From assembly GCA_963706575.1 (NCBI GenBank), contig CAVPNL010000009.1, forward strand, positions 262,183 to 326,182: a stretch of DNA of 64,000 nt. Reading direction: 5' to 3'. Both the position numbers and the translations under genes were made by a program. This DNA is from an uncultured delta proteobacterium (lineage in GTDB: Bacteria > Desulfobacterota > Desulfobacteria > Desulfobacterales > JAHEIW01). The notes beneath the pieces were generated by a model. That model saw only the letters and a program-made list of their open reading frames with translations, did not search any database and was not told where the DNA came from. Shown here in pieces: positions 1-64,000 of the stretch (position 1 is the stretch's first letter; the number at the start of each line of letters is the position of its first letter).

Positions 1-1
1 G

Positions 2-820
2 TTCGATATCGTTTTTCTGACGGCCAAATCCTATGACAGCTGCTGGATGACCGAGCTCATCAAACCGTATTTGAAACCCGACGGCGTACTCGTATCGCTG
101 CAGAACAGTCTCAATGACGAACTGATTGCCCCCATCATCGGCCCCACAAGGGATGTGGGCTGTGTGGTTGAGCTGTCGGCCGAGATTTTCGAGCCGGCCA
201 AGGTGAAACGCAACACCACCCATACCGGCACTTGGTTTGCAGTTGGGGAGCTGCACGGCAGGGTGACCCCTCGGGCTGAGAAACTGGCCCGGATCCTCAG
301 CTGTGCGGGCAAAACCGATATTACCACCAACATCTGGGGCGCCAAATGGACGAAATTAATTGCCAACTCCATGTTGCAGGCCCCGATCGGTGTTCTGGGG
401 CTCTATGAACAGGAAGCCACCGACATTCCGGAAGTGTTTGATTTCTGCATCGAGCTTGGCCGTGAGGCCATGGCAGTTGGCACCACGCTGGGATATACGA
501 TCGAGGCCATTTACGGCCTGAGCGCCGACGAGTTCATCGGCTCAACCGATGCGGTTCTGAAGAAAAACCTTCGAACCCTGGTCAGCCATATGGGAAAAGA
601 GGCGCGCAATTCGGTGCTGCAGGATCATTTGAAAGGGCGGTACAGTGAGGTTGATCAACTCAACGGCCTGGTGGTAAAAAAAGGCAAAGAAGCCGGTGTT
701 CCAACGCCTTTAAATGCTGCCGTTACCGAGGTGACCCAACAGATCCAAAAAGGAGATCTGAAACCCGATCGCTCAAATCTGGAAATTCTTAAAAAACTGA
801 TGGCCGAAGCCAGGTCATAA
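2..820 (+). CDS. Ketopantoate reductase (PanE/ApbA) family oxidoreductase, 5' end outside the window
   Basis: Frame is open from base 2 (FDIVFLTAKSYD); SLQN, KWTKLIAN, NSVLQDHLKGRYSEVDQLNG and GVPTPLN are ApbA-family motifs. Confidence 0.85.
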   Translation, partial: FDIVFLTAKSYDSCWMTELIKPYLKPDGVLVSLQNSLNDELIAPIIGPTRDVGCVVELSAEIFEPAKVKRNTTHTGTWFAVGELHGRVTPRAEKLARILSCAGKTDITTNIWGAKWTKLIANSMLQAPIGVLGLYEQEATDIPEVFDFCIELGREAMAVGTTLGYTIEAIYGLSADEFIGSTDAVLKKNLRTLVSHMGKEARNSVLQDHLKGRYSEVDQLNGLVVKKGKEAGVPTPLNAAVTEVTQQIQKGDLKPDRSNLEILKKLMAEARS

Positions 821-938
821 TCCGGTTCCGTTTTGCATTCATGCGGGAGGCATTTTTTCAAATGAAAGGAGGTGTGCATAGGACGGTAAAGAGAAACCAA
901 CCAAAATTCCAACCACGATAGCATCAAGGAGGTGGGAT

Positions 939-1949
939 ATGAGAAAACAACGTCATTTCTCTAAGATTTTCTGGGGATTTCTTATCTTTCTTTTTGTCAT
1001 TGCGTTTACAGCAAATCTTGCATCCGCCGCAGACCAATACATCCGTCTGGGGTGCGGTGGACCGGGCGGGTCCTGGTTCAAGATGGTCGGCGGACTTTCA
1101 TCGCTTTATAACAAAAAAATTGAAAATGTTAATGTGAGCGCCGTATCGTCCGGCGGCTCCGTGGCACTCATGCGGCTGATTCGAAAGGGCGAATTGGAAG
1201 CCACCTTTACCCATACGCTGACGGCTTATGACAGCTGGAACGGCGTGGGCAAGTTTGAAAAAGAGGGGTCCTGGAAGGGCATCCGCATGATGACCGGCAT
1301 GTATGAGAGCGTGCATCACTTTGTCGTGCGTGAGGACAGCGGCATCAAAAGCATGGGTGACCTGGTCGGCAAGCGCGTCAACGTGGGTTCACCCGGCAGC
1401 GGATCTGCCGCCAATTCGACGATTATTCTTGAGGGCCTGGGCCTCTATGACCAGGTAAAAATAAACAACTTGAGCTTCGGTGACGCGGGCCGCGCCGTGG
1501 GGGATGGGCAAATGGATGCTTTGGGGATGAGCGGCGCACCCATGGCCGCCGTGGTCACGTTGGAGGCCTCCCGCAAAATTCGCGTGCTGGGATTCAGCGA
1601 TGCGGAGTTTAAAAAAATATTTGCCAAATCGCCATTTTACTACAAGACCACCCTGCCTGCCGGCGTTTACAAGTCATGGAACCAGCCGACGGATCTTATC
1701 GCCTTTCAGGTTTACTGGATCGCCCATGAAAAATTTGATCCCGAAGCGGTCTACAAGATGCTGAAGGTGGCCTATGATCCCGGCAACAAGGAATACCTCA
1801 AAAGTGTTCACCGACAGTTTGCCGGCATGAGTGCGGCTTTGCAACCGATGAAAGGATTGGGGATACCCTTGCATCCCGGCGCCGTAAAATACTGGAAAGA
1901 AAAGGGCATGGACATTCCCGCGGAGCTGATCCCTCCGGAGATGAAGTAG
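939..1949 (+). CDS. TAXI-family TRAP transporter solute-binding protein
   Basis: AAGGAGG RBS, signal peptide, GGPGGSW, SSGGSV, DLVGKRVNVGSPGSG and IPLHPGAVKYWKE TAXI motifs. Confidence 0.93.
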   Translation: MRKQRHFSKIFWGFLIFLFVIAFTANLASAADQYIRLGCGGPGGSWFKMVGGLSSLYNKKIENVNVSAVSSGGSVALMRLIRKGELEATFTHTLTAYDSWNGVGKFEKEGSWKGIRMMTGMYESVHHFVVREDSGIKSMGDLVGKRVNVGSPGSGSAANSTIILEGLGLYDQVKINNLSFGDAGRAVGDGQMDALGMSGAPMAAVVTLEASRKIRVLGFSDAEFKKIFAKSPFYYKTTLPAGVYKSWNQPTDLIAFQVYWIAHEKFDPEAVYKMLKVAYDPGNKEYLKSVHRQFAGMSAALQPMKGLGIPLHPGAVKYWKEKGMDIPAELIPPEMK

Positions 1950-1973
1950 CGTTAAATCGGTTCGCTCAAATTA

Positions 1974-2029
1974 AGGCACCGTTCATATCCTCCGCCAAAA
2001 AACAGGCGGCGGGATTTTGGACGGTGCCT
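1974..2029 (+). terminator. GC-rich stem-loop after the solute-binding gene (mRNA stabiliser or partial terminator)
   Basis: AGGCACCGTTCA ... TGGACGGTGCCT inverted repeat with an inner CCGCC/GGCGG stem. Confidence 0.55.
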
Positions 2030-2064
2030 GCTGATTTTTACAGATCGATAAAAGGGATGGTGGC

Positions 2065-3945
2065 ATGACGCAGGATACCAGCGGCGAGACCCGGGAACGC
2101 ATGCGGCGATTGAGGGGAAGAACCGCCTGGGTCGCCAGCAGCATTGCTGCGGTGTTTTCGTTGTTTTATATCTACACCGCCGGTTTCGGATTGATCTCCA
2201 CGGAGGTGCACCGGGGTTTGTACATCCTGTTTACCATGCTGCTTTGTTTTATACTCTACCCCGCGCGGAAAGCATCGCCGGCCAACCGGATATCCCTTAT
2301 GGATGGAATCCTGTGTTTGCTTGTCTTGTTTGCGGTTATCTATTGGATTGTCGAATTTTCCGAATATGCCACCGAACGGGTTCGAAATCCCGTGCCGGCC
2401 GACATCGTCATGGGGATCATTATTACCGTCCTTTCCCTGGAAGTGGCCCGTCGTACCATCAATTGGGTATTGCCCATCCTGGCCGCTGTATTTCTGCTGT
2501 ATGCCTACTTTGGTCGTTTGGTGCCCGGAATCCTGGGTCATCCGGGCTTTTCCATCGTCAACATCGTGGAAAGCATCGGGTGTGATATGAGTGGGATTTA
2601 TGGAATTGTTGCCAACACCTATGCGACCTTTGTATTTCCGTTTATCATCTTCGCTTCTTTTCTAAAAGCTGCGGGCGCCGGAGACGCGATCGAAAATCTG
2701 GCGATGGCCATCGCCGGGGGAACCCGTGGAGGCCCCGCCAAAGTGGCCGTCGTGTCCAGCGGCATTATTGGTTCGATTACCGGCTCTTCGGCTGCCAATG
2801 CCGTGGCGACCGGGGCCTATACCATCCCGTTAATGAAAAGGACAGGCTATAAAGCGCATGTGGCGGCGGGTGTAGAAGCGGCGGCATCCAGCGGCGGGCA
2901 GATGTTGCCACCGGTGATGGGCGCCGGGGCATTTTTGCTGGCCACCTTTACCGAAACGGCCTATGTGGACATTATTAAAATTGCCGCCATTCCGGCTGTG
3001 CTATACTTTTTCTCCGTAGGCTGGATGGTGCATTTTATTGCCGGGCGCGAAGGGTTAAAAGGCTTACCCAAAGACCAACTCCCAAAGCTCAAAACCGTCA
3101 TCCTGAAACAGGGTTACCTCCTGCTTCCGGTTGTGATCATATTGGTGCTTTTAATCGCCCGTTACTCTCCCCAAAAGGCCGCTTTCGGGGCCATCATCTG
3201 CACGATCGCCCTGAGTTATGTCAAGAAAGAAACCCGTCTGGGTCCGCGTAAACTTTTAGATACCCTCATTATAGCTGCCAGAAATTCTCTGGTCGTTGGT
3301 GCGACAGCTGGCACCGTCGGTATTATTGTCGGAATAACCCTGATGGCCGGTATCGGAATAAAATTTTCGGCCCTCATACTGGGCTTTTCCCAGGGGCTGC
3401 TGCCGTTGACCATCATCTTAACGGCGCTTGCATCCTATATCATGGGTATGGGTTTAACGGTCACGGCTTCCTATGTGGTGGTGTCGGTACTGGCGGTCCC
3501 TGCAATGGTTGAACTGGCCGTGCCCGTCGTCGCAGCGCATCTGGTCGTTTTCTGGTACGTGGAGACCGGCCAGGTCACCCCACCGGTGGCGTTGGCCGCC
3601 TTTGCGGCTTCGGGGATTGCGCGCTGTGATCCCAACAAGGCCGGGTTTGCGGCGGTTCGGCTGGCGTCACCGCTGTTGATCACACCGGTTCTGTTTGTCT
3701 ACACCCCGATATTGTTAAATGGTCCGATGCCTGCGATTATCGAAACGGTCGTTAGCGCCACCGTTGGTTTTGTGGCATATGCCGGAATGATGCAGGGGTT
3801 CTGGTTTAGACGCACACCGCTATTGGAGCGAGCTATACTGGGGCTTGCCGCCGTGTGCCTGTTTATCCCCAGCATTTATACCGATCTTGTCGGACTTGCG
3901 ATTCTTGGCGGAGTGACCGTGCTAAATCGCAAACATGCCGACTGA
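2065..3945 (+). CDS. TRAP transporter fused 4TM/12TM permease (TAXI-associated)
   Basis: Very hydrophobic 626 aa; GGPAKVAVVSS, GSSAAN, EAAASSGGQMLPPVMGAGAF and VTPPVALAAFAAS motifs. Confidence 0.93.
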   Translation: MTQDTSGETRERMRRLRGRTAWVASSIAAVFSLFYIYTAGFGLISTEVHRGLYILFTMLLCFILYPARKASPANRISLMDGILCLLVLFAVIYWIVEFSEYATERVRNPVPADIVMGIIITVLSLEVARRTINWVLPILAAVFLLYAYFGRLVPGILGHPGFSIVNIVESIGCDMSGIYGIVANTYATFVFPFIIFASFLKAAGAGDAIENLAMAIAGGTRGGPAKVAVVSSGIIGSITGSSAANAVATGAYTIPLMKRTGYKAHVAAGVEAAASSGGQMLPPVMGAGAFLLATFTETAYVDIIKIAAIPAVLYFFSVGWMVHFIAGREGLKGLPKDQLPKLKTVILKQGYLLLPVVIILVLLIARYSPQKAAFGAIICTIALSYVKKETRLGPRKLLDTLIIAARNSLVVGATAGTVGIIVGITLMAGIGIKFSALILGFSQGLLPLTIILTALASYIMGMGLTVTASYVVVSVLAVPAMVELAVPVVAAHLVVFWYVETGQVTPPVALAAFAASGIARCDPNKAGFAAVRLASPLLITPVLFVYTPILLNGPMPAIIETVVSATVGFVAYAGMMQGFWFRRTPLLERAILGLAAVCLFIPSIYTDLVGLAILGGVTVLNRKHAD

Positions 3946-3969
3946 TTCAAAGGTTCAATGTACAAGGAC

Positions 3970-4063
3970 TTGTTGGATTCGTTTTATTAGTTTCATTGGT
4001 TGAATTGGTTGGTTTAAACCGAACCAATTGAACGAATTAAACCAATCAAACCAATTAAACAAA
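3970..4063. repeat. Low-complexity palindrome of ~9-nt degenerate tandem units
   Basis: Left arm TTGGTTGAATTGGTT-like units, right arm AACCAATT/AACCAATC units. Confidence 0.6.
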
Positions 4064-4123
4064 TATAACACCATTGTAAATTCGTAGCGGAATGCAATAC
4101 TATAACCTATGGGAGTAGAAAAT

Positions 4124-5089
4124 ATGTCGGTAATGATTACAGGCATCAACGGGATGACCGGTCTACACACGGCAAAATTATTGCTGGAAGAAGGCCTGGA
4201 TGTTGTGGGTTATGACAACAACCGCAACGGTGAGCTGGCGTTCTACCCGGAGGTTGAAGGCAAGATCCGATTTGTCTGGGGCGATATCGTCCACTTCGGA
4301 CATCTTCTTGAAACCGTCGAAGAAAACGGGGTTGACCACATCATTCATCTGGCAGCGTTGCGCAACGAAGTGCTCTATAAAACCATTCCCACCGAGCTGT
4401 TGCGTGTCAATATCGGCGGGCTGACCAACATCCTGGAACTGGCACGAATCGGCAAAATCAAACGCATTATTTTTGCCAGCTCTGCGTCGGTTTACGGCCA
4501 GATGGACGATCCCGACCAAAGCATTCCAGAAGACGCACCATTGGATCCCAAGGGAATTTATGCCAACAGCAAGGCCATGTGTGAAAGCCTGTGTCGGGCA
4601 TACCGTAATGTCTATGATATCAAGGTACTGGTTTTAAGACCTTCGAGAGTGTACGGTCGACTGGCCAATCTGGATACCCTCGAATTCGGCAACCCCATAT
4701 CCTCATTTGTCTATAAACTTTTGCAGGGAAAATCGATCGAAGAGAGCAGTGGTGCCGATTTTGGCGGCGATTTCACATATGTACCCGATCTGGCATACGG
4801 CTGTTATCGGGCGCTGGTAACCCCCCAACCGCAAAATTGGATTTTTAATATCAGCAACGGGGAGTTTTATCGACTGTCCGAGGTCGCTGCCGCTCTGGGC
4901 GAAATTTTTCCCAAAGCCCGCATTTCCATCGGCCCCGGCAGGCATCCTTACATCACCCAATCCCCGATGCGCGGCCCGCTGGATATTGGTCGTGCCCAAA
5001 AAGAGTTATCTTTCAGTGTTGCGCGCGATTTAAAAGGATCGCTTGAACATTTTATCGAGACATTGCAACAGCGCCAGGTCATACAATAG
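4124..5089 (+). CDS. NAD-dependent epimerase/dehydratase (extended SDR)
   Basis: ITGINGMTG Rossmann motif, IIHLAA, ASSASVYG, catalytic YANSK, DFTYVPD; start placed at 4124 after a GGAG RBS (4109 is the alternative). Confidence 0.9.
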   Translation: MSVMITGINGMTGLHTAKLLLEEGLDVVGYDNNRNGELAFYPEVEGKIRFVWGDIVHFGHLLETVEENGVDHIIHLAALRNEVLYKTIPTELLRVNIGGLTNILELARIGKIKRIIFASSASVYGQMDDPDQSIPEDAPLDPKGIYANSKAMCESLCRAYRNVYDIKVLVLRPSRVYGRLANLDTLEFGNPISSFVYKLLQGKSIEESSGADFGGDFTYVPDLAYGCYRALVTPQPQNWIFNISNGEFYRLSEVAAALGEIFPKARISIGPGRHPYITQSPMRGPLDIGRAQKELSFSVARDLKGSLEHFIETLQQRQVIQ

Positions 5090-5233
5090 TTAATCAGTAT
5101 TTATCCGGAACGGGCCATTTTTCGCTTTGCCCTGGTGAGCTGCGTTCGCAATCGCAAAGGGCTGAGCGCAAAACGCTATGCTGCTTTGTTCCATGCGCCA
5201 TACGTTTGGCTCCTCCTCGGTGGGATTCGCCGC

Positions 5234-5881
5234 TTAATTTCGGGCTTTTTGAATAGCAGACAGGTATTGCCTGGATTTTTCAATGATGGCTTCGGTATTG
5301 CCGCTTTTAAGTGCATCCTGGGGAACAAGATCCCCGCCAGCCCCCACAAAGAGCGCACCACTTTTCAGGAATTTTGGCAAATTTTCCAGGTTGACACCTC
5401 CGGTGGGCACCAGTGGAATATGCGGTAGGGGCTCGTGAATCATTTGCAGATATTTTGGGCCGTTGACAGCTGCAGCCGGAAAAATTTTTACCGCATCCGC
5501 ACCGGCTTGCCAGGTGGTCAAAATTTCGGTCGGTGTCAACGCCCCGCCGATGACGCAAACATTGAAGTTTTTGCACTGACGAATAATATCAGTGTTCAAT
5601 ATAGGCGTTACAATAAATTGGCTTCCGACATCTAAGGCCTCCAGGCACTGGGAAATATCTGTAACGGTTCCAGCTCCAATAATGAGGCGGTTTCCGAATT
5701 TTTGCAGTAGCTTTTCAATGATTGTGATCGCATTCGGGGTTGTCATCGTAATCTCAGCAATCGGTATGCCGCCTTTCATGAGTGCTTCAACCGCATCAAA
5801 AGCTTCCTTTTCTAATTCGGTTCTCACCACCGGCACAACTCCGACCTGAATCATTTTCTTTAATATCCGGTTATGACCCAT
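5234..5881 (-). CDS. eda: KHG/KDPG aldolase (2-dehydro-3-deoxyphosphogluconate aldolase)
   Basis: VVPVVR, AEITMTTP, IGAGTV, FIVTP, GALTPTE, VKIFPA and VPTGGVNLEN motifs. Confidence 0.93.
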   Translation of the reverse strand: MGHNRILKKMIQVGVVPVVRTELEKEAFDAVEALMKGGIPIAEITMTTPNAITIIEKLLQKFGNRLIIGAGTVTDISQCLEALDVGSQFIVTPILNTDIIRQCKNFNVCVIGGALTPTEILTTWQAGADAVKIFPAAAVNGPKYLQMIHEPLPHIPLVPTGGVNLENLPKFLKSGALFVGAGGDLVPQDALKSGNTEAIIEKSRQYLSAIQKARN

Positions 5882-5974
5882 AATAAGATTCCTTGTCTAA
5901 AGCCATTTTCAGGATTATTTTTGCGATCGAAGGCTGCATGCGGCATGCACCGGATGATAAATGACCCTGTCAGC

Positions 5975-6955
5975 TCAACTTGACTCCCATGGGTTAACCC
6001 AGCAGCTTGGTCTTTCGCCAGTCAAGACTTTACGGATTTCTTTGGCCCCTCGAGTTTGAAGCTCTTCAACCGAGTCCTTTGAATACCAGCCCACATGCCC
6101 GGATAACACCACATTCCTCAATTTCAGTAAGGGATGATCCTGCCTGGGTGGTTCGTCTTCAAAAACGTCCAATCCCGCCGCAAGGATCCAGTTCTCCTCC
6201 AGCGCCTGAACCAATGCCTTTTCATCGATCACCTCGCCACGGGACGTGTTTATCAGTATAGCGCTTGGCTTCATTTTGCGCAGAGCGCTGGCATTGATCA
6301 TTTGCTTGGTTTCAGGGGTAAGGGGCATGTGCAAAGAGATATAGTCGCTCTGCGCTAAAAGGGTTTCAAGGTCTGCCTCTCTGCCACCTCGTTTTCGGAT
6401 GACTTCTCCGGTTGCTAAAGGATCATAGATCAGCACTTTTTGGGGCAGGAACCCTTTCCATTTCCGATGGAATGCCTGACCGATTTGTCCGTATCCGATT
6501 AGACCCAGCGTTTTGCCGGTTGTTCGATAAATTTCATCTGTAATATCGGTTTCGAGTATGCCCTGCCGAAGGCGGCGGTCTCTAAACAGAAGCCCGCGGA
6601 TACAGGCCAAGAGCAATGCAACTGCATGGTCTGATACTTCCTCTGTACCGTATCCGGGGAGATTGGCCACAAAAATTTTTTTTTGTCTTGCAACTTCAAG
6701 ATCAATATTATCCACACCAACGCCGTAACGTACAATGACTTTGCATCGCTTTAGAGATTCAAGAACGCGTCCGGGTATGGGCGCTTCTCTGACCAGGATG
6801 CCATCTGCATCCCTGGCTATTGCGAGAACATCATCTGCCGTTTGACAATCATCGCGTGCCAAAACCAATTCAGCGCCGATGGGCTCTAGTATCTGTCGCT
6901 CAACATCATAGCACTCATAACCCAGGTTAACGACGACAACTTTATACTTAGCCAT
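5975..6955 (-). CDS. D-isomer-specific 2-hydroxyacid dehydrogenase (CtBP-like subfamily)
   Basis: RYGVGVDNID, EEVSDHA, GLIGYGQIG, INTSRG, GLDVFEDEP and HVGWYS motifs. Confidence 0.9.
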   Translation of the reverse strand: MAKYKVVVVNLGYECYDVERQILEPIGAELVLARDDCQTADDVLAIARDADGILVREAPIPGRVLESLKRCKVIVRYGVGVDNIDLEVARQKKIFVANLPGYGTEEVSDHAVALLLACIRGLLFRDRRLRQGILETDITDEIYRTTGKTLGLIGYGQIGQAFHRKWKGFLPQKVLIYDPLATGEVIRKRGGREADLETLLAQSDYISLHMPLTPETKQMINASALRKMKPSAILINTSRGEVIDEKALVQALEENWILAAGLDVFEDEPPRQDHPLLKLRNVVLSGHVGWYSKDSVEELQTRGAKEIRKVLTGERPSCWVNPWESS

Positions 6956-6998
6956 TGTTCCTTCCGAATGGATTAGACTTTTTTTACAGGCTCAAAAA

Positions 6999-7961
6999 TC
7001 AGATATTTTGTTCGTCCATCAGAGCGGCGACCGCTTCGGGTTTAGGAATGGGCGTTACAGCCCCCAGACCTTTGGTCGAAAGCGCAGCGGCTGCGTTGGC
7101 AAACCGCACACACTTTTCCAACGGCCATGCAGATATATAGCCCACAACAAAAGCACCGTCGAACGTATCACCGGCTCCAGTCATATCAATCGGTTCCACT
7201 TTATAAGGTGAAAATTTTTGAGTTTGAATGTGAGAAGAACCATCGCGTTCTTTCTCAAAGGCAAGCAACGCCCCTTCTGCGCCTAATTTAAGTACCAAGA
7301 CTTTTGGCCCCAGGCTCAGATAAAACCTGGCAATTTCCTCTATATCCTGTATCCCGGTTAACACCGTTGCATCTTCCAGACTCGGCAGAAATATATCTGC
7401 CAGAGAAGCCGTCTGATGAATAATGGCTTTTGCTCGATCCAATGGCCAGAGTTTCAGCCTCAGGTTGGGATCGTATGAAACCAATACGCCGGCGTCTTTT
7501 GCCGCCGCAATCGCAGCAAAAACGGTATCACAAGCGGAGGTGCTGATTCCCTGACTGATTCCGGAAACATGCAAAAGCTTTGCTTTGCGAATGTAATCAT
7601 CAGGAATAAATTCAGGCCTCATGCGGCTTGCAGCGGAATTTTTACGATAATAGGTAAAATAGTGCGCGTTGCCTTTTCTAGAGATAAAATAAATACCGGT
7701 GGGCGCCTCGGCATCTCGTTCCACTTGACTTGTATCAACACCCTCTTTCTGCCATAGCTTGATGAAGCTTTCAGCAAACTCGTCATCGCCCAGGCGCGTA
7801 AGATATCCGACACTTCCTCCCAGTCGACTCGCTGCGATCGCAAAGTTGGATGTATCTCCTCCCCACCCTACGGCAAAGTGTTCCACCTCTGACAGGGAGC
7901 CTTCTTCGGTTGCATTAAACTCCAGCATCGGCTCACCCAGGGAAATAATTTCGGGTTGCAT
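6999..7961 (-). CDS. PfkB-family sugar kinase, 2-keto-3-deoxygluconate kinase-like
   Basis: LGEPMLE, GGDTSNFAIAASRLG, YYRKNSAAS, SYDPNLRLKLW and DMTGAGDTFDG motifs. Confidence 0.9.
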   Translation of the reverse strand: MQPEIISLGEPMLEFNATEEGSLSEVEHFAVGWGGDTSNFAIAASRLGGSVGYLTRLGDDEFAESFIKLWQKEGVDTSQVERDAEAPTGIYFISRKGNAHYFTYYRKNSAASRMRPEFIPDDYIRKAKLLHVSGISQGISTSACDTVFAAIAAAKDAGVLVSYDPNLRLKLWPLDRAKAIIHQTASLADIFLPSLEDATVLTGIQDIEEIARFYLSLGPKVLVLKLGAEGALLAFEKERDGSSHIQTQKFSPYKVEPIDMTGAGDTFDGAFVVGYISAWPLEKCVRFANAAAALSTKGLGAVTPIPKPEAVAALMDEQNI

Positions 7962-7970
7962 ACGCCTCTC

Positions 7971-8621
7971 CTATATCCGCTTATATTTGGCCAGGCCTTC
8001 GCGTAGAGACTTCGTCTCACGGATGAGTTTGGCCTGTTCAGCCTCTCGCATTTCAATTTCGGTCGCAATTTCAAGAACCGCTTCGATATGCGCCTGCGGT
8101 ACGACGACGACTCCGTCCAGATCTGCGACAATCAGATCGCCGGGATGTACGGTGATGCTGCCGCAAACAATCGGTTCATTGGATGAGAGGGTTTTGAAGT
8201 GGCCCACCGTCGTGCCGGGTGAGACGCTGCGTGCAAAAACCTGAAAGCCGGAATCCCTTCGAATCTCGGTCACGTCCCTGACGCCGCCGTCAAGCACGGC
8301 TCCGGCCAGATTGTTTGCGTCTGCGCCGGCTGTCATTAACCCGCCCCAAACAGCTACATTGGTTTCGGCATCAATACTGATGACGATCACACTGCCTTCT
8401 GGAGATTCATCGATTGCGTCCAAAGCATGTTGGGGCGGTAGTGCCTCATCGGTGGGACCTTCTTGAACCGTCACGGCGGGGCCGACAATCTTTTTATCGT
8501 TAATTCGAGGTTTAATCGAATGATCCATATGTCCCCGCTTCCCGGCAACCTGTTCAACCGCGTCCGCTACTGAGGCAGATGCCACCTTCATAAATCCATC
8601 GATAATATCTTTTGTTATCAA
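7971..8621 (-). CDS. RraA-like / HMG aldolase family protein
   Basis: VADA, GPAVTV, AVWGGLM, AVLDGGVRD and VHPGDLIVADLDGVVVVP motifs; TTG start at 8621 follows AAGGAGG. Confidence 0.88.
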   Translation of the reverse strand: MITKDIIDGFMKVASASVADAVEQVAGKRGHMDHSIKPRINDKKIVGPAVTVQEGPTDEALPPQHALDAIDESPEGSVIVISIDAETNVAVWGGLMTAGADANNLAGAVLDGGVRDVTEIRRDSGFQVFARSVSPGTTVGHFKTLSSNEPIVCGSITVHPGDLIVADLDGVVVVPQAHIEAVLEIATEIEMREAEQAKLIRETKSLREGLAKYKRI

Positions 8622-8738
8622 AGTTTCCTCCTTCTGCATGGGGCCGTACTTCATCCCTCCATTTTTAAACGGCATGGATGGTAAATCCGGTTAGTGGAAA
8701 TACGTTGCGGCCTTTTTACTTCTGAATAAATGAAATAG

Positions 8739-8825
8739 GGGTGATAGCTTTACCGGCATTCATTTCAACCGTTTAAATATTCCAGAACCAGCGGTATGGT
8801 TGTCAATCGGATAAAGCTATCACCC
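8739..8825. terminator. Long stem-loop downstream of dctP
   Basis: GGGTGATAGCTTTA ... TAAAGCTATCACCC 14-bp inverted repeat. Confidence 0.55.
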
Positions 8826-8846
8826 ATTTGTTTGGCAATAACCTGC

Positions 8847-9866
8847 TTAATAATTTTTCTTACGGTAATCTTCAATGGCCGCAAATAGCTTATCCACCCA
8901 TTCGCTGCCAATTTGCTCTTTTACCCATTCAACCACCGCAGGTTGAGCTTTTTTGCGAAAAGCAGCTACCTGGTCGGGTGTCAAGGGCGTCACCTGCATG
9001 CCGACGCCAGTGAGGATTGTCGGCGCATTGGTGTCCTGGGCGGACGTCATGCCACGATGAATAATTTTGGCTATTTCCACACCCCTTTGGACAACTTTCT
9101 GTTCGGAGGGTGTCAGGCTTTGGTAAAACCGATCATTCATCATATAGGCATGCCAGCTGTAGACATGACCGTCGAGGGAGATGTATTTCTGGTTCTGGTA
9201 CAGGCTGGCAGCCAGAATATTCGTCACCCCGTTTTCTTGGCCGTCAACTACGCCCTGCTGTAAGGCTGCCGGCAACTCCGGCCAGGGAACCGGCGAAGGG
9301 CTGGCGCCGAGGGAAGATACCAATTTACTCCAAATTGGCCCGGGCATGACCCGAATTTTAAGCCCTTTCATATCATCCGGTGATTGGATGACACGCTTGC
9401 TGTTGGTAAAATGCCGGATTCCGTTATCAGCCAGAGCAAACATGCGAATACCGGTCTCCTTGCGCATGGCTTCCGCAAGTTCCTGACCAAAGGAGCCATC
9501 GACCACCGACCAGGCCATGGCCTGATCGTCAAATAAGTAAGGAATCGCATAAACCATAAACGGCTTGAACACCGGTGAGATCGGGCCGTCATGTACAACG
9601 CCCATTTCTATACTGCCAAGCTTCAGCCCTTCGAGCACCGTGATGGCGTTGCCCAGCTGGCTTGCGGGATAAATCTCAACTTTCAGCGAGCCTTTGGTGC
9701 CGGCTTCCACATAGTTTTTAAAGGCCAGAGCGGCTGCTTGTTTGGGTTGGTCCAGCTTTGCCGGCTGGAAGTGTGAGTACTTGATAACTTTTGGCCCTGC
9801 GGATGCAATACCGGGCAGAACCAAGACCATAACCAACAATACAAAAAACCACTTTCTTGCTTTCAT
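8847..9866 (-). CDS. dctP: TRAP transporter solute-binding protein DctP
   Basis: Signal peptide, EIYPASQLG, NGIRHFTNSKR, DMKGLKIRV and LQQGVVDGQEN motifs. Confidence 0.93.
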   Translation of the reverse strand: MKARKWFFVLLVMVLVLPGIASAGPKVIKYSHFQPAKLDQPKQAAALAFKNYVEAGTKGSLKVEIYPASQLGNAITVLEGLKLGSIEMGVVHDGPISPVFKPFMVYAIPYLFDDQAMAWSVVDGSFGQELAEAMRKETGIRMFALADNGIRHFTNSKRVIQSPDDMKGLKIRVMPGPIWSKLVSSLGASPSPVPWPELPAALQQGVVDGQENGVTNILAASLYQNQKYISLDGHVYSWHAYMMNDRFYQSLTPSEQKVVQRGVEIAKIIHRGMTSAQDTNAPTILTGVGMQVTPLTPDQVAAFRKKAQPAVVEWVKEQIGSEWVDKLFAAIEDYRKKNY

Positions 9867-9888
9867 TGCAAATTTCTCCTTTCGCTGA

Positions 9889-11179
9889 TTAATGAGTTAT
9901 ACCAAAGAGTTTTGGTACCGTTATACTGATTGCCGGAAAAGCAATGACTAAAGCAAGTACAAAAAGTTCCGCCAAAAGAAGCGGCACGATCGCTTTAGAT
10001 AGCGTTTCCAGACGGACTCGGCCGATGGTGCTGACAACGAATAAAACCGGGCCAACCGGCGGTGTGATCATGCCAATGGTAAGATTGAGCACGATCATAA
10101 TGGCAAAATACATGGGATCAAGGCCGAATTGATCACCCACCGGGCCAAGCACCGGCACAAGAATAATCAAAGCCGGCAACGTGTCGATAACCAATCCGCA
10201 GAGCAGCACGAATACGGCCAGCATAATGACAACCACCGATGGGCTGTCGGTCATATTGGCGATTGAAGTCGCAATGGTTTGAGGAATCTGCAATATGGTC
10301 AACAGCCAGGAAAAAATAGAGGCCATGGAAACAATTAAAAGAACTGCAGCGGTGACCACACCGCTTTTAGCAAACAAGGGCAGGAGATTTCTCCATTTAA
10401 GGCCCCGTGTTATAAAAAGCCCCACACACAGGGCATAAGCAGCGGCCACAGCGGCTGCTTCGGTTGGTGTAAAAATCCCGCCCAATATGCCACCGATGAT
10501 GATAAAGGGAAGCAGAAGAGCCGGCAGAGCGCTCCAGAAGCTTTTAGCCAATCCTAGGCAGGGATGGCCGTTCGCTGCGAAACACATAGCCGCGTTTAAT
10601 GGATATCCAGTGGTTAACCCCCATCAGGGCCAATCCGAGAAGAATTCCGGGTACTATACCGGCAAGAAAGAGCCCTGCGACGGTAACCCGACTATCGGAA
10701 ATGGCATAAACCACCATCAGAATACTGGGGGGAATGATGGGACCAATCGTTGCAGTGGCCGCGCTCATGGCTCCGGCATAGGCAGGGCTGTATCCTGTTT
10801 TTCGCATCATGCGCATGACAATGGCGCTGGGACCTGCGGCATCCGCCAAAGCCGATCCACTGATACCGGCAAATAACATACTGACCATCACATTGACGTG
10901 ACCCAATCCGCCACGAATGTGCCCCACCAGGTCGTTGGCGAAACGTAACAATGAGGTTGTTAGGCCACTGGCCGTCATTATTTCAGCGGCCAGAATAAAG
11001 AAGGGTACGGCCATAAGGGGAAATGAACTAATCCCGTTGAATAAATACTGAGGAATCACCAAGCCCGGAAAACGGCCATCAACCAATACCGCTACCATAC
11101 CCGATAAACCCATGGTTATGGCGACCGGCATTCCGATCATCAGACCCATACCAAATACGATTATTAAAATTGCTGCCAT
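9889..11179 (-). pseudogene. dctM: TRAP transporter large permease DctM, split by a +1 frameshift near 10549 (probably a sequencing error)
   Basis: N-half 10544-11179 (GISGSALADAA, IIPPSI) and C-half 9889-10587 (GIFTPTEAA, ITPPVG) join if one base is removed. Confidence 0.88.
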
Positions 11180-11697
11180 GATGAATCCTCTTCAACCATG
11201 TCCATTTCGTCTGTGAGCTGACTATCAAACCAGTTGCGGTCCATCCATTCGCGAAACATCAAAACCAGATGCAATCCAAAAACCGTGGCGCCGATAGGGA
11301 TGGCCAAATAGGGAATACCGCGGGGGATTTGGGTTGCCCAGGTTTCCTGACCCCACCCGAATTTGACCATTTTGAAACCGTAGTAAGCCAGTATCCCGAA
11401 AAACACCAGGATCGCCACACCGAGAAACGCCCGCATTGCCGGGCGTAATTTTGCCGGAAGCAAATCCTGAAAAAGATCAATGGCGGCCAATCGCCCCTCT
11501 CGCAGGGCTAAACCGGCGCCGATATAAGTGATCCAGATCATCAGAAAAGTAGAAATCTCCTCTGTTGTCGCAAAAGAAAACCCGAAAATGTAGCGGGTTA
11601 CGACATTAATGAAAACTAAGACAAACATCACACCCATCATGACGCCAATCAACCATTGATTGACACGCACAAAAACAGTTTCAAGCTTCAGAAGCAT
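11164..11697 (-). CDS. dctQ: TRAP transporter small permease DctQ
   Basis: Four TM segments, NVVTRY and TEEISTFLMIW motifs, directly upstream of dctM. Confidence 0.9.
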   Translation of the reverse strand: MLLKLETVFVRVNQWLIGVMMGVMFVLVFINVVTRYIFGFSFATTEEISTFLMIWITYIGAGLALREGRLAAIDLFQDLLPAKLRPAMRAFLGVAILVFFGILAYYGFKMVKFGWGQETWATQIPRGIPYLAIPIGATVFGLHLVLMFREWMDRNWFDSQLTDEMDMVEEDSSWQQF

Positions 11698-11837
11698 AAT
11701 GCGCCTCCTCGTAGGTTGCCGGTCTTAACGCAAGGGCTAAACGCGATTCGTTTGAAAAAATACCATCCAAACATCAGCAAGCTCCAATTTCCTCCATCCC
11801 CCGATCACCAACCATGAATTGATAAGGTATGAAAAAT

Positions 11838-12677
11838 CTAATATCGTTTGTCCACTAAAGACATCTTAACACTGTCTAAATTTTCCTTGATTTCGTCAAA
11901 ATTTCTCATGGCAATGGAAACAAACAAAACATCGATAATCGCTAGCTGCACCAGTCGGGAGGTCATTGGAGCCAAGCGGAGCGCTACTTCCTGGGAATTT
12001 ACAGAAATGACGTAGTCGCAATATTTTGCCAGCGGTGACTTTTTGCTGCCCGTTATGCCGATCACCGTGGCATCAAATTTTTTCGCGACTTTGACGCTCT
12101 CCAATATATCTTTGGTTGATCCTGTGTGAGAAATGGCCACCACCGCATCTTTGTCAGTGAGCAACGCAGCGGACATGACCTGCATATGCGGATCATCATA
12201 AGCGATACAGGGAACCCCGATGCGGAAAAATTTATGGTGGGCATCCCTTGCAACCACACCCGAGCCGCCGACTCCGTAAAACTCGATGCGGTCCGCATCG
12301 GCCAGAGCATTGGCCGCCGACTCTAATATCTCTAAGTCCAGATTATTCATCGTATTGTTAAAGGCTTCTTTTGCAGAGTTGAACAGCTTATTGAAGATAT
12401 CCGGGAATTTATCCTGGTCAGAAATGTTTTCCACAATATATTTACTGCTGGGAAGTGCATTGGCAAGACTCAACCGAAGCTCCATATATCCGCTAAGTCC
12501 GAGGTTGCGGCAAAAACGAATTACGGTAGGTTCGCTTACTGCGGCCATTTCGGCAAGATCGGTTATCGTGCATCTCATCGCCAAATCCGGGTTTTTGAGC
12601 ACACATTCGGCTACTTTTTTTTCCGAATTTCGCAAGTTTGAAATCGAGCTTCTTATGGAGGAAAAGATATCGGCCAC
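11838..12677 (-). CDS. MurR/RpiR (HexR-like) transcriptional regulator, HTH plus SIS domain
   Basis: VSEPTVIRFCRNLG HTH, FYGVGGS, ISHTGST and PMTSRLVQLAIIDVL motifs. Confidence 0.93.
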   Translation of the reverse strand: MADIFSSIRSSISNLRNSEKKVAECVLKNPDLAMRCTITDLAEMAAVSEPTVIRFCRNLGLSGYMELRLSLANALPSSKYIVENISDQDKFPDIFNKLFNSAKEAFNNTMNNLDLEILESAANALADADRIEFYGVGGSGVVARDAHHKFFRIGVPCIAYDDPHMQVMSAALLTDKDAVVAISHTGSTKDILESVKVAKKFDATVIGITGSKKSPLAKYCDYVISVNSQEVALRLAPMTSRLVQLAIIDVLFVSIAMRNFDEIKENLDSVKMSLVDKRY

Positions 12678-12756
12678 GGGAAAGTCCCCACATAGGAGTT
12701 TCAGCAGAACTTTATGAATCGTCCGTATTCCAGCAAGAGCATCAGACGGAAAATTT

Positions 12757-12819
12757 TGTAGTTTTTTTAACTAATTAAAGGAAAATTAGCCTAAAATGAT
12801 AAAATGTAGTAAATTAACA
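12757..12819. promoter_or_regulatory. Two HexR-like operator candidates upstream of the RpiR operon
   Basis: TGTAGTTTTTTTAAC (12757-12771) and TGTAGTAAATTAACA (12805-12819) resemble the TGTA-N7-TACA HexR palindrome; reverse-strand TTGACA near 12837-12842. Confidence 0.5.
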
Positions 12820-12941
12820 ACATATAATGAGCTGCTTGTCAATGAAAAATAGCAAAAATAATACGCTATGCGGTTGGGCGTATCTCGGCGAAAATCCCTG
12901 CCGGACATGAAAGTTAAACGGGGAGGTTGTGGTATCCGACC

Positions 12942-13334
12942 CTACTTCGATTCAAAGGCTCGGGCGCCTTTTTGTTTGAGTAATTGCTCGGGCCCCGGTG
13001 GGGCATAAATGACCACGTAGGTTAAATCTTCATCCGGATCCACTTCGACCCTGTGCAAGACATGGGCCGGTGTATAGATGGCCGTTTGGGGTTCGATACG
13101 GGTTCCTTTACCATCCAGGTACATGGTTCCTTTTCCTGAAAGAACATACCAGCAGTGCTCGACATCATGGGTATGTTCGGAGCCCTTTGCGCCGGCCCGG
13201 GTGGTGTTGACCAGCAATGAGAAATTTTTAGCACCACTAATCTGTTCATCGATCAGAATACGAAATGTGCCCACACCGCCGTGGAGTACACCGGTAACTG
13301 CCTCTTTCAAAGGTACGATGTATTTTTTTTCCAT
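12942..13334 (-). CDS. Cupin domain protein
   Basis: HTHDVEHCWYVLSGKG and YTPAHVLH cupin motifs; AAGGAG RBS. Confidence 0.88.
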   Translation of the reverse strand: MEKKYIVPLKEAVTGVLHGGVGTFRILIDEQISGAKNFSLLVNTTRAGAKGSEHTHDVEHCWYVLSGKGTMYLDGKGTRIEPQTAIYTPAHVLHRVEVDPDEDLTYVVIYAPPGPEQLLKQKGARAFESK

Positions 13335-13357
13335 GAAGGCGAACTCCTTTCAGTTTT

Positions 13358-13504
13358 TAGAAGTGGTTTCAAAACCCCATCTTGGGCCCAATGGCTGCGT
13401 TGCAGACCTCCGGTAAATGCTCACATACCCATGTATGCTGCGCTTTCCCGATCGGCCTGACGCCTTGCCCTTGAACCCAATCTGGAATTTTGAAACCACT
13501 TCTA
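13358..13504. mobile_element. MITE-like element, family A copy 1
   Basis: Terminal inverted repeats TAGAAGTGGTTTCAAAA / TTTTGAAACCACTTCTA; five related copies in the window. Confidence 0.8.
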
Positions 13505-13505
13505 G

Positions 13506-14399
13506 TCATTGCGGACACACCTTGACATCGGACATGGATTCCAGCACCGTTACGATCGCGGAATGATCCCAATCCGCTCCGTCATGGGCCACCACCGCGT
13601 TGAACAGCTGGGATATCATCGCGGTGCCCGGCAGGCATATATCCATTTCTTTGGCCACCGCTAATACGATATTAATATCTTTGCGATGGGACCTGATCTT
13701 GCCGCCGGGGTGAAAATTCCGTTCCAGCATGCGCTGGCCGTGCAATTCCAAAACCCGGCTCTGAGCGTACCCACCCATTATCGCCCGGCGCACCTTGGCC
13801 GGATCTGCACCGGATTTTTTAGCAAAAATAAGGGCTTCGGCAACAGCCTGTAAGGTCAGGCCGACGATGATCTGGTTGGCCGCTTTGGTCACCTGGCCGG
13901 CGCCATGATCGCCGATGTGATTGATATTTTTACCCAATTTTTGAAATATCGGCAATACGCGCTCGAAGATTTCCACTTTGCCGCCGACCATGATGGTGAG
14001 GCTGGCTGCGCTGGCGGCTTCCACCCCGCCGCTGACCGGGGCATCGAGCATGTGGGCACCGCGGGCAGCCACCATTGCGGCAAGACTTCTGGCTGTGGTT
14101 GGCGAAATCGTGCTCATGTCCACCAAAACGGCATCCCGGCGGATCGACTCGCTGACGCCGTTTGCAGCGGTTACGACTTCGGTCACATGGGAATCTTCCG
14201 GCAGCATGGTGATGATCAGATCTGCCGATGCCGCTGCTGCTTTAGGGGAATCGGCGGGATCAGCCCCTTCGGATACCAGTTGATCCACTACCGCCCGGCT
14301 TCGGTTGTGCACAATCAAATCAAAGCCGGACTTCATAAGATTTCTGGCCATGGGCTTGCCCATCAGACCCAGCCCGATGAACCCGATGCGTTTGATCAT
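13506..14399 (-). CDS. 2-hydroxy-3-oxopropionate reductase / beta-hydroxyacid dehydrogenase (GarR-like)
   Basis: IGFIGLGLMGKPMARNL, LDAPVSGG, GAGQVTKAANQI and SRVLELHG motifs. Confidence 0.9.
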   Translation of the reverse strand: MIKRIGFIGLGLMGKPMARNLMKSGFDLIVHNRSRAVVDQLVSEGADPADSPKAAAASADLIITMLPEDSHVTEVVTAANGVSESIRRDAVLVDMSTISPTTARSLAAMVAARGAHMLDAPVSGGVEAASAASLTIMVGGKVEIFERVLPIFQKLGKNINHIGDHGAGQVTKAANQIIVGLTLQAVAEALIFAKKSGADPAKVRRAIMGGYAQSRVLELHGQRMLERNFHPGGKIRSHRKDINIVLAVAKEMDICLPGTAMISQLFNAVVAHDGADWDHSAIVTVLESMSDVKVCPQ

Positions 14400-14526
14400 C
14401 GTTCCCTCCTTATTAACCGGTTGACATTATATGTTTTTGTCAATTGATGGTGTGCCTGTTGTTTCTCCGGCCGTGAAATTTCCTCTTACAGGACCGTTTA
14501 GATCTTTGCAACCGCCTATTTTTTGC

Positions 14527-14590
14527 TTGACAAACTTTATCCGTACCGATATTGCCTGTACACAGATGAGCACCTAATGCTCAAATGTTC
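14527..14590 (+). promoter_or_regulatory. Sigma70-like -35 box plus 13-5-13 palindromic operator (copy 1)
   Basis: TTGACA at 14527-14532; ACACAGATGAGCA-cctaa-TGCTCAAATGTTC at 14560-14590 matches the perfect palindrome at 40984-41014. Confidence 0.55.
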
Positions 14591-14624
14591 AATTTGACAC
14601 CCAATTCCGATAACGCGACACCTA

Positions 14625-15599
14625 ATGAGCAAAGTCCTTTTATCCGAGGCGATCCATGAATCCGGCATTCGGCTGCTTGAAAGCAAGGCCGAAATCATTG
14701 TTTGCCCGGAGCCTACAGAAGAAGCGATCGGAAACCTGATCAGCGATGTGGATGCCCTGATAATACGGACCGCCGGCAAAGTGACCCGGGAGATGATCAA
14801 ACAGGCCGAGCGGCTCAAGGTGATTTCGCGTACCGGCGGTGGTTTGAACAACGTCGACGTCGATGCGGCAACGGATTACAACATTGTGGTTTGCGGCGTC
14901 AAAGGTCCCCAGGACCGGATGGTCGCCGAGCATACCGTTGCCTTAATGGGTGCGTTGACCAAACAATTTTTTTATTTAAATGCCCAGGTTCGCAAAGGAA
15001 ATTTTGCCTCCCGCAAGGAATATCGTCCGGCGGGACTATCCGGCAAACGGGTGGGGCTCATCGGACTGGGCCGGATCGGCCGCATTGTTGCCGATATCTG
15101 TGCCCGGGCCTTTCGCATGGAAGTCTGGGCGTATGACCCCTATGTGACCGCGGAAACCTTAGGGGCCGAGGACATTGTTTTAAAAGACGATATGGCAGCG
15201 GTGATCCGGACGGCGGATTTTCTATCCCTGCATGTGCCCTTAACCGAACACACCGCAGGACTTTTGGGAAGCGCCGAATTTGAATTGATGAAACCCAGTG
15301 CCTTTGTCATCAATACCTCCCGCGGGGAGGTTGTGCAGGAAGCGGCCCTGGTGGATGCGCTCAAAAGCAAAAAAATTGCCGGAGCGGGTCTGGATGTGTT
15401 TGAAAAAGAACCGCCGGATGCTGCCAATCCGCTTTTCGATTTGGATAATGTGATTGCCACACCCCATTCGGCCGCTTTGACCAAAGAGGCGGTGGCGCTG
15501 CTGGCACAGGGTTCAGCCGAAAATGTGCTGCGCGTTTTGCAAGGAAAAAAGCCGTCCTACAGCCCGAATTGGGATGAGGTTCAGGCGAAAACAGGTTAA
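14625..15599 (+). CDS. D-2-hydroxyacid dehydrogenase (SerA-like, no ACT domain)
   Basis: SRTGGGLNNVD, VAEHT, GLIGLGRIG, INTSRG, GLDVFEKEP and TPHSAA motifs. Confidence 0.9.
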   Translation: MSKVLLSEAIHESGIRLLESKAEIIVCPEPTEEAIGNLISDVDALIIRTAGKVTREMIKQAERLKVISRTGGGLNNVDVDAATDYNIVVCGVKGPQDRMVAEHTVALMGALTKQFFYLNAQVRKGNFASRKEYRPAGLSGKRVGLIGLGRIGRIVADICARAFRMEVWAYDPYVTAETLGAEDIVLKDDMAAVIRTADFLSLHVPLTEHTAGLLGSAEFELMKPSAFVINTSRGEVVQEAALVDALKSKKIAGAGLDVFEKEPPDAANPLFDLDNVIATPHSAALTKEAVALLAQGSAENVLRVLQGKKPSYSPNWDEVQAKTG

Positions 15600-15667
15600 A
15601 ACCGGATCATCGACAATCCGCTTAAATCTTAAATATTTATTAATAATTGAACAAAGTGAGGTAAAAA

Positions 15668-16520
15668 ATGGCAGAAGAAATGTGGACATATGCAATGGAA
15701 GAAATGTCTTATCCCGACGTGCAGGAAATTCTTAAAACAACAGATGTTGTATTAATTCCGATCGGAAGTCAGGAAAAGCACGGACCCCATATCCCCCTGG
15801 CAACCGATTCGATTGCCACCATCGAGACCACCCAGCGGGCGGCCAAAAAGGCCAAAGTGCCTTACACACCCATGATCCCCGTTGGATATTCTCCGCACCA
15901 TATGGGAACGGTGAATAACGGCATCGGATCTCTAACTTTTACCGGTGAGACCTTGAGGCGGATCGTATACGAGATCGGGAGAAGCTTGATTTTTCACGGG
16001 TTCAACAAATTGATCTACACAAGCCAGCACGCTTCGAATACGAAAGTGGTTGACGAAGCGCTTCGGCGTCTTCGATATGAAACGGGATGTTTCTGCGCCT
16101 GGTATATGACCCCCACCGAGCGCAGGACTCAAGTGATCAACGACCTTTTAGAAGAAAAGATTGCCTGGCATTCCGGGGAGATGGAGACCGCCCAGTGTAT
16201 GGCACACGATGAGCGCTGTGTGCATATGGAACGGGCAGAAGCCCATACGGCCCATGCGCCCGAGTGGCTGGGGCCTGAATTCGCGAAGACCGACGGGGTG
16301 CCAACGGTAATCTTCCAGGGTACGGAAAACATATTCATCCCTATGGAGCACCATGAATACGTTGAGGATGCCACGATCGGCGATCCGTTCCTCGCTAGGT
16401 AAAGAAAAGGGCGAGAAGATCTTCGAAAGAGCCTCGGATAACCTTGCAGCGTTTGTGGAAGAGGTGAAGAAGATTAAAGTTGATATCAAAGAGCGGGACT
16501 ACGACTTCAGGGCATATTAG
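15668..16520 (+). pseudogene. Creatininase-family hydrolase, +1 frameshift near 16398 truncates the C-terminal helix (probably a sequencing error)
   Basis: IPIGSQEKHGPHIPLATD, GYSPHH and WHSGEMET motifs; removing one G restores ASKEKGEKIFERASDNLAAFVEEVKK...FRAY, matching the tail of the paralogue at 59583. Confidence 0.85.
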
Positions 16521-16522
16521 AC

Positions 16523-17290
16523 ATGAGACTTAAGGAAAAGGTTGCATTTATCACCGGCGCTTCCGGAGGGCTGGGAAAGCACTTTTGTAAGGCCTTTCTC
16601 AAGGAAGGTGCCCGGGTGTGCGTAACCGATATTGCCCAGGACATGGTCGACACCGCGATTGCCGAATTGGATTCTGCGGATGCCGTTATGGGGGCGGTGG
16701 TAGACGTCTGCCGGCGATCCACCATCGAAGCGGCGGTAACCCGGGCGGTCGAGACCTTCGGCAGCCTGGATATTCTGATAAATGTCGCCGGCGGCGCGCT
16801 GCATACGCCGCATAAATTTGCTGAGATCGATGAAGCCGCCTGGGACAAGGTGGTGGACATCAATTTAAAAGGCACCTACCTGTGCTGTCAGGTAGCGGTG
16901 GAGCAGTTCCGCAAGCAGGGCAACGGGGGCAAGATCGTCAACATCTCCGCGTTGGCAGGTCGCTGGCTGGGTTCTCTGGCGGGCTGCCATTATACGGCCG
17001 CCAAGGCAGGTGTGATTGGCTTAACCCGACACCTGGCTTATGAACTGGGCCCCGAAGGCATTTACGTCAATGCGATTGCGCCAACCATTACCCTGGCCAG
17101 CCAGCGCACGATCAATTTGTGGAACTCCAGACCGGAAGAATACCGCGAAAAGATTGTTTCTCAGATTCCCCTGCGGCGCTTGAGCACCCCCGAAGAAGTG
17201 GCGGCCGGGGTGATCTTTCTATGTACCGATGAGGCCAGCTACATGACCGGGGTAACCCTGGATATAAACGGAGGGAGATTTTTCAGCTAG
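16523..17290 (+). CDS. Short-chain dehydrogenase/reductase (classical SDR)
   Basis: ITGASGGLG, LDILINVAG, catalytic YTAAK, VNAIAP and YMTGVTLDINGG motifs. Confidence 0.92.
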   Translation: MRLKEKVAFITGASGGLGKHFCKAFLKEGARVCVTDIAQDMVDTAIAELDSADAVMGAVVDVCRRSTIEAAVTRAVETFGSLDILINVAGGALHTPHKFAEIDEAAWDKVVDINLKGTYLCCQVAVEQFRKQGNGGKIVNISALAGRWLGSLAGCHYTAAKAGVIGLTRHLAYELGPEGIYVNAIAPTITLASQRTINLWNSRPEEYREKIVSQIPLRRLSTPEEVAAGVIFLCTDEASYMTGVTLDINGGRFFS

Positions 17291-17345
17291 ATTAAGACAA
17301 ATATTTTTGAACCGTCCCCCATTCATTTGGCGACGGTCGAAACCC

Positions 17346-17493
17346 TAGAAGTGGTTTGAAAGCCTCAGATCAGGTTCAAGGGCAAGGCGCAGGCCGATCG
17401 AGAAAGCGCAGCATACATATGGGTATGTGAGCATTTATCGGAGGTCTGCAACGCAGCCATTGGGCCTTAGATGGGGTTTTGAAACCGCTTCTA
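17346..17493. mobile_element. MITE-like element, family A copy 2 (opposite orientation to copy 1)
   Basis: TAGAAGTGGTTTGAAAG ... TTTTGAAACCGCTTCTA; interior is close to the reverse complement of copy 1. Confidence 0.8.
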
Positions 17494-17517
17494 ACAAATT
17501 AAGGGAAACCCATAGCC

Positions 17518-18297
17518 GTGATTTTTCAAAACAGCATGAAACGGGCCTTGAAGGATGGAAAGGTGGTCTTCGGGCCCATGGTTTCCGAGATGAGAAGCTC
17601 GGGTATTGCGGTTTTGTTTGCCCAGGCCGGGTTTGATTTTTTCTTCATTGACCTGGAACATTCCTGCTTTTCCCTTGAAACCGTCAGCGACATGATCCTG
17701 GCCGCCCGCGCTGCCGACATCCCCGTTATTGTCAGACCCTCAAGCCGTAAATCCGCCGAGTATCTTTCCAGACCCCTTGATTCAGGCGCCTCGGGTCTGT
17801 TGATCCCGCAAATTCGAACCCGGCAGGATGTGGAAAATGTGGTGAAATGGTGCCGCTACCAACCCCTGGGCGAGCGCGGCATGGGGTTGTCACGCCAGCA
17901 CACCTTTTTCCAGGGCGGAGATGCCCTGGATACCATGAAACGCCTCAATGAAGAAATTCTGATTGCCCTTCAAATCGAAAACAAAGAGGCCATCGAAAAT
18001 TTATCTGAACTGTTATCGGTTCCGGGTATCGATGCCGCCTTTGTGGGGCCGGCGGACCTGTCGGCCTCATTTGGCAAACCCGGCCAGAGCGATGACCCTG
18101 AAATCCAAAATGCGATCGATCGGGTGATCGAAGTATCCGAGGCCAATGGCGTCATTCCCGGAATTCATACGAGCTCGGTGGATAAAGCCCGGTTTTGGGT
18201 GGCCAAAGGGATGAAAATGATCGGCTTCTGTACGGATATTAAATTGATCCAACAGATATGCCAGACGTCCGTTCAGGAGCTACATGCGGTGCAATAA
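17518..18297 (+). CDS. HpcH/HpaI aldolase family protein (GarL/RhmA-like)
   Basis: GFDFFFIDLEH, VIVRP, RYQPLGERG, LQIE and FVGPADLS motifs. Confidence 0.92.
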   Translation: MIFQNSMKRALKDGKVVFGPMVSEMRSSGIAVLFAQAGFDFFFIDLEHSCFSLETVSDMILAARAADIPVIVRPSSRKSAEYLSRPLDSGASGLLIPQIRTRQDVENVVKWCRYQPLGERGMGLSRQHTFFQGGDALDTMKRLNEEILIALQIENKEAIENLSELLSVPGIDAAFVGPADLSASFGKPGQSDDPEIQNAIDRVIEVSEANGVIPGIHTSSVDKARFWVAKGMKMIGFCTDIKLIQQICQTSVQELHAVQ

Positions 18298-18357
18298 ATA
18301 GGTTTGCGGCGGTCTGGTGTAGAATACCGCCGGGGATCTCTAAACGGTTTTTGATTA

Positions 18358-19362
18358 ATGACCATGCGCGAACTCAGTGAACGAGATATTTTAAAGATTT
18401 GTTACCTCTATTATCAGGAGGAAAAAACACAGGAAGAGATTTCCAGGCTGTTTGGTGTCAGCCGCTTTAAAATCAGCCGCACCTTAAAAGAGGCCAAACG
18501 AAAAGGCTATGTGACCATTACCATCAATGATCCTAAAGGCGATTTCACCGACAGTGAAATCAAGCTGGCGAACACATTCGGCCTGCAGCAGGCCATTGTC
18601 GTTCGCATCAATGAGTTCAGTGAAAAGTCGGCGATGGATCAGATTGCCGAAGCCAGCGCCCACTATCTCAGCCAAATTGTCGGCGACTATCATATTTTCG
18701 GTGTCACCTGGGGCCGCACGGTTTCCCATGTGGTCACCCATCTAAAACCGGTCGAAGTAAGTAATCTAACCCTGGTTCAAATCGGCGGCGGATTGGGCAC
18801 CATCGAGGGCACCGACAACAACATGCTGACCATGATGCTGGGGCAAAAGCTGGGAGCCAAGGCCCATGTGATTCCGGCTCCGGTCATTGTCAGAAATCGT
18901 TCCATTCGTGATACCCTGTTTAAGGAGAAAAAGATTCAGCAAACCCTTGAAATTGCTGAAAAAGCGGATCTGGTTCTCTTTGGCGTCGGGATTATTGGAA
19001 AGCATGGATTGCTCTGGCGTTCAGGATTTTTGCACAAGGATGATACGGTCAAACTCAGAAAAGCCGGGGCGGTTGGTCAAATATGCGGACGTTCTTTTAA
19101 TGCCCGGGGTCAAAAATGCCTGGACGAATTGGATGATCGCACCATCGGGTTGAATCTCGATCAGATCAGAAAAATCAAGCACAAAATCTGTATTGCCATC
19201 GGCCAGGACAAAGTCGCCGCTATTCTGGGCGCGCTGAGAGGCAACCTGGCCAATGTTTTGGTTACCGATGAGAATACGGCAGCAAGCCTTCTAAAAGCAG
19301 GAAGTACAACCAAAGCTGTTAAAACAACGCATTTAACTTCAGACAGTGCCGTTTTGAGCTGA
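18358..19362 (+). CDS. SorC/DeoR(LsrR)-family sugar-binding transcriptional regulator
   Basis: YLYYQEEKTQEEISRLFGVSRFKISR HTH, GVTWGRT, GAVGQICGR and LVTDE motifs. Confidence 0.93.
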   Translation: MTMRELSERDILKICYLYYQEEKTQEEISRLFGVSRFKISRTLKEAKRKGYVTITINDPKGDFTDSEIKLANTFGLQQAIVVRINEFSEKSAMDQIAEASAHYLSQIVGDYHIFGVTWGRTVSHVVTHLKPVEVSNLTLVQIGGGLGTIEGTDNNMLTMMLGQKLGAKAHVIPAPVIVRNRSIRDTLFKEKKIQQTLEIAEKADLVLFGVGIIGKHGLLWRSGFLHKDDTVKLRKAGAVGQICGRSFNARGQKCLDELDDRTIGLNLDQIRKIKHKICIAIGQDKVAAILGALRGNLANVLVTDENTAASLLKAGSTTKAVKTTHLTSDSAVLS

Positions 19363-19503
19363 TTGTCACAAATTGTGAAGCCATTTTGATAACGCTGAGG
19401 CACGCCAAGGAAAGGAGGTGATTGGACAACTTACCGGATAGAAACTCGTTTGAAGCCGAGTACGTTCCTTCATCATTCAAACCAAATAAGGAGGGATATT
19501 GGA

Positions 19504-20746
19504 ATGAAAAGGATTATTACCATATTAGCCATTTTTGCATTGATTTTTGCATTTGGCGCCAACATGGCCCTGGCAGCCGAAAAAAAGCCCAAAGAATACA
19601 ACCTGCATTTTATCACGCGGGCTGAGCGGCCCGCTGGCGCATGCAGCTCAAACCCAGAAATTGGCGGTTGAGTTGCTCGTAGAGCAATACAACGCCAAAG
19701 GCGGGTTGAACATGCCCTGGGGCAAGGTTCCGATCAAACTTGCCGTCGCAGACGATGAAATGAAGCTGGATGTCGGCGTTCGTCGCTTCCGGGAAGCGGT
19801 CGAATCCGGTGCCCATGGTGTCAGCGGCAGTATCTACAACCCCATGTCGGCGGCTTTCAATGAAGAGACCAAGATTACCGGCACGCCCTATATCCCCGGC
19901 TGCGTTCCCGCCCTGGACGCCTTTAAAAAGGGCAATCCGGCGCCGCCACCTATCTCGGTGGCCTTTACCCCCTGGAGCATCGGCTATCTTACGGCAGATG
20001 CACTGGTGAACGGCTTGGGTAAAAAGACGTTCTTCTGGCAGATCCGACCCGATTCCTGGGGAACGGTCACGCTGCAGGGATTTGAAGACGGCATCAAAGA
20101 ATTCGGCGGCAAGGTTCTCGGTGTCGAACAGCTGCCCAAGGGCGCGCCGGACTATTCGGCGGTGATCAACAAGGCTCTGGCAGCCAAACCGGATGTCTTT
20201 ATTACCAACATGTTCGGCGGCGATGCGGTTGCCTGCATCAAACAGGCCTATGACATGGGGCTCCACAAGACCAGTATGCTGGTCAACAGCTGGACCACCT
20301 ATGAAGTCGCTATGGGTATTCCCGCCGAGGCCGCTGAACAGTTGTATGCCCTGACCTATTACTATTATGATATCGGCGGGTTTTCGCAGGATTTGGGTGC
20401 CAGGGGCAAGGCGCTGCGCGAAGACCATATGAAAAAATATGGCTCTCCGCCGGATGCTTACGCCGTGCTGGCTTATACCGCGGTGGATGTCCTGATGCAG
20501 GCGACTGAAAAGGCCGGCAGTGTTGACGGCAAAAAGGTCGGCAAGGTGCTTGGCAGCGCGACATTCAACACCGTCAAGGGTGATGCAAGCTTTAGAGAAG
20601 ACCATCAGCTGCAGGGCAAATACCTGGCGTTCTTTGTTAAAGGTAAAGCCGCCAGTGCCAGAAAGGACAAATATGATGTGTTTGAGGTCATTGGCGCTTA
20701 CGGCGGTGATAAGGCATTGCCTCCGTTGAAGAGTCTGGGCTACTAA
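19504..20746 (+). pseudogene. Liv-type ABC transporter substrate-binding protein, +1 frameshift near 19618 (probably a sequencing error)
   Basis: Signal peptide MKRIITILAIFALIFAFGANMALA in one frame continues as GLSGPLA...NAKGG...DDEMK...DYSAVI in the next. Confidence 0.85.
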
Positions 20747-20771
20747 AACGTTAATTTTTAATTCGTTGGCT

Positions 20772-20803
20772 TCGTTCCGGGGGTGGAAACACCCCCGGAA
20801 CGA
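20772..20803 (+). terminator. Perfect 14-bp hairpin with GAAA tetraloop after the substrate-binding gene
   Basis: TCGTTCCGGGGGTG-GAAA-CACCCCCGGAACGA; no U-tract, so more likely an mRNA stabiliser. Confidence 0.6.
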
Positions 20804-20843
20804 CTGCCGTCAAATGGGCGTTTTGCCTTACAAGAGGTTAAAG

Positions 20844-21622
20844 ATGGACAATCAGCCAGTAATGGCCACCCAGGGGGTCACGAAAAAATTCGGAGACTTT
20901 GTTGCGATTAATAACGTCGACTTTGAACTGGAAAATAAGGAAACATTGGGCATCATCGGCCCCAACGGTGCCGGAAAAACAACGTTTATCAATCTCCTCA
21001 GCGGATTTTATCCTCCGGAAGAAGGCCGGGTTTTTTACCATGGCCAGGACATTACCGAGCTTTCGCCGGCCAAAAGGGTTAAACTCGGCATCACCCGAAC
21101 GTTTCAGCTGGTGCATGTCTTTGACAACTTAAGTGTCTACGAAAATCTGGGGCTTGCGGTTTATCGCAAAAACACAAACTCAGCGTTTACCTTCGGTATG
21201 TTTTCGAGCAGTTTGCGACAGAATGCAATCACAGCCTAAGGTCGACGAATCCCTTGAAATGCTTGAATTGGACCACCTGCGTGATGAGACCGTTGCCAGC
21301 CTGCCGCTGGGCAGCAAAAAAAGACTTGAAATTGCCATGGCCTTTGTTTCGGATCCTGAAATTATCATCTTTGATGAACCCTTTTCGGGTCTGGGTGACC
21401 AGGAAATTGATGAGGTGGTCGGCGTATTGAAAAAATATCACCCATGACAAGACCATTCTGGTAATCGAACACAAGGTTTCCAAGCTCGAGGAGTTCGTGG
21501 ATCGGCTCGCCGTGATGCATGAAGGCGAAATCATCGCCTGCGGAGAGAGCCAGGCCACGCTCAACGATCCGCAAGTTCGACGAATGTTACTGGAAACTGG
21601 AAACATAATCAAGGCAGGTTAA
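20844..21622 (+). pseudogene. LivG-like ABC ATPase, 2-3 +1 frameshifts (near 21236, 21439, possibly 21583)
   Basis: Walker A GPNGAGKTT and RTFQ, then LPLGSKKRLEIA and FDEPFSGL, then TILVIEH and LAVMHEG, in successive frames. Confidence 0.85.
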
Positions 21623-21624
21623 TA

Positions 21625-22318
21625 ATGATGAACGAAACATTGCTAAGTGTTAAAGACCTCAATGTCTCTTACAAGACCTTGCATGTTCTATTCGATATCT
21701 CCATTGAAATCAGGGAAGGCGAAGTGGTCGTCGTGGTCGGGCGCAATGGGGCCGGCAAAACCACCCTGTTTCGAACCGTTGCCGGCTTCCTGAACCAGGA
21801 CCTCAGGGGCGATCACTTTTAAAGGACAGGATATCGGAAATCTGCCCGCCTATGAGGTTGCCGTTCGCGGGCTTAAATACATTCAACAGGATAAACATGT
21901 GTTTGCGGATCTGTCCGTACGGGAAAACCTCGAGCTGGGCAGTTATGCCACCAAGGATTACGAATGGGACCGGGTGCTGGATCATTTTCCCAAGTTAAAG
22001 ACCCTGATGGACAGAAAGGGCGGCAACCTCAGCGGCGGGGAACGCCAGATGCTTTTAATGGCTCAATCCCTGCTGGGTAAGCCGGATCTGGTGTTGATGG
22101 ATGAGCCCACCGAAGGGTTGGCACCGCATGTCATTGATGATTTGAAACTAGCCTTTAAAAAGATCAGCGAACAAAGCACCCTGGTGATCATCGAACAAAA
22201 CCTGCCGCTGACGGCGGAGGTTGCTGATCGTGTCTATGCCATGAAAGAAGGCAAACTGGTTGCCGAAATCACCGATAAGAAAGAAATCCAAGATCTTGCG
22301 TTTGAAAAATATCTATAG
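21625..22318 (+). pseudogene. LivF-like ABC ATPase, +1 frameshift near 21799
   Basis: GRNGAGKTT in the first frame; LSGGERQM, MDEPTEGLAP and IIEQN in the second. Confidence 0.85.
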
Positions 22319-22373
22319 GCCGATAGTGGTATAAATGATGAATCGATCCGCCGTTTGACGATTAGGGGGTAAG

Positions 22374-23376
22374 ATGAACCAGCTTTCAAGATACATTCGG
22401 GGGCCGCTTATTCTGGTCGCACTTGCTTGTGATTGCGAGATATCTGTTTCCGAGCAAAATGACGTTCTTTTGGGAAGTCAGCACCTTTGGCATTTACATC
22501 ATCGCCAATGATATCCTTTACGGATATATGGGCATGGTCTCTTTCGGCCAGCCCTTTTATCTGGGGGTGGGGGCATACGCGGCCGCGCTCTATCTGGCGC
22601 ATATCGGCCACAATATTTTCATCGCCATCAGCCTGGCCATCCTGGCGGGCCTGGTGACCGGGTTGATCCTCGGTCCGGCATATATACGCCTGCGGGGGGA
22701 TTACTATGCGCTGATCAACGCGGCGACGTGTGCCATGGGGCTGTTTATGGTGGAAAAGGTCCTGTATCCGATTACCAATGGTGATGACGGCCTCTGGTAT
22801 CGTGCGAGTATGCATCAAACGCCATTTTTGAATCTAAAAATGCCCGGTGATGTCTTTTTGTTTACCATGATCATTCTGGGCCTGGTGATGATCTTTTATA
22901 CCTGGCTGGATCGATCGACCCTCGGGGCGGCGTTTCGAGGTATGAAGGCCAGTGAGAGCAAGATGAAATTTTTGGGCTACGATACCTTTAAGCTCAGGTG
23001 GCTGGGCTATACCATGATGTGTGTTTTAGCGGCTTTGGCGGGCTCCCTGTATGCCATCAATTATGGATTCGTAAACCCCAGCATCTCCGAGCCCGCCAGA
23101 GCGGCCGAGGTGCTGGTGGCCACGCTGCTGGGCGGGCCCGGAAGCGTTTACGGACCCTTTTTCGGCACCCTCGCCTTTCTGGGGATCAAAGACATTGTCA
23201 GTGCGATCATGGACCGTTGGGAGCTGGCGGTCGGCATTCTGACGATTATTGTCTGCTTTTATTTTGAAGGCGGCGTGTGGGGCACCATTCAGACAATCGG
23301 TTCCAAAATCAAAGGCCGGACCGCCAACCAGACGGGTGCTATCACCATCAAAACTGCCAAAGGTGGCAAAAGCTAA
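22374..23376 (+). CDS. LivM-like ABC permease (probable +1 frameshift near 22421 in the N-terminus)
   Basis: GYMGMVSFGQ, RLRGDY, ITNGDDG and LLGGPGSVYGP motifs; ATG at 22374 with RBS is one base out of frame with the main ORF 22423-23376. Confidence 0.85.
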
Positions 23377-23405
23377 AATATACCGTAAAAAAAGAGGAAC
23401 CAACT

Positions 23406-24284
23406 ATGTTTGATTTATACCTTTCCGCCGTCATTTTCGGATTGGGGATCAGCGGCATTTTGTTTCTGGTATCCATCGGCATCTCCATTGGATTCGGTCT
23501 GATGCGCATCATCAATATGGAGCAGATGGTCTATTACACTTTTGGCGCCTATATGACCTTTGCCCTGGTTTCAAGCACGGGCAGTTTTATGCTGGGACTC
23601 ATCGCCGGCACCTTGGTGGCTGCCACAGCCGGGTTTCTGGTCGAGACCCAGCTGCTGCGCAGGGTATACGGCAAAGAGCTGATGTTTACCATGGTGGTCA
23701 CCTTCAGTGTGTTCATGATCGGAATCGGCCTGGTTCAGTATGGCTTCGGACTGGCCAGCAAACCGGTCGGCATGCCCTTCCGGGTGATTGTTCCGATTGG
23801 GGGCGCCCAGGTGCCGCTTTACCGCGTGATGGTATTTGTCATCGGTATGTTGGTATATGTTTTAATCTGGCTATTTCTCAATAAAACGATTGTCGGTAAA
23901 GCCATCCGCGCCGGGATTGAAAATCCGGACCAGGTCCAGGGGCTGGGGATTAATATCCGCAAAATTTTCACCATCACATTTGTGGTTGCCAGCGGTCTGG
24001 CCGGATTCGGCGGCGCCCTCAATTCGCCCCTGGTGGGGGTTACCCCTTACATGGGTTTTGACATGCTGCTCTTTGCATTTATTACGGTGATTTTAGGGGG
24101 TCTGGGCAGTATCAAAGGAACCCTGGTTTCGGCATTGATAATGGGGCAGGTCATGTCGGTGGGCGGAACCATTTACGGTCCGCTGGCGTTCGTGGGACCT
24201 TTCATGGTGATGTTTGTTGTCATATTGTTCCGACCCACCGGTCTCTATGGTGTCAAAGGTCGGGCTTTTGGATTTGAAGAATAA
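23406..24284 (+). CDS. LivH-like ABC permease
   Basis: GISIGFGLMRIIN, GKAIRA, ILGGLGS and FRPTGLYG motifs; GAGGA RBS before ATG 23406. Confidence 0.9.
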   Translation: MFDLYLSAVIFGLGISGILFLVSIGISIGFGLMRIINMEQMVYYTFGAYMTFALVSSTGSFMLGLIAGTLVAATAGFLVETQLLRRVYGKELMFTMVVTFSVFMIGIGLVQYGFGLASKPVGMPFRVIVPIGGAQVPLYRVMVFVIGMLVYVLIWLFLNKTIVGKAIRAGIENPDQVQGLGINIRKIFTITFVVASGLAGFGGALNSPLVGVTPYMGFDMLLFAFITVILGGLGSIKGTLVSALIMGQVMSVGGTIYGPLAFVGPFMVMFVVILFRPTGLYGVKGRAFGFEE

Positions 24285-24353
24285 GTGTACAAGAACTTAC
24301 GCACGTACGTAATTACGAAAATACGCAAATAAGCATATAATACCGGTATGAAA

Positions 24354-24400
24354 ATAACGCAGACAACCGCACTCAATTGATGGATGTCTGCGTTATCTTT
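24354..24400 (+). terminator. Putative intrinsic terminator after the ABC transporter genes
   Basis: ATAACGCAGACA ... TGTCTGCGTTAT followed by CTTTT. Confidence 0.5.
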
Positions 24401-24605
24401 TAGAAGTGGTTTCAAAACCCCATCTGAGGTCCAATGGCTGCGTTGTCCCGCCCATTGAAATGCTCACGTACTTACGTGTACGCTCGGAACAACGACTTCC
24501 AATGCGCGGGACGCCTTGATGCATACATTAATCTATTTAGATCAGACATGTAATCCCGCTTAGCGGGGCCCTAGCACCTGATCTGAGGTTTTGAAACCAC
24601 TTCTA
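24401..24605. mobile_element. MITE-like element, family A copy 3, with a nested 50-nt unit (24519-24568)
   Basis: TAGAAGTGGTTTCAAAACC ... GGTTTTGAAACCACTTCTA terminal repeats. Confidence 0.8.
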
Positions 24606-24661
24606 GGCGTTTCACGCATAAGCGATTGAGTTTATCAATAAAACTGGAAAGGAATTTAGCA

Positions 24662-25027
24662 ATGACAGCTCCTTTTAAAAAGCAGTCGGAAGTCGAATGG
24701 GAATCCCATTTTATGACCGATAACGGCAAGATCCGCTGGATTTACACCCGCGAAAAGGATGACTCTCCGATTACCGTTATGCAGGTCCGGTTGGAAAAGG
24801 GGGTGACCCTGCCCGATCACGTCCATCCGGATCAGCCGGATCTGATATACGTGCTTGAGGGTAAAGGCACGATGTTCATTGACGGCGTCGGCGAGTTTCC
24901 GGCCGAGGCCGGAATGATTATTCAGGTACCGCCCAACACCAAGCACGCGATTCGCAATATTGAAGAAGATATCCTGCTATACAATGTTTTTGTACCGGCG
25001 ATTCCGTATAAAAAAGGCAAGGAGTAG
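24662..25027 (+). CDS. Cupin domain protein
   Basis: LPDHVHPDQPDLIYVLEGKG and VPPNTKHAIRN motifs; AAAGGA RBS. Confidence 0.88.
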   Translation: MTAPFKKQSEVEWESHFMTDNGKIRWIYTREKDDSPITVMQVRLEKGVTLPDHVHPDQPDLIYVLEGKGTMFIDGVGEFPAEAGMIIQVPPNTKHAIRNIEEDILLYNVFVPAIPYKKGKE

Positions 25028-25029
25028 CG

Positions 25030-26517
25030 GTGATCGCGGACGAAGCTGCAACGCTTCCTCAAATGGGTGATTATGATGTGATCATCATCGGCGGCGGAAT
25101 TATCGGCGCCATGATCGCCCGGCAGCTGTCCAAATTTCAGGGGCGTTTCGCGCTTCTGGAAAAAGCGGCTTTTCCCGGATGCGGGGTTTCCAAAGCGAGC
25201 CTGTCTCAAATCCATCTGCCGGATTTTTGCCCGCCGGGTTCGCTCAAAGGCAGGCTTTGCCGCAATGCACCCGCGCGCTTCAAGAAATTGGCCACTGAAC
25301 TGGAAGTTCTGTATCGTGAGGTCGATGAGCTCTGGCTGGCTTTGGAACCGGCCCAGATGAGCGACCTCGAGGCGGCCAAAGCACGTGCGGAATCACACGG
25401 CGCCACCGGTTTTGAAATCATCGGCCCCCAACGGATACGTGAGCTTGAGCCCCATGTCACGCCCGATGCGGTGGCCGGTTTATATGCCAAAGGGCTGGGG
25501 GTTATTTATACACCGGAATGGAATTTCGCGCTGATTGAAAATGCCGTGCAAAATGGTGTGCAACTGCATTTGCAAACAGAAGTTATTGATATTGGCAAAA
25601 CCAAAGACGGGGCCTATCGCCTGATCACCCGTCAGGGGACGCTGACCGCAAGTTATGTGATTAATGCGGCTGGACTCTATGCCGACGAAATCTCTAAAAT
25701 GGCGGGCGACGGACATATTCATTTATCCCTGCGCAAAGGGACCATGCTCATTTTCGATAAATCCGTATCGCACCTGGCACGAAACATGATATTCGGCAGC
25801 TTCAGCGAATCCCACAGCCAGGATATTGCCCCGACGGCACATGGCAATCTCATTCTGGGGGTGCATTATGTCAAAACCGATAAAAAATCCGATACCCGAG
25901 TCAGCCGACAAGGTATTCGAGAGACCCTCAAGCTGGGCCGCCAGCTGATTCCAGCGCTGTCGGAAAAAGACGTAATAACCAGTTTCGCCGGTATTCTGGC
26001 CAATTCGAATATGAGCCGCGACGGTGACTTTTTCATTGCACCGTCTGAACATGCACCCGGCGTTATTCATGTGATGGTGGGTGCTCCGGGGCTGAGTGCC
26101 GCGCCGGCAATTGCCGACTATGTCGTCCAGCTGCTTGGGGATGCCGGCTGGCGCACAGCGGAAAAAACCGACTTTAATCCGCGGCGCGGGGGATGGCCCC
26201 GATTCATAACGGCCCCGACGGCCAAAAAACAGCAGATGATTGACACTGACCCAAAATATGGTCACGTTCTATGCAGATGTGAGCAGGTCACCGAGGCTGA
26301 AATTCTGCAATCCATCCACCGCGGGGCCCACACGATGGATGCCGTCAAGCATCTCACCCGGGCCGGAATGGGCCGCTGCCAGGGGGGATTTTGCGCCCCT
26401 TTCGTATTGAAACAGCTGGCAAATGAACTGGGCATACCGCCCACCCGGGTCACCAAAAACGGGCCGGGATCTCATCAAGTCTTAAAAATGACCAAAGCGG
26501 AGGCGGACAACGAATGA
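25030..26517 (+). CDS. FAD-dependent oxidoreductase with C-terminal BFD-like [2Fe-2S] domain (GlpA/LhgO-like large subunit)
   Basis: DVIIIGGGIIG, VINAAGLYAD, PTAHGNLILG, CRCEQVTEAE and TRAGMGRCQGGFC motifs. Confidence 0.9.
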   Translation: MIADEAATLPQMGDYDVIIIGGGIIGAMIARQLSKFQGRFALLEKAAFPGCGVSKASLSQIHLPDFCPPGSLKGRLCRNAPARFKKLATELEVLYREVDELWLALEPAQMSDLEAAKARAESHGATGFEIIGPQRIRELEPHVTPDAVAGLYAKGLGVIYTPEWNFALIENAVQNGVQLHLQTEVIDIGKTKDGAYRLITRQGTLTASYVINAAGLYADEISKMAGDGHIHLSLRKGTMLIFDKSVSHLARNMIFGSFSESHSQDIAPTAHGNLILGVHYVKTDKKSDTRVSRQGIRETLKLGRQLIPALSEKDVITSFAGILANSNMSRDGDFFIAPSEHAPGVIHVMVGAPGLSAAPAIADYVVQLLGDAGWRTAEKTDFNPRRGGWPRFITAPTAKKQQMIDTDPKYGHVLCRCEQVTEAEILQSIHRGAHTMDAVKHLTRAGMGRCQGGFCAPFVLKQLANELGIPPTRVTKNGPGSHQVLKMTKAEADNE

Positions 26518-27771
26518 TGGCGCCTGCACTTCATCTTGATCTGGCGATTATCGGCTCCGGGCCGGCGGGCCTGGCGGCGGCTGTAAAAGCCAGGCAGCTG
26601 GGCATCAAAGACGTGGTGGTCTTTGAAAGAGATGAGCGCCCGGGTGGCATACTGCCGCAATGTATACACAATGGATTCGGCCTTCAGAAATTCGAGGAAG
26701 AATTAACCGGACCCGAATATGCCAATCGCTATATTCAGATGGCCGCCGATCATGATGTGGATATTGAACTGGACACCATGGTTCTGGAGATCGATAAAAA
26801 CCGGACACTAACTGCTGTCAGTGAACATGGCGGCCTGCGAAACTATCAATGCAAATCGATGATCCTTGCCATGGGTTGCCGCGAAAGACCGCGGGGCGCC
26901 ATCGGCATCCCCGGCACCCGGCCGGCGGGTGTTTTCACTGCCGGTCAGGCCCAGCGCATGGTAAATATCGAGGGCTATATGCCCGGAGAAACAGCAGTTA
27001 TCCAGGGTTCCGGCGATGTGGGTATGATCATGGCCCGGCGCCTGACCCTCGAGGGCGCTGAAGTCAAAGCGGTTACCGAAATTCAACCCTATACCAGCGG
27101 GCTCATTCGAAACGAAGTGCAGTGCTTGCACGACTTTGACATTCCCTTGCTGTTGCGTCATACCGTCGCGGAAATTCATGGTGATAAACGGGTTGAAGGG
27201 GTCACCGTAACAAAAGTGGATGCGGGCTGGAATCCAGTAGCGGGCAGCTGAAAAATTTATTGAATGCGACACCCTGCTGCTATCGGTGGGATTGATCCCC
27301 GAAAATGAATTGTCCAAAATGGCGGGGGTGGCCCTGGATCCCCAGACCGGCGGCGCTTATGTCAACGAATTTTTGGAAACCGATGTGCCCGGGATCTTTT
27401 CCTGCGGCAACGTGCTGCATGTCAATGATTACGTGGATGAAGTGTCTACCGAAGGCGAAATTGCCGCCCGGGGGGCCCGGTATCGGATCAAGGGCAAGCT
27501 TGCTGGCGAAAAGAATCTGATTGCCATCGAGGGGGATGAAACCATCGGGCAGATCGTGCCACAAGCCATCAGCGGGCAGCGGCCGGTGACCTTCTACATC
27601 CGCGTCAAGCGTCCGATGGAGAAACTGACGTTGCGCATCGGAGATGTTTTCGAGAAAAAATTTGCCTATGCGCGCCCCGGTGAGATGATGCGGGTCCGCC
27701 TGCCGAAAAAGGTATTTGCTGATATGAAACCCGCGCCAACCCGCTTTAATGTGAGTTGTGAGGAACGCTAG
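26514..27771 (+). pseudogene. NAD(P)/FAD-dependent oxidoreductase (partner subunit of the GlpA-like enzyme), +1 frameshift near 27248
   Basis: IIGSGPAGL, GGILPQCIHNGFG, AMGCRER and GSGDVGMIMARR, then CDTLLLSVGLIPEN and CGNVLHV in the +1 frame. Confidence 0.87.
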
Positions 27772-27774
27772 CCC

Positions 27775-28134
27775 ATGAGCAATTTACAGGAACTCATCTG
27801 CATTACCTGTCCCAAAGGCTGTGTCACCAAAGTATGGAAGGAAAAAGGTGACATAAAGATCGAGGGCCAGATTTGCAAAAAAGGAAAAGACTATATCAAA
27901 CAGGAGTATATCGAACCCAAACGAATGCTGACATCCACGGTGGTTGTCGAGCGCAGCACGGTCAAGAGATTGCCGGTTCGAACCCGGGAGGCGATTCCCA
28001 AGAAAAAGCTGTTTATGGCCATGAACCAATTGCTTGAAATCCGGGTAAAACCGCCTGTCAAGATTGGCGATGTCATTATTTCCAATTTGTTAAATACCGG
28101 TATCGATGTGATTGCATCCGATGATTTGTTATAG
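27775..28134 (+). CDS. DUF1667 (CxxC metal-binding) small subunit of the GlpA-like complex
   Basis: LICITCPKGC, CKKG, PKRMLTSTV, LPVRT and PVKIGDVII motifs; conserved third gene of this trio. Confidence 0.88.
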   Translation: MSNLQELICITCPKGCVTKVWKEKGDIKIEGQICKKGKDYIKQEYIEPKRMLTSTVVVERSTVKRLPVRTREAIPKKKLFMAMNQLLEIRVKPPVKIGDVIISNLLNTGIDVIASDDLL

Positions 28135-28202
28135 GCGATTTCAAAATTAGCAGTTCATCTTGGAAGGCAGAGAAAAATGATCCAAAGGTGCTCTAAAGTA
28201 AG

Positions 28203-28334
28203 AAATGCCTAAAATGACTAAAATGAGCTAAAATGCCTAAAGTTGAGGAATTCTATCATTTTTATAAAAAAGACGGAGCGCGAGCGAAACCATAATTTTA
28301 GGCATTTTAGATCATTTTAAATTTTAGCTCATTT
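28203..28334. repeat. Palindromic element, family C copy 1
   Basis: AAATGCCTA/AAATGACTA tandem units on the left, TTTAGGCATT/TTTAGCTCATT on the right; core GAATTCT.TCATTTT...GAGCG.AGCGAAACC shared with copies at 31934 and 38831. Confidence 0.75.
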
Positions 28335-28396
28335 GTTGTTGTAAGCACTTATTCCAAAAGGGGCATAGCCCCTAACATGAAACGGAGGTACCCCCC

Positions 28397-29279
28397 ATGG
28401 CTAAAAAGGTTCAGGGCGTCTTCGCGCCGATCTCAACCCCTTTTATCGATGATGAAGTGGCGTTTGATCAGTTTAAAGAAAATATAAAAAAATACAGCCA
28501 GACGCCGTTAAATGGATATTTGGTCCTCGGCAGCAACGGAGAAAGCAAGAGCCTCACCGAGGACGAGAAGTTGAAACTGCTGGAGATCGTGCTGCAGGAG
28601 AAAGCCGCTCATCAACTGGTCATGGCCGGAACCGGATATGAATCCACACGCCAGACCATCGCCTTTTCGAAAAAGGCGCAGGCAGCTTGGTGCGGATCTG
28701 GTTTCACTGGTTACGCCGTCCTATTTTAAAAAAAGCCTCACAGATGATGCCTTAATCGGATATTACACTCAGGTGGCCGAGGCGCTGAGCATCCCGGTAT
28801 TTGCCTATAATGCCCCGGGATTCACGGGACTGACCCTATCTGCCGCTGTGATTGAAACCATTTCGCAACATCCCAATATCGGGGGGATGAAGGATACATC
28901 TCCGGCCGGGCTTGCCGGTTATCTGGAAGTTTGCGGGGACGATTTTGATGTGCTGGCCGGCAGCATGAACACCCTTTTCATCGGTCTTTCCCTGGGCGCC
29001 TCCGGCGGGGTGATCTCGCTGGCGAATGCATTTCCGGAGCCGTGCTGCGCCTTATATGAGGCCTTCACCGGCGGTGATATCGCCACGGCCCGCCAGGTGC
29101 ATTCCAGGCTTTTTCGTCTGAATAAAGCGGTGTCCGGTGCTTCAGGGGTTGCGGGGGTAAAATATGCCATGGAACTGGGGGGGTATCATGGGGGAAACCC
29201 GCGCCTGCCGCTGCTGCCGATCAAAGACGCCGATAAGCAACGGATTAAAAATGCTGCGGAAGAGGCCGGTGTGCTGTGA
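28397..29279 (+). pseudogene. DapA/NAL-family aldolase (4-hydroxy-2-oxoglutarate aldolase-like), +1 frameshift near 28679
   Basis: FAPISTPF and VLGSNGE, then LGADLVSLVTPSYFK, YNAPGFTG and HPNIGGMKD (Schiff-base Lys). Confidence 0.87.
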
Positions 29280-29309
29280 AAATTAGGTGAAGGGTCGGGG
29301 ATTTTTCCC

Positions 29310-29377
29310 GTCATCCCCGCACAGGCGGGGATCCAAACATAAAAACATTTCTGGATTCCCGCCTGCGCGGGAATGAC
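29310..29377. repeat. REP-like inverted doublet (GTCATYCCCGC.CAGGCGGGRATCCA type)
   Basis: GTCATCCCCGCACAGGCGGGGATCCA ... TGGATTCCCGCCTGCGCGGGAATGAC, inside an outer GTCGGGGATTTTT / AAAAACTTCCCGAC inverted repeat. Confidence 0.75.
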
Positions 29378-29451
29378 AAGTTTTTAATAAAAAAACTTCC
29401 CGACGTCTTAGATGAATACCATTCGCTGAAAGCAAAGGAGGACCGGCAACC

Positions 29452-30474
29452 ATGAAGACCATGGTCCTGTCTCAATACAACACGCCATTGGAAGTACACG
29501 ACAGAGAAATTCCGCGAGCTGAACCCGGAGAAGTTTTGTTGAAAGTAAAGGCCTGCGGTATCTGTCAGACCGATCTTAAAATCATCAGAGGTGCCATTCC
29601 GCCGCCGATCGTGACCCTGCCCCATGTGCTGGGGCACGAGGTGGTGGGAGAAATCGCGGCCGTGGGCAAAAATGTTTGCGGTTTGCAGGAAGGCGATGTC
29701 GGTGTCGTTTACAGCTACGTTGCCTGCCATAACTGCGAGCTGTGCCTGGCCGGACGAGAAAACCTCTGCGTCCACCTTGAGCGTATCGGGTTTGAACGTG
29801 AAGGCGGGTTTACCGAATACTTGAAAGTTCCGGCCTATAATTTTTGTTCATTCAGCAAGGACCGGCCGATTGAAGAAATGGCGATCCTGGCAGATGCCAT
29901 CGGAACCCCCTACCGTGCCATTACCGGTTTGGCGAAGGTTCGGCCGGGCCAGCATGTACTGATCGTCGGTGCTGGCGGTCTGGGGATCCATGCGGTGCAA
30001 ATTGCGAAACTCTGCGGCGCCCATGTGACCGTTGTCGACCTGGATCCCAATGCCCGGGATCTTGCGAGATCCTATGGCGCCGATGAAGCACTTGATCCGG
30101 TTGATGCCGCCGAGGCCATTGCCGATCAGACCGGGGGTCGGGGCGTGGATGCGGTGATTGAAATTGTGGGCTATCCGGAGACGCTGGACTGGTCCCTGCC
30201 GGCCTTAAAAAGCGGCGGCAAGTTAATCCTGGTGGGCTACGCACCGGAGCATCCGTTTGCGCTCAATACGATGATGATGCACTACAATGAATATGAAATT
30301 ATCGGTTGTCGGTTTGTGACCAAAGCGGAACTGCTGGAGCTGATCTCCCTGGTGGAAAACGGCAAGATCAAACCGGTGGTCACCCAAACCTTTCCGTTTG
30401 ACCAGGTCAACGCGGCACTGGACACATTAAAAGAAGGCAAAAGCCTTGGCAGAATCGTATTAGTTTTGGCGTAG
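29452..30474 (+). CDS. Zinc-dependent alcohol dehydrogenase (MDR family)
   Basis: CGICQTD, GHEVVG, CHNCELCLAGRENLC and GAGGLG motifs. Confidence 0.93.
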   Translation: MKTMVLSQYNTPLEVHDREIPRAEPGEVLLKVKACGICQTDLKIIRGAIPPPIVTLPHVLGHEVVGEIAAVGKNVCGLQEGDVGVVYSYVACHNCELCLAGRENLCVHLERIGFEREGGFTEYLKVPAYNFCSFSKDRPIEEMAILADAIGTPYRAITGLAKVRPGQHVLIVGAGGLGIHAVQIAKLCGAHVTVVDLDPNARDLARSYGADEALDPVDAAEAIADQTGGRGVDAVIEIVGYPETLDWSLPALKSGGKLILVGYAPEHPFALNTMMMHYNEYEIIGCRFVTKAELLELISLVENGKIKPVVTQTFPFDQVNAALDTLKEGKSLGRIVLVLA

Positions 30475-30482
30475 CCAAAACA

Positions 30483-30651
30483 AGGTTCAAAGGTTCAGGG
30501 TTCCGGATTCAGAAGTTTTAGAATTTAAGTAACAGGTTTCTGACAGCTAAAGAGGGCTATCCTATGCTCGGGTTTTCATTTGTCTTCTGTTCTCTAACCT
30601 CTGAACCTGTGAACGTTGAACCTTTGAACCAGGAGACTGACACCTGAAACC
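30483..30651. repeat. Palindrome of GGTTCA-containing heptamers (family B flanks without the REP core)
   Basis: AGGTTCAAAGGTTCAGGGTTC ... GAACCTGTGAACGTTGAACCTTTGAACC, then CTGACACCTGAAACC. Confidence 0.65.
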
Positions 30652-30700
30652 ATTTAAACAGTACTCACTATTACCAAAAGACAAAGGAGATAAGTAAACG

Positions 30701-31456
30701 ATGATGACCTACACCATTCGACCCATTTGCACCGGGTACCAGCGGCTGGATAAAGGCTGGTACGCGACATTTCGGCGGGGTCACGGCGAAATTATCGAGC
30801 ACCCCGTATTTGCGTTTCTGATTGAAGGCGGCGGGCGCAAAATACTGGTGGACACCGGTATGAGCGACACCGAGCGATCCCAGAAGTACCATCATGAGGG
30901 GCGTCAGGACCCGGGACAGGCCATCCACGACCAGCTTGAAAGCCTGGGGGTCGGACTGGATGAAATCGAAATCATCATTTTTACGCATCTGCACTGGGAT
31001 CATTGCTACAACATGAAAAAGTTTACCAAAGCCAAACTCTATGTCAGTGAAAGAGAATACCGCTTTGCCTTAAATCCCATACCTTTCTATATGAAGTCTT
31101 ATGAGCATCCATCCCTTGGCATCGGCTGCCCCTGGGAGGGATGTAAATTCAATCTGATCAAGGATGAAGAAGAGGTCGTTGACGGGATTCGCGCGTTTCA
31201 GACACCAGGGCACAGCCCCGGGCATATGGGCGTTGCGGTTCAAACCGAGAAGGGCATTTATGTTATAGCCGGGGATATGGTTTTTATCAGGGAAAATCTG
31301 GAACCGGACGCGGAAACCGGCTGGCCCTTTTATCCGCCGGGCCGATTTTACAATGTTTTAGAATTATGGCACAGTATCGAGGATGTTATCCGGCGGGCGG
31401 ACTACGTCATGTTAACCCACGATCCCTCTCATTTTGAGCAGGAAATATATCCTTAA
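30701..31456 (+). CDS. Metallo-beta-lactamase-fold lactonase (AHL-lactonase-like family)
   Basis: ILVDTG, THLHWDH, TPGHSPGH, IAGD and THD motifs. Confidence 0.9.
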   Translation: MMTYTIRPICTGYQRLDKGWYATFRRGHGEIIEHPVFAFLIEGGGRKILVDTGMSDTERSQKYHHEGRQDPGQAIHDQLESLGVGLDEIEIIIFTHLHWDHCYNMKKFTKAKLYVSEREYRFALNPIPFYMKSYEHPSLGIGCPWEGCKFNLIKDEEEVVDGIRAFQTPGHSPGHMGVAVQTEKGIYVIAGDMVFIRENLEPDAETGWPFYPPGRFYNVLELWHSIEDVIRRADYVMLTHDPSHFEQEIYP

Positions 31457-31470
31457 AAGGAGATCTTAAT

Positions 31471-31923
31471 ATGAAAAAGATTGCTATCGGTTGTGATCCC
31501 AATGCCGCTGACCTTAAGGCGGTTGTCATGCAGCAGTTAACCGATCTGGGTTATGAATACGAGGATTATGGAAGTGAGGATCCCATCTATGCCAATGTGG
31601 CTATCAAGGTGGCGGAACAGGTGGCAGCCGGGGTCCATGATCGCGGTATTTTGATTTGCGGAACCGGGATCGGTATGTGCATTACGGCCAACAAGGTTCC
31701 CGGCGTCTATGCCGCCTTATGTGCGGATGCATACTCCACCGAGCGATCCATTAAAAGCAACAACGCCAATATCATGACGCTGGGGTCCCAGGTGACGGGC
31801 TCGGAACTGGCCAAAAGCCTCGTAAAAATATGGATGGGCTCAGAATATGTTCCCGGCGGACGCTCCCAGCCGAAAATTCAGCGCATCTATGACTACGCCA
31901 AAGATTCGAATCAAAAAGGATAG
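31471..31923 (+). CDS. rpiB: RpiB/LacA/LacB sugar-phosphate isomerase (resembles the erythrulose-4-phosphate isomerase subtype)
   Basis: IAIGCD and GILICGTGIGMCITANKVPG; DPNA and SNNAN replace the canonical DHAG and HNxAN. Confidence 0.88.
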   Translation: MKKIAIGCDPNAADLKAVVMQQLTDLGYEYEDYGSEDPIYANVAIKVAEQVAAGVHDRGILICGTGIGMCITANKVPGVYAALCADAYSTERSIKSNNANIMTLGSQVTGSELAKSLVKIWMGSEYVPGGRSQPKIQRIYDYAKDSNQKG

Positions 31924-31933
31924 AAGCGATTTT

Positions 31934-32054
31934 GAGTGACTAAAGTGAACTAAAGTTCGAAGTGACTAAAGTTGATGAATTCTGTCATTTTTAAAAAAAT
32001 GATTGAGCGAAGCGAAACCACAACTTTAGGCATTTTAGATCACTTTAGTCACTC
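31934..32054. repeat. Palindromic element, family C copy 2, between convergent rpiB and RLP (may act as a bidirectional terminator)
   Basis: GAGTGACTAAAGTG ... CACTTTAGTCACTC ends; shared core. Confidence 0.75.
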
Positions 32055-32065
32055 CTTATTGCGGA

Positions 32066-33361
32066 TCAGCTGCCGAATTCTTCGATGGCGGCCTTCAGCT
32101 CCGGATGCGTTTTGGCGAATTCTTCTAAAGAAACACCCTGGCTAAAGGCCTCCCAGCCCTGCAGCAAACTGGCGGCCCCGGCTTTGGGACCCATGGGATG
32201 GCCGAAGACGCCCCTTCCCGGAACAATACCAAAATCAATCGTTTTCAGGATCTCATAGAGCTCACCGGTGGTTCCGGCCCATTGGCTGCCGGCGGGAACC
32301 GGCAGGGCGCGTTTCATCTGGCCCAGGGGCTTTAAGCATTCGTTCACATTTTCAAATACTTCCGCATCGGATGTTTTCATGCGGGCCCCGAAGCCGGCCA
32401 TTATAATGACATCAAAACCGACCATGCGTTGCAGCTTGGTGATCAATTTCGTATCGACACCAAAGTTGGGCATCCGGGTAAAGGGTGCGATGAAATCAAA
32501 GTGGGCCACCAGCGGTACCCGGGCGTGTTTACGCACCATGCGCACCGCACTCAAACCCACGGTCATGGTATTGAGCATCAGCGCATTGGCTCCGTTTTGA
32601 ACTGCGATATCGTGCAATGCGGTCAAGCGATCGACCTCATCGGTAATATTGGCCAGATAAATGTTGGGCCGACCGGTGATCTGTTCACATTCCAGCCTGG
32701 CCTTTCCCACTCTGGCAGTGCGTTCGCTTAAAGGAGACCATTCCACATCGCCGAGCATCTCATCGTCCTTGGCAATATCCAGGCCCCCCAGCCAGCTTTC
32801 ACGGGCCAGTTCGGCAAACGGTTCGGGCGGCAGGCCGATATTGGGTTTAATCACGCCGAAAAATAGCGGCCGGTCGTGGACGCCGAGCATATCGCGTAGG
32901 CCCGTGATGCCGAATTTCGGGCCCTCAAAGTGCTGCAGATAGCTGTCGGGAAATTCAATATCCAGTAATTTGATCAACGAAATCCCGGGAGAGTAAAAAG
33001 CGCCTTCCCCGCAGGCCGCTGTTAATAAATTCGGCAGCTTGGGTCCGAAATTGCCGTGCGGATGGGCGATTTTAACCCGACAGATATAGGATTTTGTATC
33101 CGGTGTTGCCGGCAGTGCCAGGGTCGGTTTTTCAAGCTCTGCCTCGACCGCCAGATCGATGACTTTAGCACCGAACTGTCCCCTCAGATCCTCATCAACG
33201 CCCGGGCGTTTCCATTGCGCGGTAGACTGCTCCTGGCAAAGGTGCGCTGCCGCCTCTTCAGGGTCAACAAATGATTCAAAAAGATAGTCGAATACCACAT
33301 AGTCATCCATGTTCAACTTAGATCGATCTGAGAAGAAACCGCTTTTTGTGTCTGTATTCAT
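32066..33361 (-). CDS. RuBisCO-like protein, form IV (IV-Photo / Chlorobium-type clade)
   Basis: EQSTAQWKR, HPHGNFGPKLPNLLTAACGEG, FFGVIKPNIGL, GGLDIAKDDEML, YLANITDEVD and VPGRGVFGHPMGP motifs; no small subunit or PRK nearby. Confidence 0.93.
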   Translation of the reverse strand: MNTDTKSGFFSDRSKLNMDDYVVFDYLFESFVDPEEAAAHLCQEQSTAQWKRPGVDEDLRGQFGAKVIDLAVEAELEKPTLALPATPDTKSYICRVKIAHPHGNFGPKLPNLLTAACGEGAFYSPGISLIKLLDIEFPDSYLQHFEGPKFGITGLRDMLGVHDRPLFFGVIKPNIGLPPEPFAELARESWLGGLDIAKDDEMLGDVEWSPLSERTARVGKARLECEQITGRPNIYLANITDEVDRLTALHDIAVQNGANALMLNTMTVGLSAVRMVRKHARVPLVAHFDFIAPFTRMPNFGVDTKLITKLQRMVGFDVIIMAGFGARMKTSDAEVFENVNECLKPLGQMKRALPVPAGSQWAGTTGELYEILKTIDFGIVPGRGVFGHPMGPKAGAASLLQGWEAFSQGVSLEEFAKTHPELKAAIEEFGS

Positions 33362-33376
33362 CGTTACCTTTCTTTA

Positions 33377-34606
33377 TCATTTCTGGATCAGCCGGTGCAA
33401 TTCATTGACGGCGGTTTCGGCAAACTGGGGATCATTGATATGCATATCAACGACTTCGATGCTGGCCCTGTCAGATGGAAACTTTTTGAAACCTGCTTCC
33501 AGACCTTCTTGAAACCCGGCATCCGATTCGGGCTCATAGATCGGTCCCCCGGCCCGGTTGAGCTGACTGAATCCCTGGCTGGGGACAAAAACCGTCGCAT
33601 ATCCTTTTGATTGTCCCAGCCGTTCAGCAATAAATTTCCCAAGCTCAAACATCTCTAATCGGTTGGCTTTTACATGGGTGTGAATGGGGTTATGAATCAC
33701 ATACTTTCGTTCTAAAATATCAGAAGGGATATCTTCAACCGGTCCGTAGAGCACGATGTCGGCGCAGCCGGGAGCAACGACCTGGGGCACTCCCCGCCGA
33801 CAACTGGCCTGCAGCCTTTTGGCCGTTGCCGGCATGATACCGCCGAATAAATAATCGGTGATGTCATGGGGGCTCAAATCGAAGATACCGGCCAGCTTTC
33901 CAGCCGCGGCCATTTCCTCCATGGCCTGAGCGCCGATGCCGTTACAATGAAAGGCGATGACTTCATAGCCCAGATCCTCAAAAAGCTCTCGGGCATGGTT
34001 GGCACAGGGCGTGGTCACGCCGGCCGACGTCAGCGCCACGGCCGGTTTGGATGCATCATCTGAATCGTAATCCATCTCCACCATTCCGACAACGGCGCCG
34101 GCACCCTCGGCCAGCACCCGCCGGGTGACCGCGTTGAGTCCCAGCACATCGGCGACGGAATGCAGTATCATGATATCCCGGATACCGACAAAGGGCCCAA
34201 AGGTCGCCAGGCCGTTGGCAACCGCCGAAATCATGACCTTGGGAACACCAAAAGGCAGGGCCTGCATCACCGTGGTACCGATTACCGTCCCCTGGACACC
34301 CCCCATGGAGATAATTCCATCCAGGTTTCCCTTTTCATATAATGCTTTGGCCGTTTCCACCGCACCCTGTGTCATGGTACCAATGGCATGGTTCTTGTCA
34401 CCCGTTTTCAAAATTTCTTCAATGGTGGTGTCGGCCGCTTTCGCCACTGCATGTCGGGATACGTCAGGTTCAAAAGCGGGGTCCTTCATAACCCCGCAGT
34501 CGACGACAACCGGTATATGCCCTCTACTCTCAATCAGGTCTTTGACATAAGCGGCTTCGATTTCTTTTGTATCAAGAGTTGCGACAAGGACGATGTGTTT
34601 TGCCAC
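33377..34606 (-). CDS. UPF0261 / Tm-1-like ATP-binding domain protein (paralogue 1)
   Basis: VATLDTK, GGVQGT, ALPFGVPKVMIS, HSVADVLGLN, GVTTPC, FHCNGIG and HINDPQFA motifs; GTG start 34606 after GGGAGG. Confidence 0.9.
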   Translation of the reverse strand: MAKHIVLVATLDTKEIEAAYVKDLIESRGHIPVVVDCGVMKDPAFEPDVSRHAVAKAADTTIEEILKTGDKNHAIGTMTQGAVETAKALYEKGNLDGIISMGGVQGTVIGTTVMQALPFGVPKVMISAVANGLATFGPFVGIRDIMILHSVADVLGLNAVTRRVLAEGAGAVVGMVEMDYDSDDASKPAVALTSAGVTTPCANHARELFEDLGYEVIAFHCNGIGAQAMEEMAAAGKLAGIFDLSPHDITDYLFGGIMPATAKRLQASCRRGVPQVVAPGCADIVLYGPVEDIPSDILERKYVIHNPIHTHVKANRLEMFELGKFIAERLGQSKGYATVFVPSQGFSQLNRAGGPIYEPESDAGFQEGLEAGFKKFPSDRASIEVVDMHINDPQFAETAVNELHRLIQK

Positions 34607-34644
34607 GGATTGTACCTCCCTAATAACCAATAGCGTCTTTGCGT

Positions 34645-35250
34645 TTACCGGGTCTGCCGACAGATTTTTTTGAGTTCCACCAGCCATCCGATCTGGGCGG
34701 TTTCTTCCACCAGTTCGGCATGATGCTCGGCCAGGGTAATGGTCCGGGCCAGGCCGAAAATGCCGTGTTTTGCCTGAACGAAAGCCTTCAGGTCCGCATG
34801 GGCTTTAAGCAGGTCTTCGACCGCCTTTTCAACAGCTTCATCGGCATGACCGTCGACTTTCAGAATCGGGATAATGCCAAGCTTCGATTGGGCATGCAGC
34901 GCCAGCGGTTGAATCTCGTCTGCGTCCTCGGCATAAGCGATGGCCCAGGGTGAGTGGCTGTGAAAGATTCCGTTAACATCGGGTCTCAGGCGGTAGATGG
35001 CCAGATGGGTTCTGATTTCCCGGGAAGGTTTGCCGGGGCCGGCGATCATTTCGCCGTCCAGATTCACCGTCACCAGGTTGTCCATGGTGCACTCGCCAAA
35101 CGAGGTGCCGCTGCCCTTGATAACCACTTGATCTGTGCCGGCCGGGCGTGCGCTCAGGTTGCCCCCGTTTCCGGTTTGCAGCCCGATGGTATAAGCGCGC
35201 CGGGCGCATGCCACAAGCTCCTTTTTCACCTGTTCAATTGGATCCGCCAT
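34645..35250 (-). CDS. Class II aldolase/adducin family protein (FucA/AraD/MtnB superfamily)
   Basis: GNGGNLSAR, KGSG, KPSREIRTHLAIY, FHSHSP, KHGIF and EETAQ motifs. Confidence 0.9.
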   Translation of the reverse strand: MADPIEQVKKELVACARRAYTIGLQTGNGGNLSARPAGTDQVVIKGSGTSFGECTMDNLVTVNLDGEMIAGPGKPSREIRTHLAIYRLRPDVNGIFHSHSPWAIAYAEDADEIQPLALHAQSKLGIIPILKVDGHADEAVEKAVEDLLKAHADLKAFVQAKHGIFGLARTITLAEHHAELVEETAQIGWLVELKKICRQTR

Positions 35251-35264
35251 TAGAATGTGCACCT

Positions 35265-35477
35265 TTATTTGGGTTTACGACGGTGAGCGCCCGGGCCTGA
35301 AATCAAAATAGCACCCACCGGACAGATTGCAGCCGCCTCCTGATTGCAGCCGATCTCATCGACTTCGGGCCTGACAGCCCGGGCTTTAAAATCATTTCCG
35401 CAGACAAAATTATGACAGCGCGTGCAGGCCAGGCAGCCGATGCACTTGCCGGGGTCCACTTCCACCGAAAACGCCAT
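35265..35477 (-). CDS. Small single-cluster ferredoxin
   Basis: KCIGCLAC ... CPVGAI motif; GAGGG RBS; tightly packed in the operon. Confidence 0.82.
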   Translation of the reverse strand: MAFSVEVDPGKCIGCLACTRCHNFVCGNDFKARAVRPEVDEIGCNQEAAAICPVGAILISGPGAHRRKPK

Positions 35478-35485
35478 GCTACCCT

Positions 35486-35848
35486 CTAGTGCTTCACGAT
35501 TTCGATCAGATTGCCATCCGGATCGTTGCAGAACAGATAGTCGGATCCGTCCACGCGCTTTCCCGGCCCGTCTGTTATTTGTATGCCTTGCGCTTCAAGG
35601 GTTTCGATGGTGGCGCCAAAATCTTCAACTTCGATGGCCATGTGTCGCATGGTTTCCGGAATGGTTTCATTCATTACCATCAGATGCAGCTGGCTTGTTT
35701 CACCCACCTGAAACCAGTGGCCTTGAAAGTCAAAGGCCGGTCGTTCGAGGGTTTTTAGCCCCAACACCTCTCTATAAAACCCAATACACTTTTCAAGGTC
35801 TTTAACCACAAGGGCAATGTGATGATAGTCTTTGATGTGAATACTCAT
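35486..35848 (-). CDS. VOC (glyoxalase/bleomycin resistance) family protein
   Basis: YHHIALVVKDLE, FYREVLGL, QLHL, HMAIEVED and DPDGNLIEI motifs. Confidence 0.9.
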   Translation of the reverse strand: MSIHIKDYHHIALVVKDLEKCIGFYREVLGLKTLERPAFDFQGHWFQVGETSQLHLMVMNETIPETMRHMAIEVEDFGATIETLEAQGIQITDGPGKRVDGSDYLFCNDPDGNLIEIVKH

Positions 35849-35858
35849 GGGAATACCT

Positions 35859-36263
35859 CTATGATGATTGTATTTCAGTCGTCCACGCAATTGCCTCTAT
35901 TTCAATTAAAAAGTCTTCATGAACTAAATCCGCTATAACCGTGCTGCGCGCAGGGAATCCGTTTTTAAAATATTGCCTGTAGATTTCGTTATACTCCGCA
36001 TAATTGGATAGATCCTTCAAAAAGACGGTGGTTTTAAGGATGTTTTCCAGTGAACTTCCGGCTGATTGCAGGATGGTTTTTAGATTCTTGAGTATCAAAT
36101 GCAGTTGTGCGGCGAAACTTTCGGGTGTCTCCTGTGTTTGAGGATCCATAGCCACCTGACCCGCCACAAAAATTAAATTTCCTGCCTGGGTATAGGTTGA
36201 ATACGGGGCCCGTGGAGCTGGGACACCATCAACTTTTGCAATTTTCTTCATCTTAGGCCTCAT
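35859..36263 (-). CDS. RidA/YjgF/UK114 family enamine/imine deaminase
   Basis: APYS, FVAGQV, KTTVFL, NEIY, FPARS (catalytic Arg) and IEIEAIA motifs. Confidence 0.92.
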   Translation of the reverse strand: MRPKMKKIAKVDGVPAPRAPYSTYTQAGNLIFVAGQVAMDPQTQETPESFAAQLHLILKNLKTILQSAGSSLENILKTTVFLKDLSNYAEYNEIYRQYFKNGFPARSTVIADLVHEDFLIEIEAIAWTTEIQSS

Positions 36264-37498
36264 TTTGCTGGGTAATGGGTTGCCATCATATCCATAAACG
36301 CGTCAATCACCGGGTCAATAAATTCGGGATCGTTGATATGGGCATCCAGTTCAGCCAGCGGTATGCCATTGTCGAGGTGCTTTTTGAGCGCATCGATAAA
36401 TACCTGGTTGCCTTCGGGTTCCCAGTGGGGCAGGCCCTCCCGGTCCGGAAATGAAAATCCTTTCAGCGGTATGAACACTTTCACCGGACCTTTGGCCCGG
36501 TTGAGCTTGGCGGCAATTTCTTTGGCGACTTCAATGAGCTCTTCGGGCAATAAGCGCACTAGGGTTAGATGCGGGTTGTAATTGAAATGCTTGCGGCGGC
36601 GCATATCCTCTGAAAGACTCTCCGGAGACCCCTGGACCGTATAATTCCCGCTGCCCGGCGCCACCACCTGGGGTAACCCCATGGCTGCGGCGGCGGTGAG
36701 ACGATCGGCGCGGATAGCGCCATGCAGTCCGCCCAGATAGCGATCACCGATTTCGTGCAGATTCAAATCCAGAACGCCCTGAAAAGCGCCTTCTGAAATC
36801 ATGTCTTCCATGGCGATCCCGCCGGTGCCGTTTTGATGAAAGGTGACCACCTCGTAACCGTTGTCTTCCAGAATGTCTTTGGCGCGCAGTGCACCGGGTG
36901 TGGTGGTTCCCAGCATGGACATGGCCACCGGAATCCCCTCCGGTTCTTGCAGGTCGCCCGTGAAGTTTTGAACCATTCCGCAAATCGCTCCGGCAGCGTT
37001 TTGCAAAATCTGCTTGCTGAGAAAGTTCAGACCCTGAAGATCAGAGACCGTATGCATAATGGTTAGATCCTTGGTTCCGACGTAGAACCCGAACTGGTGC
37101 GGTCCGTTGGCCACCGTGGAGGCCATTAACCGGGGAACACCAGTAGGAAGCGCGCGCATGGCGGCACTGGCGATTTCAGTCCCCTGGGCGCCGCCGATAC
37201 CGATCACGCCAAAAATACGCCCCTGGTCATGAAGCTCCTTGGCCAGGCTTGCGGCGCCCTGGCACATAATCTCGGTGCACTCCCGTTTGTCCCCTCTGGC
37301 CAGCGCTTCTTCGAGCGGTGTCCCACCTCGGTCAGCCACTTCTTTTTGGGAGATATCCACCTTGCCTCTGGGCGGCGCCAGAATCCCGGTATCCATGACG
37401 ATCACCTTAAACCCATCGGATTCAATGCACGATTTTAAAAAGAGTGCTTCATCTTCTTTGGTGTCATGGGTGGCGATGAGTAAAATCGTTTTATCCAT
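36260..37498 (-). CDS. UPF0261 / Tm-1-like ATP-binding domain protein (paralogue 2)
   Basis: IATHDTK, GGAQGT, ALPTGVP, GTTTPG, FHQNGTGG and HINDPEF motifs. Confidence 0.9.
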   Translation of the reverse strand: MDKTILLIATHDTKEDEALFLKSCIESDGFKVIVMDTGILAPPRGKVDISQKEVADRGGTPLEEALARGDKRECTEIMCQGAASLAKELHDQGRIFGVIGIGGAQGTEIASAAMRALPTGVPRLMASTVANGPHQFGFYVGTKDLTIMHTVSDLQGLNFLSKQILQNAAGAICGMVQNFTGDLQEPEGIPVAMSMLGTTTPGALRAKDILEDNGYEVVTFHQNGTGGIAMEDMISEGAFQGVLDLNLHEIGDRYLGGLHGAIRADRLTAAAAMGLPQVVAPGSGNYTVQGSPESLSEDMRRRKHFNYNPHLTLVRLLPEELIEVAKEIAAKLNRAKGPVKVFIPLKGFSFPDREGLPHWEPEGNQVFIDALKKHLDNGIPLAELDAHINDPEFIDPVIDAFMDMMATHYPAK

Positions 37499-37514
37499 GG
37501 CGTTCTCCTTTTAT

Positions 37515-37659
37515 AGGTGTCAGGTGTCACGTTTTAGAGGACAGAGATCAGAGGTCAGACGACAGAAGACAGATGGGAAGTAGGGTTGGCCTCCGTGCCG
37601 ATCTCTGGACGGCGGGCACAGAGGCCCGCCCTACTTCTGAAAGCTGACACCTGACACCT
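37515..37659. repeat. Family B element: REP-like doublet (core 37577-37637) inside AGGTGTC/GACACCT heptamer arms
   Basis: GAAGTAGGGTTGGCCTCCGTGCCG ... GGCGGGCACAGAGGCCCGCCCTACTTC. Confidence 0.75.
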
Positions 37660-37680
37660 AAAATAAGTGTGCGATTAAAC

Positions 37681-38751
37681 TCATTCATTGGACTTTACAA
37701 CCACCTTCACCGCCCCGTCGATGCGTTTGACAAACGTTTCAAAGGCGGTGTTGATTTCATCCAGAGGGAAGGTGTGGGTCACATAAGGTTTCAGGGTGAC
37801 TTTGCCGGAGCCCAGCAACGAAACCGCTCTGGCGACATTGGACCATCCTTCACCCCTGACGCTGTGGATGGATTTATTTTTCAACAAAAGGTCTGTAAAA
37901 TCAACTAAAACCGGCTCATGCGGCATCCCCAGCATCAGTATTTTGCCCATGGGTTTGGCCATCTTTATGGCCATCATGGGGGCATCGCTGGCGCCCGAGG
38001 ATTCCACGACCAGGTCGGCACCGATGCCGCCGGTTTCCTGCAGGACCACCTCGGTTGCATTTTCCTCGTGGATGTTGATCAAGCGGTCGGCACCGGTTTC
38101 GGCGCCTTTGTTGAGCCGCGAAGCCCGGGTGCCGATTAAAAAGACTTTCTCGGCACCGAGGGCTTTTGCCACCTGAGACGAGATAAGCCCCAGGGGACCG
38201 GGTCCGATGACCACGACCTGGTTGCCGGCCACATAGCCGCCGATAGTTTCAAACCCGTACAGAACACATCCCAGATTGGTGATCAAGGCGGCCTCATTAA
38301 AATCGATGTGATCCGGGATGGGATGAACGGTATTGATATTGTTGGTCACATATTGGGCAAAACCGCCATTGGAGGTCATGCCGTTGGCGCGGTGTTTTGC
38401 GGTACCGTAATTGAGACAGGCCGTATAGTTGCCCACCCGGCAATTCTTGCAGCGCATACAGCCCAGATGGGCTTCAACGGCAACCCGATCACCCACCCTG
38501 AATTCATCCACGCCTTCTCCCAGGGCAGCCACGATGCCGGCGTATTCGTGGCCGGGGGTAAAATTGCCATAGGGGGGTTGTCCCGGCAGGGGTTTGTCCA
38601 TCAACGCCACATCGGTGCTGCAGCAGGCGCAGGATTCGACTTTCAGCAAGACTTCCATGGGGCCGGGTTGCGGGGTGGGGATCTCCCGGATCTCCAGGTG
38701 ATTGCGTCCCATTAAGAGAGCCGCTTTCATGGTTTCAGGTACGGTCGACAT
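37681..38751 (-). CDS. Zinc-dependent alcohol/polyol dehydrogenase (MDR, threonine/sorbitol DH-like)
   Basis: CCSTD, PGHEYAG, CMRCKNCRVGNYTAC, GPGPLG and THTFPL motifs. Confidence 0.92.
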   Translation of the reverse strand: MSTVPETMKAALLMGRNHLEIREIPTPQPGPMEVLLKVESCACCSTDVALMDKPLPGQPPYGNFTPGHEYAGIVAALGEGVDEFRVGDRVAVEAHLGCMRCKNCRVGNYTACLNYGTAKHRANGMTSNGGFAQYVTNNINTVHPIPDHIDFNEAALITNLGCVLYGFETIGGYVAGNQVVVIGPGPLGLISSQVAKALGAEKVFLIGTRASRLNKGAETGADRLINIHEENATEVVLQETGGIGADLVVESSGASDAPMMAIKMAKPMGKILMLGMPHEPVLVDFTDLLLKNKSIHSVRGEGWSNVARAVSLLGSGKVTLKPYVTHTFPLDEINTAFETFVKRIDGAVKVVVKSNE

Positions 38752-38830
38752 AAGCTTTTGCTCCTCTTCTTTTTAATCCGGCTACACAATATCCTATCCT
38801 CAAAAGACTTCAAGGCTAGTGCGCTTGAGT

Positions 38831-38937
38831 AAAAGTGACTAAAGTTGATGAATTCTGTCATTTTAAAAAAAAGATTGAGCGAAGCGAAACCACAACTTTA
38901 GGCACTTTAGGCATTTTAGCTCACTTTAGTCACTTTT
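38831..38937. repeat. Palindromic element, family C copy 3; overlaps the last codons and stop of the FAD oxidoreductase at 38926-40410
   Basis: AAAAGTGACTAAAG ... CTTTAGTCACTTTT; core nearly identical to copy 2. Confidence 0.75.
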
Positions 38938-40410
38938 TCTGCACACGCTGACCTGATGTGAACCGAATCCTTTCTTGGTCACCTGGCCGGGGCTAGCGCC
39001 CTGCACCTGGGTCAGATAATTTATAACCGAAATGCCGCAAAAGCCGCCCTGACAGCGACCCATGCCGGCCCGGGTGACGTGTTTGACGGCATCCATGGTG
39101 TCGGCTCCCCGTCGAACAGCTTCTATAACTTCTGCTTCGCTTACCTGTTCGCAGCGGCAGACGATATGCCCATATTTCGCGTTGGATTGGATCAGTCTGT
39201 GTTTTTCTGTGGCAGTGGCCGTCTCAAAACGACGCCAACCGATTCGATTCGGATTAAACGGTTTTTTCTCCTCCAATCTCAGACCGGAAGCCGCAAGCAG
39301 GGTGATCAAATACTCGGCAATGGCCGGCGCAGCGGTCAAACCCGGGGAGCCGATGGCCGCATGGATAACGCCTGCTGCGGTTTTTGAATGATTAATATAA
39401 AAATCACTCCCCGGGGCCATATTATTTTCAGAGCGGATACCGGCAAAGGCTGTGATGACATCTTTTTCAGAAATTGCCGGTACCAGCTTTTTACCCATAT
39501 GGAGCACTTCTCGAAGCTTGTCACGGCTGACAGTCGTATCCGCCTTGTGGTCGGGAGAGGTGAAATAGCCCAGCCCGATTAAGAGATTGCCGTGGGCCGT
39601 TGGGGTCACCAGTTCACTGTGATCTTTCCCGTAAGTTCCATAGATCATGCTATCCAACAGGTTCGAAGCGGATTTATCCAGAATCAGCATGGTGCCTTTG
39701 GTAAGGACCAGTTGAAGATCGCTGTCGCCCACCATCCTGGCAATTTCGTCCACAAACAGCCCGGCGGCGTTAATGATATACCGGGTCTTGAAACGGCCGC
39801 GTGGTGTAATGACCTCAAAGTCGAAATCGCCATTGCAGATGATATCCGTAACTGCTGAATTCAAATACAGGTCCAGGCCGTTTTGCACGGCGTTTTCGGT
39901 TAAAGCAAATGTCCATTCGGTGGCATAGATACCGCCGCTGACATTTTTGCCGTACAATGCGCCAATGGCCTTTTTACTGGCATGGGGTTCGATTTGCCGA
40001 ATTTTTTCGGGACCGATGATGACGTGACCCGCAGAAACATGATTATCATGCGCCCAAACGCTTGCGGCTTTTAATTTTGCCAATTGATTTGAATCGAACG
40101 CCACAAATATCTCATCAACGGCTTTAAAGGCCACATCCAGTTCGTCGGCCAGTTTTTGGTAGCGCGTGGCGGCATTGTGAGAAAGACGGGTGCGCAGGGG
40201 CCCGGACGGAAACATCAATGGAGAATGCAGCATGCAGGGATTTGCTTTTGACACCCCGAAACCGGAGAAGGGTTCTTTTTCCAACAACGCAAAGCGGCCC
40301 TCATACCGGCAGAGTTCCCTGGCGATCATGGAGCCGACAATTCCGGCTCCGATAATGATGACATCATAATCTTCCTGATGCCGTGGTTGGCTGCTGGTGG
40401 TTTGTGACAT
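38926..40410 (-). CDS. FAD-dependent oxidoreductase with BFD-like [2Fe-2S] domain (second GlpA/LhgO-like large subunit)
   Basis: DVIIIGAGIVG, IINAAGLFVD, PTAHGNLLIG, CRCEQVSEAE and TRAGMGRCQGGFC motifs; clear paralogue of 25030-26517. Confidence 0.9.
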   Translation of the reverse strand: MSQTTSSQPRHQEDYDVIIIGAGIVGSMIARELCRYEGRFALLEKEPFSGFGVSKANPCMLHSPLMFPSGPLRTRLSHNAATRYQKLADELDVAFKAVDEIFVAFDSNQLAKLKAASVWAHDNHVSAGHVIIGPEKIRQIEPHASKKAIGALYGKNVSGGIYATEWTFALTENAVQNGLDLYLNSAVTDIICNGDFDFEVITPRGRFKTRYIINAAGLFVDEIARMVGDSDLQLVLTKGTMLILDKSASNLLDSMIYGTYGKDHSELVTPTAHGNLLIGLGYFTSPDHKADTTVSRDKLREVLHMGKKLVPAISEKDVITAFAGIRSENNMAPGSDFYINHSKTAAGVIHAAIGSPGLTAAPAIAEYLITLLAASGLRLEEKKPFNPNRIGWRRFETATATEKHRLIQSNAKYGHIVCRCEQVSEAEVIEAVRRGADTMDAVKHVTRAGMGRCQGGFCGISVINYLTQVQGASPGQVTKKGFGSHQVSVCRKSD

Positions 40411-40464
40411 CGGACCTGTTGGGTTCGCTTTAAAGCGGTCGCCGGTTTGACACCCGCCGGAGGA

Positions 40465-40830
40465 TTATTCAACCCGTGCCATCGGCGCATATTTGTGATC
40501 GATCAGTTCATTTCTGGGGGGGCTGAAGACATCAACCAACAGCACCTCTTCATCCAGCACTTTCCATGAGTGCGCTCGGTTCGATTCAATCAGATAGCCA
40601 TCTCCAGACCCCAATAACATCTCCTGGCTGTCGTCCGGCAACCTCAGGATAATGTTGCCCTCGATAATATACCCGCTTTGCTCGGCCGTATGGGTTTCTG
40701 TCGGCCATTCCTGATGCGGCTGAAAGCGATAAAGGATCATCATCAGGCGTTTGCCGCTGACCAATTTACGGGAGATATTTTCGTTGACGGTCTCCCACGG
40801 AATTTGACGCCAGTTTACACGGGCATTCAT
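40465..40830 (-). CDS. Cupin domain protein (KdgF-like)
   Basis: THTAEQSGYIIEG, IESNRAH and VDVFSPPR motifs; start moved to 40830. Confidence 0.85.
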   Translation of the reverse strand: MNARVNWRQIPWETVNENISRKLVSGKRLMMILYRFQPHQEWPTETHTAEQSGYIIEGNIILRLPDDSQEMLLGSGDGYLIESNRAHSWKVLDEEVLLVDVFSPPRNELIDHKYAPMARVE

Positions 40831-40983
40831 TTTTAGACCATCCCCTCGCTCGACACAGCCCGCTGCACTGCTTGATAAAGCCTGCTGATGGCGTGACCCG
40901 GCAGTGATATCGCCGGTCAACTAAACGGGCTAAAAAACAGATTTGGGACTTGTTTTAATTGGATAGATGCGCTATATGTTTTC

Positions 40984-41014
40984 GCACACATGTGCATATA
41001 TTGCACATGTGTGC
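40984..41014. promoter_or_regulatory. Perfect 13-5-13 palindromic operator between the divergent RLP and AOR operons
   Basis: GCACACATGTGCA-tatat-TGCACATGTGTGC; degenerate copy at 14560-14590. Confidence 0.65.
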
Positions 41015-41085
41015 TAAGTGTGTATCCATATTGCCTGTTTTTGTCAATCAAAAATACCGATCGAATTTAAATTGGAGTATATACG

Positions 41086-41640
41086 ATGGCAAAGAAAAGA
41101 CGAATTGTTTATACGAATCGGCCATGGGAGGCCACCGGAATATGCAGTGGATGTCGCCTGTGTGAACTTTACTGCTCGCTTCAGGCAAATGGAACCTTCA
41201 ACCCCTACCGGTCGCGGGTGCGTGTTGTGGAAATGGCGACCGGCATAGACATTCCGGTCACCTGCCAGCAGTGCCAGGATCCGGCCTGCCAGGCCGCCTG
41301 CGAATTTGATGCGATTGTTTTTGACCCCAAGCTCAAAATCGTTGTGGTAAACGAAGAAAATTGCACCAGTTGCCAGGCCTGCGTCGGTGCCTGCCCTTAC
41401 GGCATTATCACAATGGATCCGGTTAGCAACAAGGCAATCAAATGCAACCTTTGCGGTGACAGTGAACCCGCTTGTGTTGAAATCTGCCCTTCCCGGGTGC
41501 TCGGGGCCCTGGATGACCCGGCGGTTGCCGAATTTAACCGCCGAAAAACCGCGGCCCTATTGGCAATTGAAGATGAGATTTTGCGAGGCAGACCGGGTGG
41601 CGAGGATCCGGTCATGAAAAAACTGGAAAAGAAAGGTTAG
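41086..41640 (+). CDS. 4Fe-4S dicluster (polyferredoxin) subunit of the aldehyde oxidoreductase
   Basis: CSGCRLCELYC, CQQCQDPACQAAC, CTSCQACVGACPYG and CNLC...CVEICP motifs. Confidence 0.92.
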   Translation: MAKKRRIVYTNRPWEATGICSGCRLCELYCSLQANGTFNPYRSRVRVVEMATGIDIPVTCQQCQDPACQAACEFDAIVFDPKLKIVVVNEENCTSCQACVGACPYGIITMDPVSNKAIKCNLCGDSEPACVEICPSRVLGALDDPAVAEFNRRKTAALLAIEDEILRGRPGGEDPVMKKLEKKG

Positions 41641-41646
41641 CCGAAA

Positions 41647-43590
41647 ATGAAGAGCGCTCATAACTGTTATGCCGGCAAAATTTTAAGGATTGATCTAACT
41701 TCCGGTTCTATCAACAGTGAGGCCTTGGACGGAGATCTGGTTGAACCGCTGATCGGCGGTCGCGGGATTGCTTCAAAAATACTCTATGATGAAGTCCCGC
41801 CGGAAATAGATCCTTTTGATCCGGAAAATTTGCTGATCTTTGCACCGGGTGCTCTTCATGGGACAGGGGTTCCGGCTGCCAGCCGGACCACGTTGACCTG
41901 TCGCTCGCCGTTGACCCGTATGCACGGGGATGGACATTCCGGCGCGCAATGGGGCGGTGAGCTCAAGCGGGCAGGATATGATGTGCTGGTGATAAAAGGC
42001 CGGGCGCAAAAACCGGTCACCCTTTTCATCGATGATGATCGCGTCGAGCTTGCGGATGCCGATCGGCTCTGGGGAATGTTGACTTCCCGGACGCATACCG
42101 CCTTGCGGGATGAAACAAACATTGCGGATCTGCAGACGGTCTGCATCGGGCCTGCCGGGGAAAATCGCGTGCGGCTATCCGCCGTTTTCCACAACGGCGC
42201 CGATAAAGGCGTTAACGCCCGTTGCGGGATGGGCGCGGTTATGGGCGCCAAGAATTTGAAAGCGATCGCCACCCGCGGCACCAAGGACATCGGGGTGGTT
42301 GATATTGAGTCCTTAAAGGCCGCTTACAAAGAATATGTGGAAATCATCAATACCGATCCTCACCCGGTGGGGGGAACCCGCTACGGGACCTGTCGGTTTA
42401 TGTATCACCGGGTGCAGTTCGGAATTCACGGGGCTGAAAATTGGAATTACGGCGCATACCCCTGGGAAAAGCTGGATCCTGAAATTTTTCGCAGCGACTA
42501 TCAGGTCAAGGCCGGCTCATGTGTGGCCTGCCCCATCCGCTGTCGCCGGGATTATCGGGTGGTCTCCGGTCCATATGGCGGCACGACGGCTAAAGTCGAG
42601 TGGGAAACGATCGCGCGGTCGCTGACCTGTGGAATCAAAGAGCCTGAAGGTGTCATTGCCTGGGCCAACATTTGCAATCACTACGGATTGGATATTGAAG
42701 GCACGGGTGATACCGTTGCGTTTGCCATGGAATGCTTTGAAAACGGGATCATCACCGAAAAGGACACCGACGGTCTGAGCCTGAGGTTTGGCGATACCGA
42801 GGCCTTTCTTGAAATCACCCGCCGCATTGCCATGCGCCAAGGCGATTTGGCCGATACCTTGGCCGAGGGCACCAAACGGGCTGCCGAAACCATCGGCGCC
42901 GGCAGCGAACGCTTTGCCATGCACGTCAAAGGCGGTGAAATGACCGCCGGTGATCCCCGCGGGATGCCGGTGCGGGCGGTGAGCTATGCCACATCCACCC
43001 GCGGCAGTGACCATCTTCGCTCCAACCCCTATATTGAAGAAATTATGAAGCCCGAAGAGGCCCTCAAATGGTGGGGCAGTGAAGAAGCTGCCGATATTGC
43101 CAACGGCCTGAAAGGCAAGGGACGCATGCTGAAGTTCAGCGAGGACCTGGTCACCATCGGAGATATTCTCGGGTTGTGCAAATTTGCCTTTTATCGATCC
43201 GCTACCTTTCCCTGGCTTTATCAAAAAGGCGTTACCCTGGCCACCCGATTCTATAATGCCTGTTCGGGTCGGAGCCTGAGCGAGGAGGAGATGTTGATGA
43301 CCGGCGAGCGGGTCTGGAATATCGAGAAGGCCTATAATACCCGTTGCGGCGCCACGCGGGCCGACGACACCATACCCCAGCGGTTTTTTAAAGAAGCGCT
43401 TAAAGGCGGGGGTCCCAGCGGGGGGACTGTGGTGGATCGCGAAAAATTTGAAGCCATTCTGAATGAATATTATGAAGACCGCAAATTTGACCCGGCAACA
43501 GGGCTCCAGACCCGGGCCGGCCTGGAGCGGCTGGGACTTAATGACATTGCGGATGATCTTGCAGCGCGGGGCAAACTTTTCGGCAAATAA
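41647..43590 (+). CDS. Aldehyde:ferredoxin oxidoreductase family protein (tungstopterin AOR/WOR)
   Basis: YAGKILRIDL, SPLT, CIGPAGEN, RCGMGAVMGAKNLKAI, CVACPIRC, AMECFENG, DPR, YATSTRGSDH and LGLCKF motifs. Confidence 0.95.
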   Translation: MKSAHNCYAGKILRIDLTSGSINSEALDGDLVEPLIGGRGIASKILYDEVPPEIDPFDPENLLIFAPGALHGTGVPAASRTTLTCRSPLTRMHGDGHSGAQWGGELKRAGYDVLVIKGRAQKPVTLFIDDDRVELADADRLWGMLTSRTHTALRDETNIADLQTVCIGPAGENRVRLSAVFHNGADKGVNARCGMGAVMGAKNLKAIATRGTKDIGVVDIESLKAAYKEYVEIINTDPHPVGGTRYGTCRFMYHRVQFGIHGAENWNYGAYPWEKLDPEIFRSDYQVKAGSCVACPIRCRRDYRVVSGPYGGTTAKVEWETIARSLTCGIKEPEGVIAWANICNHYGLDIEGTGDTVAFAMECFENGIITEKDTDGLSLRFGDTEAFLEITRRIAMRQGDLADTLAEGTKRAAETIGAGSERFAMHVKGGEMTAGDPRGMPVRAVSYATSTRGSDHLRSNPYIEEIMKPEEALKWWGSEEAADIANGLKGKGRMLKFSEDLVTIGDILGLCKFAFYRSATFPWLYQKGVTLATRFYNACSGRSLSEEEMLMTGERVWNIEKAYNTRCGATRADDTIPQRFFKEALKGGGPSGGTVVDREKFEAILNEYYEDRKFDPATGLQTRAGLERLGLNDIADDLAARGKLFGK

Positions 43591-43609
43591 AATTGGAGGC
43601 CGGGTTCTA

Positions 43610-43906
43610 ATGCGGATACGCGTGCATCTTTATCCGCCGTTAAACAACGCCGCCGGCCGCAGCCGGCTGGAGGTTGTGCTGGATGGTGATGACGATTCGT
43701 TGCAGGCACTGATCGACAAAATGGTGGAACAATTCGGCCATCAATTTCGCAAACTGCTGTACGATGATCGCGGTCGCATTGTTGGCGGCTGGTGTGCGTT
43801 TATCAATCAAAAACGCCCCGTCCATTTTAATCAACCGGACGCATTGGCCACTTCGCTTTGTGACGGTGACGAGATTTCTTTTTTGCTGGCGCTGGCCGGC
43901 GGGTGA
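43610..43906 (+). CDS. MoaD/ThiS family sulfur carrier protein
   Basis: Beta-grasp size, LCDGDEISFL and C-terminal AGG; GGAGG RBS; follows the AOR gene. Confidence 0.88.
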   Translation: MRIRVHLYPPLNNAAGRSRLEVVLDGDDDSLQALIDKMVEQFGHQFRKLLYDDRGRIVGGWCAFINQKRPVHFNQPDALATSLCDGDEISFLLALAGG

Positions 43907-43954
43907 GCACCGGCGACCTTTCCGGTTAAGGCTTGGCAGGAGTAGGAGGCGATA

Positions 43955-45271
43955 ATGGCAACCATTCAGGTTCCGTACGGTATCAAGGGGACGCTGAGCT
44001 TAGCGATCGATGGCCGGAACCTGGTTTTGGATACCGATGTATCCTTTCCCGGGGAGATGAAAGATATGGACCGGGCAATTTTGACCGCCCTGGATCAGCC
44101 GGTAGCCGGGCCTTCCTTTACCGATCGGCTGGCGGGAGTGCAGCGTGTCATTATTTTGACCGACAATTATGCCCGGCTGACACCCGCCCATATCATCCTG
44201 CCGCCGATTCTGAAGAAAATTAAGGATGCAGGCAAGAAAGTCGAAATCCTGGTGGCCAACGGTTTGCTGCGGGAGATGACCGAAACGGAGCTGAAACGCA
44301 AATTCGGCGAAGAGATCCTTGGCTCCGATGTTCCCGTCTACCAGAGTAAAGCCGGTGAAACATGGGATTTTGAATTTGTGGGTGTCACCAATTATGGTAC
44401 ACCCATTAGCGTCCATCGACGCCTGCTGGAGGCCGATCTCAGTCTGTCCATTACCATGACCCAGGCGACGCTCTGGGGTTACGGCGGCGGGGGCAGCATG
44501 ATTTTACCGGGGATCAGTTCTTTTGAATCCATTGAGTGGAATCACCGCATGATGACCTGTCCCACCTGTGCGGTGGGTTATGAGCCGCCCCTGAATCGCA
44601 TGCGGGAGGATATCGAAGATGCCACCCGGTTGGCCGGACTGGACATGTCATTGCTGGCCATCTTAAATCCAAAACTGGAAGTCATCGAGCTTACCGCCGG
44701 AGAGACGATTGCGGCGCACCGCGCCTCGGTGGAAAAATATAAAAAACACTATGCATTTGACCTGAGCACCATCCCCGGGGGCATCCTGGATGTTGCCATC
44801 ACCGGAAGCTTTCCCGGTGACCGGTTTTTTGCGCATTCCTGCTGGCCGATCGCCAATCTTGACCATTTCGTGCGGGATGGCGGAACCATTATTCTGGCCA
44901 CCCCGGCACCGGGCGGACTGGCGCATTACAGCTATGCCAAAGACTATATGCCGCCGACACCGGAAGCGATCCGGCGATTGTATGAAGACGTTTTCTACGG
45001 CAAACAGGGACTGTGGCATGCCTGTTTGTGGATGCCCATTATCGAAGCGTTAGCCAAGAAGTCGTGTATTATTGTCACCGAGCCGGAGCGTTTGCCGGAT
45101 TTTGAAACCGTTCAGATTCCGGCGGTCGATTCTCTGCAGAAAGCATATGAAAGCGTTCAAGCCCGATATGGTGAGGAAATGAGGGTTGGAAATTTTCCGT
45201 ATGGCAAATGGGTGGTTCCTGCCCGGATGCCGCTAACCGAATATACGTCACTTCCAAAGAAAGGCGAATGA
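43955..45271 (+). CDS. Lactate racemase (LarA) domain protein, non-canonical
   Basis: IQVPYG, ALDQPVAG, LTDNYARLTP, VANGLLR, FVGVTNYGTP, GYGGGGSMILPG and VRDGGTIIL motifs. Confidence 0.82.
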   Translation: MATIQVPYGIKGTLSLAIDGRNLVLDTDVSFPGEMKDMDRAILTALDQPVAGPSFTDRLAGVQRVIILTDNYARLTPAHIILPPILKKIKDAGKKVEILVANGLLREMTETELKRKFGEEILGSDVPVYQSKAGETWDFEFVGVTNYGTPISVHRRLLEADLSLSITMTQATLWGYGGGGSMILPGISSFESIEWNHRMMTCPTCAVGYEPPLNRMREDIEDATRLAGLDMSLLAILNPKLEVIELTAGETIAAHRASVEKYKKHYAFDLSTIPGGILDVAITGSFPGDRFFAHSCWPIANLDHFVRDGGTIILATPAPGGLAHYSYAKDYMPPTPEAIRRLYEDVFYGKQGLWHACLWMPIIEALAKKSCIIVTEPERLPDFETVQIPAVDSLQKAYESVQARYGEEMRVGNFPYGKWVVPARMPLTEYTSLPKKGE

Positions 45272-45278
45272 TTAATCC

Positions 45279-46163
45279 ATGAAGCTGCGATTTGAAAAAC
45301 AGGTGATGGATCTGCTCCAGGGGGCAATCGATATGCACATACACGCGGCGCCGGATGTCTATCCCCGGATTCTCAATGATGTCGAACTGGCGCTTCAAGC
45401 CAAAGAAATGGGCATGCGAGCGATTGTGATTAAAAATCATTTCGTCATCACCGCCGACCGGGCCCAGATTGCTTCGGCGGTGGCGGATTTTCCGGTTTTT
45501 GGTGGAATTGCCCTTAATCTTCAGGTTGGGGGTTTGAACCGGCATGCCGTTGATACCGCCCTCAAACTCGGGGCGAAGATTGTGTGGTTGCCGACGCTGC
45601 ATTCTGAAAAATTTGTCCGGAATAAAAGCCATGTCGCGAATCTGGCCGGCGAACTCGGAGATGACCTGAAAGGTATCACCATTTTAAATAAGGACGGTTC
45701 TCTTAAAGAAACGCTCTATCCGATTTTTAAGTTAATCGCCAAAAAAGGCGCCATTCTGGCAACCGGACACGTCACCATGAAAGAGGCCAAAATTGCCGTT
45801 CGTGAAGCCGCCCGGGCCGGCGTAAAAAAAATTGTCGTCACTCATCCGCTGGCCAGTTTTGTCAACTACAGTGTTAAAGACATGCGGGAAATTTTGGATC
45901 TGGGCGCTACTTATCTTGAACATGTTTTTAATGACACCACCCGTCAGGTCAGCCACCCCATTGAAAGAAAGGCGCTTTATGAGGGGATTAAAAGCATCGG
46001 TGCCAAGCATTGTATCATGTCAACAGACTCCGGGCAGTGGCTGAATCCGGTGCCCGTTCAGCAGATGGGAATTTATATCAACGATATGCTGCGATTGGGT
46101 TTGAGCGCAAATCAGATCCGCACCATGGTGGCGAAGAATCCGGCCAGGGCGCTGGGTCTGTAG
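45279..46163 (+). CDS. DUF6282 family metal-dependent TIM-barrel hydrolase
   Basis: IDMHIHAAPD, VIKNH, FGGIALN, VWLPT, LATGH, VTHP, STDSGQ and NPARALGL motifs. Confidence 0.8.
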   Translation: MKLRFEKQVMDLLQGAIDMHIHAAPDVYPRILNDVELALQAKEMGMRAIVIKNHFVITADRAQIASAVADFPVFGGIALNLQVGGLNRHAVDTALKLGAKIVWLPTLHSEKFVRNKSHVANLAGELGDDLKGITILNKDGSLKETLYPIFKLIAKKGAILATGHVTMKEAKIAVREAARAGVKKIVVTHPLASFVNYSVKDMREILDLGATYLEHVFNDTTRQVSHPIERKALYEGIKSIGAKHCIMSTDSGQWLNPVPVQQMGIYINDMLRLGLSANQIRTMVAKNPARALGL

Positions 46164-46410
46164 AAGTGGTTTCAAAACCCCACCTGAGGCCCAATGGCTG
46201 CGTTGTCCCGCGAATTGAAATGCTCACGTACTCACGTGTACGCTCCGCTTTCAATTCGCGGGACGCCTTGATGCATACATTAATTTATTAAGATCAGACA
46301 TGTAATCCCGCTTAGCGGGGCTTTGATGCACACATTAATTTATTAAAATCAAGACGTGTAATCCCGCGTTCAAGCGGGAAACCTCATCTGGGGCTTTGAA
46401 ACAACTTCTA
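46161..46410. mobile_element. MITE-like element, family A copy 4, with two nested ~50-nt units; its TAG end is the stop codon of the DUF6282 gene
   Basis: TAGAAGTGGTTTCAAAACCC ... CTTTGAAACAACTTCTA. Confidence 0.8.
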
Positions 46411-46469
46411 AATAAATTATACATGTAGGGCATCCTTGCCGGGGGAATAGAGAATTAACAGGACATGAT

Positions 46470-47375
46470 ATGAAAAAAAAGATCGGTTTTATCGGATTGG
46501 GCCAGATGGGAAAGTGGATGGCTTTGAATCTGCACAAGCGCGGTTTTAACCTTACGGTTGCAGACATCGATCCTGCTGCGGTCGCATCGGTGACCGCTGC
46601 GGGGGCCGCGGCAGCCGAAACACCGGCTGAGCTCGCAGAACGGACCGATTGGATATTTTTGAGTTTACCCAACACCGATATTGTTGAGCAAGTCCTGTTC
46701 GGGCCCAGCGGCCTGATTGAAAACGGCAGGCCGGACCAGATCATTGTGGATTTAGGCACCACGGCTTACATGGCCACCCTTGAGTTCGGCCGCAAGCTGA
46801 AAGACCGGGGGATTTTCTTTGCGGATTCACCGGTTTCGGGCATGGAGGCCCGGGCCCGGGAAGGCAATCTGACGATTATGTTTGGCGGCGATCAGAAGGT
46901 TTTCAAACAGCTGCAGCCGGTGTTTGGAGCCCTGGGAGACCTGATCCTTTACATGGGTGAGTTGGGCAGCGGACAGCTGACCAAACTCATCAACCAGCTT
47001 TTGTTTAATATCAGTGCGGCAGCGATCGCAGAAATTTTACCCATGGCGGCAAAATTGGGACTGGATCCTGAAAAGGTCATCAGCGTGGTCAACAGCGGAA
47101 CGGGCAAAAGCTTCGCGGCTGAGTTTTTTGGTCCGCGCATCCTGAAAGACAGCTTCGAAGAGGGTTATCCCCTGAAACATGCTTATAAGGATATGGTCAG
47201 TGCTGCTGAAATCGGTGCCCACAGAAAAATTCCGCTGCCTCTTGTTCAGGCCGCCACCACCACCTACCAGATGGCGCTGGCCGCCGGCTATGGCGATGAG
47301 GGCAAGGGTGCGATGATAAAAGTTTTTGAAAATATTCTCGGGGTTAAGTTTCGTAAAAGAGGAAATGACGGATGA
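46470..47375 (+). CDS. NAD(P)-dependent beta-hydroxyacid dehydrogenase (3-hydroxyisobutyrate DH / tartronate semialdehyde reductase family)
   Basis: [28 protein letters not shown] and KDM motifs. Confidence 0.9.
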
Positions 47376-49024
47376 GCCGGCACCGCGGAAATCCGGAGGA
47401 TATTACCGAGGCTTACTATCGGGGGCTGATGCATTCGGTCGGATACCGCCGCAAAGATCTGGACAAGCCTCAAATTGTGGTTGTCAACTCCTGGACGGAT
47501 GTCAATCCGGGTCATAAACCCTTGCGGGAGTTGAGCGGCCATGTGCGCGAGGGTATCTGGGCTGCCGGCGGCTCACCGGCAGAGTTCAACGTACCGGCAC
47601 CGTGTGACGGCATGGCCCAAGGGCCGGGGCAACATTACATTTTGCCCCAGCGTGATCTGATATCGGCTTCAATCGAAGCGATGGTGCGGTCTCACGGGTT
47701 TGAAGGCATGGTCATGCTGGCCTCCTGCGACAAGATTATCCCGGGGATGTTGATGGCGGCCGTTCGCCTTAATCTGCCCACGCTTTTTCTGACAGCCGGT
47801 GCCATGATGCCCTGCCATATGGAAAACCGAACGGTTGTCACTTCGGATCTCAAAGAAGCGATCGGCCAGCGGCGCAACGCTGAGATTGACGCAGCAACAT
47901 TTTTGAACTGGCAGGAACACATTTGTGCAACGTCGGGCACCTGCTCCATGATGGGTACCGCCAATACCATGGGCTGTTTTCTTGAGGCCGTCGGCCTGGC
48001 CCCCTTCGGCACCGCAACCATGTTGACTTTTGATGCGGCCAAGGTCCGTCAGGCCCGGGATGTGGGTGAGCAAATCGTATCACTGGTCAAAGCTGAGCGG
48101 CCGCTGAACCATTTTTTTAACGAAAACAGCCTGGAAAACGGCATAAAATATATTGCGGCTTCCGGAGGGTCTACCAATGCTGTTTTACATTTAATGGCCC
48201 TGGCGACCCTGATGAACGCGGACTTGGATTTAACGACCTTCCAAAAGCTGCAGGCCGCTGTGCCATTGGTCGCCAAATTCAAGCCCGCCTCTGAATTTAA
48301 TCTCAACGATTATCACATGGCCGGCGGGGTACCGGCTCTGCTGCGGGCAATCAAAGAGGCCCTTTATCTTGATGCGCCCCTTTCGATGGGCGGAAAATTA
48401 CGGGAAGTGATCAATACATTTCCCGGGCCCGATGGCCGGGTGATCCATCGCGCAGCAAAACCACTGGATACCGCAGGCTGCTTTGCCATTCTGCGGGGCA
48501 ATTTGGCCCCTCAGGGGGCGGTTGTCAAAAAAAGCGGTGTGGATCCAAAAATGCAGCACCATATCGGTCCGGCGGTGGTTTTTGACGCTGAAGATGATGT
48601 GCGCCGGTTTTTGCTGGAGAAGCCGGTCAAGCCCGGTTCGGTCCTTGTGGTTCGTTACGAAGGACCCAAAGGGGGTCCCGGCATGCGGGAACTATCGATC
48701 CCGGCGGCGATGTTGGTGGGCATGGGCCTGCACACCTCAGTGGCGATGGTAACCGACGGCCGGTTTTCAGGCGCCACCAGAGGCCCATGTGTCGGCCATG
48801 TGTGCCCTGAAGCCTGGGACGGGGGCCCCCTGGCGCATGTTCGCGATGGCGATCGAATTGAAATCAATGTGCCGGAAAATCGACTACAGCTTCTGATTTC
48901 GGATCAAGAGCTGCAGCAGCGCCAAAAAACGGCGCCGGTTCGCCCGGATCATCCGGCGCCCGGGCTGCTCAAAGCCTATCGACAAAATGTCTGCGGCGCA
49001 GATCAGGGCGCGATCTGGATCTAA
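47372..49024 (+). CDS. IlvD/Edd-family dehydratase (probable sugar-acid dehydratase, paralogue 1)
   Basis: [51 protein letters not shown] and [11 protein letters not shown] motifs. Confidence 0.92.
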
Positions 49025-49139
49025 TTTGACGGTGCGGATACCGCCGGCATCCAGGCTGGCTGTAAGCGGTGTCGAAACCAAGTCCTTTTAAATAGTTTGA
49101 TCTATCATCATCACATCAAAGATCGAAAAGAGGAGTGAA

Positions 49140-49841
49140 ATGGAAGTTACCCATACCAGATTGTTGGAAGGAGCCCAGACAGCCAGGGGGGTGGCGGTCA
49201 TCATCGATGTCTTCCGCGCCTTTACCTGCGCCCCTTTGCTGTTTTCTTTCGGTATTCAAAAATCGATTCTGGTTTCCACCCCGGAAGAAGCCTTTGTCCT
49301 CAAAGAAAAAAATAGCGAGCTGATTTTAATCGGTGAGGTGGGGGGCATACCGATCGATGGGTTTGATCTGGGTAATTCACCCAGTGAGATACTCAAGAAA
49401 GGAACGGCCTTTTTTGAGGGCAAAACCGTTGTGCAACGAACCTCTTCAGGGGTTCAGGGTGTTCTGACCGCCCTGGATGTTGCCGATGAGGTTCTGCCGG
49501 CCAGTTACACTTTAGCAAAATCTACCGCCCGCTATATTTTATCGAAACAACCGCCAAGGGTCAGCCTGGTTTCAATGGGCGTGGCGTTAAAGGACATTGC
49601 GCCTGAAGATGAATGGTGTGGCGTTTATATTGCCCACCTATTGGGGGTTGGCGATTACAATCACAATGAGGCGCTCAAAGAAATCCTCTATAACCAAACG
49701 ACCCAAAAATTTTTTGACCCTGCAAAACCGCACTTTCCGCCGGAAGACCCCATTATGTGCCTGCAATTGGATAGCCATGATTTTGTGCTGCGGTCGACGC
49801 GCGATGATGGCAAGGTCGTTGTGAACAAGATTGATGTCTAA
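49140..49841 (+). CDS. 2-phosphosulfolactate phosphatase (ComB) family protein
   Basis: VIIDVFRAFT, IGEVGG, GFDLGNSPSE, TSSGV and EDEWC motifs. Confidence 0.88.
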   Translation: MEVTHTRLLEGAQTARGVAVIIDVFRAFTCAPLLFSFGIQKSILVSTPEEAFVLKEKNSELILIGEVGGIPIDGFDLGNSPSEILKKGTAFFEGKTVVQRTSSGVQGVLTALDVADEVLPASYTLAKSTARYILSKQPPRVSLVSMGVALKDIAPEDEWCGVYIAHLLGVGDYNHNEALKEILYNQTTQKFFDPAKPHFPPEDPIMCLQLDSHDFVLRSTRDDGKVVVNKIDV

Positions 49842-49865
49842 TGATGAAAGGAAAAAGATAAACCG

Positions 49866-50300
49866 ATGCCGATCAAAGCTAAGAAGACACTGACGTCAAA
49901 AGGGGTTCGCATGATGATGGATGCCGCGCTTGCCCGGGCAGCCGAATTTGGTATTACGGTTACCGTTGCCATTGTAGACGATGGCGGCCATTTGCTGATG
50001 CTTGAACGCATGGAGGGCGGCCGCTTTCATACCGTGCATTCGTCCACGACCAAAGCGGTAACGGCGGCATCAAACAAACGGCCCACGACTACCAAAGGTG
50101 CCCAGGGGCAAGAGCTGGATGTCCTCCATGCCCTGGGTCTGGCGCTGGCAGCCGGTCCCAAAAACTGGACGGCGATGGAAGGCGGCTTCCCGGTAATGGT
50201 CGAAAACGAGTGTATTGGCGGAATTGGTGTTTCCGGCGGCGACTGGAAACAGGATGAAGACATTGCCCAAGCAGCCCTGGGCGCCATCGGTGCTTCTTAA
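49866..50300 (+). CDS. GlcG/HbpS family heme-binding protein
   Basis: VAIVDDGGHL, KAVTA, GGFPV, IGGIGVSGG and QDEDIA motifs. Confidence 0.9.
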   Translation: MPIKAKKTLTSKGVRMMMDAALARAAEFGITVTVAIVDDGGHLLMLERMEGGRFHTVHSSTTKAVTAASNKRPTTTKGAQGQELDVLHALGLALAAGPKNWTAMEGGFPVMVENECIGGIGVSGGDWKQDEDIAQAALGAIGAS

Positions 50301-50303
50301 GCT

Positions 50304-50446
50304 GAGGGTTCAAAGGTTCAGCGGTTTTAGGTTCGGAAGTAGGGCGGGCCTCTGCGCCCGCCGTTCAGAGGTCGGCACGGAGGCTGACCCTACTTTCGTT
50401 TTTGACATCTGTCTTCTGTTATTTAACCTCTGAACGCTGAACCCTC
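50304..50446. repeat. Family B element: REP-like doublet (core 50336-50396) inside GGTTCA heptamer arms
   Basis: GAAGTAGGGCGGGCCTCTGCGCCCGCC ... CGGCACGGAGGCTGACCCTACTTT; close to the reverse complement of 60528-60690. Confidence 0.75.
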
Positions 50447-50466
50447 TAATAACTTTCGGAGAGCAA

Positions 50467-51684
50467 ATGCCTGCACCATCTAAAACCATCGTTGTCATGG
50501 GAACCATGGACACCAAGGGGCCGGAGCTGGCTTATCTGGCGCAGCAAATCGCATCTGCGGGATGCCGCGCGATTTTAATGGATGTCGGCGCCCATGCCGC
50601 CAGCGATACCGATGCGGACATTACTGCCGCGCAGGTGGCGGCTGCCAACGGTGAAGACATTGAAAAGATCCGGGCACTTCCAAGAGGTGAGGCCGTTGAG
50701 AAAATGGTCGCGGCCGCAGCGGCTTATCTTCAGCACATGGTCCAATCCGGTGAGGCCCATGGCATAATCGGTGTGGGCGGCTCCGGGGGAACGACCATCT
50801 GTGCCGCGGCGATGCGGGTTTTGCCTTACGGCATACCAAAATTTATGGTTTCCACCCTGGCTTCCGGAAATACGCGCTGGCATGTCGATATTGCGGATAT
50901 TGTCATGATTCCCTCTTTGCTGGACATCGGGGGCTTGAATCCCATGCTGGAGATGGTTTTAAACAATGCCGCCCAGGGTATTGCCGGAATGGTAAAGGGT
51001 CATCAGGCCTATCAGCCTTCCGGTAAAAAGGTTATTTCACTGACCATGTACGGTACCACCACCCCCGGTGTCAGTCGCGCCCGACAGGTGGTAGATGATG
51101 CCGGATTCGAAACCTGGGTGTTTCACGCCTCGGGTGTGGGCGGGCGCACCATGGAAAAACTGATGTCCATGGGACGGATTCATGCCGTTATGGATATGAC
51201 GCTGGCTGAGATCGGCGCCCACCTGGTTGGCGGCCTGCATGATGCCGGACCCCACCGCTTGGAGATGGCGGCTCAACAGGGGCTGCCCCAGGTGATCGTC
51301 CCCGGCGCCGCTGATACCATCGTTTTGCCGCCGCGTGATCAGGTCCCGCAAAAGTTTAAAAACCGCACCCTCAATTTCCACAACCCGACCATGACCACCA
51401 TGCGGACCACAGCGGAGGAAAATGTGGCCATTGCCGAGTTTATTGCCGCAAAGCTCAATCCGTCCAAGGGTCCGGTTGTGGTGATGCTTCCTCTGGGGGG
51501 GCTTTCAACCATTGACCGGCCCGGGGAAATATTTTATGACCCGGAGGCCAACGGTGCGCTTTTTGCCACCCTCAAGCTTAAATTATCAAGCGCCATTGAG
51601 GTCATTGAGGACGAACACCATCTGGATGATCCGGAGTTTGCGATCCTCGTGGGGCAGCAGATGGTCAGCTTGTTAAAACGATAA
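50467..51684 (+). CDS. UPF0261 / Tm-1-like ATP-binding domain protein (paralogue 3)
   Basis: MGTMDTKG, GGSGGT, LPYGIPKFMVST, TMYGTTTPG, FHASGVGG, HNP and HHLDDPEFA motifs. Confidence 0.92.
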   Translation: MPAPSKTIVVMGTMDTKGPELAYLAQQIASAGCRAILMDVGAHAASDTDADITAAQVAAANGEDIEKIRALPRGEAVEKMVAAAAAYLQHMVQSGEAHGIIGVGGSGGTTICAAAMRVLPYGIPKFMVSTLASGNTRWHVDIADIVMIPSLLDIGGLNPMLEMVLNNAAQGIAGMVKGHQAYQPSGKKVISLTMYGTTTPGVSRARQVVDDAGFETWVFHASGVGGRTMEKLMSMGRIHAVMDMTLAEIGAHLVGGLHDAGPHRLEMAAQQGLPQVIVPGAADTIVLPPRDQVPQKFKNRTLNFHNPTMTTMRTTAEENVAIAEFIAAKLNPSKGPVVVMLPLGGLSTIDRPGEIFYDPEANGALFATLKLKLSSAIEVIEDEHHLDDPEFAILVGQQMVSLLKR

Positions 51685-51691
51685 ATCTAAT

Positions 51692-51810
51692 TTTTCACCA
51701 CGAAAGCACGGAAAAGTGAAAACACGAAAAAGATTGAAATATTTAAGCGCTTCATTCTAGCAGGATTCCTTTTCCGTGATTCCCGATATTTCGTGTCCTT
51801 CGTGGTAAAA
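51692..51810. repeat. Palindrome of CACGAAA-type tandem units
   Basis: CCACGAAAGCACGGAAAAG...ACACGAAA ... TTTCCGTG...TTTCGTGTCCTTCGTGG. Confidence 0.65.
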
Positions 51811-51845
51811 TAAATTATCTAAAAAAAACGACCAAGGAGGCAAGG

Positions 51846-52682
51846 ATGAAGCAGTACACACGTGAACAAGTCTTAGAAAGACTCAAAGCCAAGCTGGCAA
51901 CCGGCAACATTATCGTTGCTGCGGGAGCCGGCACAGGGATTTCCGCTAAATTCGAAGAAGAAGGCGGAGCCGATCTGATCCTGGTTTTCAATTCCGGCCG
52001 GTACCGCATGCATGGTCTGGGTTCGCTTTCCGGCTGGATGGCTTACGGAAATGCCAATGAGGTTACCCTCGAAATGGGCGAGCGACAGATCCTGCCGATT
52101 GTCAAAGAGGCGCCGGTGATCTGTTCAATCAACGGCACCGATCCTACCATTGTTATGGAAGTGTTCTTAAAAAAGGTCAAAGCGGCGGGTTTTTCGGGGA
52201 TCAATAATTTCCCGACCATCGGTATGATCGATGGGAACTTCAGAGCAGCCCTGGAAGATACCGGCATGGGGTATGATAAGGAAGTAGCGGTAACCGCACT
52301 GGCAAATAAAATGGGCTTCTTTACAACCGCTTATGCTTTCACGGCCGAAGAAGCCCGGCAGATGGCTGAAGCCGGCTGTGACTGCCTGCTGGCCCATGTT
52401 GGTCTTACTGTCGGCGGATCTATCGGTGCGCTTGAAACCATGAGCATCGATGAGGCGGCGGATAAAACCCGCGAAATGGCCGATGCGGCCAGGGCCGCCA
52501 AACCGGATATCATGGTGCTCTGTCACGGCGGGCCCATATCCAGCCCGTCGGACGTAGCCGAAGTACTCAAACGTGTTCCCATTGACGGTTTTGTCGGTGC
52601 CTCCAGCATGGAACGCCTGCCGGTGGAAAAAGGCATCCGCGAAAAGACGGCGGAGTTTGCGGCCATTAAACTAAAACCATAA
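51846..52682 (+). CDS. Phosphoenolpyruvate hydrolase-like / TIM-barrel signal transduction family protein (homologous to the Tm-1 C-terminal domain)
   Basis: GAGTGISAKFEEEGGADL, NSGRYRMHG, YGNAN, GTDP, NFPTIG, HVGLT, LCHGGPI and GASSMERLP motifs. Confidence 0.92.
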   Translation: MKQYTREQVLERLKAKLATGNIIVAAGAGTGISAKFEEEGGADLILVFNSGRYRMHGLGSLSGWMAYGNANEVTLEMGERQILPIVKEAPVICSINGTDPTIVMEVFLKKVKAAGFSGINNFPTIGMIDGNFRAALEDTGMGYDKEVAVTALANKMGFFTTAYAFTAEEARQMAEAGCDCLLAHVGLTVGGSIGALETMSIDEAADKTREMADAARAAKPDIMVLCHGGPISSPSDVAEVLKRVPIDGFVGASSMERLPVEKGIREKTAEFAAIKLKP

Positions 52683-52713
52683 TCGGCACCTCGCGCACAG
52701 TTACCTAAGGTGC

Positions 52714-52759
52714 AAAAAAAATAGCTGGTCGAAGCAAAATCCGCCCAGCTATTTCTTTT
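52714..52759. terminator. Bidirectional intrinsic terminator between convergent genes
   Basis: A-tract, AAATAGCTGG ... CCAGCTATTT stem, then T-tract. Confidence 0.65.
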
Positions 52760-52771
52760 GGATGAAAACGG

Positions 52772-53851
52772 CTACTCTGCGTCGGGTCCGTATTCCTGAC
52801 TTTTTTTCCAGTTCATGCGTTCACGCCAGTCCGGATAAATATAGCGGCTGATGTTGCTGTCGTCCGGGTGGAGGTAACGGGCGCCGGCCAGCAGAACCAC
52901 GGTTTTCATATCGGGTCTGTTTTCTTTGCTCTTGCGGCGCACAATATCCTCCAGATAGGCGGGATCTTCATGGCAATTGCCCCAGTTGTCGTGATGCATG
53001 GGGATGACCACTTTGGCGTTCAGGGCTTCGGAGATGCGCCAGACGTCCCAGGGTGACATTTTGTCGGTGTACCCCGGGGCATTGTTGCCCATGTTCATGG
53101 TGACCACGTCCACACCGTATTTCTCACCGACCATGCGGTAGCCATTGTGGTAAAGAGTGTCTCCCAGAAAGGCGATGTTGCCGCCCTCGGTATTGAAGAT
53201 AAAGCTGACCGCCACTTCCTCAAAGGGAGCCGGGGTCTCAAAACCGGTTTTGGTCGCAATGGTGTCGAAGTTGGGAGCCAGATCGATCTTCATATCTTCA
53301 ATTTGAACGCTCTCGCCGACTTTGGCCACAATCATGCGATCTTGCGGCACGCCCATATTCTTTATCATGCGCCGGGCCGCTTCCGGCGGTGCGATAAATT
53401 TACAATTGGTTGTCTGCAGTGCGGCGGCAATCGTGTAAAAGTCCATATGATCCTGGTGGTGGTGGGTGACGCACACCGCATCCAGGCGTTCAAATTTCCA
53501 GGGGTCGATCACATGCGGGTTGAGACGCATCCAGTGCAATTTTTCAGCACCGCTGGTGCGGCAAACCCCGCAATAGGAATAATCCGTAAAAATACTGGGG
53601 CCGGCATACAAATCAACCGTGAACACCGCTCCGGCCTGGGATTTTAATGCGTATGAGGGGCCGCCGAAATACCACAGGCAGCCGCTGCCGCCGGGGACCT
53701 CAAAGTCGGCAATCTCATAATTGAGAAATGACCCCCATTCCGGAAAAACCTCCCTCAGCCAGATGTCGCGGTTCATCTCCCGCGGCAAACCGATGGTGCC
53801 ACCATCCATGACACCCATTTCGTCATATTTGACGACTTGTTCATCACCCAT
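52772..53851 (-). CDS. ulaG: UlaG-like metallo-beta-lactamase-fold lactonase (L-ascorbate-6-phosphate lactonase family)
   Basis: WLREVFPEWGSFLNYEI N-terminus, HVIDPW, THHHQDHMD, GNNAPGYTDKM and VVIPMHHDNW match UlaG as I recall it; substrate not assured. Confidence 0.8.
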   Translation of the reverse strand: MGDEQVVKYDEMGVMDGGTIGLPREMNRDIWLREVFPEWGSFLNYEIADFEVPGGSGCLWYFGGPSYALKSQAGAVFTVDLYAGPSIFTDYSYCGVCRTSGAEKLHWMRLNPHVIDPWKFERLDAVCVTHHHQDHMDFYTIAAALQTTNCKFIAPPEAARRMIKNMGVPQDRMIVAKVGESVQIEDMKIDLAPNFDTIATKTGFETPAPFEEVAVSFIFNTEGGNIAFLGDTLYHNGYRMVGEKYGVDVVTMNMGNNAPGYTDKMSPWDVWRISEALNAKVVIPMHHDNWGNCHEDPAYLEDIVRRKSKENRPDMKTVVLLAGARYLHPDDSNISRYIYPDWRERMNWKKSQEYGPDAE

Positions 53852-53904
53852 TGTTTTATCCTCCTCTCAATTTAAATTAAAATTGGAGCATTGGAGTAAA
53901 ATTA

Positions 53905-53972
53905 ATTGCGGATTGCAGATTGGAATATCGGGTTAGCTATGTGTTTTAAATCCGCAATCTGCATTCCGAAAT
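53905..53972. repeat. Palindrome of GATTGC/GCAATC heptamer-type units
   Basis: ATTGCGGATTGCAGATTGGAAT ... ATCCGCAATCTGCATTCCGAAAT. Confidence 0.6.
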
Positions 53973-53975
53973 CAT

Positions 53976-55706
53976 TTAATCTTCTAAATAGGCCCCTTTC
54001 ATGGCCGACGCCGCGTGTCGCGCATAGCGTTTCAATACGCCCCTGGTGTGTTTCAGATCCGGCAGCGTCCAATTTTTTTTGCGCTCGGCCAGCCGGGCGT
54101 TGACCTGGTCAGGCGACATTTGCTTCCCGTCACAGCCGATCACGGATAGGTTGCGGTTGGGGATGTCGATGGATATCAGATCTCCGTCGGCTATCAGAGC
54201 AATCGGCCCGCCCCGGCTGGCCTCGGGTGAAACATGACCGATACACGGGCCCCGGGTGGCTCCGGAAAATCTGCCGTCGGTAACGATGGCGGTGTTGCTC
54301 AGGGCCGGAATCGTCACCAAGGCCTCGGTGGTTGCCAGAATTTCAGGCATGCCGCTGCCGCGCGGGCCTTCATATCGCAGGATAATGACCGATCCGGGCT
54401 CAACGCTGCCTTTTAAAATAGCATCCAGCGCATCTTCCTCGCGATTAAAAACTTTGGCCGGTCCTTGATGTGCCAGCATATCGGGCTCAACAGCTGAAAA
54501 TTTAATGACGGCACCTTGCGGTGCCAGATTGCCTTTTAACACTGCAATGGATCCGAAGTCCTTGCTTTTGTCGCGGGCAAGAATCACATCCTCCCGCTTT
54601 AAATGGTAATTGGCCAGATAACCTTCTCCACGCCTGAAGAAGCCGTCCTTTTCTATTTCGGCCAGATTTTCTCCCAGGGTTTTCCCGCTGACCGTCATGA
54701 CGTTTAAATCCAGCATATCGCGCAGCTCAATTTGAACCCGCGGAATCCCGCCGGCATACCAGAAAAGCTCACTTAAATACTTGCCTGATGGTTGAATATT
54801 GCCCAGATAGGGGATTTCGCGGTTGATGCGATCGAACAGCGCTTCGTCTACATCGATTCCAAGCTGATAGGCAATGGCAGGTAAATGGATCAGCGCGTTG
54901 GTCGAACCGGAGATGGCGGCATGAACCCGGATGGCATTTTCAAAGGCCGCGCGGGTTAAAATGTCAGCCGGTTTGATGCCCTTATCAATGAGGGTCATGA
55001 CCTGCTCGCCGGTCCGGCGGGCGGTGCGCCGGATGTCAAATAAGCTTGCCGGCGTCAGGGCGGCGCCCGGCAGCGTCATTCCCAATGCCTCGGACATGCA
55101 CTGCATCGTGCTGGCGGTCCCCATGAACTGACAGGCGCCAAATCCCGGACATGCAGAAAGTTTATAGTCGCGAATTTGTTGGGATACATCCTGTCCCTGG
55201 CGCATCTGGGTTGCGGTCTCACCCACCAGCACACTATGGGACATATGGGGCCCGATACGGTTGCTGCCCCCCGGGATGTGAATGGCCGGAATATTTAAGC
55301 GCGCGGCCGCCATCAGGTGAGCCGGTACGGATTTATCACAGGAGGAAATCAGCACCAGGCCGTCCCAAGGGATAACGCGACCATGCACCTCCACCAGGTC
55401 GCAAAGAATCTCCCGTGAAGGCAGAATGTAATTCATGCCGTCATGCAGCATGGCCCACCCGTCACATAAATCCGTGCCGTGAAAGTTGGCCGGCCTGCCG
55501 CCTTCCTGAAACACACCAATCGAGGCTTCCTCAGCCAGGCCATTTAAATGATAGCTTCCAGGGTGGCTGGCACCAAATACATCTTCGATCAGAATTTGAG
55601 GTTTAGTAAGATCCTTTTCATTCCACCCGGTCCCGCAGGATAGGGCATCGATCTGAATCCATTCGCGCCTGGCTTTCCGACTTCGTTGTTTTTCATGTTC
55701 TGGCAT
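53976..55706 (-). CDS. IlvD/Edd-family dehydratase (probable sugar-acid dehydratase, paralogue 2)
   Basis: LCDG, SCDKSVPAH, CQFMGTASTMQ, SGSTNALIH, GNLAPQG, RYEGPRGSGMPE and [11 protein letters not shown] motifs; true ATG at 55706 after AAAGGA. Confidence 0.92.
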   Translation of the reverse strand: MPEHEKQRSRKARREWIQIDALSCGTGWNEKDLTKPQILIEDVFGASHPGSYHLNGLAEEASIGVFQEGGRPANFHGTDLCDGWAMLHDGMNYILPSREILCDLVEVHGRVIPWDGLVLISSCDKSVPAHLMAAARLNIPAIHIPGGSNRIGPHMSHSVLVGETATQMRQGQDVSQQIRDYKLSACPGFGACQFMGTASTMQCMSEALGMTLPGAALTPASLFDIRRTARRTGEQVMTLIDKGIKPADILTRAAFENAIRVHAAISGSTNALIHLPAIAYQLGIDVDEALFDRINREIPYLGNIQPSGKYLSELFWYAGGIPRVQIELRDMLDLNVMTVSGKTLGENLAEIEKDGFFRRGEGYLANYHLKREDVILARDKSKDFGSIAVLKGNLAPQGAVIKFSAVEPDMLAHQGPAKVFNREEDALDAILKGSVEPGSVIILRYEGPRGSGMPEILATTEALVTIPALSNTAIVTDGRFSGATRGPCIGHVSPEASRGGPIALIADGDLISIDIPNRNLSVIGCDGKQMSPDQVNARLAERKKNWTLPDLKHTRGVLKRYARHAASAMKGAYLED

Positions 55707-55722
55707 GGAGGTTCCTTTGATT

Positions 55723-55811
55723 AAAGGTTCAGGGTTCAGAGGTTCTGAAGTAGGGTCGGCCTCCGTGCCGATCTGTGAACGGCGGGCACAGAGGCCCGCC
55801 CTACTTCTGAA
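55723..55811. repeat. Family B element: REP-like doublet (core 55747-55807)
   Basis: GAAGTAGGGTCGGCCTCCGTGCCG ... GGCGGGCACAGAGGCCCGCCCTACTTC preceded by GGTTCA units. Confidence 0.75.
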
Positions 55812-55880
55812 TTTGAGAGCCTTGAAATAGGACACCGGTTATTTGATCACCGGAATTCTGTATCAAATTTTAACCATCGC

Positions 55881-55954
55881 TGTCAATAGATTTCATAAAA
55901 CATATTTTATGTTTCATGAAACATGTTGACACTGAATTGCTGAAATGGTATTCA
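55881..55954. promoter_or_regulatory. Divergent sigma70-like promoters with tandem GntR-type operator palindromes
   Basis: Perfect ATGTTTCATGAAACAT (55909-55924) and a 13/16 copy at 55888-55903, between reverse TTGACA (55881-55886) and forward TTGACA-N17-TATTCA (55926-55954). Confidence 0.6.
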
Positions 55955-55978
55955 AATGTCTGACTCATCAGCTTCAAC

Positions 55979-56181
55979 TAGAAGTGGTTTCAAAACCTCA
56001 GATCAGGTCCAAGGGCAAGGCGCAGGCCGATCGAGAAAGACGTTGTTCTCAGCATACATGGGGGTATGTGAGCATTTATCGGAGGTCTGTGCTGCACCCT
56101 AATCTATAAAATCAGATGCGAATCCCGTTTGCGGGGCAACGCGGCCATTGGGCCTCAGATGGGGTTTTGAAACCACTTCTA
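55979..56181. mobile_element. MITE-like element, family A copy 5, with a nested 47-nt unit (56090-56136), in the leader of the GntR operon
   Basis: TAGAAGTGGTTTCAAAACC ... GGTTTTGAAACCACTTCTA; same orientation as copy 2. Confidence 0.8.
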
Positions 56182-56195
56182 AAAAGGATGCACCA

Positions 56196-56882
56196 ATGCC
56201 CAGAGCAAAATCAAAAGTTTATCGGGTGGTTAGAACCAATCTCAATGTCCAGGTGTATGATATTTTAAAAGAAATGATCGCCGATCGACGGTTTGCACCG
56301 GGTAGCTCGTTAAATGTCGAAAAACTGACCCAGGAACTCGGGGTCAGTCGTACGCCGATCTGGGAGGCATTTCGAAAGCTTGAGCAGGAAGGAATCGTTG
56401 CCCATACACCGCATAAAGGGGTGCGCCTGATTGAGTTGACCCGCCAGATGGCTTTAGAGCTCTATGAGGTGCGCGAGACAATGGAAGCCATGGCCGCCCG
56501 GCTCGCGGCCGAGCGGGCAACCCCGGAAATCATCGCTCAAATGGAAAAAATTCTGGCCGAGCAAAAGCCGATCGTCAATGGTAAAAACGATGTGGCCTAT
56601 TCCCGCTCGGATCACGATTTCCACCTGCTCATCTATAACGCCTGCGGCAATGATTTGTTAAAAGAGATTCTGGAGGGGCTGCGCTACAAGGCGCTGCCCC
56701 TGGCATTCAAACTATCGCCGCATTACGCTGAATTTTTGGAATTTCACAAAGAGATACTTCAGGCCTTCCGCAAGCACGATCCCAAAGCTGCGGAAAAAGC
56801 GATGAAGCGCCACAATCGCCGCATGCTGGAAATTATCCGGGAGACGCCCTGGGGTGGCGATGGTGAAGAGGAAAACCCATAA
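56196..56882 (+). CDS. GntR (FadR/FCD) family transcriptional regulator
   Basis: ELGVSRTPIWEAFRKLEQEG HTH, LYEVRETME and DHDFHLLI FCD motifs; start at 56196. Confidence 0.93.
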   Translation: MPRAKSKVYRVVRTNLNVQVYDILKEMIADRRFAPGSSLNVEKLTQELGVSRTPIWEAFRKLEQEGIVAHTPHKGVRLIELTRQMALELYEVRETMEAMAARLAAERATPEIIAQMEKILAEQKPIVNGKNDVAYSRSDHDFHLLIYNACGNDLLKEILEGLRYKALPLAFKLSPHYAEFLEFHKEILQAFRKHDPKAAEKAMKRHNRRMLEIIRETPWGGDGEEENP

Positions 56883-58150
56883 TGGCAAATTTAGCACTGA
56901 ATGGCGGCACCGCTGTTAGAACGAAACCCTATCCAGGCTGGCCCCGGGGCGGTGATGAAGAAAAGCAGTGGTTGGATAAAGTCTTAAATAGCGACCGTTG
57001 GTTTGCCGGGCTGCAGGGTGACGATCCTGAGGCGCTCGGGACGCTTTTGGCAAAACGATTTGCCGACCTGCACGGCGCTCGTCATGCCCTGCCGGTATCA
57101 AACGGCAGCACCGCCATTGAGGTGGCCCTGCGGGCGCTGGATATCCGGCCCGGCGATGAAGTCATCGTGCCGCCCTACACCTTTATTTCAACGGTCACGT
57201 CGGTTCTGATGGTGGGCGCCGTGCCGGTGTTTGCTGACATCAACCCCCAAAGCTATTGCCTGGATCCCGATGATGTGCATGGACGGATCGGCCCCAATAC
57301 CCGGGCCATTATGCCCGTTCACCTGGCGGGCCATATGGCCGACATGCCGCGCTTGAAAGAAGTGGCCGACTCAAAAAATCTGGCCTTGATCGAAGATTGT
57401 GCCCAGGCCATTGATGCCGATTTAAATGATAAAAAAGCCGGCACCTGGGGCGATCTGGGGACCTTCAGCTTCCAATCCAATAAAACGCTGACCTGCGGTG
57501 AGGGCGGGCTGATTTTGACCAATGATTCCCGATTGGCCGATAAAGTGGTGGCTCTGCGCGCTTTCGGCCGCTTTCGTGAAAAAGAGGCGGTGCGGTCTTC
57601 GGATTTAACCTGCCAGCAGATATCCAGCAACTACCGTCTGTCTGAATTTCAGTCGGCGGTGCTGCTGGGCCAGCTGGAAAAATTTCCCGGCGATGATGCC
57701 CGGCGGCAGGCCAATGCAAAGCGCCTGACAGAAGGTATTGATCAGATTCCCGGGCTAAACCACATTCGGATCGCCGGGCTGTCTATGAAACACGGGTATT
57801 ATTATTATCTGCTTCAATATGAACCCGAGACCTATGCCAATCTGGATCCGGCAAGGATCTGTCGGGCGCTTAATGCCGAAGGCATTCCGTTTGTGCCGGG
57901 TGATCGCAAGCCGCTGTACACCCATCCGGTCTTTGAGGTGGAAAACTTGAGCAAATATGTCTGCGCCGAGGTTCTGAAACACTATCGGCAGGCGGTGGAT
58001 CTTGAAAATCCCCGCTGTCCCGCCACCGAGGAAGCCTGCAACCGTACGCTGATTCTGCGCCACCAGGTTCTGCTGGGCGAACCCGGCGGCATGGACGATA
58101 TCATAGAGGCCTTATGGAAAGTTTATAAAAATATCGATGAATTACGCTAA
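56882..58150 (+). CDS. DegT/DnrJ/EryC1/StrS PLP aminotransferase (AHBA-synthase / inosose aminotransferase-like)
   Basis: LALNGG N-terminus, SNGSTA, GDEVIVPPYTF, PVHLAG, IEDCAQA, SFQSNK (PLP Lys), GEGG and NYRLSEFQ motifs. Confidence 0.92.
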   Translation: MANLALNGGTAVRTKPYPGWPRGGDEEKQWLDKVLNSDRWFAGLQGDDPEALGTLLAKRFADLHGARHALPVSNGSTAIEVALRALDIRPGDEVIVPPYTFISTVTSVLMVGAVPVFADINPQSYCLDPDDVHGRIGPNTRAIMPVHLAGHMADMPRLKEVADSKNLALIEDCAQAIDADLNDKKAGTWGDLGTFSFQSNKTLTCGEGGLILTNDSRLADKVVALRAFGRFREKEAVRSSDLTCQQISSNYRLSEFQSAVLLGQLEKFPGDDARRQANAKRLTEGIDQIPGLNHIRIAGLSMKHGYYYYLLQYEPETYANLDPARICRALNAEGIPFVPGDRKPLYTHPVFEVENLSKYVCAEVLKHYRQAVDLENPRCPATEEACNRTLILRHQVLLGEPGGMDDIIEALWKVYKNIDELR

Positions 58151-58158
58151 AGGAGAGA

Positions 58159-59430
58159 GTGATGCAAGTAACCTACTTAAAAAAAGCCAAACCGGTTCTG
58201 GAAGAAGATGTCAAAGCCCTGCGCCAGGGGGTTGAAGGGATTATCGATGCGGTTCGCAAAGATGGCGACGGGGCCCTGGCCCATTACGCTAAAACTTTCG
58301 ACGATTTTGAAGGTCCCATGCGGGTGGGCGAGGCTGAATTCGAAGCGGCCAAAAAGGAGCTGCCGGCGGAGATTATCGAAGGACTGGATTTTGCAATTGA
58401 GCGCGTGACCGCTTTTGCCGAATCGCAGCGGTCGCAGATTACAGAGTTTGAACAGGAAATGATTCCCGGCGTCTTCATGGGCCACCGCCTGGTACCGGTT
58501 GATTCCTGCGCAGCGTACGTGCCGGCCGGGCGTTATCCCTGCCTGACCTCTGCCGTGATGTCGCTGGTGCCGGCCAAAGTGGCCGGCGTGCAGCGCCTTG
58601 TGGCCTGTTCTTCGCCGGGAAAAGAAAAGCGGATCAATCCGGCCATCCTGTATACGATGGTGAAGATCGGCGCCGATGAAATTTACTGTCTGGGTGGTGC
58701 CCAGGCGATTGCGGCAATGGCCTATGGGACTCAGACCATTGACCCGGTGGATTTAATCGTGGGTCCCGGCAACCAGTGGGTCATGGAAGCCAAGCGGCAG
58801 GTATTTGGAACCGTGGGCATTGATTTTTTAGCCGGCCCCAGCGAAGTTATGGTGATTGCCGATGAGACCGCGCGGGCGGATTACGTTGCGGCGGATCTTC
58901 TGGCGCAATGCGAACATGACCCCCAGGCGCGCGGGGCGCTGGTTACGACTTCAGAAGAGCTCGGTAATCAGGTGCTGGCGGAAATCGAGCGGCAATTAAA
59001 GGATCTGACCACCGAAGCGGTCGCGCGCCAGTCCTGGGAAGACAAAGGTGATTTGGTGATCGTCGCCAACCTGGAAGACGCCTGTGTCTGGGCCAATGAC
59101 TATGCCCCGGAGCACCTGGAGGTCCACACCAAAGACCCCAGAGCGCTTCTGCCGCTGCTGACATCTTACGGCTCGCTTTTTCTGGGCGAAGCCGCGGCCG
59201 AAGTGTTTGCCGACAAAGTGGCCGGGACCAACCACATTTTGCCCACCGGGCGGGGGGCGCGCTACACCGGCGGGTTGTGGATCGGTCATTTTTTAAAAGT
59301 CATAACCCACCAGTGGGTGGACGAGCGCGGCGTTGACGTGCTGGCGCCCTACTCGGTGCGCCAGGGCGAGTTTGAGACCATGGACGCCCATCGGCGGGCC
59401 GCCCTGATCCGTTTGACCAACGAACTATAA
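58159..59430 (+). CDS. Histidinol dehydrogenase-family paralogue (HpsN-like), probably catabolic
   Basis: YVPAGRYP, GGAQAIAAMAYG, GPGNQWV, AGPSE, AQCEHD and APEHL motifs; YGSLFLGE and DKVAGTNH (DK instead of the HisD DY); no other his genes nearby. Confidence 0.88.
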   Translation: MMQVTYLKKAKPVLEEDVKALRQGVEGIIDAVRKDGDGALAHYAKTFDDFEGPMRVGEAEFEAAKKELPAEIIEGLDFAIERVTAFAESQRSQITEFEQEMIPGVFMGHRLVPVDSCAAYVPAGRYPCLTSAVMSLVPAKVAGVQRLVACSSPGKEKRINPAILYTMVKIGADEIYCLGGAQAIAAMAYGTQTIDPVDLIVGPGNQWVMEAKRQVFGTVGIDFLAGPSEVMVIADETARADYVAADLLAQCEHDPQARGALVTTSEELGNQVLAEIERQLKDLTTEAVARQSWEDKGDLVIVANLEDACVWANDYAPEHLEVHTKDPRALLPLLTSYGSLFLGEAAAEVFADKVAGTNHILPTGRGARYTGGLWIGHFLKVITHQWVDERGVDVLAPYSVRQGEFETMDAHRRAALIRLTNEL

Positions 59431-59432
59431 GG

Positions 59433-59458
59433 CCCGATTGAGTTAAAACTCAATCGGG
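59433..59458 (+). terminator. Perfect 12-bp hairpin directly after the HisD-like gene
   Basis: CCCGATTGAGTT-AA-AACTCAATCGGG. Confidence 0.5.
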
Positions 59459-59462
59459 AAGT

Positions 59463-59547
59463 GGTATTAGGTATTCGGTATCAGGTATTTGAAAAAGGCT
59501 GGATTCAGCCATTTCATTTTAATACCCAATACCCAATACCTAATACC
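59463..59547. repeat. Palindrome of GGTATT/AATACC heptamers
   Basis: GGTATTAGGTATTCGGTATCAGGTATT ... AATACCCAATACCCAATACCTAATACC. Confidence 0.7.
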
Positions 59548-59582
59548 CAATAACAAATAACTAATATTTTGGGAGGTTTAAA

Positions 59583-60512
59583 ATGGAATATGAAGAGAAA
59601 ACAGAGGTTAAGGAAGAAAAAATTTATAATCTTTTTCGCTGTGGCTACCTGGAGGTTCGAGAGTGGTTAAAAGAAACCGACATTGTTATCATTCCGCTGG
59701 GAAGCACCGAGCAGCACGGCAGGCATTGTCCGGTGTGCACCGACAGTATTGCCACCGAGCTGCCCTGTCAGATTGCCGCGGAACTGGCCAATGTGCCCTA
59801 TTATGAGCTTATCCCCTTTGGCTATTCTCCCCAGCACCTGCATCCGCCCGGAATTGCATCCGGCACCGTCACCCTGAGCGCCGCCACCTATCAAAACGTC
59901 CTATACGAGGTGGGACGCTCACTGCTGCATAATGGTTTTAATAAGCTCATTTATGCCACCGGGCATACATCCAATATGAAAGCGGTAGACCCGGCCCTGC
60001 GCGCACTGCGCTATGAAACCGGGGCGTTTATCTGCTGCTATCGCAATGATGCTGAAGCCGTGCCCGGTCTGATGGGCGATGCCGGAATCATCGAAAATCC
60101 GCCCGAAGAGGCCCCTGGCTGGCACGGCAGTGAAGTGGAAGCTTCCGAGTGCATGTACTTTGAACAATTATACGGCAAAAAGATTGTTCATCTGGATCGG
60201 ACCGAAAAAGAGTATACCCACCCGCCCAAGTGGATTTCAGATGTCAGTGATAAATTTACCAAGAAAAACGGTTCGCCGTTTCTTGAAATGCACGGCAAGA
60301 ACGTGGCCTGGGTTCCCATGGATCACCAGGAATACAGTGACACCGGCTTGATCGGTTTTCCGGGCAATCCCTTTACGGCAACTGCCGAAAAGGGCAAGAA
60401 AATAATCTACAAAAAGGCTGAAATGATGGCCGAGTTCATTGAAGAAATAAAGAAAGTCAAAGTGGAGGTCCGCAATAGAGATTTTTGGAACCGGACGTTC
60501 CGACCGGTATAA
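59583..60512 (+). CDS. Creatininase-family hydrolase (paralogue 2)
   Basis: IPLGSTEQHGRHCPVCTD, GYSPQH, TGHTSN, WHGSEVEAS and ATAEKG motifs. Confidence 0.9.
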   Translation: MEYEEKTEVKEEKIYNLFRCGYLEVREWLKETDIVIIPLGSTEQHGRHCPVCTDSIATELPCQIAAELANVPYYELIPFGYSPQHLHPPGIASGTVTLSAATYQNVLYEVGRSLLHNGFNKLIYATGHTSNMKAVDPALRALRYETGAFICCYRNDAEAVPGLMGDAGIIENPPEEAPGWHGSEVEASECMYFEQLYGKKIVHLDRTEKEYTHPPKWISDVSDKFTKKNGSPFLEMHGKNVAWVPMDHQEYSDTGLIGFPGNPFTATAEKGKKIIYKKAEMMAEFIEEIKKVKVEVRNRDFWNRTFRPV

Positions 60513-60527
60513 AATCTATTTCATGCC

Positions 60528-60690
60528 GGGTTCAAAGGTTCAAGGCTCAGCGTTCAGAGGTTAAATGACAAAAGACACATGTCAAAAACGAAAGTAGGTT
60601 CGGCCTCCGCGCCGGCCTCTGAACGATGGGCGCAGAGACCCGCCCTACTTCCGAGCCCGAAACCTCTGAACCTTGTAAACCCTGAACCCC
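60528..60690. repeat. Family B element: REP-like doublet (core 60592-60651) inside GGTTCA heptamer arms
   Basis: AAGTAGGTTCGGCCTCCGCGCCG ... GGGCGCAGAGACCCGCCCTACTTC; close to the reverse complement of 50304-50446. Confidence 0.75.
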
Positions 60691-60709
60691 TATACCATAA
60701 GAACCAATT

Positions 60710-61993
60710 GTGATGCAGCAAAAAGCCATCGCCATTATCGCCACCCTGGACACCAAGGGTCCGGAAGCCGCCTTTGTCAAAGCCAGAATCGAGCGGGAGG
60801 GGTTTGCCACGCTCGTTCTGGATACCGGCATCCTGGCGCAGCGGGGCCCGGACGGACCGCCGGCGGATATTTCGGCGGATCAGATTGCTAAAGCAGGCGG
60901 GCAAGATCGCGTCGAGCTGATTGCCAGAAGTGCTGAGAAAGAAACCCGCAACCGGGGCATTCGGGCGATGTCCAGCGGCTCGGCCAAAATTTTGAGACAG
61001 CTCTATGATCAGGGACGAATTTGCGGCGTGATTGGTCTCGGCGGCGCCCAGGGCACCGAGGTCGGCACTTATGCCATGCGGGCGCTGCCCCTGGGGGTGC
61101 CCAAGATGATGGTGTCCACGGTGGCCTCCGGGCAGACACCTTTCGGAATTTATACCGGCACCCGGGATCTGACCATCATGCACTCGGTGGTCGATATCCT
61201 GGGGCTGAATTCCTTGATGCGCCAAATTTTGTCCAACGCCGTCGGGGCGGTGGTGGGCATGGTTCGGGCCGGATCCATGGAAGCACCGAGCACCGCTCCT
61301 AAAATTGGCATTACCATCTATGGCCAGACCACCCCCGCGGCCCTGGTCATTAAACCGCAACTGGAAGCGCGCGGCTACGAGGTTTTTGCATTCCACTGCA
61401 ACGGCACCGGCGGCCAATCCCTGGAGGAATTGGCGGTTGAAGGCCTGCTGGACGGTCTGTTTGACTTAAGCACCCATGAAATTACCGATGAAATTTTCGG
61501 CGGCATCCATGCCAGTAATGCCGATCGGCTGCTGGCCGGGGGGCTGAAAGGCATCCCCCGGCTGGTGGTGCCCGGTGGATTGGACATTATCACCCTGCGC
61601 GAGCTGGAAACCGTGCCGGAGATTTACCGCGGTCAACCTTATGTCAAACACAACCCCCACATTACCCTGGTGCGTTTGACCGCCGCGCAAATGGTAAAGG
61701 TGGCCGACGTAATGGTTGAACGGCTGAATCAAGCCACCGCGCCGGTGATCGTGGCCATTCCAAAGGGCGGATTTTCTTTTTATAACAAAGACGGTCTGCA
61801 CTTCCGTGATATCAAGGCGGATGAGGCTTTTATACAAACCCTTAAAACGAAGTTAAAACCTGAAATCGAAATTTGCGAATTGGACGGACATGTCAACGAT
61901 CCGGTATTTATCGAAGCGATTCTGTCTAAATTTGAATACTTGATGCAACTTGCCGGAGTTAACGCCCGTGCACAGGAGGATACCCCGTCTTGA
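60710..61993 (+). CDS. UPF0261 / Tm-1-like ATP-binding domain protein (paralogue 4)
   Basis: IATLDTKG, GGAQGT, ALPLGVPKMMVST, HSVVDILGLN, FHCNGTGG, HNPH and HVNDPVF motifs. Confidence 0.92.
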   Translation: MMQQKAIAIIATLDTKGPEAAFVKARIEREGFATLVLDTGILAQRGPDGPPADISADQIAKAGGQDRVELIARSAEKETRNRGIRAMSSGSAKILRQLYDQGRICGVIGLGGAQGTEVGTYAMRALPLGVPKMMVSTVASGQTPFGIYTGTRDLTIMHSVVDILGLNSLMRQILSNAVGAVVGMVRAGSMEAPSTAPKIGITIYGQTTPAALVIKPQLEARGYEVFAFHCNGTGGQSLEELAVEGLLDGLFDLSTHEITDEIFGGIHASNADRLLAGGLKGIPRLVVPGGLDIITLRELETVPEIYRGQPYVKHNPHITLVRLTAAQMVKVADVMVERLNQATAPVIVAIPKGGFSFYNKDGLHFRDIKADEAFIQTLKTKLKPEIEICELDGHVNDPVFIEAILSKFEYLMQLAGVNARAQEDTPS

Positions 61994-62661
61994 AGCCGAC
62001 TCTGGACGAACATATACAAAGAGATCCGCGCATATTGAAGGTCTATTTAGAAGCGCGACGCCGCTATGCCCAAGTCGTTTTATTTCACCACAATTTCACC
62101 CATGTGATGCGTGATCTTCATCGCGCCCTGGTGATTGCCGCCGACGAGGGATCCGTGAATTATGGCATTCTGATCCCCAGTGTTTTGTTGCACGACATCG
62201 GCTTTTGCACACCGGATTTCAAGAAACTGGGACACGATGTGGCCGGCGCCCGTCTGGCTGTAGAAATTCTCAAGGATCTGGCGTATACCGAAGATGAATG
62301 TGCCGCCGTCGGTCACTGCATCCACGCCCATAAGGGCAAGGCCGAACATCCCCGGACCATTGAGGCCCGGATCCTTTACGATGCGGATGTGCTGGAAAAA
62401 GCCGGACTGGTTTTTCTCATCTGGGGCGGTAAAATTATCAGTGAGTTCAACGAATCGATCCATCAATTTTTAAAACGGGAAATTGCGGATCGCGAGGCAG
62501 AGTTAACACGCGGGCTTTACACCCATAAGGCCCGGGAACTAAATGGCGGCAGGCTCGAGAAAGTTCAGTCGATGTTTCTGCAGATACGTAAGGAGATCAC
62601 CGAGGATCGTCCGGATTATGAGATCAGCGAGGACGACCTCTGGCAAAATGCGTCACCTTAA
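61990..62661 (+). CDS. HD-domain metal-dependent phosphohydrolase
   Basis: HNFTHVMR, LLHDIG, HDVAGA, IHAH and LYDADVLE motifs; translationally coupled to Tm-1-like paralogue 4. Confidence 0.88.
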   Translation: MKPTLDEHIQRDPRILKVYLEARRRYAQVVLFHHNFTHVMRDLHRALVIAADEGSVNYGILIPSVLLHDIGFCTPDFKKLGHDVAGARLAVEILKDLAYTEDECAAVGHCIHAHKGKAEHPRTIEARILYDADVLEKAGLVFLIWGGKIISEFNESIHQFLKREIADREAELTRGLYTHKARELNGGRLEKVQSMFLQIRKEITEDRPDYEISEDDLWQNASP

Positions 62662-62693
62662 GACTCGGGATGATGTTTCTAATAAAAACAATG

Positions 62694-62772
62694 TCTCACG
62701 CAAAGCCGCCAAGTTCGCTAAGATAAAAAAAATTATAATAAATATCCTAACACGTTGCGTCTCTGCCTGAGA
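62694..62772. repeat. Degenerate palindrome of CGCAAAG/CGCCAAG-type units
   Basis: TCTCACGCAAAGCCGCCAAGTTCGCTAAG ... TTGCGTCTCTGCCTGAGA. Confidence 0.55.
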
Positions 62773-62793
62773 ATTTATTAAAGGAGAAGACCC

Positions 62794-63540
62794 ATGTCAA
62801 ACGAAGGGTTCTATGACTTTCATACCCACACGGTTTTCAGTGACGGGGGCATGATCCCGGCGGGATTGATGCAGCGGGCCCTGGTGCGCGGCTGTTTGGG
62901 ATTGGCCATTACCGATCATGTGGATAGCTCAAATCTGGAATGGGTTTTTGAAAATCTGCTCAAGTTTGTTGAAGAACTTGGACAGGAATGGCAGCCGGGT
63001 ATCGTGCCGGGAGGCGATGTTACCACCGCCCCTTTAAACACACTTGATTCCGACACTCTGGCAAAAAATTGGCACCTGCCGCTAATTCCGGGGGTTGAAC
63101 TGACAAGTGTGCCGCCGCGCAAAATTGAGGCCCTGGCCCAAAAAGCACGCTTGCTGGGCGCCAAGTGGATTGTTGTTCACGGCGAAACCATCATGGAACC
63201 GGTTGCCCCGGGGACCAACCGGGCTGCCATTGAAGCCCGGGTGGATCTTTTGTCACACCCCGGGTTGATAACAGCGGAAGATGCCGCCCGGGCCGCCGAG
63301 CTCGGCGTCCATCTGGAAATCACCACCCATAAAGGTCACGGCATGGCCAATGGTTGGGTGGCGCAGCGGGCCCGGGAGTCGGGCGCCAAACTGCTGTTAA
63401 ACACGGACTGTCATGTATCGGCAGAGATTCTGGATGCCAAACAGCGCCGTGCGATTGCCTTCGGGGCGGGCTTGACGGCAGAGGAGGTTGATCGTATCTG
63501 GCAAAACGGCCGCCGGATTATCGCCCGGATTTTTGGTTAA
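62794..63540 (+). CDS. PHP-domain phosphatase (histidinol-phosphate phosphatase domain-containing family)
   Basis: YDFHTHTVFSDG, AITDHVD, IPGVELT, VVHGET, LSHPG and NTDCH motifs. Confidence 0.9.
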   Translation: MSNEGFYDFHTHTVFSDGGMIPAGLMQRALVRGCLGLAITDHVDSSNLEWVFENLLKFVEELGQEWQPGIVPGGDVTTAPLNTLDSDTLAKNWHLPLIPGVELTSVPPRKIEALAQKARLLGAKWIVVHGETIMEPVAPGTNRAAIEARVDLLSHPGLITAEDAARAAELGVHLEITTHKGHGMANGWVAQRARESGAKLLLNTDCHVSAEILDAKQRRAIAFGAGLTAEEVDRIWQNGRRIIARIFG

Positions 63541-63587
63541 CTCATTGTAAAACCCGGTTGGTGCTTTCGTTGTATCGTGCTGAACAT

Positions 63588-64000
63588 TTAGTTCCCAAAA
63601 CGGGATGTTGTAACGCTTTGCGTTCCCTGATCAGAAATTTTTAAAATCGCCATATCTCCGTATTCGACCGGACCTTTCCCGGTTCCGCCCAAATATTTAT
63701 GCATGACCATAAGATTTCCTGAAACATTGCCGACGTACAGCACGACGCCACCGGCATGTTTTGAGAGGATTTCATCTGCGATTTCGTCGACCGTGAACAT
63801 GCTCATGTTTTGAATGATGGTGATCGGGACATTCGTTTGCTGCGATAGGGGCTTAACAGTATCCAGGTTTCGACCCAGATCGGGACTGTAAATCGCCGTG
63901 ATACCCATATCCCGGACCTTGGCGACCAGAGCCTGGGCCCTGTCTCTTCCCTCGGGGATAAGATAGCTGCCGTCGACCAGGCCTTTTCCCGTTTTTTCCG
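63588..64000 (-). CDS. Histidine phosphatase (SixA/PGM-like) family protein, 5' end outside the window
   Basis: Open to the window edge: EK...LIPEGRDRAQAL...ITAIYSPDLGRNLDTVKPL; the RH motif would lie just outside. Confidence 0.65.
   Translation of the reverse strand, partial: EKTGKGLVDGSYLIPEGRDRAQALVAKVRDMGITAIYSPDLGRNLDTVKPLSQQTNVPITIIQNMSMFTVDEIADEILSKHAGGVVLYVGNVSGNLMVMHKYLGGTGKGPVEYGDMAILKISDQGTQSVTTSRFGN

Follow-up and report, generated by a model that had tools for sequence, protein, structure and literature searches.

The form IV class of RuBisCO was founded on the IV-Photo RuBisCO-like protein (RLP), and the window analysed here, a 64,000-nucleotide stretch from the genome of an uncultured delta proteobacterium, raises the question of what a close relative of that protein does in a non-photosynthetic host. 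The source genome (91.8% complete, 6.4% contamination) contains dsrA above cut-off, which makes the host a carrier of sulfate-reduction genes, and a genome-wide search recovered the RLP as its only RuBisCO-family gene. No type I or type II reaction centre genes and no PRK genes were found in this 91.8% complete genome, in agreement with the preliminary description of the locus, which had placed the RLP outside any photosynthetic or Calvin-cycle context. The gene is the last of ten at 32066-40830, all on the minus strand, and the gene content and strand of the operon first described are as reported; that it forms a single transcript stays putative because the run is interrupted by two gaps of ~180 nt. 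A promoter scan performed at chance level (10 found versus 10.3 expected), as did a terminator scan, at or below chance. Contigs from RNA libraries of relatives span the region, and contigs are by nature no proof of transcription. The features of the region are as follows.

18358..30474, plus strand: convergent operon that precedes the hydrolase and DerI genes, with frameshifts, intact in relatives
30701..31456, plus strand: metallo-beta-lactamase-fold hydrolase of AHL-lactonase/4-pyridoxolactonase type, core; predicted sugar-lactone hydrolase
31471..31923, plus strand: RpiB-family isomerase of DerI/EryI (D-erythrulose-4-phosphate isomerase) type, core (tree and residues)
32066..33361, minus strand: RLP, 431 aa, core; an IV-Photo relative of the catabolic HFD+AGSQ subtype (PDB, profile, tree and model)
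33377..34606, minus strand: UPF0261 protein (MarK/Tm-1 family), predicted kinase, core, GTG start (9MPY match)
34645..35250, minus strand: class II aldolase-family protein forming a separate subfamily, core; predicted to cleave a C-C bond or to decarboxylate
35265..35477, minus strand: ferredoxin-like ORF, 70 aa, local (Cys pattern only)
35486..35848, minus strand: VOC/glyoxalase-family protein, local
35859..36251, minus strand: RidA-family protein, local (TIGR00004 above cut-off)
36260..37498, minus strand: second UPF0261 protein, DTK kept, 41% identical to the core copy
37681..38751, minus strand: Zn-dependent dehydrogenase (Zn-ADH), variable entry gene
38926..40410, minus strand: FAD/BFD-[2Fe-2S] GlpA-like dehydrogenase, local (52% to a copy at 25030-26517)
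40465..40830, minus strand: cupin, local, first gene of the run (PF07883)
40984..41014, no strand: perfect 13-bp inverted repeat (spacer of 5 nt) in the stretch that separates the operon from the divergent AOR genes; may be an operator
41086..43906, plus strand: divergent aldehyde:ferredoxin oxidoreductase (AOR) genes, possible part of the entry route

The RLP is closest to the IV-Photo RLPs of Chlorobaculum tepidum (1TEL, 1YKW) and Rhodopseudomonas palustris (RLP2, 2QYG). In a PDB search, 1TEL (E 1.5e-176) and 2QYG (1.9e-171) stood far ahead of the next match, 3NWR (7.6e-58); identity to the Chlorobaculum and Rhodopseudomonas structures is 57–62%, and the predicted model aligns to 1TEL and 2QYG with TM 0.96–0.97 at 57–60% identity, bearing out the IV-Photo affinity that had been suggested earlier. 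Mapped against form I/II RuBisCO sequences, K172 corresponds to RuBisCO K175, N174 to K177, K198/D200/E201 to K201/D203/E204, H287 to H294, F288 to R295, R327 to K334 and R383 to G404, while Asn123 aligns to E119/G120, around a one-residue insertion. The motifs quoted previously are all present, and the 1TEL alignment confirms HFPFI and PGGSDS as the Chlorobium variants. A RuBisCO fold and a KDDE metal site, with the carboxylase residues missing, place the protein in form IV; 1TEL, 1YKW and 2QYG are closest in both sequence and fold and share its replacements at RuBisCO sites 65, 177, 295, 298, 327, 334, 381 and 404, placing it with IV-Photo. As judged from the alignment, the metal-carbamate site of RuBisCO is retained and the second phosphate site is lost; F288, I291 and I320 occupy this distal site, a filling that would suit a short substrate. 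Arg327 and Arg383 are invariant. Scores against the MtnW models (TIGR03332, 156 versus a cut-off of 514; NF007095, 198 versus 409 bits) and the OiaX model NF042437 (241 bits versus 700, yet the best NCBIfam match) fall well short, and the protein is not DeepYkr-like, having KDDE rather than KDDH and 28% identity to a Rhodopseudomonas RLP1-type sequence.

Two short motifs divide the RLP family into three gene contexts. The window RLP has HFD and AGSQW where phototroph-type sequences have HFP and GGSD; the HFD/AGSQ motifs (85 of 160 loci) co-vary with the core partner genes described below, supporting the earlier suggestion that they mark a different substrate, whereas all 48 phototroph-type loci adjoin either YjbQ (40) or LsrF (8). 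In a quick tree with an unreliable root, the RLP lies outside the clade that unites 41 rows of phototroph type (SH-aLRT 100, branch 0.33), so that the anticipated closeness to IV-Photo stands and nesting inside the phototroph clade does not; because the root is one long outgroup branch, we claim no direction from catabolic to phototroph types. Since the RLP lies outside this clade and its partners (DerI, lactonase, kinase and class II protein) are others, it need not catalyse the same reaction as the Chlorobaculum enzyme, and results from one subtype call for testing before transfer to another. By the same token, the gene-context route to the IV-Photo function that had been envisaged is an indirect one, the phototroph-type RLPs being a separate clade with other neighbours. 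The function of R. palustris RLP2 was still open in the accessible part of a 2018 study (PMC5893883), and the portions available of 10.1101/2025.11.05.686826 and PMC7895386 do not address IV-Photo function.

Most of the ten-gene operon is local and lies outside a conserved core that consists of the RLP, UPF0261, the class II aldolase-family protein, the lactonase-type hydrolase and RpiB. This core gene set occurs across Desulfobacterota, Chloroflexota and Spirochaetota (all the genomes are MAGs, and kin among them are not independent), and the catabolic context is thereby conserved in other genomes and shared across three phyla. Neither of the two outcomes named beforehand as overturning the preliminary description, an affinity to MtnW or DeepYkr enzymes and a neighbourhood kept in no other genome, was seen. 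The lactonase is the commonest partner of HFD+AGSQ loci (50/85), and all four partners lie within 10 kb in only 16 of 53 long loci of this subtype. Other-clade RLPs in relatives (L145, L271–L273) had no core partners in the DNA examined, and a profile search of cluster representatives revealed no further gene context. Among the neighbours that had been proposed for a conservation check, UPF0261, class II and RpiB genes proved to be conserved, but GlpA-like genes, along with VOC and ferredoxin-like genes, appeared in the 160 loci only beside RLPs with 83% identity or more. The adjacent dehydrogenase genes thus count as variable entry genes rather than core, because the GlpA-like gene is restricted to close RLPs and the Zn-ADHs, whose best matches lie elsewhere in the genome at 30–42%, are not orthologous across loci; the earlier idea that these dehydrogenases make the RLP substrate needs correcting on this point. 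RidA is absent from several close relatives, and the ferredoxin-like ORF, with no Pfam match at 1e-5 and no NCBIfam match at 1e-6, is preserved in relatives at 53–89%.

The two partners that carry most information, a DerI-type RpiB and a lactonase-type hydrolase, are encoded beyond 32066-40830 on the opposite (plus) strand, convergent on the RLP. In a tree of 46 RpiB rows, all 22 RLP-linked rows fall into one clade (100/99) that also holds the RpiBs of apionate and erythritol operons; these 22 are without His10, His99 and His134, which the 19 rows outside the clade keep. All 44 RpiBs found in the 160 loci are DerI-type, lie no more than 700 nt from the RLP and accompany the HFD+AGSQ subtype, and 10 of them, in 10 genomes, are fused to the RLP in a single frame. 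Against the rhizobial DerI model NF051858 (cut-off 240), the window RpiB scored 143 and the fused domain 191–195 bits, compared with 258 and 253 bits for reference RpiBs. One genome, G026, combines the RLP, hydrolase, class II protein and kinase with a canonical RpiB only. LerI-type TIM proteins above the model cut-off of 293 (the TIMs of two reference operons reach 424 and 414) were found in none of 38 genomes; the closest score, 287, came from G032, whose RLP sits outside the core context, and each of the 10 genomes with a fusion has a single TIM. Second TIMs in Desulfocapsaceae (~100 bits, unlinked) and the housekeeping-type TIM that follows the RLP in L004 were rejected as LerI. The missing LerI is weak evidence, because four DerI-like genes in 400 sampled Chloroflexota, two of which adjoin DhaKL or FGGY kinases, have neither a TIM nor an RLP in the 14–17 kb covered around them.

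The remaining core partners are consistent with sugar-acid catabolism. The presence of the Tm-1-like genes noted at the outset is confirmed, and they are now assigned to the UPF0261 kinase family, whose sole characterised member, according to the accessible text of PMC12624787, is MarK, which phosphorylates phenols and not sugars. The core UPF0261 protein (E 9e-64 to MarK, PDB 9MPY) has both Pfam domains, the ATP-site lysine (DTK) and equivalents of MarK His219 and His304, two of the three substrate-site histidines, His348 not being kept; it is orthologous across phyla, being the own-genome best match of its Chloroflexota counterpart (59%), and DTK is present in 13 of 15 full-length UPF0261 neighbours. 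While MarK acts on aromatics, the window protein stands in a sugar-catabolic, anaerobic context, and by analogy it is predicted to carry out ATP-dependent phosphoryl transfer on a sugar acid. The class II protein keeps FucA Asn29, Ser71, Glu73 and His92/94/155 and is without Tyr113 and the C-tail, a combination of Zn triad and catalytic Glu shared with YgbL and not diagnostic. It represents a separate subfamily: assignment to a known one was abandoned, as the tree is unresolved and identity to every reference (FucA, AraD, YgbL) is 23–27%, no NCBIfam cut-off was reached (OtnC NF043034, 85 bits versus 250), and its top PDB match is 6BTD (E 6e-21), which we take to be a 5-deoxyribulose-1-phosphate aldolase. 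Orthologues of it occur in 24 of 37 RLP genomes (43–91% identity), and none above 39% was present in 300 sampled genomes of the phylum; the hydrolase is found in 28 of the 37 as opposed to 2 of 300 sampled genomes (46–47%).

Together, the core likely degrades a sugar acid, with the RLP near the end of the route. Our reconstruction draws on gene content, co-inheritance, the fusion, the DerI-type residues and the active-site map, from which we infer the individual steps. The products of variable entry genes would turn a sugar or polyol by oxidation into a lactone and a 3-oxo acid, the metallo-hydrolase would open the lactone, and UPF0261 would phosphorylate the opened product with ATP. The co-inherited class II protein, predicted to be able to take the C-C step, would then remove one carbon by OtnC-like decarboxylation to give a tetrulose phosphate, either erythrulose 1-phosphate or L-erythrulose 4-phosphate. 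The RLP would hold the phosphate at its remodelled first site (Q49, W50, R327, S359, G382, R383), and a C4 2,3-enediolate would form at its Mg2+ and be re-protonated to D-erythrulose 4-phosphate, which DerI would convert to D-erythrose 4-phosphate for the pentose phosphate pathway. The RLP would in this way do the job that TIM-fold LerI/EryH does elsewhere, by enolate chemistry on a phosphorylated keto-sugar, which the preliminary description had inferred and our analysis supports at that level. D-erythrulose 4-phosphate is the probable endpoint of the route, whichever enzyme makes it; that the RLP makes this compound from a tetrulose phosphate for the adjacent DerI-type isomerase is our tentative choice, somewhat short of probable.

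Known systems offer precedent for several of these steps. The reaction proposed for the window RLP is that of LerI (available text of PMC10733421) in the LerI/EryH and DerI/EryI tetritol module of the erythritol, L-threitol and apionate routes, with which the locus has a DerI-type isomerase, here tightly linked, in common; a RuBisCO fold would do the step instead, and a Brucella-type erythritol route was rejected, since the TIM-barrel neighbour of 307 aa proved to be something other than EryC, and a search of the neighbours at 1e-10 gave no EryB match. The tetronate and D-ribonate routes (dehydrogenase, OtnI/OrnI, kinase, then OtnC decarboxylase or DerK) follow the same logic of 3-oxo acid, kinase and class II decarboxylase, and the D-ribonate route ends in D-erythrulose 4-phosphate. 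Unlike them, the window has another kinase family and an additional lactonase and RLP, and its class II protein is only 26% identical to YgbL/OtnC and below the OtnC cut-off. As far as the accessible passages go, class II enzymes of the OtnC type are decarboxylases of longer 3-oxo-acid phosphates (PMC12994016), D-erythrulose 4-phosphate is reached by a pentonate route (PMC13753588), and a carbonyl shift on a ketose 1-phosphate is known RLP chemistry from RLP1 (PMC5893883).

The strongest competing explanation is that the RLP decarboxylates a five-carbon 3-oxo acid in its phosphorylated form, for instance 3-oxo-isoapionate phosphate or 3-oxo-pentonate 5-phosphate, directly to D-erythrulose 4-phosphate via the same C4 enediolate; LerI would then be superfluous, and the class II protein would serve as an epimerase or aldolase at another step. 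Its model is OiaX, the 3-oxo-isoapionate-4-phosphate decarboxylase of the apionate operon (oiaX-kinase-TIM-derI), likewise an RLP that serves the breakdown of a sugar acid and has a kinase and a DerI-type RpiB as neighbours; OiaX is the best NCBIfam match (241 bits), both proteins have QW after the Ser379 loop, and in L035 the RLP is preceded, as OiaX is, by a four-carbon-acid-sugar (DUF1537-type) kinase. The invariant Arg327 and Arg383 could bind a carboxylate, the lactonase is the most frequent partner, and G024, G025 and G029 have an RLP adjoining DerI and no class II orthologue at E 1e-30, because of which the RLP could be a decarboxylase in these three genomes. However, the window RLP is far below the OiaX cut-off and only 32% identical to OiaX, whose Thr65, Arg295, Lys334 and Gly404 are all replaced, and in G279 the hydrolase, class II protein and kinase occur together without an RLP or RpiB within 19.5 kb, which suggests that this trio cleaves alone. 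The window core also differs from the apionate operon in having UPF0261 in place of the DUF1537 kinase and no LerI-type TIM. We regard decarboxylation by the RLP as somewhat unlikely, and a LerI-like isomerase as the more likely of the two.

It is distinctly unlikely that the product is no tetrose and that the DerI-type protein acts on another open-chain sugar phosphate, with the RLP as a carbonyl-shift isomerase of pentulose or hexulose 1-phosphates whose product goes to either this protein or the class II aldolase. The RpiB is below the DerI model cut-off, loss of His99 in RpiB chemistry marks an acyclic substrate and says nothing of chain length, and several loci contain GlpA-like and polyol-type dehydrogenases and ribose-type binding proteins. 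Against this, the RpiBs nest among erythritol- and apionate-operon enzymes, and the residues filling the distal site would suit a short substrate. Scavenging of a vitamin-C-type product (2,3-diketo-L-gulonate, carboxypentonate or L-erythroascorbate), with the RLP either hydrating its substrate and cleaving a C-C bond in the manner of RuBisCO or converting an L- into a D-tetrulose phosphate, is quite improbable: in L005, L033 and L036 (Desulfocapsaceae) the core has no dehydrogenase of its own and adjoins UlaG, UlaD and UlaE genes above cut-off, the window has a UlaG-like gene (52772-53851) below cut-off, and diketogulonate yields L-erythrulose, erythroascorbate and carboxypentonolactones (PMC5398285, accessible part), but the Ula genes adjoin the core in one lineage only, and other loci have GH38, Gfo/Idh/MocA and ordinary sugar transporters. 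Methionine or 5'-deoxyadenosine salvage, with the RLP as DK-MTP-1-P enolase or MTRu-1-P isomerase, shares the loss of the second phosphate site and would accord with the 6BTD match, yet it is very improbable indeed, as the MtnW cut-offs are missed, the recurring neighbours include no MtnA/MtnK cluster, uptake systems flank the genes, and the R. palustris IV-Photo enzyme had no detectable MTRu-1-P activity in the part of PMC5893883 consulted.

A family-wide reading extends the preferred isomerase role and is, in our estimation, unlikely. The whole IV-Photo family would be a ketose-1-phosphate C2/C3 carbonyl-shift isomerase, performing the enolisation half-reaction of RuBisCO, with its origin in anaerobic sugar-acid catabolism; it would replace LerI and be fused to DerI here, supply a diketo substrate to the adjacent LsrF in green sulfur bacteria by the same shift as LsrG, and be a partner of YjbQ beside isoprenoid genes in purple bacteria. 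The LsrF thiolase adjoining the RLP in green sulfur bacteria is 59% identical to that of E. coli, and neither LsrG nor LsrK was found in the four green sulfur bacterial genomes searched. If true, this reading would settle what the Chlorobaculum enzyme does and add a sugar, the first one, to the substrates of UPF0261.

The locus provides an endpoint, the DerI-type isomerase that is fused to the RLP in 10 genomes, and a short substrate list for the RLP. An existing E. coli selection, in which lerI could be exchanged for the RLP, offers a cheap test of function. The gene set, on which our literature search found no paper, sketches a route for sugar acids, so far undescribed, in Desulfobacterota, Chloroflexota and Spirochaetota of sediments, and it leads us to predict that UPF0261, a kinase family of which one member is characterised, has a sugar substrate. 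The binding proteins were rejected as a guide to the substrate, giving generic ribose-type matches only, and that of the window reached no cut-off. The convergent operon at 18358..30474 encodes a SorC/DeoR-type regulator, a branched-chain-type ABC transporter, a cupin, a GlpA-like protein with an oxidoreductase and DUF1667, a DHDPS-family lyase and a Zn-ADH; several frameshifts mark the window version. AOR genes, divergent from the operon in the window, adjoin homologous hydrolases in three other loci (L164, L169, L181).

The RLP encoded by the last gene (32066..33361, minus strand) of the ten-gene run is 431 aa long, and all ten genes and every motif quoted in the preliminary description were found in the window. 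A PDB search with this protein ranked the Chlorobaculum RLP first (1TEL/1YKW; E ~1e-176), followed by 2QYG, the RLP2 of R. palustris (1.9e-171); the match after these has an E-value of 7.6e-58. Its AlphaFold model (pLDDT 91.5) matches 1TEL and 2QYG with TM scores of 0.96-0.97. A quick tree of 83 rows, the root of which is unreliable, unites 41 phototroph-type sequences in a single clade (SH-aLRT 100), with the window RLP outside it. The RLP fell under every curated cut-off tried (OiaX, MtnW, form III) and is the sole RuBisCO-family gene of its own genome (91.8% complete), in which dsrA lies above cut-off and reaction-centre and PRK searches returned no match. Its role is very probably neither CO2 fixation nor methionine salvage. 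The closest named relatives belong to Desulfobacterales MAGs (84-94%), and the distribution is patchy: a sample of 300 genomes from the phylum gave no close match, and 5 of 40 relatives have one (73-94%).

The RLP gene set is genuine and kept across three phyla. We analysed the best-scoring 80 of 345 genome loci and the best-scoring 80 of 290 metagenome loci, binning them by two RLP motifs; many loci are short, and 6 of the 160, cut or odd, were left unbinned. The HFD+AGSQ bin (85 loci) contains RpiB in 44, a lactonase-type hydrolase in 50, the class II aldolase-family protein in 37, UPF0261 in 48 and YjbQ in none; among its 53 loci of at least 8 kb, 49 carry at least one of these four core partners and 16 carry all four. 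When five Chloroflexota fusion loci were extended, GH38, Zn-ADH, class II and UPF0261 genes lay just past the 10-kb edge in every case. Queries with counterparts from other lineages pick out, as best match in the genome that holds the window, the window's class II protein, the UPF0261 next to the RLP, the hydrolase and the SorC-type regulator (57, 59, 67 and 34% identity, respectively, to those of Chloroflexota); Zn-ADH queries do not pick out the window Zn-ADHs. GlpA-like, VOC and ferredoxin-like genes accompany, across the 160 loci, only RLPs at least 83% identical. Of the 37 RLP genomes, 24 have a class II orthologue and 28 have the hydrolase; in the 300-genome phylum sample the class II protein has no match above 39% identity and the hydrolase has two, at 46-47%. 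These genome counts include kin and are not independent, for which reason they carry no p-value.

The RpiB partner, the only RpiB of its genome, points to a four-carbon sugar phosphate as the probable endpoint. In the step after LerI, DerI isomerises D-erythrulose 4-phosphate, giving D-erythrose 4-phosphate (PMC10733421). In a tree of 46 rows, all 22 RLP-linked RpiBs cluster (100/99) with those of rhizobial apionate and erythritol operons and lack His10, His99 and His134, which are kept in the 19 rows outside the clade. The reference operon RpiBs exceed the cut-off of the DerI model, which is rhizobial; the window RpiB falls below it (143 vs 240). Each of the 44 RpiBs found in the loci is of the DerI type and no more than 700 nt away from the RLP; 10 are fused to it, and entry P0092 is likewise a fusion. 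None of 38 genomes contained a TIM above the cut-off of the model met by both reference operon TIMs, whose LerI/EryH label rests on operon position and on PMC13753588.

Alignment with three form I and one form II sequences showed that the RLP retains the residues of the metal-carbamate site and the bases (K172, K198, D200, E201, H287). The distal phosphate site is replaced (F288, I291, I320) and the first is remodelled (Q49, S359, R327, R383). The OiaX reference retains Thr65, Arg295, Lys334 and Gly404. The active site suggests a substrate that carries a single phosphate and whose other end is short or uncharged. On chemical grounds, a shared C4 2,3-enediolate could arise by deprotonation of erythrulose 1-phosphate, epimerisation of L-erythrulose 4-phosphate or decarboxylation of a branched five-carbon 3-oxo-acid phosphate, and its protonation beside the phosphate carbon would give D-erythrulose 4-phosphate. 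We consider it probable that the route ends in a tetrulose. That the RLP reaches this endpoint as an isomerase is a tentative proposal, somewhat short of an even chance; that it does so as a decarboxylase is rather unlikely. Against these readings stand DerI-like genes of four sampled Chloroflexota with neither TIM nor RLP nearby, a genome (G026) with the core but no DerI-type gene, three RLP- and DerI-containing genomes without the class II orthologue, and a locus (L035) with the RLP beside a four-carbon-acid kinase. Entry genes vary by lineage, ascorbate genes adjoining the core in one.

The window UPF0261 protein matches 9MPY (9e-64) and retains the ATP-site lysine; work on MarK in 2025 established this family as ATP-dependent kinases (PMC12624787). 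The hydrolase resembles AHL-lactonase, with the metal motif intact. The class II protein retains the zinc triad and Glu73, lacks the FucA Tyr113 and C-tail, and forms a separate group; enzymes of the OtnC type remove CO2 from phosphorylated 3-oxo acids of up to six carbons (PMC12994016), and D-ribonate is funnelled into D-erythrulose 4-phosphate (PMC13753588). In genome G279, hydrolase, class II protein and UPF0261 are grouped with AOR and SDR without RLP or RpiB, and the core therefore looks composed of two modules, the trio for lactonase, kinase and cleavage steps and the pair of RLP and DerI. That locus (L164; G279:C43:1000-20500), which also encodes an Fe-ADH, a transporter and a cyclase-family protein, is a sister pathway.

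A literature search, with subscription journals, theses and supplements outside its scope, found no paper joining an IV-Photo-type RLP with DerI, UPF0261 or lactonase. IV-Photo-like RLPs of non-phototrophs (Parcubacteria, Micrarchaeota) were described earlier (PMC6389311), while PMC7844134 calls the cluster phototroph-only. RLPs in sugar-acid catabolism were already known; here the proposed endpoint is concrete and directly testable.

Other RLP subtypes have other companions. The HxP+AGSQ bin (19 loci) has PEP-hydrolase-like genes in 12, FMN-reductase genes in 16, and RpiB, hydrolase or class II protein in none. Loci of this third subtype (HLP/HFP with AGSQ; L004, L008, L012, L029, L221-L250) encode two to three PEP-hydrolase-like TIM barrels, FMN reductase, UPF0261 and a ComB-like phosphatase, and L004 and L221 have a TIM downstream of the RLP. 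GGSD occurs with HxP in 48 loci (YjbQ in 40, LsrF in 8) and with HFD in two, where YjbQ is present. YjbQ lies directly 5' of the RLP in 42 loci (L013, L027, L039-L080, L094), such pairs often adjoining idi, dxs, polyprenyl synthase or puf genes, and all 48 phototroph-type loci have YjbQ or LsrF, never both. R. palustris RLP2 had undetectable MTRu-1-P activity and is assigned no role in PMC5893883.

The Chlorobi order is an aldolase/SDR fusion and LsrF (over cut-off; 59% to E. coli LsrF), then the RLP. This thiolase orthologue is directly 5' of the RLP in all eight Chlorobi-type loci with LsrF (L047, L054, L063, L070, L073, L076, L077, L267), and LsrG and LsrK queries had no match in 4 of 4 Chlorobi genomes. 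The LsrG carbonyl shift presumably involves the same two carbons relative to phosphate as proposed for the RLP. Together, these features offer a lead to Chlorobaculum RLP function. A second RLP-LsrF pairing (L273; G772:C709) joins an other-clade RLP (33%) to an LsrF homologue (67%) and a Zn-ADH, and L007 holds a third.

Further features in and near the window:
49140-52682 and 60710-61993: two further UPF0261 genes, one with a PEP-hydrolase-like gene and a ComB-like phosphatase
41086-49024: AOR, MoaD-like, LarA-family racemase, DUF6282 amidohydrolase, NAD-dependent dehydrogenase, IlvD/Edd dehydratase
40984-41014: perfect 13-bp inverted repeat between divergent operons
20766-22318, 26514-27771, 28397-29279, 9889-11179: frameshifted genes (ABC ATPases, oxidoreductase, DHDPS-family, DctM)
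G000:C9:256557-258232 (own contig, ~4 kb ahead of the window): transketolase encoded as a split pair, sharing 58% and 44% with that of a DerI-containing plasmid operon
30540-30630, 31935-32050, 37520-37680, 38775-38925: short intergenic repeats, matching many contigs

The genome has six UPF0261 genes. Because this further UPF0261 block directly adjoins the RLP operon in close relatives, 41086-49024 may be an insertion in this genome; the latter block is also present in G012 (L181; 68-77%), next to a related hydrolase. No other exact copy of the inverted repeat occurs in the window. The frameshifts are probably assembly errors, since the oxidoreductase and DHDPS-family counterparts are unbroken in L002/L003. 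The short repeats look like dispersed repeat elements, and the transketolase pair may share a catabolic island with the window genes.
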